A stretch of 64,000 bases of DNA from positions 8,058,515-8,122,514 of the forward strand of contig CAJINV010000005.1 in NCBI GenBank assembly GCA_905178155.1, written 5' to 3'. Numbering within the stretch: position 1 is the first letter of the stretch; each line of letters opens with the position of its first letter. The position numbers were made by a program, and so were the translations under genes. The stretch is from Amoebophrya sp. A120 (taxonomy: Eukaryota > Protista > Dinoflagellata). This document shows, piece after piece, positions 1-64,000 of this stretch. The notes beneath the pieces are model-generated. The model was not told the origin of the DNA. It searched no databases and saw only the letters and a list, made by a program, of their open reading frames with translations.

Positions 1-76
1 AAGCTGCATGACAAACAAGTTCCACGCGTGGGGACAGGGTCCCCACGCTGGGGCCTTGTGCCCATCCCTAGTGGCG

Positions 77-352
77 CTAGTGGGGGAAGGGTGTTCGGCA
101 TCGGGGCGGACAGCGTCCGCCCCTCGCCTCACACCAGGCGCGCGCATAGTGGCTTAGTGCGCGAAGCACTAGTGGGGGAAGGGTGTTCGGCATCGGGGCG
201 GACAGCGTCCGCCCCTCGCCTCACACCAGGCGCGCGTATAGTGGCTTAGTGCGCGAGGCACTAGTGGGGGAAGGGTGTTCGGCATCGGGGCGGACAGCGT
301 CCGCCCCTCGCCTCACACTAGGCGCGGCGCGCATAGTGGCTTAGTGCGCGAA
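77..352. repeat. GC-rich tandem repeat, 3 x 92 bp
   Basis: Units start CTAGTGGGGGAAGGGTG at 77, 169, 261. Confidence 0.9.
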
Positions 353-360
353 AGGGCCTT

Positions 361-476
361 CACCTGTCGCGGCCACCTGTCGCAGCCACCTGTCGTGCCC
401 ACCTGTGCTGGTCACCTGTCACGGTCACCTGTCGAGGTCACCTGTCGAGGTCACCTGTCAACGTCATCTGTCGCCG
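361..476. repeat. Minisatellite, ~9 x 13 bp (CACCTGTCG...)
   Basis: Directly visible. Confidence 0.9.
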
Positions 477-563
477 GGGGTATGCGTTACCAGAACCCGG
501 AAGTCAAGCAATGTAAATATTAATCGCTCACTCTTCCAGACCCAGACATTTTTACATTTGATA

Positions 564-790
564 GCGCGAGCAGGGCGTCAATTTCGTCCTTTTGCTGGAG
601 TTCCCGCGGCTTCTCATCTTGCCGGACCTGCCGCTGACCGGTGGCGCCTCCATCGGAAAAAGTTCTTACTCCGTGCTGTTGTGTACCGGTACCCGCTTTC
701 GTCGCCGCAGTTTGGAGCAAAACAGCTGCCGGGTTGGTAGTGGATCGCGACGCAGCCACCTGGTCATTTTGGAGCCGCGTTTGTGAAGAC
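564..790 (-). CDS. Partial exon of a hypothetical gene running off the window start
   Basis: ORF 520..759 reads into an element TIR at 563; start codon not resolved. Confidence 0.35.
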
Positions 791-1013
791 GATCCGGCAT
801 ATGATTCTTGCTGATGTTCAAGTTCACAAGACAGGAGTTATTTTTTTGTCATTCTCATTGATGCAGATGCCTTATTTAAGAACAACAAAGGCAAAGCATG
901 ACCACAAAGACAAAGAACTTGATGCTTATAAAAAATTTCCTACTGTCACTACAGATGAAACTGAAACGTGGTTCTCAGGACATTTGATGTAAGTCATCAA
1001 CTATCTAATCTAC

Positions 1014-3884
1014 TTATACCGTGGCCTTGTTCATATGTAGGCGGCCAGCTGTGCTGGACCCGTCGTTGTAGAGATCAGGCCTAGTAGTTTCCGGCCCCCG
1101 CGCGCCCGCAGCTGCAGTTTTCCCGGCCTTTTTTTCCCCAGAAATTGTCGCAGATGCTCCTTTGTTTTTCGGCGGTAGCCGGTAGTTGTTCGTGATGCGA
1201 TTCAGGTAGAAATCAACGTCGCCAGAAGCGGAGGCAACGCGCTCGTCTTCGTGGGCCATTTGATCAGCTTTGAAGGATGTTGACGCAGCCCTTCTCGACG
1301 CAGGCAGCCCGCTTGACTTTGCCTCTCCTTCTTTGGTCCTGGTTCCGCCGAGGGCTTGTTCTATGAAAAGGAAAGATCCCCCCATATCGAAAACGAAATC
1401 TGTGATGTTGTATTTGAGTACACACATCGAATTGCATTGCTAGAAGGCCAAGAGCCGCAGTTGTGGCCTCGTTTGCAGGCAATTTGTCATGCTGTTTCCC
1501 ACTTCCAGCTGCCTCCTGTAATGCTGAAGATGCAAGGCTTTCCCACGCAACCCAGCACTACAGTCCGTATCTTTTCCCTTCTAGCATGACAAAGCTGATT
1601 TGTGACTACAAATCTGCATCACAGATTTCCGTTTTGATATGGGGAGGGGGGATTTTTCCTTTTGATATGTTCCCGAGTAGAACTACTGCTCGGCGCAGTC
1701 GTAACAATCACCGGCTCTGGAATTTCAATTGTCGGCGGCACTGGGTTATCAAATGTAAAAATGTCTGGGTCTGGAAACTTGTGATGCTGGTTGGCGTCTC
1801 ATGATGAGGCTACAAATGCTGGCTCAGCATGACAAGTTTCTGAGCTCCTAGGTGTTGCCTATTCTGCATGACAAACTGCCCTTCTGCATCACAGAAAAAC
1901 GGAGCTCTTGGGTAACGTGCATGACAGATTTAAGAGTCATGCCAGACAAGCATGACAAACATGAATTCTTCCAGACCCAGACATTTTTACAGTTGATATG
2001 GGTGACTGCGCACGGCGTAGATCAAACGACTGCTGGTCGACGGCGCGACCTCTCCGCTAGGTCCACCACGAGTTGGTTGTCCTCGTCTTGTCGCTCCTGT
2101 TCGCGGCGGTTCATCATGTTGGTCCTTTGGTCGCGCCGCCCGGGCCTCGGTGTAAAAAGCTGCAGAGGCTTTGGAGCCTTCTTGTACACCAGCCCGCAAT
2201 TGCGCCGGCGTCAGCAGCGCAGTCAACTCCGCCGGCCTATGCATTGCAAAAGCGCCTGGGTCTGGGGACTTGTGATGCCCAGTTTTCGAATGGTGGGCGC
2301 ACTGCAATTATACACAGCCACGCATGACGCGCTTTTGAGTTCCTCTGTGTTTCGCTTGCCGTGTGGCTGTGGCAAGCTGCGTTTTTGCGTTTTTGCATAA
2401 CGTGCAAGAGGCTCTCTTCCTGCTCACGGCGCACCACAGAGCTCAGAGTCATCATGTGAGACAAGCATGACAAGCTTTCGTTCTTCCAGACCCAGACCTC
2501 TTTGCATTTGATACGGTCTGCGCAGGTACAAATCCTGCGTCGCCTTGTCCTCCACCAACAACCGGGATTCCAGTGCTTGGTCAAGGGTTTGCTGCAGGAT
2601 CTCTTCTCGCCTAGCGCCAACCTCGTTCATCGGAAACAACTCCTGCAATTCCTTCACCGTTTCGCTTTGCCGCATTACCGGTCGCTGAGCGCGCGTTCTC
2701 TCATAATACTCCCGTTGTTTGTCCTGCTGTTCTCGTCGAGTCTGTTTGTCTACAAGAACCTCTGCCTCCTGACGTGCGGCCTTGTCCTTGATGTTGGTCG
2801 AAGTTGTTGTAGTATCCAGATTCAGCTCTTGTGGATTGCAAATATGTCTGGGTCTGGACGAGTGCGAGATTTGTCATGCTCGTCTGGCATGACACTGAGC
2901 GCTGTATTGCATGGCCAGCAAGAGGTCCTCTGGTCTGTCATGCAAAAACGCTGTTTCTCATGCGGAATAAGCAACACAAAGCCACGGAAAAATCTGTCAT
3001 GCTTGGCGGCGCATTACAGTGATGTACCTACTATTCACTAACATGCATCAGAACTTTCCAGACCCAGACATTTTTGCATTTGATAGCTCTAGCAACTCCC
3101 GCGCAAGTTGGTCCTTCACCTTCCCATATCAAATGCAAAACTGTCTGGGTCTGGAAGACTGCAAGACTTGTCATGAACATTTTGAATGGCCAATGAGGTT
3201 TGGAATGATGATCCTAGCATGACAGATTCTGTGAGGTCTCCATCATGCCTATCCTGCATCAGAGACTGCTTCTTAAGTTGGTAGAAAGGGGACAGCTTTT
3301 GCTCATCATGCAACACAGATTTTTGCACGATTCTGATTTACCATGACAAGTTCCACTTTTGCAGACCCGGATGACATTCTTGCATTTGATATCCCAGATC
3401 GCCGCTTGATCTCTTCCGGCGTTGGCTGTACCCGTGCTGCATGGAGTGGCTTTTTCGTGTTTGGTGTTGGTGATGTGCCCGGTTTATTCTTGACCTGTTG
3501 CAACAGAGGCGGCTCGACTTCAGGCATGCGAAAGTGCGGGGTCGTTGGCGGACTCGGATGATGATCATATACTGGTAGTTTATTTGTCTGGCCCCCTCCT
3601 GAATAAATTTCAAACTTTGGCCCTGTAGGCGAAGAACTACTCGGGTAGAAGTTCTTTGGTGGCTCCGGGTCTTTCGGTGCGCTGGGGTTCTGCGGTACAA
3701 CTTCCGGGTCCTTTGGACGACCAGCAGTCCTAGAAGTACTTTCCGGCTCTGCTGGCATAGAGTTTTTCCTCGGCGAGTTGTCCCCGTTAGAATTAACAAA
3801 CGCCTGCGAATCATGTTCACCTTGGACGCGTTGGTCGGCAGGACCTCGGGGATGAAAGAGACCCTCGACATCCTCGAGAGGCAT
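1014..3884 (-). CDS. Hypothetical low-complexity protein, ~496 aa, 6 exons split by 5 introners
   Basis: All five junctions traced; removing element+5 bp gives 1491 nt in frame (e.g. LYLRRP|AELT, RSHP|VPPT, RE|QALGG). Confidence 0.75.
1362..1667. mobile_element. Introner family B (TIR TAT..AAAGGAAAAATCCCCC)
   Basis: TSD TGTTC. Confidence 0.9.
1747..1998. mobile_element. Introner family A (TIR TATCAAATGYAAAAATGTCTGGGTCTGGAA)
   Basis: TSD TGGGT. Confidence 0.95.
2238..2513. mobile_element. Introner family A
   Basis: TSD CGGCC/CGGTC. Confidence 0.9.
2830..3085. mobile_element. Introner family A
   Basis: TSD GCTCT; left terminus TGT. Confidence 0.9.
3127..3391. mobile_element. Introner family A
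   Basis: TSD TCCCA. Confidence 0.9.
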
Positions 3885-4091
3885 GTCTTTGGTCAGGTTG
3901 AGAAACGCCCGCTCAGGGTTCTGAAGGGCGGAGGAGGAGGACGGTGCCTGATAGATTTTGGTTTTATCGTTATTCTCGGCGGAACAATAGGGTTGCTGTA
4001 CGAAGATCGTCGTAGGCTTCCTATTGCACTTGCAACCAAGACCAACGCATCGTTTGATTGAATAACATTCTTGATTTCGGTAGCATCATGA

Positions 4092-7000
4092 TCATATCAA
4101 TCCTGCATGATAAAAAATCAGTACAGACAGGCCCCCAGCAGCAAAGGTGGAAACATTTTGTCCCGGCACCAGGTTCAAATCACGCACTGATCTCGTTCCT
4201 AACATGTCATCTTCTACCGAGTTTAGTACATTTTGCAGCAGCCGCCCCTCCTGCCCCCGCACGACCGGCCGTTCTGCAAACGCAATCTTCTCCATGAAAT
4301 GCAAATATGTCTGGGTCTGGAAGAAGTCGTGCTGTTTTTGCATGACACAGAAGCTCTAGCATGGAAGCCCTAGCATCACAGATTTGGAGAAGATTCCGCA
4401 ATGCCTCATCCGCATGACAAATCCCCCACTTTGGTGGCAGTAAATGGGCATCTTTTGCCGCCTACGCATGAGAGATTTGTGTGTCTTGTGAAATGCGCAT
4501 CACAAGTTCACACCCTTCCAGACCCAGAAATATTTGCAATGCATATTCTCCTGCTGTACCCGATCTTCCTTCCCCGAGTCCTCCCGTAGATTGTAGTACG
4601 GAGGAGAAACTGGTTGCGTCGTCGAGGCAGAGGACGTTTTCTCCGAAGGGGTTGTTTTCTCCGAACGAAACTTGCCCGCCCCTACGACGGAGAGCTGCTG
4701 CTGCTGCTGCGGGTGCTGCGCGAGTTGTGCTTCTAGAGGCTGGATCTGGGAATTATAAATGGCGGGAGGACCATCAGTGGAAGATCGCTGGTCCAGAAGC
4801 GTTATCAAATGCAAAAATGTCTGGGTCTGGAAGATTGCCAGGTCTGTCATGCATATTTTGCATGGCCCATGATGCCTGTAGTGCATGACTTAGCATCACA
4901 GATTTTTGGAAGGCCTCCTGATGCCTAGTCCGCATGACAAATGCCCTCTCCGCGCAGCACAATCTGGCCTCCTGTTGCTGGTCATGCAATACAGATCTTT
5001 TTGGAATCCAAAGACAGCATGACAAGTTTGCATCCTTCCAGACCCAGACATATTTGCATTTCATAAGCGTCTTCCGCATCACGGAGGCAGTGGACCCCGT
5101 CGGATCTCCTCCGGTCAACACACTGCTGGTTCCGGTGCCGACAATTGACAACTGCTGTGACTTATGCATTGCAAAAGTATCGGACTAGCATAAATCGCAT
5201 GACAAATTTTCTCAAGAAGAAAAGTGGGATTTGTCATGCTGATTCAGGTAAGAAACTAGATTTGTCATGCCTATCAGCAATTAGTACGAGTACGATACTT
5301 TTGCACAGGATAAGACGGAGATACGACGCCGGGAAGTGGTAAAAACGCCGTCTCTACTTTGATGTCATCTTTTTGTTCCTGCTGCTGACCTGCACCTGTT
5401 GCTTTTCCCTGCTGATCAGCATCAGAAGTTTTCTCGGTAAAAAGCCGGTGGTGAGCGCTGTGGGGCGCATCCAGGTAATTCCAGACTTTGTGACTTGGGG
5501 CCGGAGGAGGAGCCACAGCTGAAGAAGCGAATTTCTTTGCACCCTGCAGGGACTTGTCCCTCTTCTGCTCATTGTGATCTTTCGTAGTTCTACTGGTATC
5601 ACCACCAGCGGTATGAATTCCCTCCGAAGGAGAAGGTTTTTGTTCTTTCACACCCGTAGCCGCAGCTGCGCTGTCCCCCTGCAGCTGTTCTTGTTCTCTC
5701 CACCCGTACGGTCTGCAACCCCCGCGAAAAGGCACGAGTTTTGTCATGCCGTGTTCGGTGGCTTTTATCATGCTGACGGTCGTGCAGCTTTCCGGATCAA
5801 AACCTATGAGAGGACTTGGAGATGGAGCGGCAGTGCTGTTTGCATTAGGTTTAATAGTCACTGCAGAACCAGAAACAAGCAGGTCGCGCTCATGTTCAGT
5901 TTTCTGAACTTCATGTTTTTTCCGTGCTGCCTCCTGTTTCATCTCCGCGTCGCGTTTTCCTTTCCGCAAGAAGGGATTTTCGTCTTGTTGCTCCACCTCT
6001 AATACTGGTGGTTCCTCTTGCACCAGCTGCTCTTCTTCCGGAAATAAAGATGTCCTGCGCATTGTGGACAAAGCCTCGTCCTGCTCCCGGCTGATCTTAA
6101 CAGGCGAAGTTGTTTCCGCGCTCGTCCACCTGAAGTGTGGTCCTTGCAGTGCTGTCGGCCTGACAAAAAACGGATTCTGCGTCATCTGGCTCGTCTCGCC
6201 GCCAGCAAAGAGTGGACGACCTGCAGCACGATTATAAAGCGAGGTGGTCTGCGGGGCGGCCACTGTGATGCCGTAATTTATTTTTCCCTGTAGTGGTCCA
6301 CGACTTTGCAGGCCTCCTAGAAGCGGCCTGCGATTTGCTCCATTGCCGCCGCCAGTCGATACTGTTGGCTGCACCAAGTTGGGGAAATTCGATTTTTTAT
6401 CCGCAGCTGCTGCACTCACTGACGACACTACATCTTCGGCTTTCTGAAGATTCGCCGAAGTTGTAGATGACGTAGTGGACAGATTCAGCTGCTGTAGATT
6501 GCTTGTCAGCTTGAGAACCTGGTCTTCGGGCATCTGGAAATAGGAAAAGGAATCTTCCGCTCTTATCCTGAGTAAAAACGTCCCCACCCCATAGTTGGCA
6601 TGCAGATTTGCCATGACAGGGACGTTTGTGATGCGCATCCGCATGAGAGCCATTTCCAATCGTGTTTGGGACCTTGTAATGCTGTAAACAGGATGAGAAG
6701 GTCAATTTGTGATGCGGCTTTCCTTGCTAACTTGCACTACCTTACGGACTGAAACTTGTCATGCGTTACTCCTAAAACTCCTGCTAGGTTTGTGTTGCAA
6801 AATCCCCATCCTGACTCTGGTGTGGGGACGTTTTTACTCAGGATAGCTCTGTCTTGATCTTCAGCTGCATCAAACCCCGCTGCAATTATTTTTCCGGTCT
6901 CTAGTAGTTCTGCTGCACCCGTTCTTTCATCTGTAGCCGACATGGAATCTAGGAACAAGCGAAAAGCCGTTTCCAATCGAAGATCCTCGTCGCCATCCTC

Positions 7001-8665
7001 GTCGTGGTTGTAGTGGTCTACCTCGTCGAATGAACTGCACGACATCAGGCTGTCCTTGCCGCTGAAAATATCCTCGTCGTGGTCCCGACACACCTTATCG
7101 TCATCTTCCTCTTCGTCCACTACAGTTGTAGTACTATCATCGGCTCCTCCTGGTCGACGTGTGGCTCGTGCTCTTTCTCCGTCGCTGCGGTTGAGCCGCC
7201 ACAGATTGCTGACGAACCGAGCGATTGAATCCTCTTCCAGGTAGAAGTAGTTCTGGACGCGGCCACCAGTATTAAGAATACTACTTCCCGCCGCGGTCGT
7301 AGCAAAGCTACTGCTGCTCGGTATATGAAAAGAACTGCAGACTTCATCATCATCGCCATCTCGATGTTTGTTTTTCTTCTTTCCGAATAAAGTACTGTAG
7401 AAGTCCTGCGCGGAGGTAGTTTCTGTTGTTTCCCCCTCCGCCTGATACTTCCTCGGGGCCTCGTTCTTCGAACAATTCGGGAAGCACTGCGACGCCGTCG
7501 ACGAGAGGTCTGAATTCGCATTCAGATCGTCGAGGAGAGATGCGCGGGTACTGGGGTAAATCTTTTCGTGAGTAAAACGTGCTGGATGTTCATCCAGTGG
7601 TGGCGCTCCAGAACCGGCTTTCTTCTCCTGCGGTCGTGACCACGCCGGCGAATGGATATTAGTACCACTCCTACCCGGCGGCGCATCATCAGAACCAGCA
7701 GCAGAGGAAGATGGAGAGGTACTACTTCTAGATGTCGCCGCGTCTAAAAAGGCGGAAAAATTGACGTTCCGCCAATGGCGGAAAAGAGCGCCACGACGCT
7801 CCCGCGGTCCCGCCGGTTTCAACATCATCCGCGTCGAGTTTATTTCGTCTCGCGGTTGCTGACCACGCGGCTGCTCTTCCTCTGCCCGCTCTTGAACAAG
7901 GGCAGCGGTAGCTTTACTTCCGTGAGAAGTCATTTGTCCTTCGCCGTCCGCGACAATTATGTTGGGTAACAGCCACAGTCTATGCATTGCAAAAGCATCG
8001 TACTAGTATGAATTGCATTACAAATACAAATTATTTGCTCAGCATGATAAATTACATTTGTCATGCAGTTTTACCTTAGAAAGCAGATTTTGTCATGCAT
8101 ACACTGCAATTACTACGAGTGCGATACTTTTGCAATGCATACAACCTCAAAAACTGCACATCCGCCGCAACTTCGTCGATGGAGATCATCGCAAGCGAGA
8201 GCCGGGATTGCAACACTGATAGGGATAAAAAATCACGAGAAGCTGTGTGTGCGCCGTCAACAAGATCTTCATGATGTTCGTCATAATTCAACATCTTCAA
8301 CTGGTCTTCAAAGTCCGCCAAAACCTGCTGCAGCTTGGAAAAGAGAAAATCTTCATCTTCGTGGTACAACCGTAAAACAAAAAGCTGCGTCCGAGCGGCG
8401 TTGACCAACCGCTTTAACTGCTGCAAACCGGGGTCCGCTTGGAAGGCGAGGATATTCCTCACGCGGGTTTGTCGCTGCAGTTCATGCGGAGTAGTTGTAG
8501 TACCGACGCGGCTGCTGCTGGCAGAGGATTTCCATTTCGCTGTGGAAGATGTTCTTGAAATGCTCGGAAGCAAACGGCTTTCCCACCTGTTATATGTGAT
8601 GTTTCATTTTCAAATGGAATGATCCACTCTTCATAGATAGAAGTCCTCGATGCAAAGAAAGCCAT
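4092..8665 (-). CDS. Hypothetical protein with 5 introners and a hydrophobic C-terminal tail; start uncertain (8573-8665)
   Basis: ORFs 8076, 6737, 5274, 4774, 4500 and 4092 join in frame after excision; ends GGLSVLIFYHAGLI*. Confidence 0.65.
4293..4545. mobile_element. Introner family A
   Basis: TSD TTCTC; left terminus CAT. Confidence 0.9.
4803..5065. mobile_element. Introner family A
   Basis: TSD AGCGT. Confidence 0.9.
5163..5312. mobile_element. Introner family C (TIR TAT....TGCAAAAGTATCGTACT, ~150 bp)
   Basis: Degenerate TSD TGACT/AGACG; frame restored. Confidence 0.85.
6564..6845. mobile_element. Introner family D (TIR TATCCTGAGTAAAAACGTCCCCAC)
   Basis: TSD GCTCT. Confidence 0.9.
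7981..8141. mobile_element. Introner family C
   Basis: TSD CAGTC/CAACC. Confidence 0.85.
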
Positions 8666-8809
8666 AACTGGTACAACTAGTACACCATAAACAACTTCTA
8701 CATAGCTGCACTACTAGCGGAAACGGCATGGCACGGAAAAAAAAATTTGGCACCAAGAACGACGACCTATACACGTACGACTTCTTTTTATTGGAAGTTA
8801 TTATAAATT

Positions 8810-11800
8810 CTACCATTCCACGATTTTCCCAATCTCCCCGGTTGCCCACTGGTGCATCCGCAGGGCCAGACGAGGACCCAACTTCAACTTCGACCTCCGA
8901 GACTGGTCCATCTCGAGGTCCCCGTCCAGTGGAAATCCCGTGGAGGAACGAGGTGTTCCATCTGCTCGCGTACTCGTCTATGAAAGTGCACAACTCCCGC
9001 CCCTCCCCCTTATTTGTCATGCAAAACCCCAAATCCAGTCTGTTCCTCATGGCACTGTTTGCATGAAAAGTTCTGGTAGCCCAAATAGCACTACACTCCA
9101 GTATAAATCTGTCATGCAGAAACGGCGTTCTTGGGGATGCTTGTATTGCCGTTCATGCTATACAAATGGGGGGAAGGGGGAGTTGTGCACTGTCATACTG
9201 TCCCGCCAAGTTGCAGAAGCATGCCTTCGGAAGTAGACTCCTGCACCCGTTCTTTCCCCAACTTCCGGAACCAGTTATCAAATGCAAAAATGTCTGGGTC
9301 TGGAAGGATGCGCGATTTGTCATGCAGCTGTTCCATGACCCATGTGGTCTGGAATGCACGACCTAGCATGACAGATTCTGCGCGGTCTCTCTCATGCCTA
9401 TCCTGCATGAGAAACCCCCTCCCGACTTGGTCAAACCTGGACGACCACTTTTGGCAAGTATGCAACACAGATTGTTGCATGCTTCAGATTTAGCATGACA
9501 AGTTGCATTCTTCCAGATGGAGACATTTTTACATTTGATACCAGTGTACATCGGACCAAAAGAAATTTTCGTAGTCCTGCTCAGAATTCCTCGCCTGGTC
9601 GACGGCGAGATTTTGATCTGTTGTACTACGACGGCCGGTCTCCATCAAGAACGGGTTCTTTATCTTTGACACGGGCTTGGAAAAATTGACCGGCCGCAGT
9701 TGGATGGACTTGGTGTTAATACTCCAAACAGGCTGGTCAACTACATTGGAAACAACAACTTCCTGCTTCTTTCCTTCCGAAGCTGGGGCCGTAACCGGGG
9801 CTGCTGCTGGCAGTGGCAGTTGAACATCACTTTCCAAATATCAAAAGGAAAGATCCCCCCTCCCCATATCAAAACGAAGTCTCTGATGCTGGATTTGCGT
9901 ACACGAATCAGATTTGTCTTGCTGGCGAGGACTGCAGGCCCATACTCAGCCTGAGTGGACAGGTTTTGGCCTAGGCGCTTAGCATGGCAGACGTCTACGC
10001 TGTAGCTAAAACAGCATGACAAACCGCCTGTAGAATGCGGCGGAGCTTGTGGAGTTGCCTTCATGCAACACAGAGACGATTTGTGACCTCAAATCAGCAA
10101 CACAAATTTTCGGCAACATACCTTTTCAATATGGGGAGGGGGGATTTTTCCTTACGATACCAAATCATCGAACAAAGTCTCGTAGTCAAACGGAATCTCG
10201 TGGGGAAAGGGGTCCCCGCAGCAGATCTCATTATCCCTTGCAAATATATCTGGGTCTGGAAAGTTGCAAACTTGTGATGCGGGTTCTGGAACAGGAAAAA
10301 ATCTGTATTGCGTAGGCAGCAAAAGGTAACCGATTTTTTCCTCCAGAAGAGAGCATCTCTAATGCGAAATAGGCATGTTGGAGAAGCTGCCACAGAGTTT
10401 GTCATGCTCTGTGTGCATTCCAGACCTTTTTGTAAAAGTTGAAGTAGATGTAAAAAATGCATGACAAATGTCTGATTTCTTCCAGCCCCAGACATATTTG
10501 CATTTGATACTCATACGGCTTGTACGGTGGTTCTTGCTCACGACGTTCTTCGGCCTCGTGGTGGTCTACAACTTCTCTACCTAGTCGGCCAGGTTCCACG
10601 ACTTCCGAAGCTGGGGCCGTAACCGGGGCTGCTGCTGGCAGTGGCAGATGAACATCATTTTCCGAATATCCTGTGTAAAAACGTCCCCACACCATAGTTG
10701 TCATGCAACTCTGCATGCTTAAAATGTTTCTCATGCGGAGCCCCATGAGAAGCATTTTCTAATGCGGTTTTGAAATTTGTCATGCTCCAATCAGCATGAG
10801 ATACTAGATCTGTAATGCTGCTAAACTAGCTCAAACAGCACTACACTACGCGTCGAAATTTGTCATGCCAAACAACCAAAGCTGTGTGATTTGTCTAGCA
10901 GATTTCCCATGTTGACTCTGGTGTGGGGACGTTTTTACACAGGATACCGAATCATCGAACAAAGTCTCGTAGTCATACGGAATCTCGTGGGGAAAGGGGT
11001 CCCCGCAACAGATCTCATACGGCTTGTACGGTGGTTCTTGTTCAGGACCTTCTTCGCCATCGGCCTCGTGGTGGTCTACAACTTCTCCACCTAGTCGGCC
11101 AGGCTCCACGACGCCGTCCATCTATCCTGAGTAAAAACGTCCCCACCCCAGAGCTGTCATGCAGTTGTGCAATGACAAGAACGTTTGTGATGCGCAGCTC
11201 CATAAGAGGCATTTGCATTTCCAAACATGTTTTCCCATTTGTAATGCTGTAAACAGGATGAGAAAATGGCTTTCTCATGCGGCTTCCCTTGCCAACTAGC
11301 ACTACACTGCAGAGGGAAACTTGTCATGCACTGCTCCCAATAAAACTTGGAGGTTTGTGTTGCTAGATTCCCAACTTGACTATGGGGTCGTGGAGACGTT
11401 TTACAAAGGATACCATCCGTCGGAAATTCAGCGGCTGCAGTTTCACGTTGGAAAGATCTACCTGATGTATCGCAAGAGCAAACTGTTTCACTGTGAACTT
11501 GTGATGCAGAGAACGAAGCACCAAAGTGTTTGTCTTGCTACACCTGCAAGACATCGGAGTTTCAAGCGTGTTTTCCCTTGGAAAGCGCGCATGGCAAATT
11601 CTCCGTGTCATGTGTAACAAACTTGTGATGCAGATCTCCCAAAATCACCACAGTGAAACTGTTCTTTCGTGGGATATGATGCGGCGCAGGACCAACAGCC
11701 GGGCGCAGCAGCTCGGGAGTAGTAGTTCTTTGTGATGCGGAGGTCGTCGAGGAAGCAGCTGCTGGTGATCCTGCTGTAGTTGTTCCATGCTCCTTTTCTT

Positions 11801-14800
11801 CACCTCGTAACGCTCCTGTCAGCGGGAACAGCAAGTTCCGGCCCTGCATCCTTGCGAGGATGCGCTGGAGGTGAGGGTTTGCCAGCATGTCCTCCAACGG
11901 GAGTGGCAGGTACGTTTGTTCTTCATACCGCCCAAGAGTAGCCGACGGCGCTGGTGGATCTTTGAAAACATTTTTAAACCGGGTGCTGGTGCTGGTGGAT
12001 AATAAATCACTATCCTGCTCTAGTTGTACCCTTGCATCTTCATCAAAACTGCTCCCCCAAGAACCCCCGGGCAAGAAGCTGAAGGAAGACAAAGCGGGCT
12101 CTTCCTCTCGCTCGGACATCACCCACGGGGTGCCGGTCCAATGAATGGAGGGATCTTCACGACGGTAAAAATCTTCGTGCGCGGAGGTACGATCATGATC
12201 ATGCGTGGATGTTGATGCTCCATATGTCGATGTTCCATGATGACGATGAACTTCCCCAAAGTCGTACTCGCGGAACAGCGGTAAGTGATCCTGGTTTCCC
12301 TTTCCTCCCTCTCCCAACTCGTTCGGCATGTTGACAAACGCGGTGTGCAAGACCGCCACGTAGGCGAGCGAGAGGTACCAGCCGTAGTTGTGAAGCCCGG
12401 TTCATTGTGAGGAAAAATTCCCCCTCCCCATATCGACAAGGAAATTTGTGACGCTGATTTGTGACCGCAAATCCGCTCTGTCTATGCATATGAGGCAATT
12501 GGGAACCGTTTGGCGCATTCCACAGCCAATCTGTGATGCGCGTTTGCATACTGCAAAGGTGTCTGCCATGCCTAACCGCTAGCCTTTTGCATACCCAATC
12601 AACCTTAGGAAGTGCCTCCAAGCGCCTTCTGCAATACAGCGGTGATTTGTGTACAGAAATCCAGCAACAGAAATTCCCTTTCTTCTATGGGGTGGGGGCT
12701 TTTTTCACTTTGATACGGTTTTGATTCTTCTCGCGCACTTCCGCCCCACCTTTCCCAACACGCGGGACGCCACGTTGTCGGATGCTAAAGACTATCCTGT
12801 GCAAAAGTATCGCATTCGTATAAATGCATTACAAATTTCCTCAGCATGACAAATAAAATTTGTAATGCAGATTTGCTTCAAGAAAAAATTTGTAATGCAT
12901 GATTGCAATACGAATACGATACTTTTGCATAGGATAAAGACCCGAGCCGTTGGTTGAAGGGCTGCTTTTCCCGCAGGATTTTCTCGATGAACGCTTGTTT
13001 TTTCGCACGAAGTTCCTCGTCTATCGTGAGTAAAAACGTGCCCACCCCATAGTCAAGATGGGGACTCGGCTAGACAAATCAAACACCTTTGGTTGCTTGG
13101 CATGACAAGGTTGTCCTCGTAGCGTGATCCTGTTTAGCTAGTTCAGAAGCATCACAGATCTAGCATAGCATGCTGATTCTAGCATCTCAAATGCCAAAAC
13201 ACGAACAGAAAATGCTTCTCATAGGGCTCCGCATGAGAAACCTTTTTGGCATGCAGAATTGCATGACAACTATGGGGTGAGGACGTTTTTGCAAATGATA
13301 TCGTCCTCGTCGTCCTCAACTTCCTCGACGCTGCTGTCGGAAGAGGTATCCTGTGCAAAAGTATCGTACTCCTAGTAATTGCAGTCATGCATTGCAAGTT
13401 TTTTTCTTAAGGTAAATCCGCATGACAAATTTTATTTCTCATGCTGAGGAAATTTGTCATGCAGTTATACGAGTGCGATGCTTTTGCATTGCATAAGAGG
13501 GGGATGATGTTGAAAATGCGGAGGATTTATTTCCTTTGGACACCTTCGAACGGGTGCTGTCTTTGTCATTGTCATCATCTTTATCGTCGTCGCTTCCCGC
13601 CTTTGTAGTAACCACGCGGCCCACCGGTGGTTCGTCCTCCGCATCAGAATCACTTCCGCCGATGTTCCTCTCGTCGTCATGCGCCGCCGGCGTTTTGTCA
13701 TGCTCGAGTGCCATGGTAGAAGTTGCCGCTGCTTTGTCATGCTGCGTTTTTGCAATCGACGCTGCAGAAGTAATTGCTGCGTAATTCCTCTTGTTCCTAG
13801 CGCCGTCGGGTGGAGGAAAAACCTCCTCCTCATCCCTCCCCTCGTAGGCAGCAATCATCTTTCTGCTTTGTTTATCAAATGTAAAAATGTCTGGGTCTGG
13901 AATGTTGCCGGGTTTGTCATGCATACTTTACATGACCCAAGATGTCTGTAATGCATGACCTAGCATCACAGATTTTTAGAGGGCTTCCTGATGCCTATTC
14001 CGCATGACAAGTGCCCTCTGCGCGTAGCAAAAACTAGACTCCTCTTGCTGGTCATGCAATACAGATTTTTTTAGAGTCCAAAGCTAGCATCACAAGTTCC
14101 AACCTTCCAGACCCAGACACTTTTGCAATTGATATTGCTCCGTCTCACTATCGGAGATTGTGTCCTCCGACGATGACGATGTCCCGTCCGAGGAGTCCGT
14201 GACCCCCGGTATCCTGAGTAAAAACGTCCCCACCCTGGAGTTGTCATGCAAATGCGCAGTGACAGGAACATTTGTAATGCGCATCTCCATGGGAGGCGTT
14301 TTCCATCGTGTTTTGGAGTTTGTAATGCTGTAAACAGGATGAGAGGCGCGGTTTCTCATGCGGCTGCCCTTCCTAACCAGCACTACACTGCAGATGGAAA
14401 TTTGTAATGCACAACTCCCAAAACTTGGACATTTGTGTTGCAGAATTGCCAACTTGACTATGGGGTGGGAACGACGTTTTTACAAATGATAACCGGCCCC
14501 GTCCCCAGCTGCAGCCCCGTTCTCCGCGCTGCCCGATAGAACAGACTCGCGGGCCCGGCAGCTCGTTGCCGCTGACGATGTAATTTTCGAGCAGCTTTGT
14601 TGTCTTTTCCAATCCCTTCTACTTCGTCCCAGGGCGAGACGACTTCCAAATGTTCATGCCGGTCCTCGTCCTCATGACGTCTAGTAGAGCTACTTCCACT
14701 CCTCGCTGCTGCAGCGCTACTTTTTCCACCGACACCTCCACTACTTGTTCCAGTAGCACCTTCACCCCGAGAGGCGGGCTCCTCTCGCGTGCGACAAAAA

Positions 14801-17068
14801 GCCGCTAGCGCTTTCAGCCGATGCTCCTTGTTCATCTGCGCTTCTTCACCCACCAAGAACTTGTTCTCCGTTGTTGTAGTACCTAATGTTTCTTTGCCTA
14901 CCGGAGTGTTCTTACGCGTAGCTCCAAAAGGCGAGCCGACTTGCGACAGAGGCGAGTTGTTCCACATATCCATGAAAAAACCCATGGGCGTCGAGGGGAC
15001 CGCCGTGGTTGCGTTTGACATGGGAGATTTCAAAGGTTGTGCGAAGGTGGTCTTGTGGTCCGCATTTGAGGTCTTTTTGTTCGAGGAGGTCTTTTTCAAA
15101 TGATGCTTCCTGACCGATCGTTGCCCACCTACTCCTCCCGAGGTAGATGAATTAGAGACAGCGCTGACAACATCTTCTACTTCCCCCGAGTGATGATCTT
15201 GAGGCGCTCGTCCTCCTGTGGTTTGGTTCATCCCACTAGCCGCTTGATGTTCTTCCCCAACGTCCTCTCCCTCCGATCTATCAAATGCAAATATCCCTGG
15301 ACGTCTGGAAACTTGTAATGCGGGTTGGACAATCTTGAGAACGTCTCAATTGGTGGCCACGCATGAAGACAAGTTTTTCAGCTGCCGGATGTTGCCTGTT
15401 CTGCATGGCAAACTGCCTTTCCGCATGACAAAAAACTGCGATGTTAATGTTTGGCTAAAGCGCATGACAAACTCGAGAGTCATGCTGGCCGAGCATGACA
15501 AACTCCGCATTCTTCCAGACATCCAAGGATATTTGCAATACATACGAACCCCCGGAAGATGCCAGCGAGGACCTGGACGCGTTCGAAGGCAGTTGCAGTG
15601 ATTGCACTTCCGAACCGGAAGAGCCGGAGCCAGCGGAAAGGGATTCACTACTCGTCGTGTCTACCTGCATTCCGCCGAACACGTCGTGTTGTTGAGCGAT
15701 TGCAGTTCCATCGTCCCCGTGTTGCTCAGCTACTAGAGCACCATAATTACCTGGAGCTCCTGCAGGATTACTTCCATCCCCACCCCCACGAGCTGCAGAT
15801 GATCCGAACGCGGACAGAACCGCACTGCACAGCTGCTCAGCGTCTTCGTTGGAAAGCCGGAGGAGGTCGGATTCTTCAAGGACCTCCGGAAGATGCACGG
15901 TTCCTTGTTGATCTTGCCCAAACGTCGCTTGCTCCCCGTCGTTTTCCTCGGAAGACGAAGAGGAGTCATGTTGAGAGGAAGAGGCATGAACTACATCTTC
16001 AAGTTGTACTGCGGTACTACGATCGCCAGCAAGAACACCTCCAACTTCTTGCTGCTGTTCCTCTCCCCCTGCTCCGCCGCGACTTCTGGCCCCAGCGGAC
16101 GACGCCCGAGACGAAGCCTATGGATGTGTCAGGATCGAAATCGACAAAGTTGTAATGATTTGTGATGCATAAAACGGATACCAGTTGGCGCCTAGTTTTC
16201 AAGTGGCGCATGACAAATTTGGGTAGGGGCGAAATCCAATTTGTAATGCTGTTTGGGTAAGGAAGACGCCATTTGTCATGCTACTTTAGGAGCTCTATTT
16301 CTACCCCTCGACAGGGTTACAATCTGCCTCGGGCCTACTCTGCAAGACAGGCACTTTGGTTTGTGGGTTACATTTTATACGTCACAAACTATTTCAACTT
16401 TGACGATTTCAATCCTGACGCTTCCATAAAGCCGCGTTGGAGGTTGTAAAAACAGCGCTGGAGGATCGAGAAGCCGGATGCGAGGCGATGTTGAAAATTT
16501 CTGGACCGCCTCCCTGCTGGTCAGCCGAATCTCCGTCTCCCAGCAAGACCCAGTCGTCCGAAATTAACCGGCCGAAATCTTCCTCGTCGTGGTAGTTCTT
16601 GCGGCGAACAATTTCCGCCCCGTCAGCAGTGGCACCAGCGGCAGACGAGCTTCCGGCTCTAGGCCCGACGGAGCCCCCAGCTGCGGAGGGGGAGGAGGTT
16701 CCAGCTGCACCTCCGCTAGAACTACTATTACCTCGGGCGATCGCAGTTCTTTGTGTAGTTGCAGAAGCCCCTCCTCCTCCTGCGCCGGTATTGTAGAACG
16801 CCGGAGCGAAGAAACTGGTGAGGTTGCGACCGAAAAAGCTGCTACTGCCCGCAGTCTGTGAAGCGGAAAGTGGTGGATTCTGTGTCGTAGACATCGAAGC
16901 TTGTTCCCTACTTCCACCTTCCATACCACTGTCCGGCCCTGCTCGCGGCCTGCCTCTTTTGGTCCTTACCCCCAGACCCGCGACTCCTCCTGCGCTTGCG
17001 CAGAGAAGCGAACAGAAAACTTGTAGCTTGCGCCTCATCTTGTAGCACGACCAGGGGGGTCGTGGCAT
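8810..17068 (-). CDS. Hypothetical protein ~1438 aa with a possible N-terminal signal sequence and an internal repeat; 15 introners
   Basis: Span minus 15 elements and 15x5 bp = 4317 nt, divisible by 3; most junctions traced in frame. Confidence 0.7.
8979..9197. mobile_element. Introner family E (TIR TATGA.AGTGCACAACTCCC)
   Basis: TSD TCGTC/CTGTC. Confidence 0.85.
9276..9540. mobile_element. Introner family A
   Basis: TSD CCAGT. Confidence 0.9.
9839..10159. mobile_element. Introner family B
   Basis: TSD CCAAA. Confidence 0.9.
10232..10509. mobile_element. Introner family A
   Basis: TSD CTCAT; empty paralogous site at 11014-11018. Confidence 0.95.
10667..10946. mobile_element. Introner family D
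   Basis: TSD CCGAA. Confidence 0.9.
11123..11412. mobile_element. Introner family D
   Basis: TSD CCATC. Confidence 0.9.
11468..11676. mobile_element. Introner family F (TIR TATCGCAAGAAAAAACTGTTTCACTGT, ~210 bp)
   Basis: TSD TGATG. Confidence 0.9.
12403..12715. mobile_element. Introner family B variant
   Basis: TSD CGGTT; left terminus CAT. Confidence 0.85.
12793..12936. mobile_element. Introner family C
   Basis: TSD AAGAC. Confidence 0.9.
13022..13300. mobile_element. Introner family D
   Basis: TSD TCGTC. Confidence 0.9.
13347..13495. mobile_element. Introner family C
   Basis: TSD AGAGG. Confidence 0.9.
13873..14134. mobile_element. Introner family A
   Basis: TSD TTGTT/TTGCT. Confidence 0.9.
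14210..14491. mobile_element. Introner family D
   Basis: TSD CCCGG/ACCGG. Confidence 0.9.
15279..15544. mobile_element. Introner family A variant
   Basis: TSD CGATC/CGAAC. Confidence 0.85.
16119..16428. mobile_element. Introner, singleton TIR (TATGGA.G.GTCAGGAT.GAAATCG.CAAAGTTG)
   Basis: TSD AAGCC; frame restored. Confidence 0.85.
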
Positions 17069-18299
17069 ACTCCTATATTTTTCTTCCCTAAGCAGAACAG
17101 TGCAAGCACTTAAAACTACGTCGCACTTGCAGAAGATTTCTTACTTTATCGGCAGGAGCACAGGAAGCGAATACAAAAAAGTTCCAACTACTTATCCAAT
17201 CGTGCGAATCGCGATAGAGGTCCTTGACAAAAATCAAACTTCACACGAACGGTAGTAGAGACGAAAAAAAATTAAAACAGTAAGTTTTGAACCAGTCCGA
17301 GCGATGAATGACCACGACGTTTCTAAAAACAATACGGTATGATGTCTTGTGCGGAACATGAAAAAAATCTGCGCTGCAAATGATGGATCGCAATGAGTAG
17401 GGGGTCAGATCATGAAATCTTTTGCTGCTCCTCAGAAAACAAGTCCAGCAACAGAAAGATCTTCTACAGACGCTCCTTTTTCAGGTATAATTGCAGAGAA
17501 ACAGTTGCAGAAAAGACAGGGCGCTGGTGGCAAAAGAGTAAACGGGTGGCACTTCTTCTTAGAGCTACTTGCCGGCTGCACCTGTTGCCGCCACTGTCGT
17601 CCGACGAGGGTTAAAGAGATCTCTTCGAAACACGTACTACTTTTCTATCACAATAACAGTACTCGCACAGTCGTCTTCCCAAGAAGTACTTTACCCGTTT
17701 TGGTTTTGTTATTGTTTGCGTCCTCGGGTACATTTATTCGGCACTCTGGTGTTTTACCTCTGATTGCAATCATTTTGATGGTTTCCTCGTATTAAAGCCT
17801 TGTCTGTAGTTCTGGATTCAAAAGAAGTTCTCGATAGTAGTACCCATTCCAATAAATGCAAGCTCACGGAAATAACGGAGGATCGTATTCCAAAATCGTA
17901 GAAATAAATCGAAGTTCTCGGATGGGTTCAGTCCAAATCCCGAATTAATAAAAGGAAGCTCTTTGTTAAAATTGCAAGTTCAAAGAAGTTTCAGTAGTTG
18001 CAAAAGTCTTCTCTATATCGTACAGTTCATCTTCATTGCAATAGCAGCGATCATTTTTTTCAGCAGGTTGTAGTCACTGCAATCTTCTTGCTGCTACTCC
18101 TGCGGCGCGCATACAACTCGTAGAATTGAGTTCCAAAATTCAACTTTTCTGATTCAGTTTTCAGTTTTCATTTGGTATTTTCTCGCGAACAAGACTGGGC
18201 TCCTCAAAAAGACATACTTACAACGGCGCCGAAGAAAGTTCTTCGCACCAAAATAAACCGTAAAATAACGCTAAAGTTCTTCTTCATAGCAGTTCCCTC

Positions 18300-21200
18300 T
18301 TAAATCCACGCGTGACGATTGTTAATCTTCCACGGGACGTAGGTTTCCAAAAAGTAGTTTTTCTCATCCGAGTCCTCTACCGTGCCTGAAGACACTCCTC
18401 CTCCTGCTCCGCCCACATCATGATCACCCCCTCCTCCCCCATCTTCCGCGAGGACCAACATGGAGTCGTCGCCGTAGTTCTGATGATTTTGATTTTGCCC
18501 GCTACTGCTGCTGCTCCCAGAAATAGAAGAAGATCCGCCACTGTACGCCAACAGCGCCTCTACTTCGTATTTGTAGCCGCACTGCAGCATCTATCCAGTG
18601 CAAAAGTTGTATCGCACTCGTAGTAAAAATTGCAGTTATGCATTACATTTTCCTCAGGTCAATCAGCATTACCAATTCCATTTCTCACGCTGAGGAAATT
18701 TGTGATGCAATTCATACTAGTACGATGCTTTTGCAATTCATAGCATCCGCTCAATCTCCATCCGCAGTGCCGGATTGGACAAGACCAAGTAATTTTCTTC
18801 CTTTAAACTCAGTAACATCCGCTTCTCCTTCGCGGTAAAACTCCCGACCGAAGGGTACCTCCGACTAACGTCGGCGATAACGTCCGTCACATGCAAACCG
18901 ATGGACCTCAAATTCGGCAGGGTCTGCTTGTACTTGAGGAAAATGTGCACGCCGTGGGGGTCGCAGTCCCCGAGGTAGAGGAAGGGGGTCAGGGGGTAGA
19001 GTTTCGCGAGTTTAGTCAGTAACTTCCGCGTTAAAACGTCCGGAAACCCCTTCGCGGTTACCAGTACGATGTTCTCGACTTGCTTATAATTTGCAGTTTT
19101 ACTGTTCGACGGTTTACTTATTTTGCCGTGTTTCTCCTGGTTGTTTGCCTGGATCTGCTCCTGTGCTTTCTTGTTGAAGTGGTCCAGTAGGGAGAAAAAC
19201 ACAGTCTCTTTCTCCACGATCAGAATGCACTTCACATAGCTGGACGACGATAGCCCCGCATTGAGCAAAGCAGATTTTCCGTTTAAATCGATGTCCCGTG
19301 CGCACTTATCGACAATGTCCTCGCTAATCGGCACGCCCCGGGTCGTCGTGTCCGGTAACACCCGGTATCCTGAGTAAAGATATCCCCACCTGCCCTTAGT
19401 CCAGCTCGGAAATCTGCTAGACAAATCAATAAGCTTAGGTTGTTGCGCGTGACAAGTTTGGCCTCGTAGTATAATGCTGTTGCGGTCGTCCAGTAGCATC
19501 ACAGATATGGCCTCTTATGCAGCTGATTGGAGCATTACGAATCCCAAAACACGACTAAGCAATGCTTCTTATGGGTCTCCGCATGAGAAACATTTTGAGC
19601 ATGCAGATTTGCATGACAGCTATGGGGTGGGGACGTTTTTCCATAGGATACCCGGCCCCCAATCGTCAAAAAGGGCCCGGAAATTAACCCCTTGTTGACC
19701 GTCAAAACGCCGAAAAGTTTCCGCGGTGTCCGGAGTAGCAGTACAATCTCCTCCAAAGTTTTGTTTAGCTGCAACTGCTGGGTAAACAACCCCGTCTTCA
19801 AATCCTTGGACTTCAAGCGGTAAAACAGTTCCCTTTGCGTACAAACCCGGTTCTGCACCAGCATCTCGTGGATCAAATTCAACACGGCGAAAATCCGGGC
19901 CATGCGGAGGAGCGAGGGAGAGAGGTTGGACTGTTTGATTTGGATCACCGTCGGTTTGGGATTGCAGCTTTCCTTGCCTATGCCTTGCAGTTGCGACGAA
20001 GAGTAATGAGCCGCTGTCGGCGGGTCGAGGAGAAAGGTTTCTTGTTCGTCGACTTTTCTATCCTGTGCTGGGGCCCCGCCAGTTTTCTTGTCTTGTTCCT
20101 GGTCCTGGTTCAGTACTCCTTTCGCCTCGTCCGTGTTCCCCTCAAACAAAACCAGCATATTGTCTTCCTGCAACGAGGACTCTGCGTGATGTTCCGGCAC
20201 AGCAGCTCCTACTTTTTCGGAACTGGCAACGGTGGCGGGACTCGCCTTTTTACTACCACTCTCCTTATCTTTCGCCGTCGGACCCACGGCATGCGTCAAA
20301 TTTTCGTTTTCGTACACCGCGTGCTTCAGCCAGATCGGAACGTCATCGTTGTTGTCTTGTTTGTGTTTATTTTTCCGGCCCGCACCGCCTCCCTGTAGTT
20401 GCTCCTCCTGCTGTGCTATCAACTGCAAAAGTGTCTGGGTCTGGAAGAGCCGGGGCTTGTCGTGAGGTCTGCGATGCTGGTGCTAGCATCACAGATTTTT
20501 TGAGACGCTTCTTGATGATAATCACGCATGAGAAATGCCCTCTCTGCGTGCCAAGAGCTGACTCCTCTTGGATGCTCATGCAACACAAACATTTTTAGAA
20601 TCCGCAGACAGCATTACAAGTTCCACTCTTCCAGACCCAGACATATTTGCAATCCATATGTGCCGAATTGATACCATCCGAAGATTCCTGACTGTCCTGA
20701 GTTACGGGCGAAACCTTCGCACTCAAGTGCTCCAGCCACGATTCCACGATGATATCCGCGTGTTCTCCGCCTATCGTTCCCTTATCAACTGTAAAAGTGT
20801 CTGGGTCTGGAAGAATCCAGCTTGTCATGCTGATTTTGGATTCTAAAAAAATCTGTATAATCGCATGAGCAGCAAAGAGAGTCCAAGTTTTGCTACACGG
20901 AAAGAGTATTTGTCATGCGGTATAGGCATCAGAAAGCCCTCACAAGACCTGTGATGCTAGGGCATGCATCGCAGACATCAGGAGTCATGCAAAATGTGCA
21001 TGACAAACCTTGCATCCTTCCAGACCCAGACATTTTTGCATTTGATATCCCTGCTTGTTACCCGATTTGTTCTCTGCACCATTGGTAGCGTCGGATTGGA
21101 ATTTGTTTTGCGTCTGGGAATTGAAGGCGGAAGAAGAAGTGTGGGATGTAGCTGCAGATTGCTTTTGACTGTAGTTCTCACTGTGGTCGTTCGCGGCCAT

Positions 21201-24200
21201 AATTTGGGATGCGGCACCGTGATCAAAATTCGGGGCAAGTTCTTGCACCTCTCCAGCAGTTGTGCTTGACGTAGCAGGACAATTGGCGTTCAACAAACTC
21301 ACCCAAGGCAACACCCCCTCGTGCAGCCGCTTCAGGCTGGTCAGGACTAAATTCTCGATCATCTCCAGCAAAACCTCCCGCGAAACGCCGTAGAAACAGT
21401 CCCGGTCGAGATGTTCGTCGTCGTCGTCATCGTCGTGGTTATCCATGCTGTTGTTTTTGGAGGACGTGTCTCCACCTTCTTTCAAGACCAACGCGGTTTC
21501 GCCATTTCCCTCCGGAACCACCTCCGCAAGTGCAGGCTTAGAAGCGGCTTCACCTAGAACAACTTCCGGGTGCTGCACGGTAGAAGTGCAGTCGAAAACA
21601 GCTTTATTAGTGCCCTCTCGTCGCCCTCCGTCCAGCAGCGAAAGCGTGGTCTTCTTGTGGTCCTTCCGGGAAGAAAAGACCGGATTCTCGATCAATTCTT
21701 GCCCCGGGTGAAACTCAGGATTCACCTCGTCAAGATCGATCTTACAACTCTTACGAGATGAAACCGTCTTCCCAGCGGAAAAGTGCTTTTTTCCGTGATG
21801 TTTCGCACTGCTCTTCCTGACGGATGAATTGGGATGACCAACCGTAGAGGTGCAACCACGAGCAGGAACAACTGTTTCTCCGTGTTTCATCTCGCTGGTA
21901 GTTGTGTCGACGATCTTGAAGTAATCCTTGTCCGGCCTCGCATTCTCGAGCACAGGCCTCCGCTCCCCCGCAGCAGGCGCCGGCGGCGCTTCCGTCAAGT
22001 AGCGCAGTTTGTCGGTTGGGGACGAGTTATCATCATCTGCGCTGTAGTTTTTGAAAAATTTCAGAAACTTGTCGGAAGATGATTTGTTGCCTTTCTTCTT
22101 GCTTAGTATACTTTCTAGCTCATCTTCACCGCCTTCTGTTGTCTTGTTATCGCCCGCTAACAGTGGTTTCCTGCTGCTGTTTTGGTTCTCGTTAACAGCA
22201 AGAGTCCTACCCGGTCCTTCGCTAGAAGAAGTTTTGGTGTTCTTCATTCCCCCTGCCTTCAGCAACCGGTTGTTTTTAGCGAGAGCGGCTGCAGTTCCTG
22301 AATCCGTGGGGGCTTTCTCATTCTTTGCCCGTTCGGCATCTTCTGTTCCTGTACAACTACCAGAAGTATTCTTCACTAATCCTTCCCCGTTGAACTTCGC
22401 GCTGTACACTTCCACTGGACAGCTCTTCGAAAACCAGCACTTTTTCTTTGCTTTTTCGAACAAATACTCCGCGAACTTCATATCGCAAGAAAAAAGTGCT
22501 ACGGCTACACATTGTGTTGCAGGCCAAGCAAGACAGACAATCTCTGTAATGCCGGATATGCATAGTTGCCTCGTTTCATAGGTGTTTCCCGTAGGATTTC
22601 TGCATTACAAGTTTTCGCTCTCATGCAGAGAAATTTGTGTTGCTGAATTCACTACAAATGTGTAACTGTAACACTTTTTTCGTGGGATACTTCACTTTCT
22701 TCTTGTAGTACTCCTTCGGATTCGTCTGTTTCAGCTGCAGAATGGAAACGATCTTATTTTTTTGCTGGTTCTTGCTCCCTCTCGATTTGGAATTTTTGCC
22801 GTTCGAAGAGTTAGACGATTGCTGACCACCACCACTTTCTAGCTGCTCCATAGTTTCTTGTTCCTTACTCTTCACTTCCGTCCTCTTGATTTCCCTGGCC
22901 CATTCCTTGGCGCAAAAATTCTGGAACTCCTGCACCGAGTGGAACACCTGCGGCTTATTCTGTTCCTGTTTCTGCGCGATCTTTTCCTGCAGAATGATCT
23001 TCGTCGCTTCCTTTCGCAAGTACTGCTGCTGCTCCGGATTTGACAGAGCGAACACCTGCTCCGCTTGCACCAGTGGGGGTCGAGACGTACTTGCCCCGCT
23101 AGGTGCTGGCGGAAACAGTAGGTTCTGGAGGGGCAGCAACGGTGAACTTCCGTCGTTCTGGAGGGCAGAAAGACCACCGCCTTGTTGGTGCGTCTGTTGT
23201 ACTAGGTGGTTCACAGCATGGGGCGACGGGATTGGTGGTGGTGGATCAAGGTTGTTTGTCTGCACCATGCCCATTTGCACTTTAGCCACGTCGCGGAGAA
23301 ATTCGTCCTCGATCAGACGCTGCTCTTTGGTCGTTGTAGTTCCTGCAAGATGAACTATAGCATTCTCTTCTTTGCCCCCGGGTGGATCTACTTTGCTTCC
23401 AGGAATAACTCCAGCTGGGGGTGGTGCTACACCTCTCGACGCGGACAGCACCAGCTGCCCGGTAGAAGAAGTTCTAGTAGTACTCGCCGAAATAAATTCT
23501 CCTGCTTGGTGTGCTTCTACTTCTAAAGCCACTGGATCATCGGATATTCTTTCGGAAACGAGAAGACCTCGTTCCTCCCCTGATTGCAGCGCCGTCGTGG
23601 CGAAGACGTCCATGTTCAGGTGGTCCAGGGCCGCGGGGGCATTGGAGTCTGCTGGCTCGTCCAATAAGACATTGCTCATTTTCCGCGGTTCCTCCCAGAC
23701 CACCGCAGCCTTTCCTTTGAGCCCGGCGCCATCTTCACCTCGTTCTTGCGAGTTCTTTTTCATCTTCCCTGTAGTTTTCGTCTTCGCTGCTACTTTGGTG
23801 GTGGTGCCGGTCGTTTTATTGTTTTTGATGTTCTTTCCCGCCTTTCTCCCGGACTGATTCGAGCCGGCAATGGAAGATGACGAACTACTACTACTGCTCC
23901 CCCCTCCATTATGCATTGCAAAAGTTAAAGTATCGTACTCGTGTAGATGCATTACAAATTTCCTCAGCATGAGGGATAAAATTTGTAATGCTGATTTACA
24001 TTCGAGAGAAAGATTTGTGATGCATGATTGCAATACGAGTACGATACTTTTGCACAGGATAGCCATTCAAAGACTGCAACTCCGCGCTCAACGCGGCAAA
24101 CTCGGCCTCCAACTTGTTCGCTTGCTCCTCTGCGTCGTCCTCGTCGTCGGAGTTTGTTTTATTTGGCAGTTCTACTCCCGGCGCCCCAAGAATCTTCTGA

Positions 24201-24884
24201 ATCGCAAGAATCGGGTCAGCTGGTATAAGGCCAGAGGACGTTGTACTTGATGCGTGATGATTACTTTCACTTTGCAAGACCATCGCAGTAGGTCCCTGCA
24301 GCTCCTTCTCCGGAGAAGTTGGAGTTACAGAAGTTGTACTAATATTCACACCATTTTTCCCCTGCTGTTCTTCCGCAACCAATTGCTCCAAAATGTTGTT
24401 ATCACATGCAAATATGTCTGGGTCTCGTAACCTGTGATGCAAGACAGTCAATAACAAATGCACTGTAATGCGCCGCCAAGCATGACAAGTTTTTTCGTGC
24501 TTCTGTGATGCATATTTCGCATGAGAAACTGTGCTTTTGCATGAAAAGCGAAAGAGGCTGTTTGTGGCCCTGGCCACGCAATACAGTTACAGATTTAAGG
24601 GCCATGCCAGATCAGCATGACAAATCTCTTCCAGCCCCAGACATTTTTTGCATTTGATAGTTGTGAAACGACTGCAATTCGGCTTCCTCTGCCTCGTTTC
24701 TCGGCTGCTCTCGAGCAGTCGAATTCTTCGATTTTTTGTTTTTCATCTTCCCCCCGGAAGGTGCTGCTGTTCCAGCTGCGCCGATCTTGCGACGCTTCGA
24801 AGAGGGTTGATCCTTATCCATGCCTGGGGCTAGATCCACGTGGTCGTCGTCAGCGACAAGAAACTTTTGATCGGAAGCCGCCAT
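18300..24884 (-). CDS. SPO11: SPO11/TOP6A-family protein (SPO11-2-like), ~1661 aa with long N-terminal extension; 7 introners
   Basis: WHD motif TQRELFY with catalytic Tyr; TOPRIM motifs IVEKETVF, TAKGFPD, GDCDPHG; C-terminal MLQCGYKYEVEAL; all 7 junctions in frame (4986 nt). Confidence 0.9.
18592..18742. mobile_element. Introner family C in SPO11
   Basis: TSD GCATC. Confidence 0.9.
19366..19650. mobile_element. Introner family D in SPO11
   Basis: TSD CCCGG. Confidence 0.9.
20417..20658. mobile_element. Introner family A
   Basis: TSD TGTGC. Confidence 0.9.
20783..21047. mobile_element. Introner family A
   Basis: TSD TCCCT. Confidence 0.9.
22481..22689. mobile_element. Introner family G (TIR TATC.CAAGAAAAAAGTG..., ~210 bp)
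   Basis: TSD CTTCA. Confidence 0.9.
23910..24061. mobile_element. Introner family C
   Basis: TSD TCCAT/GCCAT. Confidence 0.9.
24400..24659. mobile_element. Introner family A
   Basis: TSD GTTGT. Confidence 0.9.
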
Positions 24885-25631
24885 TTTCGCTTTCTCTGAT
24901 TTAACACGATACCAGTATCTACTTCACGTTCACGCGGCGTTGCGAAATGCAACCTATTGTGATACAGATGAATATACAGTGGCTTTTCACTACGAGTTGT
25001 TGAGCTTTTTGATCGCTCTAAACAGAAATGATAAACACGACACTCACCGTCGCGCTCCGAAATAAAATTTCCAACTTTGGTCGTGGTGTTTGTCCTCACT
25101 CACTACACTCGTGCGGTGGCCGTGGCAACATTTTACGCTCAAACTACGGATTTGGAATAGTACAACGCTGTAGTCACGACACTCAACAATTTGGAATTCA
25201 GCAATTTTGTAGCTGTTCGACTACCAGATGTCGAAACGAAAATGTAGTACGAATGTATCTCTCGTCGTCCACTGACCTTACTACAAATTTGATCACTCTC
25301 GGACGACAGGAAGATCGAAGAGTCTTCTGCCCGGGGGCACGAGGAAGATAGAAGAACCTCCATCAAATCTACTACTGCCTTCTCAGGCACGACGAGAAGA
25401 ACCATTTCTACACACTGACAGGAGGTAGAAGTTGCAACATAGTACCCAATTTGATATTCCTCAGCGTTGTTGTTGTCGTCCACCTTTTGACAAGGTTATT
25501 TCTGTTGACACAATTAGTAGGATTTTCGCTCTTCAACATATCGACCCACTGTGCTGACAAGGGGGAAAGACTACAAACTCATACACATTACATCCCCAAG
25601 GGGGAGAGAATGCGTTATCAGATGAATCAGA

Positions 25632-28600
25632 TCAGACACGCAGCGCTCTGGGTTCCTCCCAGACAGGAATTGTACTAGCTCCTGACACGACCATCGGAAA
25701 GAGCTGGGGACATCCGGCGAAAAAGCTGCTTAGCTGCAAGGATTTCACGAGACACCCCACGCGCAAATCGAAGTTGCTCTGCACCACCGGGATGATTTTT
25801 TTTTCCACCTGCTTTCCCGCACTGGTCAGACTGTGGTGGAAATCAAACAAGATAGCCGTGGGTTCAGCGAAATTAGACGCGTAGGAGATGTATCAACGGC
25901 AAATATAATCCCTGGATGTCTGGAAGTAGAGTGTAAACTTGTCATGCAGGTTTATTCCATGAACATGAGGTCTGGAATGCGGGACAGCTTTTCTTGGCAC
26001 TCCCGCAACACAGAATTTTACATGATTCGGATTTAACATGACAAGTTGCATCAATCTTCGAGACCCAGAAGACATATTTGCAATGCATAAGAGGCTGACC
26101 GTACACCGGTGGCAGAGTTTCGCGGCCACCAGAGACTTGGCGATCCACCGGGCGGCGCAGGCGGCAAACCGCTCTATTTTCCAGGGGTCCTTCATTACGA
26201 TGAAAAATGCCACCACCCCGGAATTTGCAGAAGTTTGTCATGCAAAGTTTCCAAATGAAAGAGAAAGCTTTTTGTCTTGCATAAGTAAAAGGATTGCGAG
26301 CGTTTCTGATGCAGAATCTGGGTGCGCAAGGTGCCTGGTGCATGAAAGATCCGGCTGCTGTTGGGCTACTTCGCAACACAAATTTGACCTATTCAGCATG
26401 GAAAATTTGTGATGCTGAGATATGCAAGACGGGGAATGTTTCTGTTAGAAAGGTTTGCAATACAAATGCTGCCAAGCTGGGGGTGGCGGCATTTTTCATT
26501 GTAATATCCTTCCCGGACGCGTGACGGCCGCCTTGCGTGGAGCTGCACCACCCGCCGTAGGACATGGAATCTTAGGGGGATTTTTTTTCAGCATTTCTCT
26601 CGCCTCTTTCCCTTGATGTCTATCGCACAAAGCTGAATAAGATATGCACTTTTCATACATTTATATGAAAATAAGTACACACCCGTCTTTCTCGGCACAG
26701 AAACAAACAGAATGCGGCTCGCCAAGAAAAAGGTCGCTGACCACGGTGAAACTGAAAAGTAAAAAAAATGCACAAAGTAGAGTTGAAATAATTGAGTACT
26801 TACCTGTCCTCTGCCCCGCCGCTCCACTGCCCTGATACTCGTCCGAATTCGTCGCTATGAAGGGTCTATCAACCGCAAATACTTCTGGGTCTACTGGAAA
26901 AATGCAACGTCTGTCCTGCATGCACGAGAAAGGCCATCCTCACGCACCAAAGATGGATGGCTTCATCTGCTGTTCAGGCAACAAAGATTTTTATTTGTGT
27001 CAACCAGGACTCGCAGCATGACATCAAACTTGGACTCTTACTTCCAGACCCAGACAAATTTGGTGCAGTATCAAATGTAAAAATGTCTGGGTCTGGAAGA
27101 ATGGAAGGCTTGTCATGCTTGTCTGGCATGACCCATGATGCTTGTAATGCATGACCCAGCATCACAGATTTTTGGAAAGCTTCCTGGTGCCATTTCCGCA
27201 TGACAAATGCCCTCCTCGCGTAGCACAAATGTGGCTCCTCTTACTGGTCACGCAATACAGATTTTTTTAGATTCCAAAGTTAGCATCACAAGTTCCAATC
27301 TTCCAGACCCAGACATTTTTACATTTGATATGCAGTGAATAGGTTCGATTTGACTTGTGCGTCGTGTAGTTCACGTGTAAAATGTATCCTGTGCAAAGAC
27401 GTCCCCACCCAAGAGTTGTCATGCAGAATTACAATCACAGGAAAACTTGTAATGCGCGTCCCCATGAGGGGCATTTTCAATCGTCTTGTGCAATTTGTGA
27501 TGCTGTAAACAGCATACCAGGATGGCTTTGTGATGCGGTTGTGCTTGCTATCCCGCATTACTTTACAGTACAGAGAAAATCTTGTCATGCGTGACTCCCA
27601 AAACTTGCGGATCTGTGTTGCAGAATTCCCATCTTGACTCTGGGGCGGGGGCGTTTTTACGAAGGATAAAATGGGGACGTCGACGTCTTTTTTCACCAAA
27701 AACGTGAACTCTGTCTCCTTCAGCTCCGGGAGAGGAACTTTCGCCTTCGAATCCTCACCCCCCTCGCCGCCCGCCCCGCCGGTGGCAGTTGCTGTGGTGG
27801 TACCGCTGTTCGCTGCGCTACTGCTCGATGTGCTTGTCGACGCAGATTCCATCGCGCTTATCCGCTTGCCGAGCACCACGTCGATGACAAATTGCTTGAT
27901 TTGCAGCTGCATCTCTGGTAGGGAAACTTTCCCGTCCCACCCGGAGTTGTGCACCATTATGCGATAGATTCTTAATTATCGCAAGGAAAAATCCCCCCTC
28001 CCCATATCAAAAACGAAATTTGTGATGCTGTATTTCAGTACACAAGTCGACTTGTATTGCTAGAAGGCCAAGCGCCGCAGTTGTGGCCTCGTTTGCAGGC
28101 ATTTTGTCATGCTGTTTCCCACTTCCAGCTGCCTCCTGTCATGCTGAAGATGCAAGGCTTTATTCCCACGCAGCCCAACACTACAGTCCGCATCTTTTCC
28201 CTTCTAGCATGACAAAGCTGATTTGGGACCACAAATCTGCATTACAGATTTCCGTTTTGATATGGAAAGGGGGGATCATTTTTCTTCTTGATATCACCGG
28301 CTTCAGACTACCGCTCTTCTCGTCTCGTCTGTAGACGAAAGTCACCTGCACCTTTCCGTTATTGCAATGGAAAATGCCGCCACCCCTGAACTTGGGAGCA
28401 TTTGTATTGCAAACCTTCCCAAGAGAAACGCGCGCCCTCCTGCATCTAGCAGCATCACAGATTCCCAATCGTGAATAGCGAAAATTTGTATTGCAAATGT
28501 TCCCAGCAAGAGCCGCGCTTGTCATGCATGCAATGCTATATACAACACCTAGACTCTGCAACATCACAGAGATTCATATTCCTTTCATGCATGACAAGAA

Positions 28601-31600
28601 ATGTTCATTTGGAAACTTCGCATCACAAATTACTGCTACTTGGGGGGGTGGGGGCATTTTTCACTGTAATATCCGTTCGGCTTCAACCAGGGAAGCTGCC
28701 CGGATTTTCGCGCAACGGTGAGCTGCGACGCCTGCATTTTTATTTTTTGGGAAAGCAAGTTAACATTATTGCAACTTTCGTTTACTTGATGTCATGCGCA
28801 CCAGCAACAGAAAAATGGAGTTACTTTCATCCGTGAAGCAAAGAAACAACAACCCCTACCAGTGCGTTTGCCAGTTTGCAGGAGACCGGCATAAAGTGGT
28901 CAGCTCCACTTTCCTCTATGGGGGTGCAGAACTCCCCCTACAGCTCCCGCTGATTTGTCATGCAAAATGCTAAGTCCAGCTATTTTGTTGCCTCCTGGTA
29001 CTGGATGACAAATTGAGAAATCGTCCAAAACGTATATCAACATTCGGCGGCACAACACGAATTCATTACGCACAGGCACCGCGTGTGCTCATGCACATGT
29101 GCGTACTATTGCTGTTCATCGAATTAATACAAATGCCGCGGACCTCCACGAGGAGGAGTTGTGCACTCCAATATCATCCGTCGCGTACCCAGACCCGGTG
29201 CCGAAGTCGCCGTATCATTAGAAAAAACTGCTTCGTTGTAAACTTGTGATGCATAGAACGGAACGCAAATGTGTTTGTCTTGCTACACATGCAAGACAGT
29301 GGATTTTTAGCTGTGTTTCTGTTTTCCCTTAGGAACCTTGCGTGGCAAATTTTCTCTGTCATGTAGAACAAACCTGTGAAACCTGCAAAATCCGTACAGT
29401 GAAACACTTTTTTCGTACGATACACCATTCGGAATCTGTATTGCTTCCTCGGACTTCCCCCCGCCGTAATACAGAGAGAGCGCGGAATATATCAAATGCA
29501 AAAATGTGGTCTGGGTCTGGAAAAATGCAAGATTTGTCATGCATATTTCTCATGACCCACGATGCCTGTAATGCTTGGCCTAACATCGCAGACTTTTAGA
29601 CCGCTTCCTGATGTACCTTCCGCATGAGAAATGCCCTGTCCGTGTAGCAAAAACTGTTCCCCTCTTGCTGGTCATGCAATACAAATTTTTTTAGAGTCCA
29701 AAAACAGCATGACAAGTTGCAATCTTCCAGACCCAGACATTTTTACAATCCATAGAATATCAGAGGAAACAAAACTTTCTGCTGCTGCTGCTGGGTGTCC
29801 CCTAACTGTGGTGGTAGCTTTCACAGTTTCTAAAAATGCAGAAGAACCTGTCGTCCAACATCCTTGCTGATGTAATAAGTATGTGCAAGGCGCGACGAGC
29901 AACGCCTGCTTCTAGGGTCGTTGTGGTCCTTTCTCGTTCTTAGCGACTCTGCAAAAAAAGCTGCCTCCTTGTCCTTTCATTCGATTCAATAGTGCGGGAC
30001 GAAATGAGATGAACAATGTGCAGAAGGAAGATAAAACTCCCCGACAGCACAGGAGCGAAGCCAATAGCAAATCGTTTTGTTCCTGGATAGCGAGGCCAAA
30101 TCCGGAGACTGTTCCGAGATCGCAATCACGACATTGGCCGACCGGTAGTCCATACCTGGATTTTAGAGTTTCAATGGGATCTTCACAGCGTAGGTGTCGT
30201 GGCTTAATATCGGATGATATTGCTGACACTTGATTATCTCCACTTGCGATGCAGTACTGTATTAAACAGGAGACTGGTAAACACCTTAACAGCACAGTTT
30301 GTCATGCAAAATTCGCATTCCCTTTCGCAAAAACACAACCCTCCGTATAGTACCTGTCTTCTCCTCTGAATCGTACCCGCAGTTCTGCAGGGTTTTTCTG
30401 ACGAGCAAATCGTAGTCCAATGTGCCTTTGATCGCTACTTTCTATGCATTGCAAAAAATGTGTCTGGGTCTGGAAATAAAAAAGTGATGACTTGCATTCC
30501 GCGTCTTGCATTTCTCCTGTATCAAACCTGTATTGCATGACTGGCAACTTCTACACGCGACTCTGTTTGTCATGCTGCAACAATGTGGTTTGTTGTAATG
30601 CACCTTATACTTAAGACAGCATCTACCAGAGTTTTGTCTTTGCCATGCTTGGCTGCATGAGGAATGGCCCTAGTTATGCAGAACTCAGCAACACAAGAAC
30701 TTCCCAGGCGACTCAGATCGATCTTTGCATTTGATACTTCCCCGGAGACCACCACCATTCGTGACTTGACCAAGGCGGTAAGGTTCACTCTCGCGTGCTC
30801 GTCCTGCTGTAGGGAAGCCTGTAATGCAGTTTCAGAAATACAGACAGTTACAACAGGCCAAAAAAATCGATAAGAATCCTCAACGCCCTTGTTGAAAATA
30901 ATGATCGCTGAACCACTTTATTCATATTCTTAATCTTATTCGGGCCGACGTGGTTCGTACTACTTACTCTCCGCCTAAAAGAACTTTTTAATGTTTTCTT
31001 CACAAGTGCCTGTGCCACGTGCAAATTGCTACTGCGCATCATCAAAACCTTCAATACCTGCAGTATATCATCGCAGATGACGTCGCAAAGTCGGTCGATC
31101 TGCCCTTCCGTGACCGCTTCGGAGGTTATGGATTGCAAATACGTCTGGGTCTGGAAGAGTGCGAGATTTGTCATGCTAATCTGGCATGACACTGAGCCCT
31201 GTATTGTGTGGCCAGCAAGAAATCCCTTCTTGGCCTGTCATGCAAAAACGCTGCTTCTCATGCGGAATACGCAACACAAAGCCACGGAAAGTAAATCTCT
31301 CATGCTTGGCGGCGCATTACAACAGTATGTGCCTACTGCAAACAGCAAACAGTGTGTTCACTAACATGCATCAGAACTTTCCAGACCCAGACATTTTTGC
31401 ATTTGATAGAGGTGTGCAGAAACTCATTTTCCGATAAAGCGGGGAGTGGATATCTACAGTAAATTTCCCGTACACGTACACATGCGGTCTCTGCATGACA
31501 AAAATTGGCTTCGATTCTAGTCTAGCATGACAAGTTTTACGCTTCAAATTGGTGAAATTTGTGATGCATCTACACATGTACGGGAAATTTGTATTGCATA

Positions 31601-31715
31601 GTGGAGGGAAGGCCGCACTAACCGCCTTCTCCCTGCTGGTATCGGAGGCAGCGGCCGCTTTGGGCACGTCTTTCTCCGGACTCGGAGAAGCGCCTGCTGG
31701 TTCGGTGGCGGCCAT
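25632..31715 (-). CDS. MAT: Divergent S-adenosylmethionine synthetase (MAT/MetK family); 14 introners and 4 GT-AG introns
   Basis: Reconstructed FLHTSEAVTEGQIDRLCD, ISEQSPDLA, GYATDE, WLKPNGKVQVT, YGGW...SGKDPWKIERFAACAARWIAKSLV, NFDLRVG...WEEP. Confidence 0.85.
25891..26089. mobile_element. Introner family A, internally deleted
   Basis: TSD AGATG/AGAGG. Confidence 0.8.
26193..26506. mobile_element. Introner family H (TIR TATT.CAATGAAAAATGCC.CCACCCC)
   Basis: TSD TCCTT; splits the SGKD motif of MAT. Confidence 0.9.
26571..26803 (-). other. Canonical GT-AG intron in MAT
   Basis: GTAAGT...CTAAG; joins GQRT|DSMSYGG. Confidence 0.75.
26867..27341. mobile_element. Old family A introner with a nested element in its right TIR
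   Basis: TSD GGGTC/GGTTC. Confidence 0.8.
27069..27330. mobile_element. Nested family A element
   Basis: TSD TGCAG. Confidence 0.9.
27385..27668. mobile_element. Introner family D
   Basis: TSD AAATG. Confidence 0.9.
27977..28293. mobile_element. Introner family B
   Basis: TSD decayed; removing element+5 bp still restores frame. Confidence 0.85.
28360..28671. mobile_element. Introner family H
   Basis: TSD TCCGT. Confidence 0.9.
28732..28859 (-). other. Canonical GT-AG intron in MAT
   Basis: GTAG...TGCAG; joins LANAL|ASQLT. Confidence 0.7.
28917..29173. mobile_element. Introner family E
   Basis: TSD TCCTC/TCATC. Confidence 0.85.
29213..29422. mobile_element. Introner family F
   Basis: TSD CGCCG/CACCA. 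Confidence 0.85.
29490..29754. mobile_element. Introner family A, inserted at the terminus of an older element
   Basis: TSD GAATA. Confidence 0.9.
29758..30089. mobile_element. Old degenerate introner
   Basis: Ends TATCAGAGGAAACAAAAC / GTTTTGTTCCTGGATA; removal restores SPDLA|SALSL. Confidence 0.6.
30156..30353 (-). other. Canonical GT-AG intron in MAT
   Basis: Joins EEKT|GMDYRS. Confidence 0.75.
30443..30736. mobile_element. Introner family A, degenerate
   Basis: TSD CTTTC/CTTCC. Confidence 0.8.
30819..31057 (-). other. Canonical GT-AG intron in MAT
   Basis: Joins DDILQ|ASLQQD. Confidence 0.75.
31127..31408. mobile_element. Introner family A
   Basis: TSD GAGGT. Confidence 0.9.
31451..31600. 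mobile_element. Introner, singleton TIR (TAT......AAATTTCCCGTACA)
   Basis: TSD GTGGA; frame restored. Confidence 0.85.
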
Positions 31716-33877
31716 TGTGGTTGGTTCTTATCCGTGCTGTCGTCGTGGGGCGGACGAAAAGATTTTTTTTGCGGTAGTTTATGAAGTTTCTTGGAAAAGT
31801 GCAGACGAGTACTAAGAAGGCGAGCGCAGTAAATCTAATCCACGACGGTTCAGCAATATAATTTTTAAAGAATTGCGCACGAGCGACCTAATGCTCGCAA
31901 TAAATGCTGAAGCCCAGCTCGTTATTTCTGCCTGTGCATCCTCAGATGGCAGTGTCACCAAAAAGGAACTGCAGCAAGAAGAACAAAGATACTAACAATG
32001 GTGACGTAACAAGTAATCCAGGGAGGGTCTCCGCGGAATTTTCATGAAGAACCTCGAGGCGCCGTCCTTTCGGGTGAAGTGTGTCTGTGCCCTGTGCCAC
32101 ACGATATGACAAAAAACCACGCCAGGGCCCTACCTCCGCCCAGGCAGGCAGCCGAGAACGAAGCAGGTGCCGGCCCGCCGGCGCGCGTACCATCCAGAAC
32201 GCGGCGCCCGGCGCCGCAGCCCTTCCCCAGCGCCGCAAAGACTTTGAGCACCCGTGAGACCGCACCACGCGCTGCTCGGGCTCCGTACGAACCGCAACGG
32301 GCGGCGCGCTGAGCCACCAAGGCACGCAGGGCGCCGCGCAAGGCGCCGCACGCCGAAAGGGAGAGTGGCGCCACACAAGGCGGGCGCCCCGCCCGGTCGG
32401 GATCTGCGGCAGGCCGCCCAATGGCGCCATGCCCCGGCATCTAGGCACGGAACCAGAGCGGGGCGGGGCGGGCGGCCGCTGAGTCCATCGATCACCAAAA
32501 CGAAACGGCGGGGGAACGAAAAACAGAACAACAAAGCGACGCGTTGTATTGGTGGATCTTTGCTCTCAACCCCGCGGCCTCGTCCGCCAGTTCTTTGACT
32601 AGGAACGCCCGCTCGTTGTTCGCCTTCTCCGCGTACAAAGGGGGCCGGGGCCCGCGTTTTATCGCCGGAGCGAGGGCCCGCCATTCTGGCACCTCCCAGC
32701 GCTCTCAAGAAACGCCAGAGCGGGCCGCAATCGACATCCGCGGCCCGAATGCCACTAATGTCCACGCGTTCTGGCAGGGGGGGGGGGCGGAAGCAAGCCT
32801 TCCGAACCCGCGGCCTGGCCGCGCGCGAGCGGAAGCGCCGAAGCGCAGCGGCGGTCCGCCTCGCCGGCCGCTGGTGCGTCTGGGAGCGCCGCAGGGCCGA
32901 CCTGCGGAAGGGGGGGCGCTTGGCCCAGGGCTGCGCAGATGGCTTCTTGCCCCGGCGTAAAGCCCCGCCGCGCGCGCAGGTAGCCAGCCACTTCACGCGA
33001 CCCCTCCGCCTGTGCTAGACGCACGCAGCAAACGCACCCCGCGGCGGCCGCCTTGGGGTTCGTGGAAAGCGGCACCCGGCCTGGCTGGCCCCGTTGGCAG
33101 GCGGATAAATCTACGCCGACCGTATCCCGATACAACTGGCGCCGGGCTTCTTCGGCAGCCGGTCCGGGCGCCGCGCTAAGCGCGTGCCAAAGTTGGCGCC
33201 TCTGCTTGCTGACTTCTGTTACCAGCCGGGGCGGCCCGGCGGCGGCTGGGTACGCGGGCGGGGCCGGCTAGCGCGCCGCGCCGCGCTTTCGCAGTCGTCT
33301 GCGCGCTCGCCCGCGTCTGAAAAGGGCGCGCCGCACCGGTAGGCGTTGCCGGCTCCGAGCGCGGCGCCGGTCGCTCGTCTTCGAACTCCGTACGCACGCT
33401 TCGATTTTTGGTTCTTCATTCACAGAAACCAACAATGCGGAGCAGTTCAAGATGAGCCGGATCTTTTCGTAAAGCTGCGTACTTGAACAAGAACACGACT
33501 TCCATTGCAAGCAAATAAACCGGTGACCAAAATAAGTAGTAAAAAAAGTAGCTTACATCGAATGAAATCATACTTGAAATGATCATGATCTTCACAGGGT
33601 GTAGTTTTTGATCTTATTCAAAACTTTCGAACCACCAATCAATCCCAAAGTGAAATTCGTCTCGAGTGAATGGCTCAGCGGAGCAGGCTCAAAAAGCATG
33701 CCCCTGGCTCTGGCCTCTGCACGACATCATGAGTACAATCTCGTGAGTGGCTCCCCACATCGTATTAAGTAGAAAAAGTCAGTATTATACTTCCGAAAAA
33801 GCATATAACGAGCATCAAGCGGAATTATCCGAGCAGTCATCAAGGAAGCCTGCACGACCTTCCCCCCGAGTGCTTGT

Positions 33878-36800
33878 TCACTCTACTCCACCTCCCCCCT
33901 TGTCATTCAACTCCAAATCCTGTTCCCCGACCTTCTCCGAGACCAAAAACTGGTGGCCCATTGATGAGCCAGGACAACTACCAGTCGCAGTTGCGGTGGC
34001 ACCGCCCGCAGCTTTGCTCATCTTCCCCACGACCCCCTGCGTAGCAGAAGATGTTGTAGTCGATGCCACGCCTGCCATTCCCTCTTGCTTCGTAGTCGAA
34101 TGTTGGGGCTGCAGCATTATTTCGGCACCAATGTTGCCACCAGCAGTGCTGCTGCTGTTGCTGCTCACCGCTTTCATTTCCACGTGACCGACACCTCTCA
34201 ACTCCGTGTTGGTGACAAGAATGGGCGGTTGGTTCTGCAGAGTGGTGGTGCTGGTTATCGTATGAAAAAAGTGTTTCACTGTAAGGATTTTGCAAGTTTT
34301 GCATCACAAGTTTGTTCTACATCACAGAGAAAATTTGCCATACGAGATTCCTAAGGAAAAACACAACTAAAAATCCACTGTCTTGCATGTGTAGCAAGAC
34401 AAATACTTCTCGGATGCATTTTCTGCATTACAAGTTTACAGTGAAACAGTTTTTTCTTGCGATACTGGTTGTAGTAGCCGTAGTAGTTTCCTTGATGTTC
34501 TCTCCAGCAGCTGGTAAGTGCGCTGCACTTCCCGCTATTTGATGCTCCTTCGACCCTCCGCAAGCAGATCCTACCGCCGGCGCGCCTGCGACCGCGCTAG
34601 TACCGCCATTGCCGTTAGTACCACCGCCGCCGACCCGCATTACTCCGGTGGTGTACTCTGCCAGCATGAGACAGAGCACCATGGCGCACCGCCGGCCCGC
34701 GTCGTTGTGGCCCTCGATTTGGATCATGGGCAGGTTAGACTCGTTGTCCCCCGCAATCGCTTCGATATGAGAGTGCACAACCCCCCCTCCTTCTCGTTTG
34801 CATGGCATGAGCAGCAATACAAACACAGCCACACGTGGAGCCTGTGCATTACAAATTTATGCGCCTCGTGTAGTACTGTTTGGGCTTCCGGAATTTGTCA
34901 CGCAAACAGTGCCACAGGGCAGCGCTTGGAGTTGGGGTTTTGCATTACAAATGAGAGGGAGGGGAAGTTGTGCATTGTCATATTCCACCTGCTGAAACCA
35001 CATGCGCGGCACCTGCGAGGGGCAGCATTTCTTCACCTTCTCCAATATCCAAGCGCCAGAGGCGGAAGTGGCCGCGGACGTGGGTTGTGCTGTAGCTGGC
35101 TTATTTTCCGAGGTTGGCGCAGGACGAGCTCCTGTCGCATCAGCAACGGTACCGGTCGTCGCGCCAAGAACAGCAGTATCGTCTTTCTCCTTCTCTGAGG
35201 CTGACGAAAGTGCAGGACTTGATGTGTTCGCCGTACTAGTTCCATTTCCACCTCCTCCCGCCAGTATCATCTCCTTTATCGTGAGAAAAAAAGTGTTTCA
35301 CTGTAAAGTAACAATTTCGCAAGTTTTGCATCACTTCACATTCACAGTTTGTTCTACATGACAGAAAAAATTTGCCATGCGAGATTCCTACGAGAAAACA
35401 CCACGTTTAAAAAACTAATGTCTTGCATATTTAGCAAGAGAACTTCTCCGATGCATTTTCTGCATTTTACAATTTTCGAGTGAAGCAGTTTTTTCTTGCG
35501 ATATCCTTTTCCAGCACGATATTGATCGTGCTCTGCCGGTTTTTATCCACTCCAAATAGCTAATCTGTGTCTCCTGGCACCTAACTGCAACATTTCGCAT
35601 GCTTAGCTGACAGGAAAGAAGAACCTGTCATACCTATTGCGAAGATACAGCCCCTCTCTTTTTTGTCATGCCATGAATTTGTCATGCGACAAGTTACGGA
35701 AGTACGCATAGCAGCCCAAAAACTTGTCATGCGCGGCCCCAAAAGAGGAGGCAGGGCTGCTTACACACATTCGGACATCCAGAGGACACAGATAACACAT
35801 TTTGCACTGCATAGTTCTGGAATTTTTCCGCGACCCGGAGCATCAGTTCTAGACAGTATTGTGAGGAAAAATCCCCCCTCCCCATCTCGAGAAGGAAACT
35901 TGTGCTGCTGATTTGCGACCACAAATCAGCTCTGTCTTGCATATAGCGCAAAGGGGAGCCGTTTGGCGCATTCCACAGCCAATCTGTAATGCGCTTCTGC
36001 TTACTGCAAGGGTGTCTGCCATGCCTAAGTCCTACCCTGTTGCATGCCCAACCAGGCTTAGGAATTGCCTGTCCAAGCGCCCTCTGCAGTGCAGCGGTGA
36101 TTTGTGTACAGAAATCCAGCAACAGAAATTTCCTTTTTTCCATGTGGTGGGGGCTTTTTTCACTTTGATAGACAGGACAAAATTGCTTCCAGCCGCCCCT
36201 TATCCTGTGCAAAACTATCGTACTCGTACTAATTGCAGGCCTGCATGACAAATTTTCTTTCCAAGCCAAAACAGCATGACAAATCCAATTCTCCGTGCCG
36301 AGAAAATTGGTGATGCAATTTGTACTAGTACGATGCTTTTGCAATTCATAGCCCTGAATCTCCACAATCTTGTGGTTGGAAGGGTTGATCTGCTGCTGTT
36401 CGGAAGAGGTAGTTTGTTGTGCGTTCGTTCCCGCGGGGGCATCAGCAGCTGATGACTGTCCTGGATTCGTCGATTGCGAGGTAGAGGACGATGCTGAGCC
36501 ATATCAAATGCAAATATGTCCGGGTCTGGAAGAGTCGGGGCTTGTCATGCACATTTTGCATGACCCGTGAGGTCTGTGATGCTGGTGCTAGCATCACAGA
36601 TTTTTTGAGAGCTTCTTGATGCAAACTACGCATGAGAAATGCCCTCTCCGCGTGCCAAGAGCTGACTCCTCTTGCTGCTCATGCAACACAGATATTTTTA
36701 GAATCCGCAGACAGCATTACAAGTTCCACTCTCCCAGACATGTGTGCAATCCATAAGCCGCTGGCGGTGACAACGGACGCCACATCGTGGATGTAGGTAG

Positions 36801-39800
36801 TTTATCCACTTATGAATCCATCGTGTCTGCTGGCCCCCGGACTGACTGCAACAGAGTGAATCAATCCGCAATGCATAAAAGCTGCTTTTTATCTGACACA
36901 AGCTGTTCTACTTTGTCATGCAATAGTCGCTGTTTGCTTGAGTTTGCGTGAAATATATCAGCATCACAAATTTTATCTTTTTCCCGACCGCCAGACCGAA
37001 TGATCCAAACTTTTCGTACTGAAGCCCCAGACGTCCGCCGGATATCCTTCATAACCTTGCCGCCCTGGAATTTTATTTTGTTTTCAATATGCCATCCTCG
37101 CATGACAAAACTTTTCATTTTTCGAGAGAAAATCGAAGTCCGCACTTCTTCTCGGGCTCGGGCAAATTGAACTTCTTCTCGGGATCGGAATACTTGTTCC
37201 GTAAAACAAAATGAAAATCAGACCATCGGGAACAAGCAATAAAATTTCACTTTCACTTTTTTTAATACAGCGGCGGGGAATTAATATTATACCTTCCCAA
37301 TAATCCACCCGACCTCTTCCCGGCTCAAAAAGAGCCGGACCCTGCTGAGACTTTCGGGCTCCAGCATCGTGCCGATGTGCAGGTCCTTGTGCGTAATCGC
37401 TTCCTCCAATTTCTGGGTCAGCATTTGCGTGGCGATCCGAAGTTGTTCGTAGGAGCTTCCCTGAATCACAATTTTGCGCCACTGCTCGTGCTTGTGCAGC
37501 TTCTCGTCGAATTGTCGGGAACGCACCGCTATGAACTGCGAAAGCATCGTACTAGTAGTATGAATTGCAATACAAATTAGCCCAGCATTACAAAGTAAAT
37601 TTGTAATGCGGATTTGCCTTCAAAAAAAAGATTTGTAATGCATAAAAGCAATTAGTACGAGTACTCGATACTTTTGCACAGGATAACCGAACTAGCGAAT
37701 TCCAACTTCAGCGGGGGGGTGGTCGGTCCGGGTTCCTCTATCGCAAGAAAAAACAGCTTCACTGTGATAATTTTATTGCAAGAACCGCATCACAAGTTCT
37801 TTCCGTCACATGACACAGAAAATTTGCCACGCACGCGTTTCCCATAGGGGAAAACACAGTTGAAACTCCAATGCCCTATGCAGGTGTAAAGAGACAAATA
37901 GTTCTGTGCTCCATTTTCTGCATCACAAGTTCACAGTGAAACAGTTTTTTCTTGCCATATCCTCCATGTCGACTCTGATGCAGTTTGAAGCCTTCCGGAC
38001 CTCCGTCAGCATCGACTTCGCGGACATGCGCTCGATGCCAATCGTGGGTACCTGGTGGAAATGGGAATTGTCGTGTGTGAGGTTCTTGTTCTTTTCGTGT
38101 ATTATAGTTTGCTGGCGGAGTTGAAATTTTTCTGGCTCCGTGGACTCACGATTGTCGTGCTGCACAAATGATGCTTATTTCTTCTGAGTGCTCAAATCAC
38201 TGTCTATATCTTCTGAGTGGTCAGATATCGATAGAAGATCTGAGTGCTCAGATATTATGACTAGATAGACTTGTCTTGATTTCCTCTGAGTGCTTATTTC
38301 TTCTGAATCATACGAAATAAAGAGAGAGAGAAACTAGGGTGCGAACAGTTGTTCAAATTGGATTCATTCTAGAGTGGTGCGATTCGACTTTTTCATTTTC
38401 CGCGGAATGAATTCTGGTAGCACTAGCATACTTCTTCCGCGCTAGCGCAAAAGAACCTTGCTTATACTTCACAACGATGAACTGTGACTAGAGATGGTAG
38501 GCGTGAAAATCCTATGGGTACAAAAAGCCAAAAGAGTGTATAAGGTGTTTATCAATAAAAGCAATTTATCGAAATCGACCAAATACTGCGTTTTAGTGAA
38601 AAAATTTTGAGCAAGATTCAAAGTAGCACTAAACTCGTCCTCCTCGCCAGATATGACAAGTCAAGTCTACTTCAGTGCCGTGATTGCGATCCAATTGGGC
38701 AAATAAGTCCCCCGGGCGGGGCTCTGGGGTCCGACCTCCAAGCGTGGGCGCTTGTTCTTTGGGCCCCACCATCCTCCCCCGGCGCCCTCCCGTGGCTTCC
38801 GTGCACTGCTAAACAGAATGGGAAGGCCAGGAGTTTGACCATTCACCGCGCAAACAGAATGGAACGAAAGGGCGGGGGTTGGCCATTCGCCAGAAGGGAA
38901 AGGTCGGGAGTTTGACCATTCACCAGGGGGGGAAGGCGGTCGGGAGTTTGGCCATTCACCGTTGAAATTTTTCTGGCTCCGTGGACTCACGATTGTCGTG
39001 CTGCTCGTGGTGCACGTGCAATGACATAAATGCGTAGTGGTCCTCTATCTAAATGTTAAAGAGCAACGACAGTAGCAATCATGTACTTTTACAGTAGAGA
39101 ACTTCTTCTACAGCAACAAGTTTTTATGGGTGCGATTTATACCAGCAGGTTCACCAAAAACGTCCTTTGCGCACAGGTTTCTAAGCACTTGACAAACAAC
39201 TCCACGCCCGCGAGCTTGAATTGGTACACCCCGCCGGTCTCTCGACTGCAAAGATGCTTGGGTCTGGAAGAGTGGAACTTGTGATGCTGTCTGCGGATTC
39301 TAAAAATGTCTGTGTTGCATGAGCAGCAAGAGGAGTCAGCTCTTGGCACGCGGAGAGGGCATTTCTCATGCGTAATCAGCATCAAGAAGCTCTCAAAAAA
39401 TCTGTGATGCTAGCACCAGCATCACAGACTTGATGGGTCATGCAAAATGTGCATAACAAGCCCCGACTCTTCCAGACCCAGACATTTTTGCAATGCATAC
39501 GGTCTATAGACTGCAAAGATGCTTGGGTCTGGAAAAGTGAAACTACCCCGCTAGGCATCGTGTCTAACATTGCTGCAAAAGGGGAAGCTGTATTTATTTT
39601 ATTGCAGCATGGACGATAAATAAAGCTGATCCTTCTTCTCAGTTATGCACCAACGCGCACTGCGCACGACGAAAAGCGCTTTCAAAAGTTGTCATGCTAA
39701 GCGATCTTTGTGAAGCGTTTTCGAAAGTTGTCATGCTTTGTTCCGCTTGCAAGTGCCGTCATGCCGGTTACTATCCATAATTCTGCTCCATCAAAAGTTT

Positions 39801-42800
39801 CTGTTTCCTTTTCCGGACCGAGACATATGAGTTGCGATGCATACGATTTCGACCAGCCGCTGCTCTCCCATGTTGTTCAGCTCCTTCACTTCAAAAGTCG
39901 CCCCGGAATGCTTTCGGAGATCCAGAATGACGTTACCTGAAGGTAGAGTATTTTTGACATTTTGTGATGGTAAAATAGCAAAATAGGTAATAGCGTAATG
40001 GTCTTGATATATTCTTCCCTATCACGCATCACAGATCCAGTTTCTCGGTCGTATCACGCAATACAAATTCCTTTACCGTTCCTCCCGATCATCCAGCTAG
40101 CTTTGTATCCGGGGGCACAACTACCCCCCCACCTCGGCCCGCATTTATCACAACGCGTGAGCAGCAACACAAGCAACGGCAGAGATGTAGCTTCCACAAG
40201 ACAAATCTGCGGGAAAAGATTGTTGTACTGTTTTAGGCACTTAGTTTGTTATGCAGACGGTGCTCAATACAGGCAAAATCTGTAACTGTGTTTGGGTTTT
40301 TGCATGCCATCGAATGCGGGGAAGTGGCGACCACACGGGTGGAAGTTGTGCACTCTGATACTTCGTTTTTGGAAACCAAAAATTTGAAATTCTGGGTGAC
40401 TTGCAGGGGTGACAGCACGGTGTTCAAGTATCCTGTGGAAAAACGTCCCCACCCTATATCTGTGATGCAAATCTGTATGCTGAAAATATTTCTCATGCGG
40501 AGCCACATGGGAAGAGTTTTCTAGTGGCGTTTTGGAATTTGCTATGCTCCAGTCAGCATTGGGTGCTAGGTCTGTGATGCTGCTGAACTACTGCAACAGC
40601 ATTACACTACGAGGCCAGACCTGTCATGCGCAACAGCCAAAGCTGGTTGATTTGTCTAGCAGGTTTCCCATCTTGACTCTGGTGTGGGGACGTTTTTCCG
40701 AATGATATCAAAAAGTTCGGCATCATCTGCGACTCCTTCACGAGTTGCAAGTTCGAGTACATTATCAAATGCAGATATGTCTGGGTCTGGAACAAGATTG
40801 GAACCTGTATTGCGCATCTTGAATTCCTGTATAAATCTGTATTGCATGACTAAGAAAAAGAAGCCTTCTCTTGTCATGCAAAAGCGCAGTTTCTGATGCG
40901 CACGTCGGATGAGGAACAAGTGTCCGAGAAATTTGTCATGCCTGGCTGCACCCAGGAGTATGCTCAATCATCGGCACTCAGCATCACAGGCTTCCAGACC
41001 CAGACATATTTGCAATCCATATACATCTTCGGCTTCACCGTGAAATCGCGTTCAGACAGTCGCGCTTCGTTCGCGACAGCTTGGACAATCTTTTTCGATT
41101 TGATGATTCCATTTTGAACGATCTTCCTAACGCGCATGAGAAACCCTTTTATTTTGTCATGCATACTTCCAAGTACTACTCACTACATCAGACAAAAACA
41201 CACCACAAGTACCTCGTAAATCATCGTGGTTGCCACCAGAATGCTTTCCATATCGCCGACCTATGGCCTGCAAATATGTCTCGGTCTGGAAGAGCAGTGC
41301 GCGGAACTGTCATGCATCTCGTGCACCACGCAGCTCGTCTGGAATGCGCGACGAAGCTGTATCACCTTTTGCACAAGAGCTTCTCCATGCCTATTCCGCG
41401 TGAGAAATCGGCCTTTTGCTGCGTAGCAACAAGAAGTGGGTTCTAGGTTTTAGCGTTCACGCAACGCAGGTTTTGTATACGATTCAGACTCAGCATGACA
41501 AGTTGCAGTGTTCCAGCACTAGACTACATCTTTGCAGTTGATACGACCAATCGCAGAACGAAGTCCGTCCCGAAGCTCGGCGATTTCGGTAAATCCACCT
41601 TGTCAATCCGCGACTTGTGAATAATCTCCTTGATCTTTTCCCCGCGAACCCCCAAAACGGAAGCGATAACGAGTTGCGGAATGCAGAGACAGAAAAACAG
41701 CCGCATCGGTTTGTTCGCGCGTTCGATCACCGTCTGGGTCGTACTTGTAGTTGTAGAAGGGTCTACTCCTGTTGCAGGATTCACAACAATGGTCGCGCCA
41801 TCCGAAGAACTTTTATTATTTTCGGTCGTAGCACCATAATTATCCTTGCTGCCTGACTTTATTAGCACCGGATCCACCAGAGTAGAGGGTCCTCCCCCTG
41901 CGGCTGCGGTTTCCTCAGTAGTTGTTTTCGACTCTGGTTGTACAACTTCCGCAGAAGTGGCATGATTTTGACTATCCTTGGTCCCACCTTGCGTCGAAGC
42001 TGCACCACCACTCGAGTCTGCTGCTGCGGTACTACTCTGATTCTGACTCTGTTCCCCCGCAGCTGCTGCTGCACCTGCAGTAGAAGTAGTACTATTCGTG
42101 TTTTTCACCGGAACCACCGATTTTGTGACCAACACCGCGTTGCTGTGCAAGGTCGCCTCCACCTTTTGCAGCACGTAACGACACATTTGCAATTTATTCT
42201 CCGCTATCCTGTGGAATCAACTACGCATCGCACTCGCATAAATCGCAACCTCGCATGAGACAGTTCTTACTTGAATCTGCATCGCAAACTCCGCACTTGC
42301 TTCCCTAGTACAAGCAAATGTTGTATTTTTCTATTGCGATTTATACTAGCGGGAAGATCATAGTACTTTTCCACTGCATATCCGGGGTGCTCGCCCGGAT
42401 GATGAGCATTTTGTCCTCCAAATTCGCCAGCTCCCCGTCCTTGGTAACGTCTACCCGGGCAAAAACGTCCCCGATCCGACTGACGATCGTCTTCAGATTT
42501 TCCCCTGCTTTCCCCACGATCGGCCCCGCCGCAGGCGCTGGCACAAGGCAGCGCCACGGGACGGGGACATTGTCATCCCTCCGGTGCGCAGAGGTGACGC
42601 CCTGTAAGTTGTGGTGGTAGTTCTCCCTGACCGAGTACGCGCCGGAGCCGGAGTGGTCTCGGGTGGAAGTAGACGTGTTGTTAATATTATTGTTACCATA
42701 GTAGGAAGAGTTATTGTTGTTTCCTTTCTCATACGAGGACGACCCTTTGTCGTTGTTGTACTTGTCATAGCTCGTCGAGGACCCCCCTTTATCGTGGCTG

Positions 42801-44727
42801 TTGTTGTACCCTTTGTCGTTATACCCTTTGATGTTCTCGTTGTAACCAGAAATTGATCCTTTCTCGTTATTATATCCCGACGAAGATCCGCCTCCGCCCC
42901 TGTCGTATATCCTATGTAAAAACGTACCCACCCCATAGTCAAGATGGGGAATCGGCTAGACAAATCCACAAGCTTTGGCTGTTTCGCATGACAAATTCGG
43001 ACGCGTATTGTAGTGCTGTTTGAGCTAGTTCAGCAGCATTACAGATCTAGTCTCTCATGCTGATTGGAGCTTGACAAATTTCAAAACACCATTAGAAAAT
43101 GCTTCTCATGGGGCTCCGCATGAGAAACATTTTAAGCTTGCAGATTTGCATGACAACTCTGGTGTGGGTACGTTTTTACTCAGGATATCGTAGCCTTTGT
43201 CAACATTATACTTGTCACCATAGTTTCCTGAGGAGGAATATGAAATGCAAAAGCATCGTACATACTAGTAGAAATCGCATGACAACTTTCGCCAGCATGA
43301 AAAAGAAAATTTGTAATGCGGATTTAACTTGAGAAAGAAATTTGTCTTGCATGAATGCGATTAGTACGAGTACGATACGTTTGCACAGGATAATGAATTC
43401 TTGTCGTGGTACGAGCCACCGCCTGATTGCCCCTTCGTGTTCATCGCTTCTCCATTGCCGTAGGAAGTCGTGTGGTAAGTAGATGTGTCGCGATAAGCCC
43501 CACCAGGAGGTATCCAAGAAAAAAACAATGTAGGTGTAACTTTTTTGAAGGAACAGCATTACAAATCTGCCTGGCATGACAGCAAAAACCTGTCACGCGC
43601 GGATAGTACGTGAAAACGCCCTTTAATAGACCCTGCAACGCATGCCAAGCATGACAGACGCAATCATCTTGCATGCTGCGCATCACATATTTACACTAAG
43701 AACGTTTTTTTCTTGGATAGCAGGACCACCTTCTACATTACCTCGGTCTACTACTCCGCCCCTACCGCCACTGCTGCTGTTCAGGCTTCCATACACAGAA
43801 GCAGGAGCTCCGGTGGAGGTGTTTGCGGAGGAGGTTTGTTCTCTATCTTCGTACGACCTGTACTTTCTTCCGCCCTGCGCTGCTGGTACGATATCCTCAG
43901 ACCCGGGCATCGCTTTTCCCGCAGCATTCGTCGGCGTGGGGATACAGGGGGCGGAGAGCTGAAATATGCAAGAAAAAAAACTGTGTGAGTGTAACTCTCT
44001 GATGCAGAAAGTGCAACACTATTACACTTGTCATGCTGGATCTGCGCGATAGGCTACTCTCATACGTGTTTCCACGTGCTAGCTGCGCATGACAGGTCTT
44101 CTCTGTAATGCAAAACGAATTTGTGATGCTGTTCTTCCTACAAAGTCACACTTACACAGTTTTTTCCCTGAATATGAAACTGTGGCTGTTTATTGAAGGA
44201 GACGTTGGCAGTATCCCAAGAAAAAAGTGTTACAGTTACACATAATTTGTTGCAACTTTAGCAACACAGACTTGCTCTGCATTGCAGAGAAAACTTGCGG
44301 TGCAGAAATCCTAAGGTAAGGGAAAACACGTATAAAACGAGTCTCGCATGCCTTTCCAGCATGAGAGAGGTTGTCTGTCTTGCACGTTCTGCAACACGAT
44401 GTGTAGCCGTAACACTTTTTTCGTTGCATAAGCAGCATGGTTGATGGTATTTGGATTTTCTCCGGCTGGCGGTGGCGCTCCTGCCAGCAGAGTGGTGGAA
44501 TCCAGCGAGGCTCCCCGTGACGTCGACCCCTTCATCTTCTGACCGATCACGATCACCCTTTCGCTAATACCATTGTCGCCGTCCGCCGTTGCAGAGTCTA
44601 CAACTTGGGGATCCGTCGCTGACGCCGTCGGGTTGTCGTTTATTCCAGGTTCGCGCTCGGAACTGTTCCGATGGCTACTGTAGTGGTGCTCCTTTGAGGA
44701 CGCGTTGCTCTGGCTGTAGTTCGGCAT
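33878..44727 (-). CDS. Multi-KH-domain RNA-binding protein; ~19-20 introners plus GT-AG introns
   Basis: KH-like segments LVPAPAAGPIVGKAGENLKTI, IPQLVIASVLGVRGEKIKEI, LFLSREEVGWIIGKGGKVMKDIRRTSGA; linkage across 38052-39142 assumes a GT-AG intron. Confidence 0.7.
34256..34464. mobile_element. Introner family F
   Basis: TSD CTGGT. Confidence 0.9.
34766..34982. mobile_element. Introner family E
   Basis: TSD TTCGA/TTCCA. Confidence 0.85.
35277..35503. mobile_element. Introner family F
   Basis: TSD TCCTT. Confidence 0.85.
35857..36170. mobile_element. Introner family B variant
   Basis: TSD GACAG. Confidence 0.9.
36201..36350. mobile_element. Introner family C
   Basis: TSD CCCCT/GCCCT. Confidence 0.9.
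36502..36755. mobile_element. Introner family A
   Basis: TSD AGCCA/AGCCG. Confidence 0.9.
37065..37292 (-). other. Canonical GT-AG intron in the KH gene
   Basis: Joins IIGK|GGKVMK, the KH GxxG loop. Confidence 0.75.
37530..37685. mobile_element. Introner family C
   Basis: TSD ACCGC/ACCGA. Confidence 0.85.
37739..37959. mobile_element. Introner family F
   Basis: TSD TCCTC. Confidence 0.9.
38271..38669. repeat. ~400-bp dispersed repeat, copy 1
   Basis: Near-identical to 46967-47373. Confidence 0.9.
39240..39499. mobile_element. Introner family A (tandem pair, first)
   Basis: TSD CGGTC. Confidence 0.85.
39505..39843. mobile_element. Introner family A, degenerate (tandem pair, second)
   Basis: TSD CGGTC/CGATT. 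Confidence 0.7.
40429..40707. mobile_element. Introner family D
   Basis: TSD TCAAG/TCAAA. Confidence 0.9.
40763..41021. mobile_element. Introner family A
   Basis: TSD TACAT. Confidence 0.9.
41262..41543. mobile_element. Introner family A, degenerate
   Basis: TSD CGACC. Confidence 0.85.
42205..42380. mobile_element. Introner family C, degenerate
   Basis: TSD TCCGC/TCCGG. Confidence 0.75.
42908..43187. mobile_element. Introner family D
   Basis: TSD TCGTA. Confidence 0.9.
43239..43392. mobile_element. Introner family C
   Basis: TSD AGGAA/ATGAA. Confidence 0.85.
43511..43719. mobile_element. Introner family G
   Basis: TSD GGAGG/GCAGG. Confidence 0.85.
43965..44174. mobile_element. Introner family G
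   Basis: TSD TGAAA. Confidence 0.85.
44212..44430. mobile_element. Introner family G
   Basis: TSD GGCAG/AGCAG. Confidence 0.85.
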
Positions 44728-45482
44728 CTTGAAGATTGTTCCTTTTCTTCGAAATAAAAATCAAAGCTTGGCTTATGTGTGAAGATCTACTTGATGTTTT
44801 TATTCGCTCAACGCACACGGATCTACTACTCCGTGGTTCCTCCGTACTTCATTTTAGCATTGATCTATTCATACGGAGGTAACTTTGCGACAACGACAAG
44901 CAGAAGACACTGATTGCTGATCCAGAGCGCGGACGTCGAACGGGGCCTCATGATTGATGAAAAACGCCGGAGGAAAGGAAAAAACCGAATAGTCTTCTTC
45001 CCCATCAGGGCCGCAACACCAAAAAGAGAAAAACGAAGTTGTAGGAGCGCTCGAATATACAATTTCCAGATCTTTTGATCAGCTAAAAAGCAAAAGGTGA
45101 AGGAAAGCTTCAAAAAATGCAAAAAGCGGAACCTGACGTGTTCAGTTGTCCGAACACACAGATGACATGAAGGTCGTGTCCAAGCACCCTAAAAGGATGC
45201 GTCAAGATTCACGACGCAAATCCCAAGAAGATTTTTCTTTTGCTCACATGATCAATCAGAGCTTTAGTTACGAGGCCAGTGCTATCCTTCTTGCTGTCCG
45301 TGCGTGCTTGGTGCGCCCTCGTACAACTGTTGGCAAAAGAATAAATCAAAAATTAGGCTTTATTGAAAAAAATACTTGTATTCAATTTGGTAAAATTTTC
45401 TCCGCGCTTGGTATTCGTGGCTGAACTGCCGTAGTTCAGGCACGCCGACCTGATTCTGTTGAATAAACCCCGCCGGCATGAT

Positions 45483-46244
45483 TCAGGTGGACAGTGTGCT
45501 GATCCGACCCGTGTTTGGCGGGTCGGTCTTGGCTTCAGTGGTCACTGGTGCGGGGGCGGGTTGGTGCACGGCCACTGGATCTTGGGTGGCTTGCGCAGAA
45601 AAACGAACCTCTCCGTTTGGCCGAAACAAGTCTCGCGCTCCTCCTGAACCACACAAAATAGCTTCAAATGGCTCCAACACTGTCCCACTGAAGTCCCCCC
45701 ACACTCTCCCACTGGGCTGGGACGCCACGCGCAAGCCCGGGCTGGTTGGATTTCTTTCTGGCCGCGGCTGGAGCTGGTTGAAACTCGCCGGATTTTCTTC
45801 CACCTCCTGTGTCACGCCCCCACCAGGTCGGACTTGCACAAACGACGTTCTTTTCTTCGAACTGGTCAACGAGCACCACTTTTTCTCCTCCAAGTTCGAC
45901 ACGATTCCATTGTTGTCCTCGTCGGCGCCCAGACGACACAGCAGTGCATTCCGGGCCTGCTCGAAGATTTCCAAGACACTGGGAATCGGCGTCTGCGGGT
46001 CGTTCACCACCTGCAGCGCGAGCGTCACGTTCGCCGAAAACACCGGCTCTTGCAGATCCTGACTGGTGGTGACCTTCTTGGTTTTTTGCGTGAAGGAACG
46101 AGGAGTGGGAGACTTCTCGAACGCGCCCGCTTCTGCCTCCGGAATGTGAGCCGGAGCCGCGGGGGTGTGCATTTCGCCGAAAACGAGAGCTGCGCCCGAC
46201 AGAAAAGCCGGGATCGCCTTCGAGGTGGAGATGCGGAAAACCAT
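45483..46244 (-). CDS. Hypothetical intronless protein with signal-peptide-like N-terminus
   Basis: ORF 45483..46271, first ATG at 46244 (MVFRISTSKAIPAFLSGAALVFG); same strand as neighbours. Confidence 0.45.
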   Translation of the reverse strand: MVFRISTSKAIPAFLSGAALVFGEMHTPAAPAHIPEAEAGAFEKSPTPRSFTQKTKKVTTSQDLQEPVFSANVTLALQVVNDPQTPIPSVLEIFEQARNALLCRLGADEDNNGIVSNLEEKKWCSLTSSKKRTSFVQVRPGGGVTQEVEENPASFNQLQPRPERNPTSPGLRVASQPSGRVWGDFSGTVLEPFEAILCGSGGARDLFRPNGEVRFSAQATQDPVAVHQPAPAPVTTEAKTDPPNTGRISTLST

Positions 46245-46966
46245 TTTGATGCTTTGCTGTTCCTTTTTCAACGCAAATTGGTGGGAAAAAAAACTGCGCT
46301 GGGTGATGCAAAAAAAAATGTTTTGTGCGTTGTTTGTGCTTCGAATTCTACAGTGAGCTCACGGCCTGTCACACGACTGTGCACAGCCCCGTTGCAATCT
46401 CCCATCTGGTCTAGTACTGCCGTGCAGCTGCGAAACAAGCAGCCATCACATGTCATGCCCACTTATTAACGATGCGAATCTTCAGAATCCTGACTCTCAA
46501 TATGTCTGTCCCCGGGAAAACGAGTGCATGATAAACGACAATACTTCTGACGACGAGGCAAAGCAACGAGGTGGCTTCATGACGATGAACGAAGTGCTTG
46601 CTTCTGATGCCCCTACTTCGCCTATGCCTTCTTTCGATGCTGCTACGACTATAAAATTATCTACGAAATTCCACTTTTCCTCCCAACGCTCACGCATGTG
46701 TCGGCCTGCAATGATGACACCTGCTACCTGAACAACACGTAATGGCCAAAAATGCACCAAGACCGAGAAAAGCGTCGCGGAGTCAACGACGCAAATCCCA
46801 ACGACGAGAAGCTTCTTTTTGCTCACATCAATAAGAGCTGCAGTTACGAGGACACGGACAGTGCTATCCGCTACAAGGCGCGGCAACAATAATTGAGCGA
46901 TAGTTTGATGTTAATTTCCAACCGTGGTGTTTTGTCACTCAGAAACCTGCTCCGCTCCGGGCGGGC

Positions 46967-47373
46967 TGTCTTGATTTCCTCTGAGTGCTTATTTCTTGTG
47001 AATCATACGAAATAAAGAGAGAGAGAAACTAGGGGTGCGATATATTGTTCAAATTGGATTCATTCTAGAGTGGTGCGCTTCGACTCTTTCATTTTCCGCA
47101 GAATGAACTCTGGTAGCACTAGCATACTTCTTCCGCCCTAGCGCTAAAGAACCTTGCTGATCGTTCTTCACAACAACTGTGATCTTCGTATACTAGAGAT
47201 GGTAGGCGTGAAAATCGTATGGGTACAAAAAGCCAAAAGAGTGTATAAGGTGTTTATCAATAAAAGCAATTTATCGAAATCGACCAAATACCGCGTTTTA
47301 GTGAAAAAATTTTGAGCAAGATTCAACGTAGCACTAAACTCGTCCTCGCCAGTTGTGACAAGTCAAGTCAAGT
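46967..47373. repeat. ~400-bp dispersed repeat, copy 2
   Basis: Near-identical to 38271-38669. Confidence 0.9.
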
Positions 47374-47847
47374 CGTCCTACCCAATATCAAGGCCACTCA
47401 AATTATATTCACATCAATCTTGGAAAAGCTAAGAATAATTCATTGCCTATTTCCTGTATTCTATTCCTGGAGGTGAATCGTTGTCCGCATACAGTGGGGC
47501 CCAAAGGGAACACGTGTCAACGCTTCAACACTTGTCGCTCCTTCCGAGGAGCCCCGCGACGATACTGTTCCTGTTGTTTCTGGTTCTATAATCCATTTCG
47601 CAGCTAAACCACCATGTATTCGGCTGGTCTAGATCTAATACTAATCGAAGCTATGTAATTCATACGTAAAAAACTCAAATCAAGTTCACGACTCATGTCT
47701 TCGTACCAGCACGACATAACTACTTCAAGCAGGAGCCGAAGTTTTATTGCTAGTACAACTGGCAGCAGGGGGACCTCCTACAGAGGCGGCTGCAGTAAGC
47801 GGAGCAACAACAGCAACAGGCGCGGTGGACGAGCTATTCGTAGTGGT

Positions 47848-50800
47848 CTACTTCGCAGCATTCGTCATGTGTTATCAAAAGGAAAAATCCCCTCTCCCCA
47901 TATCAAAACGGAACTTCTGCTGCTGGATCTGCATACACAAACGAGGTCTGTCTTGCTGTAAGGAATTGTGGCCAGATAGTTAGGCTGTTTAGGAGCGCAC
48001 GGGTCTAGCTGTAGAGCATGAGAAAACGCCTGCCCTGTAGGCCAACCAGCATGACAAATCGCGCCCATAATGCGGCTCATCCCCCAGCGCTTACCTTCTT
48101 GCAAGACAAAAATGATTTGTGGCCACGAATCTGCATCACAAATTTTCCGAAGGATGCCTTTTCAATATGGGGAGGGGGGATTTTTCCTTGCAATATGTGT
48201 TTCATCTGTTTCAGCGAAATAATCTCGCCCGCCGCGATCCACTTGACGCCGTCCCGGACCGCAACCACTTGAAGTATCAAATGCAAAAATGTCTGGGTCT
48301 GGAAACTTGTGATGCTTAGTGGCGTAGCATGAGGAGGCCACAAGTGCTGGCTCAGCATGACAAACTTCTGAGCTTGTAGGTGTTGCCTATTCTGCATGAC
48401 AAATTGCGTCTCCGCATGACAGAAAAATGCGGCTCTTGGGCAACGTGCATGACAGATGTAAAGAGTTGTCATGCCAGACAAGCATGACAAACATGCATTC
48501 TTCCAGACCCAGACATTTTTACATTTGATATGAAGACCCGGAATGCAAATGTCCTTCCGCCGCAAAAACACCACGCCGCAGCAGTACTCGTTTTCGCAAA
48601 TCTTCGTGGCCCAGGCAATCCGGACGTTTTGCCGGCTGGAATGGAGATACAGCAGAAAGTATCCCACGCAAAAACTGTTTCACTGTGATGATTTTGCAAG
48701 TTCTGCATCACAAGTTTGCTCCACATCACAAAAGAGCTTGCCATGCAAGCCACCCAAGGAAAAACGCGCCTAAAAATGCTTTGTCTTTCATGTGCAGCAA
48801 GACAAACACGTCTGCGATACACTTCATGCATTACAAGTTCACAGTGAAACAGTTTTTTCTTCCGATACAAAGTGATCGTCTTTCTGGAGCACGGTGTTGC
48901 CCGCTATCAAATGCAAAAATGTCTGGGTCTGGAAGGATGCAAGGTTTGTCATGCACGCTTTGCATGACTCCTGAAGTCTGTGACGCATGCTCTAGCATCA
49001 CAGATTTTGTGAGGGCTTCCTGATGCCTATACCGCATGAGAAATGCCCTCTCGCCGTGGCAAAAACTGGACCTCTTTTGCTGTTCACGCAATACAGATTT
49101 TTGTAGAATCCAAATTCAGCATCACAAGTTGCATCCTTCCAGACCCAGACATTTTTACATTTGCTACCCGCCGACGCGGGACCACTGGCTGTTCCCGCAA
49201 TTATCTGCTGCTGCTGCTGCTGTATCAAATGCAAAAGTGTCTGGGTCTGGAAGAGTGTAAACTTGTCATGCAGGTTTCCCATGACTCGCGAGGTCTGGAA
49301 TGCGGGGCCTAGCATGACAGTGTCTGTGAGGTCTCTGCCATGCCTATCCTGCATGAGAAACGCCCTCCAAACTTGGTCGAAAGTGGAGACCTTTTGGCAC
49401 TCATGCAACCCAGATTTCTGCATGATTCAGATTTAGCATGACAAGTTGCAATCTTCCAGACCCAGACATTTTTACAATCCATATGCTGCTGCCGCGGACT
49501 ACAGGCCAGCTGATGCGGGTCGTCTAACAGTCGCAGTTTCACGTGGCAATACCGGCGGAAGTAGCAGGAGAGTTGCGTTTGCGTCCGGTCCAAATTGTCC
49601 TGGTTGCAGCTGTAGAGCCAGACGCCGGACCGGATCAACCGGTGGTAGTTCGTCAGCGAACTGTTTTGTCTTTTCAATTGCCGCGATGATCTGGTGCGAT
49701 TCGATGATGTCAGCAGCTGTCGCGAAGAGGTTGTGGATGTCGCTGTACAACTACCTGCTGCGACGGCGGTTCCCGCAACAGAAGTTTCGTCCGACGCGGT
49801 GCCGGTGGCCGCCGTGGTACTGGAAGTGGTATTCCCTCCGCCAGTATCAACTGCGAATATGTCTGGGTCTGGAAGAGAAGTGCAAGACCTGTCATGCAGA
49901 TTTTCTATGACCCGTGAGGTCTGGAATGCAGGACCTAGCATGACAGATGCTATAAGATCTCTATCATGCCTGTCCTGCTCAACTTGGTCAAAAGTGGGCA
50001 ACTTTTGGTTGTAGTAGTCACGCAACACAGATTTTTGCATGATTCAGACTTAGCATGACAAGCTCCAGTGTTCCAGACCCAGACATAATATTTGCGATTC
50101 ATATCCAGCCGAGTTGTTGCTGTCCTCTCCTGCGCAGTTGCCGCTCCCTTGATGTGTCGCTGTTGTCGTTTTCGGTGGAGGTGGGCACAGTTTCAGTTGC
50201 ACGGTGCAGCTTTGCCCAGTCGTCAGCACGTTCACCGGTTGCCGTTGCAGGGTCCGGATGGACACCACCTGCACGCGGAGCTCTTCGTCCTCCGGGTTTC
50301 TTCGATTTTTCCCTTTTATTTCACCCCGCTGTTTCTGCTATCAAATGTAAAAATCCCTGGATGTCTGGAAGAGTGCGCGATTTGTCATGCTGCTTTTCCA
50401 TGACCCATGAGGTCTGGAATGCAGGACCTAGCATGACAGACTCTGTGGGATCTCTCTCATGCCTATCCTGCATGAGAAACTCCCTCCCGACTTGGTCAAA
50501 ACTGGACGACTTTTGGTAATCATGCAACACAGATTTTTGCATGCTGCAGATTTAGCATGACAAGTTGCATTCTTCCAGACCCAGACATTTTAACACTTGA
50601 TATCTGCGACAGAGATCCTCGTCCTCCCGCAGTTATAACCCGCTCAGGTGTTACAATATTAGACGTTACAATAGAATATGGAAATCTGTGATGCAATAGG
50701 TGCATTATCTAGCCAACCATCATAGGATTGCGCATGACAAGCTCCTGAGTCCCAAGCCGCACTACAACAATCTGGCGCAATTTGTATTGCAGAAAGTGGA

Positions 50801-53800
50801 ACGCTCTGCGTGTCTGTCATGCTCATCATGCAAGACAAATCCCAGATTCTATTGTAACGTTTGAGATTGTAACGTTTGAACAGGTCATAGCAGTTGTAGT
50901 TGTTTTTGAACTGCTGGTCGTGTTCGATGCGGTCTATGGATTGCAAAAATGTCAGGGTCTGCAAGATTGCAACTTGTCATGCTAAATCCGAATCATGCAG
51001 AAATCTGTGTTGCATGAGTGCCAAAAGCTGTCCATTTTCGACCAAGTTTGGAGGGAGTTTCTCATGCAGGATAGGCATGGCAGAGACCTCACAGACACTG
51101 TCATGCTAGGTCCCGCATTCCAGACCTGATGGGTCATGGAAAACCTGCATGACAAGCTTACACTCTTCCAGACCCAGACATTTTTGCATTTGATACGGTC
51201 GTTTTGGACACGACCTTCCTCGGACCACTAATATCCGAATTATCCGCGTTATTTTCTGTCGAGTACGCACTTGTGTTGCTGCTCGCCCTTACCCTTTTCC
51301 TCCGATTAGCCGCCGCACCAAAGGTGGACGAAGTAGGACCACTGCTGTTCATCCCCGGTCGCTCTATCGGGCCGAGTTTGAAAACATCTCCCTTCTTCAA
51401 CGTGCCCACCGTGTTGCCGCCAACGACTAAATACCCCGAATGCTCATCCGTGGTCTTGCAAACAAAGTCGATTACCAGCTTCACGTATCAACTGCAAAAA
51501 TGTCTGGGTCTGGAAACTTCTAATGCTGCATTGGGAATAGTGAATGCTCTGTAATGCACAGGCAAGCATGAGAAATATCTGCGCTTCTTTGTGTTGCGTT
51601 TCTCGCATGACAAACTGCGTTTTTGCATGACAGGCAAAAGGGTCTCTTCTTGGACACGCATCACAGACTTTTTGGTCACGCCAGACAAGCATGACAAATC
51701 TCAAAATCTTCCAGACCCAGACATTTTTGCATTTGATATCACGCCGTAGAAACCGAGAAACGACGGCTGGATGGAGAAAAAGTTCGGGTGGGTTAATAAG
51801 AACTCGAGTAGCCCGAAGTTGTACCGGGTCACGCAATATGCATTGCAAAAGTATCGTATTCGTATAAATGCAAGTCTTGCATTACAAGTCTTTATCCTAA
51901 CTGAAATCCGCATTACAAATTTTCTGTCTCATGCTGAGAAAATTATTTGTAATGTATTTATACGAGTACGATACTTTTGCAGTTCATACGCAGCTGACGG
52001 CGAGAACAGGGATTTTCCGGTTGCTGTGGTACTTCGTTTGCGGGTTCTGATATCAACCGCAAAAGTGTCTGGGTCTGGAAGAGTTCCAAATGTGTCATGC
52101 AGGTCTTCCATGACCCATGAGGTCTGGTATGCATGACCTAGCATCACAGACTCTTAGAGGGCTTCCTCATGCACCTTCCGAATGAGAAATGCCCTGTCCG
52201 TGTAGCAAAAAGCTGGACCCCTCGTCTTGCTGGTCATGCAATACAAACTTTTTTAGAGTTGTCCCTAAACAGCATGACAAGTTGCAACCTTCCAGACCCA
52301 GACATTTTTGCATTTGATATCTGAAACTCGTCGTTGTAGGTTATATATGAACTGCAAAAGTATCGTAGTAGTACAAATTGCATTACAAATTTCCCCAGCA
52401 TGAGAAATAAAATCTGTAATGCTGATTTACCTTAAGAAAAAAATTTGTAATGCAGGACTTGCATTTATACGAATACGATACTTTTGCACAGGATATTATA
52501 CCCGGTTTGTTGATCGTTTTCATTTATGCCCGGCAAATATGTCTGGGTCTGGAAGTAGCTTGTGATGCTAGTTTGTGCATGGTGGGCGCACTTCGTTACG
52601 CAGCCACGCATGACAAGTTTCCGAGCTCCTATGTGTTTCGCTTCCCGCATGACAAACTGCGTTTTGCGTGACAGGTAAGAGGCTGCTTTCCTGCTCATGC
52701 ATTACAGATTCAAGAGTCATGTGAGTAGACAAGCATGACAAACTTGCATTCTTCCCGACCCAGACATAGTTGCAGTTGATATCATTTTTCTCAGGAACAG
52801 ATTGATGTCCTTCTCCTTCTGCACGAGGGTGAAATTCTGCTGGAAATACTCCGTTTTCGTGAAATTTTCCTGGAACGAGTGGGAGGACTCGATCGCCTTC
52901 AGGGACTTGATGGAGTTGTGGTAGATGATCTTACTGTTTGCGGAGATAATTATGTTGCTAGAGCCGGTACTACAACTAGTGGGAACTGCGCCGGTGCCAC
53001 CTGCTGTCGTGTTTCCCTGCGCAGCAGACTCGGTGGAGATCGTTTTCTCGATTTGGCTGGTAGTATTACCCGCCTGCTGATCATCTTCTTCCGCAGTAGT
53101 CATTATGTCGCTCCTGTGCAACATCTTCAATCCGGATGTGCTCTTGTTACAACCCTCGTCTGTTTTTATCCTCTCCGCAATTTTCGCATGGTCCTGTAGT
53201 AAGATTTCGATCTGTTTCGACGTTTTTGAAGTTTCCTCTTCCACCTCGATCTTCATCTTCTTCGTCCACTCCTCCTTTCGCTGCCGCTTCTGCTCCAGCC
53301 AACTATACCTTTCCGCCAGCACCTCCGATGCTATCCAAGAAGAAAACATTGTAGGTGTAACTTTTTTGGAGGAACAGCATTACAAATTTGTCTGGCATGA
53401 CAGCAAAAATCTGTCATGCGCAGATAGTACGCGAAACGCCCTTGAATGGACCCCACGATGCAGGCTCAGCATGACAGGCGCAATCAATTTGCATGCTGCG
53501 CATCACAAATTTACACTAACAACGTTTTTTTCTTGGATAGACGCCTGGCTGCTGATACTATCTTCGGACCAACGACGGTTGTTGTATCAAAAGAAAAAAG
53601 TTCGTCACGATCACTCATGGGCATTTTTGCAATACAAAAAACGCCTGTCATGCGTGAACATGCATCACAGCCAAAATGCATGCGGGATTTCCCTTAGTGG
53701 TTCTGCAATACAAGGAAAAGCTGTGATGCTAAAAAAATTTGTAATGCAAAGCCTCCAAGTTAGTGACTGTGACCACGAACTTTTTTCTCTCCATATGTTG

Positions 53801-56800
53801 TTTCTAGGCGCTAATATCCTAGTGTCTGAGTCAACCGGCTGCAACACCTCGTCTGTGAGGGAAATCGTCTTCCGAATTTGGTGAGGTTGCTGCTGCTGGT
53901 CGAGGTGAGGAATAGAAGCTACTGCGCCTCCTTGGAAGTAGGAACAAGAGGAGGGACCACAAGAACTCGTCGGAGCTCCTCCTGCGGCTGGCATGACATC
54001 GCTCGCGGCCCCGGAACTAGAAAACGATGGCTGCAGGAATTTCGGCGGCGTGACGCCGGCAGAGAAAGTCAAAGCCTTCGCGTGTCGCGGTCGTTTATCA
54101 ACTGCAAAAATGTCTCCTGGGTCTGGAAATGGCTCATAAGGTTTAGAATGCAGCACCTAGCATGACAAATTCAGTGACATCTCTATCATGCCTATCCTGC
54201 ATGAGAAGTTCCCTCTCCACTTGGTAAAAAAGGACGGCTGTTGGTAATCACGCAACACAGATTTTTTTGCAGATTCAGATTTAGCATGACAATTTGCAAC
54301 CTTCCAGACCGAGACACATTTGCAATGCGTATCGCTGCCGTCTGGTTTTCCTCGGGACCACGATCGCGGCCTTCTCCGGGCTGCTATTCACGGAGAACAA
54401 ATCTTCATCCAAAAAGCTGCTCTGCGATTCTATCCTAAACCGCTCCCCCCGCCAATTGGGCGGCGTGTTGGAGCCGACTAGGGGGGAATCTGGACGGAGC
54501 GGCACCGCTGCACCCACGGGTGGCGCTGGTGCTGGTGCGTTACTGCTACTGCTCAAATTCTGTTTCAGCAGGTTGATCTTGTTTCCTCGGGTGGAAGTGG
54601 AACTGGCAATCTTCGACACTTCGCGACTACTTGTTGCGTTGTCTGTGGATGTATCAAATGCAAAAATGTCTGGGTCTGGAAGAGTGTAAGCTTGTCATGC
54701 AGGTTTTCCATGACCCATCAGGTCTGGAATGCAAGACCTAGCACGACAGTGTCTGTGAGGTCTCTGCCATGCCTATCCTGCATGAGAAACGCCCTCCAAA
54801 CCTGGTCCAAAGTGGACAGCTTTTGGCACTCATGCAACACTGATTTCTGCATGATTCGGATTTAGCATGACAAGTTGCAATCTTCCAGACCCAGACATTT
54901 TTGCGATCCATAGGAAGACTGCTGCGTGGTAAGTTCGGAGCCCGAAGGTTCTTCTTGTTGGTCTATCCTGTGCAAAAGTATCGTACTCGTATAAATGCAA
55001 GTATTGCATGACAAATCTTGTTCCCAAGGCAAATCTGCATTACAAATTTTATTTCTCATGCTGAGGAAATTTGTAATGCATTTATACGAGTACGATACTT
55101 TTGCACTGCATATGGTCCGGTGCTACACTTCGGCCTTGATCAACATGCTGATTTGTGTTGCACAAAGGAGAAGATGGCGTCGCATCAGCAGCAGCAGCAG
55201 TACCTTCTTTTTCCCGACGACCACCCGCGCCATCCTCGATCTCGCTCTGCGTTTCGTCCAAAAACGTGGTTTCCGAAAAATCCTGCTCCAGATTGTGAGC
55301 CTCGACGTCTGCGTTCGCTCTTTGTAGTTCATCCCGCTTCAATTTCCGTTCCTCTAACACCTCCAGCTGGTCCAAAAACTCCTCTTCTTCGTCACTCAAG
55401 CTTCGTCTCTTCGATCGACAGCTGGCGCCTATCCTGTGCAAAAGTATCGTATTCGTAGTAATCGCAATGGTGCATTACAAACCTTTTTCCTAAGGTTAAT
55501 CAGCATTACAGATTCCATTTCTCATCATGCTGAGGAAACTTGTATTGCGATTTATACTAGCACGTATACTTTTGCAATTCATAGTACCGTCGGGATTGAT
55601 GGTCCTGGACGACCCGTTATCCAAGGAAAAAAGTGTGTAGGTGTAACTTTTTTGCAGGACCAGCATCACAGATTTGTTTTGCATGACACAGAAAACCTGT
55701 CATGTGTAGCTAGTACTTGAAAACACGTACGAAAATAGCCTCTGATGCATGTCCAGCATGACAAGTGTAAACAGTTTTGCATTTTCTGCAACACAAAGTT
55801 ACACTTACACAGTTTTTTCTTGCGATACCCGTGCCGGTTTCTCACCGCTAGTTCCTTCCTCCATCCTGTGCAAAAGTATCGTACTCGTACAAATGCAAGT
55901 CTTGCATTACAAATTTTTCTCGTAAGGTAAATCCGCATGACAAATTTTATTTCTCATGCTGAGTTAACTTGTAATGCATTTATACGAATACGATACTTTT
56001 GCACAGGATATCCTCAACTCCGCGACCTTTTCCAGCCTTTCCCGTCGCGCTCGTTTCCTTCCTCTCCGGGATAATTCCTTCCACTCCGGCGATTTTTCGT
56101 CGATTTCTTGCACGTCGATGTTCATCTGTTTTATCAGCTCGGTCAACTCCTCTTCCTTCTGTTTCTGCTGCTGCCGCATCTTCTCCTGCTTCAGCCTTTT
56201 TTGCTCCACGGCAGTCATTATCAAATGTAAAAATGTCTGGGTCTGGAAACTTGTGATGCTGGGTGGCGTCTCATGATGAGGCTACAAATGCTGGCTCAGC
56301 ATGACAAGTTTCTGAGCTCCTAGGTGTTGCCTATTCTGCATGACAAACTGCGCTTCTGCATCACAGAAAAACGGAGCTCTTGGGTAACGTGCATGACAGA
56401 TTTAAGAGTCATGCCAGACAAGCATGACAAACATGAATTCTTCCAGACCCAGACATTTTTACACTTGATAGTCATCTTCCTTTTGTTGTTGTTGTTTTCC
56501 CCATTGAATTATGCATTGCAAATATGTCTGGGTCTGAAAGAGTCGCCGGGGCATGTCATGCACATTTTGCATAACCCGTGAGGTCTGTGATGGTGGTGCT
56601 AGCATCACAGATTTTTTGAGACGAGCTTGTTGGTGCTAATTACGCATGAGAAATGTCCTCTCCGCGTACCAAGAACTGGTCTCCTCTTGCTGCTCATGCG
56701 AGAACACAGATATTTTTAGAATCCACAGACGGCATGACAAGTTCCAATCTTCCAGACCCAGACATATTCGCAATCCATATGGAAGAATTCTTGCTCCCCG

Positions 56801-59800
56801 TCCTAGATTTGTTGTGCACTGGCGTGCTGAAAAACGATGTCGAAATCGCTGCTGCTGATATCTTGCCCGGAGAAGTGGTGTAGGTTTCCAGCGGGTCAGA
56901 TTCCTATCAAATGCAAAAATGTCCTGGTCTGGAAGTAGATTCTGAGACCTGTCATGCATGTTTTGCATGACCAAAAAGTTTGCCATGCGTGTCCAAGAAG
57001 AGACCCTCTGTTTTGCCTGTCATGCAAGGAAGCAGTTTGTCATGCGAAAAACGCAACACAAAGAAGCGCTGACTTTTCTCTTGCTTGGCTGTGCATTACA
57101 GAGCATTCACTATTCCCAACGCAGCATCACAAGTTTCCAGACCCAGACATATTTGCACTTCATAATTCCAGCCACGTGTCAACGTGGTCGTGCTCGCCAA
57201 ATTGCCCGCCGAATAACGATTATCCCGTGCAAAAGTATCGTACTCGTATTGCGATCATGCATTACAAGTCTTTTTTTATAGGTAAATCCGCATTACAAAT
57301 TCTATTTCTCATGCTGAGGAAATTTGTAATGCATTTATACGAGTACGATGCTTTTGCAGTTTATAGCGATCCGAGGTCGTCGAAAGAGTTCAGGTTTTCA
57401 ACGACTGCCGATGTTGATGTGTTGCTGGTCATGCTACTGGGATGATGATGATGATGATGATGAACACTGGTCGACGGCTGCTGGTGGAGGTGCAGCTCCC
57501 CCGTTGGAGTTGGACGAGGTTGAAAATGGTTACCATAGCTCGACGACGTAGTTGCAGCACCAATCACTCCCGTGGTTGCCACGCCACCGCGGCATCGCGG
57601 GTTGAAGCCAAATTTATTCGCAGCAGCAGCTGCAACATCCGGCGCAGGAGCTGCAGATGGAGATAGTAGAGACGAGGAAATGTTCATTTGTAATGCTGTG
57701 GTTCCTATCAAATACAAAAATCTCTGGGTCTGGAAGGTTGTAACTTGTCCTGCTAAATCCGAATCATGCAAAAATCTGTGTTGCATGAGTGCCGAAAGCT
57801 GTCCACTTTCGACCAAGTTGGTAGAGAGTTTCTCATGCAGGATAGGCATGACAGAGACTTCACAGAGTCTGTCATGCTAGGTTCCGCATTCCAGACCTCG
57901 TGGGCCATGGAAAACCTGCATGACAAGTTTACAATCTTCCAGACCCAGACATTTTTGCAATCCATAATTCCTATCCCAGTAACCGCGTCACTGTCATTCG
58001 CGGTGGTGAAACTGTTGTTAATGTGACCGCTGAACGTTATCAAATGCAAAAATGTCTGGGTCTGGAAGGATGCAACTTGTGATGCTACCTTTGGACTCTA
58101 CATAAAATCTGTATTGCATGAACAGCAAAAGAGGCGTAATTTGTGCTACGCGGAGAGGGCATTTCTCATGCGGTATGAGCATCAGAGACCCCTTGCAAAA
58201 TCTCTGATAATAGGGCATGCATCACAGACCTCATGGGACATGCAAAATCTGCATGACAAACTCCTGCATTCTTCCAGACCCAGACATTTTTGCAATCCAT
58301 AAACGTAGTTGTGGTCCCATTTTTTCTGCTGCTATTTACCGGGCTGGTCAACATCGTCCCACTACTGGCGTAGCTCATCGACGAGGTGGAATTATACTGC
58401 TCTCCAGAAGTAGTAGATGCACCACCAGTTCCCCCACCGTAGTAAAAGTCGCACTTCGTCAGCACCACCATCAGCCTCCTATCCAACGCCTTCGCCAATT
58501 CCACATACTTCTTAAATTCGTTCGAAAACGGCTGGCGGCCGTCGTGGACGAGCAGCAACGGTGTGAAATTGTTGCAACCGAGAATCCCGCGCAGCGTGGT
58601 TTTCATATACCGAACATCCCCCGGCACGTCCAACAATTCGCAGGCTATGCAAGAAAAAAACTATGCAAGTGTAAGTCTGTGATGCATAAGTACGTAACAC
58701 AACTATCACTTGTCATGCTAGCCAGCCATGAAGTCCTCTCTCATACGTGTTTTCACTAATACTAGCTGTGCATGACAGGCTTTCTCTGCCATGCGCAGCA
58801 GATTTGTCATGCTGTCATCCCAAGACACCTACACTGACACAGTTTTTTCCTGGATACAGGTCGTCTGCTGGGTACTGCTGTTCTGCCGCAGCTGCTCCGC
58901 ACTGGTTGACATGTTGTTCTGCTGATTCATCGAGGAAAACAAATGTTTCGATTATCCTGAGTAAAAACGGGGCCCACACCCCAGAGTTGTCATGCAGATG
59001 TACAATTACAGAAAACGTTTGTAATACGCAGCCCCATGAGAGGCATTTCTAATCGTGTTTTGGAATTTGCAATGCCGTAAACAGGAGAAGAGAGTAGCTT
59101 TCTCATGCGGCTTTCCTTGCCAACCAGCACTACGCTGCAGAGGGAAACTTGTCATGCACAGCTCCCAAAACTTGAAGATTTGTGTTGCTAGATTCCCAAC
59201 TTGACTATGGTGGGGACGTTTTCGCTTGGGATATCGAAATCGAGCTGGTTACCCCGCCCGACAGAACCTCGTGCGGGAATTGAAGAACTAAGGACCTTAT
59301 GGATTGCAAATAATAATGGTCTGGAAATAAAGTGGAACTTGTATTGCTTTTCTGGCATTCCTGTAAAATCTGTGTTGCACCATGACCAACAAAAGCGCGA
59401 CCTTTTATTGCGTGATGTTAATGTTATGCGCGCTACGCCGCATGAAAAGCAGCTCAAAATATTTGTCATGCTTGGCGGCACTAGGAAGGCTGTTGTATTT
59501 ATGATCATTCAGCATCACAAGTTTTAGTTTCCACAGACCGAGACCACATGTTTGCATTTGATAGACCTCGCTAGACCCGACCCGTTGTCGCAGCTGTTGG
59601 TGGTGGGGATGTCCTTAGTTAAACACCCGATCAGGGACGACTTCCCGACGTTGTTCGGGCCGCAGAAAACCACTCGGGACTTCACTAGTTTTTGCTGGAG
59701 ATCGCGCTTTGCCTGCAAGGTGGTCGAAGAAGATTTTCGGTGGTAGTAGTCCTCGGAGGTTTGATGTTTCGAGTTACTGTTTCCAGAAGGTAGAGTGGAC

Positions 59801-62046
59801 TGCAGCTTGGAGTTCGATTGATTCTGTTGCTGATTACCAGCATTCGCGGAATTTATTTCTGGTATTGTCCCGAGTATTAACTTTCCTTCCTCCGGAAAAT
59901 CTGCGCCATCGAGCGGATCACTGTACTCCAATTGCACTTCCGCCGCCCACCGTGGCTCCGGCCCGGATATCAAAGGAAAACATCCCCCCTCCCCACATCG
60001 AGACGAAGTCTCTGATGCTGGATTTGCGTAAACAAATCAGGTCTGTCTTGCTGGAGTGGACTGCAGGCATATGCCAAGCCTGAGGCGAGAGGCTTTGGCG
60101 TAGGCGACTCGCATGGCAAATGTCTATGCTGTAACCCCAGCAGCACCACAAACCGCCTAAATGATGCGGCGGACTCTCTGGCTTTGCCTTCTTGCAAGAC
60201 AGACAGGATTTGTGGCCACAAATCTGCATCACAAATTTTCGGACGGCTGCGCTTTCAATATGGGGAGGGGGGATTTTTCGTCTCAATACTGGAACTCTCT
60301 TCGGCCTCCGTTTTCCCGATGGGTATTATCAAATGCAAATATGTCTGGGTCTGGAAGAATGCAACTTGTCATGCTAAATCTGAAGCATGCAAAAATCTGT
60401 GTTGCATGATTACCAAAAGTCGTCCAGTTTTGACCAAGTCGGGAGGCAGTTTCTCATGCAGGATAGGCATGAGAAAGATCGCACAGAATCTGTCATGCTA
60501 GGCCCTGTATTCCAGACCTCATGGGTCATGAAAAAGCTGCATGACAAGTCGCGCACTCTTCCAGACCCAGACATTTTTACATTTGATAGGTATTCGCATC
60601 ACCTGAATTCTCATGCGCCCATCAATGGTGTGCGCGCAGCAATCTGGGGATAGATTTGGTTTTCTTGTTGTTCAGATAAGATGATATAAAGAACGATGTC
60701 AGGAAGATGCATGACGGAGCACTCTTCTCATACTGATACTAGTAAGTTTTGCAGGACAAATCAATTAGGAGCTGCAATAAAAGTAGAACCAGAACGAAAC
60801 ATATTATACATAGATTCTTCAGCGATTCCTCGAGCTCTATCGTCAAAATCCCTCGCATATCAAATGCAAAAATGTCTGGGTCTGGGAGATTCTGAGACTT
60901 GTCATGCACGTTTTGCATGAGCCATGATGTCTGTGATGCATGCCGTAGCATCGTAGACTTTTCGAGGGGTTCTTGATGCCTATTTCGCATGACAAATGCC
61001 CTATCCGCGTAGCAAAAATTGCATTCCCTTTGCTACTCATGCAATACAAATTTTTTTCGAATCCAGATGCAGCATCACAAGTTGCATTCTTCCAGACCCA
61101 GACATTTTTGCATTTGATAGCGCACAAACCCGTCGTCGTCCACTCCTATTCTGTAAACGCAGCGCCCGTTCCCTTCTCGCAACCGGTACTGCATTTGCGT
61201 GGTCAACTGCTGCAGCCGCTGGGGGGTGCATTGGTACAGCATCCGCTTGTATTCGCAGTTTCCCTCCTCGGACTCGGGCGGGTAGTGGTACCCGGCGGCT
61301 TCGAAAGAACACGTCGCGGGTAGTATCTCCGTGACCACGTTATTTTGAAGCTGGTGTTCTTGCGACGACGTAGTACCATCATTATTTCCTGTCCCATTTA
61401 TTGACAGCGCGGCACTTATTTCAGTAGCGGAAAAATTGTCGGCAAAAACAGCATCTCCTGCGTGGGGTATTGATATCCTGACCCGCTTATTGTGAGGAAA
61501 AATCCCCCCTCCCGATATTAAAAAGGCACCACCCTGAAAATTTGTGACGTAGATTTGTGGTCACAAATCAGCTCTGTCTTGCAAGAAGGCAAGCGCCGTT
61601 GTGTGCGCTGCGTTGTGGATGCGGTTTCTCATGCTATTGGGCCTATAGGGCAGGCGTCTCCCATGCTAAACAGCTAGACGCTTACACTCCTAAACAGGCT
61701 GAGGATCTGGCTGCAGTCCTATATTGCAAGACAGACGTCATTTGTGTACGCAAATCCAGCATCAGAAGTTTCGTTTTGATGTGGGGAGGGGGGATTTTTC
61801 ATTTTGATACCGCTTCTTGGAGCCCTTTTTTCGCTTCTTGTGCCCGTAGTAAGCCAGGACGTTGCCGTGAGCGTCTTTGTGTTGAGAGGGTAGAAGTGCA
61901 ACGCCACGGTGGGACGTCGTCGTGTGAAGATCTTTTTCATTTGTATTGGCGTAGTCATAATTGTCCTCATCTTCCTCCCCCGCGCCGCCGAAGAGCGAAA
62001 AATCCCCGCAGAAAAGGTCCAGCTCATTGGAAGGAGCGGACGCCAT
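47848..62046 (-). CDS. GTPBP2: GTPBP1/GTPBP2-like translational GTPase with long insertions; 35 introners
   Basis: N-terminal PPESEEGNCEYK...LTTQMQYRLREGNG...IGVDDDG; P-loop GPNNVGKSS; DNGSGLAR; G3 DVPG; G4 TKCD; domain II GTLKKGDVFKLGP; not every junction verified. Confidence 0.8.
47873..48195. mobile_element. Introner family B
   Basis: TSD TGTGT. Confidence 0.9.
48275..48530. mobile_element. Introner family A
   Basis: TSD TGAAG. Confidence 0.9.
48660..48867. mobile_element. Introner family F
   Basis: TSD GAAAG/CAAAG. Confidence 0.9.
48905..49166. mobile_element. Introner family A
   Basis: TSD CCCGC. Confidence 0.9.
49223..49483. mobile_element. Introner family A
   Basis: TSD TGCTG. Confidence 0.9.
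49845..50103. mobile_element. Introner family A
   Basis: TSD GCCAG/TCCAG. Confidence 0.9.
50339..50602. mobile_element. Introner family A
   Basis: TSD TCTGC. Confidence 0.9.
50634..50889. mobile_element. Introner, singleton TIR containing paired GTTACAAT motifs
   Basis: TSD GCAGT. Confidence 0.85.
50935..51195. mobile_element. Introner family A
   Basis: TSD CGGTC. Confidence 0.9.
51486..51738. mobile_element. Introner family A
   Basis: TSD TCACG. Confidence 0.9.
51837..51988. mobile_element. Introner family C
   Basis: TSD CGCAA/CGCAG. Confidence 0.9.
52051..52319. mobile_element. Introner family A
   Basis: TSD TCTGA. Confidence 0.9.
52346..52495. mobile_element. Introner family C
   Basis: TSD TTATA. 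Confidence 0.9.
52525..52781. mobile_element. Introner family A
   Basis: TSD TCATT. Confidence 0.9.
53332..53539. mobile_element. Introner family G
   Basis: TSD GATGC/GACGC. Confidence 0.9.
53585..53795. mobile_element. Introner, F/G-related singleton (TIR ...AGAAAAAAGTTCGT)
   Basis: TSD TGTTG. Confidence 0.85.
54096..54331. mobile_element. Introner family A
   Basis: TSD TCGTT/TCGCT. Confidence 0.85.
54652..54912. mobile_element. Introner family A
   Basis: TSD GGATG/GGAAG; reverse orientation relative to 50935-51195. Confidence 0.9.
54964..55112. mobile_element. Introner family C
   Basis: TSD TGGTC. Confidence 0.9.
55430..55583. mobile_element. Introner family C
   Basis: TSD GCGCC/GTACC. 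Confidence 0.85.
55618..55827. mobile_element. Introner family G
   Basis: TSD CCCGT. Confidence 0.9.
55862..56010. mobile_element. Introner family C
   Basis: TSD TCCTC; left terminus CAT. Confidence 0.9.
56219..56470. mobile_element. Introner family A, near-identical to 1747-1998
   Basis: TSD GTCAT. Confidence 0.95.
56510..56779. mobile_element. Introner family A
   Basis: TSD TGAAT/TGGAA, degenerate. Confidence 0.85.
56905..57164. mobile_element. Introner family A
   Basis: TSD ATTCC; reverse orientation relative to 51486-51738. Confidence 0.9.
57221..57365. mobile_element. Introner family C
   Basis: TSD ACGAT/GCGAT. Confidence 0.9.
57706..57966. mobile_element. Introner family A
   Basis: TSD GTTCC/ATTCC. 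Confidence 0.9.
58038..58301. mobile_element. Introner family A
   Basis: TSD AACGT. Confidence 0.9.
58646..58856. mobile_element. Introner family G
   Basis: TSD CAGGC/CAGGT. Confidence 0.9.
58953..59233. mobile_element. Introner family D
   Basis: TSD TCGAT/TCGAA. Confidence 0.9.
59298..59563. mobile_element. Introner family A, degenerate
   Basis: TSD GACCT; removal restores GLARS|LVLQFPHEVLSGR. Confidence 0.85.
59968..60288. mobile_element. Introner family B
   Basis: TSD CCGGA/CTGGA. Confidence 0.9.
60327..60588. mobile_element. Introner family A
   Basis: TSD GGTAT. Confidence 0.9.
60858..61119. mobile_element. Introner family A
   Basis: TSD TCGCA/GCGCA. Confidence 0.9.
61488..61809. 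mobile_element. Introner family B variant
   Basis: TSD CCGCT. Confidence 0.9.
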
Positions 62047-63431
62047 GTTTTCGCTAGTTGTTTTGTTCAAGCAGTATATAAAATTTTTTACTGCAAAATT
62101 TATTAAGTGTGTCTCATCAACAGACGAAGCAAAGCCAAAGGTAGTTCCAAAGTCTCAGGGTACCTACTAGTTGTAGGGAGCTAGATGAATATTAAAACGG
62201 AAGATCTGGCTCACGTCCTATGGTCAATTTTTCAAAAATTCCTCGGGGTAGAGTACTTCAGTACTTATCGTTTCTAGGAGCGGTTGGTACAAGTGCTATG
62301 ATCAGAACAGGAGTACAATACATACAAATTTGGTAGCATCAGGGACCTGTTGATTTTATTTGACGAATCGAACGAAGGAACAAGCGATCGATTGCGATAA
62401 ACGAGGCAACCAAGTTGGCGATTATGTTCAATAAAATCCACCGACTGTATCTACAACTCTGAACAATTCCGACAGTGAAAATCAAATCTCTCGCATTCAA
62501 AAGACTTCGCTCGCGAAATGGTACAACTTCTTCTAAACCGGTACTAAATTATCGACTAGTAGTGTAAGACCTACTTGCGAAAAGAAAAAACCGAATCAAC
62601 TTTCGATTCTCAACATAGTTCCGGGCGAGAACAACAGATAAACTTCTTGTTCACCGTTGACTACGTACTTTCAACAGCACGACCAGTAAAATGCGCTCCC
62701 GCATTGCGGAATCTGTGACCACAGACGTGCGATACGATTCTTGAAGACTGAGGTAATACTGTTGATGACTCAGGTGATTGTGCCAGAAGAAATCACTGCG
62801 ATCCGAGAATCGGTCGTCCACGACATTGGTTCTGTCGTCCGATCGCGTCTCGTTGGAGACAAAAAAAAGTGTCGCTACTAGATGAAAAGATCACGAGAGG
62901 TCCTTCGCTGAACTGCCAGCTAGAATAGAAGATTTTTTCTTTATACCAAAAACAAAAAGTGATTTAAGCACACGACCATTTTTACTCACTGTCACTGCGA
63001 ATAAACCAGTACCAGCCACACAAATCGATGACCCTGAAGAAAGTCGCTGCAGATCACCGTGTCAGTAGTACGCATCAAAAGCAAAAACTCATCGTGCGAA
63101 GATGCTACCAAAATGACTCACAACTCACTTCCCCGGTTTTATTGTTTTTTCCAGAAATAAATGACCGCTCTGACCTGTTGGAATTTCGGTCGCGGAAGCT
63201 GATCGAGCGGTGAATTTCTTCGTGTGCGAGCGAGGAATTTCTTCGACTTCCTCCAATCGGGCGGTTTATAACTTGACGTCGTGTGTAGTTGAAGATGCCG
63301 TTGTGATTAAGAATCTAGGTATAGAAGTTCTTTCGCCCGGGTGGCATTTATTCGCCAAATGCGCCAAGAACACCTGTCTTCCGCTCGATCACGAACGCTA
63401 GTTGACTCCATCGCGTTCTTTTCTTCACAGA

Positions 63432-64000
63432 TCACGCCGCTATTTCTTCAGTACTGCTTTGGTACTCTTCTACTTCCCCTGCTGCTTCGCGACCTGCTTC
63501 GGCGAAACTTCTGAACCCCAGAGGAAAGAACCGAAACAACCGGTGGGGGAACAGCCCGTCTTCTCCTATCCGGGAGAAACCGGTCGTTGGGAATATCCGC
63601 GGTTGGGTCGTGCTCCTTCGAGTAGGGCTTGAGACGCCCGAAGACCTTTGTTGTCTTCTGTGCACAACTACGAGTGGGCAGCTTGTAGTTGTTTTTGTCC
63701 TGCTGCTGCTGTCCTGATTCTCCATGTAGTAGTATCAAATGCAAAAATGTCTGGGTCTGGAAACTTGTGATGCTGGTTGGCGAATCCTGAGGACGCCACA
63801 AGTGACGGCTCAGCATGACAAGTTTCTGACTCGCTAGGTGTTGCGCATTTTGCATGAAAAACCGCGTTTCGGCATGACAGAAAAGTGTGGCTTTTGGGTA
63901 ACGAGCATGACAGACTTTGGGGTCATGCTAGCAGAGCATGACAGACCTTCCATTCTTCCAGACCCAGACATTTTTGCAATCCATAAGTAGTCCTCCTGCC
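63432..64000 (-). CDS. 3' end of a gene continuing beyond the window; frame uncertain
   Basis: ORFs 63432 and 63448 abut the introner at 63733. Confidence 0.35.
63733..63985. mobile_element. Introner family A
   Basis: TSD AGTAG. Confidence 0.9.

Follow-up and report, generated by a model that had tools for sequence, protein, structure and literature searches.

Two introners of different families, here called B and D, interrupt the same homologous base in the two copies of a tandemly repeated exon of Amoebophrya sp. A120. We consider it likely, with a probability of roughly 0.7, that they landed there by two independent insertions after the exon had been duplicated, through a machinery that favors a word at a fixed offset from the insertion point. 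The broader reading is that the introners are inserted by a eukaryotic integration machinery yet to be described, which would recognize a short word to one side of the target, differing between families, and cut a set distance away as if by a ruler, that at least two specificities coexist (AATNGT for families A and C; GNTGAA for family D and partly for B), and that parallel intron gain at the same base by different families can be predicted from the exon sequence and is common between strains; the odds for and against this generalization seem to us about even. All positions given below refer to the window, a stretch of 64,000 nt of contig CAJINV010000005.1.

Two introner families at one base of a tandem exon repeat

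The gene and elements concerned are listed here, together with the evidence for each (TSD, target-site duplication; skips are those seen in RNA-like contigs).

8813..17140, minus strand: reading frame of the host gene, 1,462 codons, open once 15 elements and one 5-bp repeat each are deleted
9774..10601, minus strand: copy 1 of the exon repeat, lying downstream in gene orientation and carrying B and A (alignment of the copies)
9839..10159, no strand assigned: family B introner, 321 bp, ends TAT...ATA, TSD CCAAA at 9834-9838 and 10160-10164; skip of 326 (321 + 5) in X5, X6 and X8
10232..10509, no strand assigned: family A introner, 278 bp, TSD CTCAT on both sides, missing from copy 2; skip of 283 (278 + 5) in X5, X6 and X8
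10602..11112, minus strand: copy 2 of the exon repeat, lying upstream in gene orientation and carrying D, with a single CTCAT at 11014-11018 (alignment of the copies)
10667..10946, no strand assigned: family D introner, 280 bp, TSD CCGAA at 10662-10666 and 10947-10951; skip of 285 (280 + 5) in X3 and X6
11123..11412, no strand assigned: second family D introner, just outside the exon repeat, TSD CCATC, with T-G-A at the same offset (element list, RNA-like contigs and word counts)

On the minus strand, a 225-nt exon unit (about 75 codons) occurs twice in tandem. The alignment of its two copies spans 219 nt and contains 12 mismatches and a single 6-nt gap (5.5% different). An earlier reading made from the letters alone (the sequence-only reading) had given the same coordinates for A, B and D, the duplicated CTCAT of A, CC(A/G)AA as the position of B and D, and the single CTCAT at 11014-11018, and had also held that different families sit at one homologous base. 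The alignment of the two copies places both B and D there, and the difference between CCAAA and CCGAA is that between a Leu and a Ser codon on the coding strand. No mutual blastn match was obtained between B and D, whose nearest relatives are elements at 59968 (80% identity to B) and at 42908 (91% to D). Their global alignment score (94, against 21 +/- 10 for shuffled sequences) owes its excess to shared ends and internal repeats. Judged by these comparisons, B and D are different families and not one diverged insertion. Closer relatives of A, B and D exist in the genome, because DNA contigs at >=90% identity cover all three interiors many times. The proposal that the 5-bp repeat is a TSD was borne out as well: copy 2 retains the empty site of A, and 5 bp is the sole length that fits.

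Searches of Pfam with three long exons of the host gene gave no match. Elsewhere in the window, at 18741-24066 (minus strand), Spo11/topoisomerase VI A domains (PF21180 and PF04406) end a spliced frame of 1,435 codons. The frame is longer than is usual for Spo11, and it represents a meiotic gene of the organism that hosts the elements.

Inverted-repeat elements spliced out as introns

The window contains 91 elements with paired ends, 144 to 323 bp long, which make up five main families (38, 13, 12, 10 and 8 members) and eight small groups; some ten further ends without a partner, along with two to three elements with poor repeats, were kept out of the site sets used below. A perfect 5-bp direct repeat flanks 59 of the 91 paired elements, and the per-site identity of the flanks is 91% at this length versus 21 to 31% at lengths of 2 to 4 and 6 to 9 bp. 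As for the ends themselves, 174 of 182 begin with TAT, and 150 read TAT-N7-AAA. Like MITEs, the elements are short, have terminal inverted repeats (TIRs) and a TSD, and leave no room for a transposase; B and D are nonautonomous TIR transposons that are spliced out as introns. No transposase was found among 18 long exons scanned in the window. Transib and Ginger elements have TSDs in the 5-bp range, with termini of CAC and TGT, respectively; the ends found here are TAT and match neither. An A120 element without Ginger termini has been noted before (PMC12130899). A search of viral and prokaryote contigs with the pattern of the B end gave no match.

All seven elements between 8800 and 12390 are skipped by exactly their length plus 5 in RNA-like contigs from four runs of one sample, which also contain the host-gene junctions from 8974 to 11677. 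That these runs are RNA is a guess; their contigs skip a GT-AG intron at about 8587-8813 too, which fits an RNA origin. Two raw RNA runs, X9 and X10, had no coverage of the locus. For A, B and D, no GT..AG pair can be formed by sliding within the 5-bp repeat. The element at 8979 (window 8974-9202) provides the sole junction with unequal repeats, and there, on the coding strand, four repeat bases lie upstream of the cut; in this one case, the intron would start at the fifth and last of them, followed by TAT. Applied to all 91 elements, the same register gives AT (34), GT (26), CT (16) and TT (15) as donors, and AG in only 4 acceptors.

In base composition, the elements are poor in CG (observed/expected ratio, 0.59) and rich in TG/CA, while the exons are not (1.05), and each element has two to four copies of an internal word, TGTVATGC. 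At 39240-39560, an element is followed by its repeat, CGGTC, and then by a similar second 5' end, in the order repeat, element, repeat, partial element, an arrangement that is either a local duplication or a second insertion at one site. The smallest gap between neighboring paired insertion sites in the window is 21 nt in spliced coordinates, hinting at a minimum exon length.

A one-sided target word at a fixed offset

Within the duplicated 5 bp there was no preference, and no column reached a P value of <0.001 in either the window or a second assembly. Outside the duplication, 78 of 89 sites in the window have a T 15 nt from the TSD center, on either side. When metagenome contigs were scanned with the family A end, at least 136 loci were obtained, and the 80 loci among the matches listed are all from assembly JACKZZ01. 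This assembly replicated the result, with a T at that offset in 126 of 143 paired elements among the matches listed (39% expected; P = 4e-34). When the window and JACKZZ01 were taken together, T-N-G was present at that offset at 150 of 233 sites, versus 12 to 46 at eight neighboring offsets, and on both sides at only 2 of the 233. The side on which it lies is independent of element orientation (30:28) and of transcription (25:24). Being one-sided, fixed in its offset and independent of both orientation and transcription, T-N-G is therefore a DNA-level word, standing 13 nt from the duplication. Three candidate descriptions were rejected: an exonic splicing signal, as the word occurs upstream or (reverse-complemented) downstream equally often in the 25:24 count; a word tied to the orientation of the element, by the 30:28 count; and a single pooled motif for all families, which masked the D-type word.

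The word depends on the family, and reads AATNGT for A and C (whose target models predict each other), GNTGAA for D, and AATGCA-like for a 210-bp family. Thus, T-N-G was found at 115 of 146 family A sites versus 2 of 18 family D sites, T-G-A was found at 6 of 18 family D sites (background, 2.9%), and the use of G or A at -13 differs between families A and D with a P value of 8e-6, bearing in mind that the D model rests on 18 sites and that the family split was noticed after looking. Cross-validated information amounted to 2.1, 1.0, 1.4 and 1.6 bits for the models of A, C, D and the 210-bp family, respectively, while the B model, made from the nine other paired B sites, gave -0.86 bit, that is, no signal. 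Wider matrices added no cross-validated information. Of the two alternatives offered by the sequence-only reading, strong target-site selection shared across families or replacement at an occupied site, the first is supported in kind, but the selection is not strong overall (1.0 to 2.1 bits by family); it lies outside the 5 bp, 10 to 16 nt to one side, and is common to subsets of families, not to all.

The A/C word half resembles an internal repeat of the elements, AAYYTGTVATGC (two to four per element), with one position in disagreement; one and the same domain may bind the element and recognize the target, which we offer as a lead only. Among the B sites (1362, 12403, 27977 and L076, with window 9819-9823), G-T-N-G was seen at the usual offset in three of the nine nonfocal B sites; in the focal one and in one more, it was displaced by one base. 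The spacing used by B may vary by one base, the sites being few and the pattern having been seen post hoc.

The B/D site under the target models

Both copies of the exon repeat carry a D-type word at the expected distance:

9819..9824, plus strand: D-type word G-N-T-G-A-A, 17 to 12 nt left of the center of the B TSD, 22.6 times background under the D model
10647..10652, plus strand: D-type word, 17 to 12 nt left of the center of the D TSD, 28 times background

A D matrix made from 18 other sites, and blind to the focal one, ranks the focal site first among 219 positions in both copies. Under the pooled matrix, which is dominated by A, the same site is ordinary (1.1 to 1.7 times background), and under the model of B itself it ranks 189th of 219. 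Held-out flanks lend the D matrix weak support, as 3 of 16 D sides scored within its top 5% (P = 0.04). Among B sides, 5 of 27 did so (P = 0.01); an A-type matrix fits B sides equally often (5 of 27). T-G-A was present in 3 of 27 B sides versus 1.4% (P = 0.006). These small samples suggest that the preference of B overlaps the D-type one only partly. Because copy 1 has its D-type score through homology, the same score would be seen if a D element had been there first. The chance of B meeting D within the exon repeat is 0.003, 0.015 or 0.032, depending on the model, and 0.005 under uniform insertion. No orthologue of the focal site (9776-11112) was found in metagenome contigs with an exact 26-nt exon pattern, and a longer homologue of the exon adjoining the site was not found either, which is weak evidence.

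A second same-site pair and the coincidence counts

The scan of metagenome contigs provided a second case, in locus L081:

52346..52495, no strand assigned: family C introner, 150 bp, TSD TATAA (minus strand); at the same base of the orthologue L081 lies a family A introner of 263 bp (TSD GATAA)

L081, one of the at least 136 scan loci, is homologous to window positions 52790-51805. The element at 52525 is common to both (252 of 256 bases identical), those at 52051 and 51837 are absent from L081, and one element is present in L081 only. At the shared site, GATAA stands twice in L081 and TATAA twice in the window (a T/G transversion), and both repeat pairs are perfect in L081. The exons compared (134 bases) have 18 differences, with 16 of 44 codons changed, all synonymously. 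The site scores 4 to 19 times background under the A and C matrices and lies in the top 1 to 5% for its families. Between L081:271-932 and window 51805-52524, a tract diverged at synonymous positions only adjoins the 98%-identical shared element, and all five unshared elements fall in the diverged tract. This mosaic of close and distant haplotypes points to a possible recombination between diverged lineages.

A third homologous tract consists of the repeats L004 and L006 on one contig, with one and three elements, respectively, none of them coincident. In these paralogous repeats (L004:18-291 and L006:220-553), elements of different families lie 2 nt apart, and the left and right repeats of the L006:220-553 element match at only two of five bases. 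Two further comparisons were left out of the counts, namely L096/L117, in which both elements are common and were duplicated after insertion, and a 406-nt repeat at 38272 and 46967 that has no elements.

Overall, two exact coincidences were found in three homologous tracts, where uniform insertion predicts 0.077 (P = 0.003) and the pooled motif predicts 0.51 (P = 0.09). Once the preselected case is set aside, the count is one, versus 0.068 (uniform; P = 0.07) or 0.46 (pooled motif), which is not significant. For the coincidence in the focal repeat, the expectation under uniform insertion is 0.009, which is more than chance would give, but the case was picked after the fact.

Independent insertion and its alternatives

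In both same-site pairs (B/D and A/C), both repeats carry the allele of their own copy. For the focal site, the chance that a retained repeat underwent the parallel change is about 0.02 to 0.07, the upper value allowing for CG mutability. Independent insertion explains the match of both repeats to the local allele, because each insertion would have copied the target as it stood, and the tracking of the copy-specific allele by both repeats favors independent insertion over replacement. The replacement half of the earlier alternative is therefore disfavored in both pairs, in which exonic and intronic repeats share the copy-specific base, leaving clean excision followed by reinsertion as the version to be weighed.

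We propose that a cut-and-paste transposase would grip the word with one arm and make a 5-nt staggered cut 10 to 13 nt from it, the element being inserted either way round. Family B would be mobilized with an overlapping preference, and duplication of the exon (or divergence of strains) would turn one favored site into two, each of them struck once.

The alternative that survives best, although we regard it as improbable, is turnover with site memory: a D-type element would predate the duplication, with clean excision from copy 1 and refilling of the freed site by B. It would explain why, in both copies, the site stands at the top under the D model and low under that of B; the third-tract elements only 2 nt apart (L004/L006) are in line with it, and a new repeat made at reinsertion would also track the allele. 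However, it requires an unseen loss and a retargeting step, T-G-A is enriched on B sides at the right offset (3 of 27), and the shared A/C word fully accounts for the second pair.

Pure coincidence seems to us slightly less probable still. With one element per 290 to 450 exonic bases, 5 to 12 pairs per Mb of duplicated exon are expected without any preference, of which the scan would have picked one, and the unselected count alone gives a P value of 0.07. Against this stand the first rank of the site among 219 under a model blind to it and the position of the second pair, also in the top 1 to 5% of sites for its families.

It is harder to credit that the inside of an ancestral element was replaced by that of another family through gene conversion or gap repair that preserved the original direct repeats, a process that can be likened to P-element replacement in Drosophila. 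The common TAT...AAA ends (150 of 182) could prime such repair, and the base that differs at the focal site has gone from C to T within a CG, repeat mismatches being found at 9 of 66 CG positions versus 27 of 384. Nevertheless, the same substitution would be needed in the exonic and the intronic repeat of both pairs (a chance of about 0.02 to 0.07 in the first; a T/G transversion in the second), repeats are not generally kept identical (32 of 91 imperfect), and the ends of B and D diverge from base 5. Finally, an assembly artifact joining two alleles or paralogues, a danger named in the sequence-only reading, has next to no chance of being the explanation: the DNA run may be the assembly's own source, and one RNA-like contig mixes alleles of both copies (11008), making chimeric contigs possible, but as far as the short-read contigs go, both copies are covered by DNA contigs without errors, whose depth (21.6 and 28.7, versus 24 to 29 elsewhere) is that of single-copy sequence, the RNA-like contigs have separate B and D junctions and include one from 10631 that crosses the copy boundary while skipping A and B (X5 record 8 and X8 record 23), a single frame is open through both copies, and even as alleles B and D would form a same-site pair.

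Relation to described introners and transposons

The elements are Amoebophrya A120-type TIR introners, a described class. The inverted repeats of A120 introners begin with TAT, followed by seven looser bases and AAA (Farhat et al. 2021, PMC7789003). According to that paper and Gozashti et al. 2025 (PMC12130899), they are like ours in the TAT-N7-AAA ends, direct repeats of 3 to 5 nt and length of about 240 to 250 nt, and also in having noncanonical splice ends, many families and genes on one strand. Among 21 of the 58 A120 rows of the supplementary table in PMC12130899, family lengths near 150, 210, 260, 280 and 320 occur too, classed as 'TIR DNA, Unknown'. In the passages and table rows considered, as distinct from the figure logos (Fig. 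3 and S19-S25), we found no off-repeat target motif or same-site pairs of different families. The MITE-derived introners of Micromonas and Aureococcus, as summarized in PMC9860276, are likewise short nonautonomous TIR elements with a TSD that become introns, but they have canonical splice ends and a nucleosome-linker bias, in contrast to the noncanonical ends and fixed-offset word found here.

Parallel intron gain is established for Daphnia pulex (PMC4202315), fungal introner-like elements (PMC4457414) and Micromonas introners (PMC4540971), in which, as here, unrelated introns occur at one homologous position, and hot spots were proposed. In those reports, the cause was not found (in Daphnia, there were no distinguishing exon features) or the cases were too few. 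The combination used in PMC4202315, the same site with nonhomologous inserts, also describes B and D, which have only their ends and short internal repeats in common. In contrast to those cases, the occupants here are recognizable transposon families with their own TSDs, one of the pairs is confined to a single gene, and the sites can be ranked by a sequence rule. Tn7 and CRISPR-associated transposons likewise duplicate 5 bp beside a sequence that they recognize, on one side of it and at a fixed spacing, but they are bacterial, use a long specific site or a guide RNA, and insert in a fixed orientation. The likeness is one of geometry only, since here the word has 1 to 2 bits and both orientations occur. 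Neither an offset target word for these introners nor a same-site pair of two introner families was found in the literature searched (including PMC7789003, PMC12130899, PMC9860276, PMC4457414, PMC4540971, PMC4202315, PMC11282704 and bioRxiv 2020.10.14.339549), although figures and subscription papers may hold it. The one-sided, family-specific word at a fixed offset is what is new here, and a more novel result than the same-site pair itself.

Implications for intron gain

The word also offers a signature by which the transposase of the elements, left unassigned in the literature searched, might be recognized, and the one junction that is informative hints at the way in which such introns are cut in the absence of GT-AG. 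The A120 genome has some 30,000 such introns (PMC7789003). Whether introns at the same position were inherited or gained twice is a long-standing question, and parallel gains have been reported without a placement rule. If our reading is true, a word at a fixed offset makes repeated intron gain at one spot partly predictable, and with datable transposon families and a word that ranks sites, the expected parallel gains would become computable and testable.
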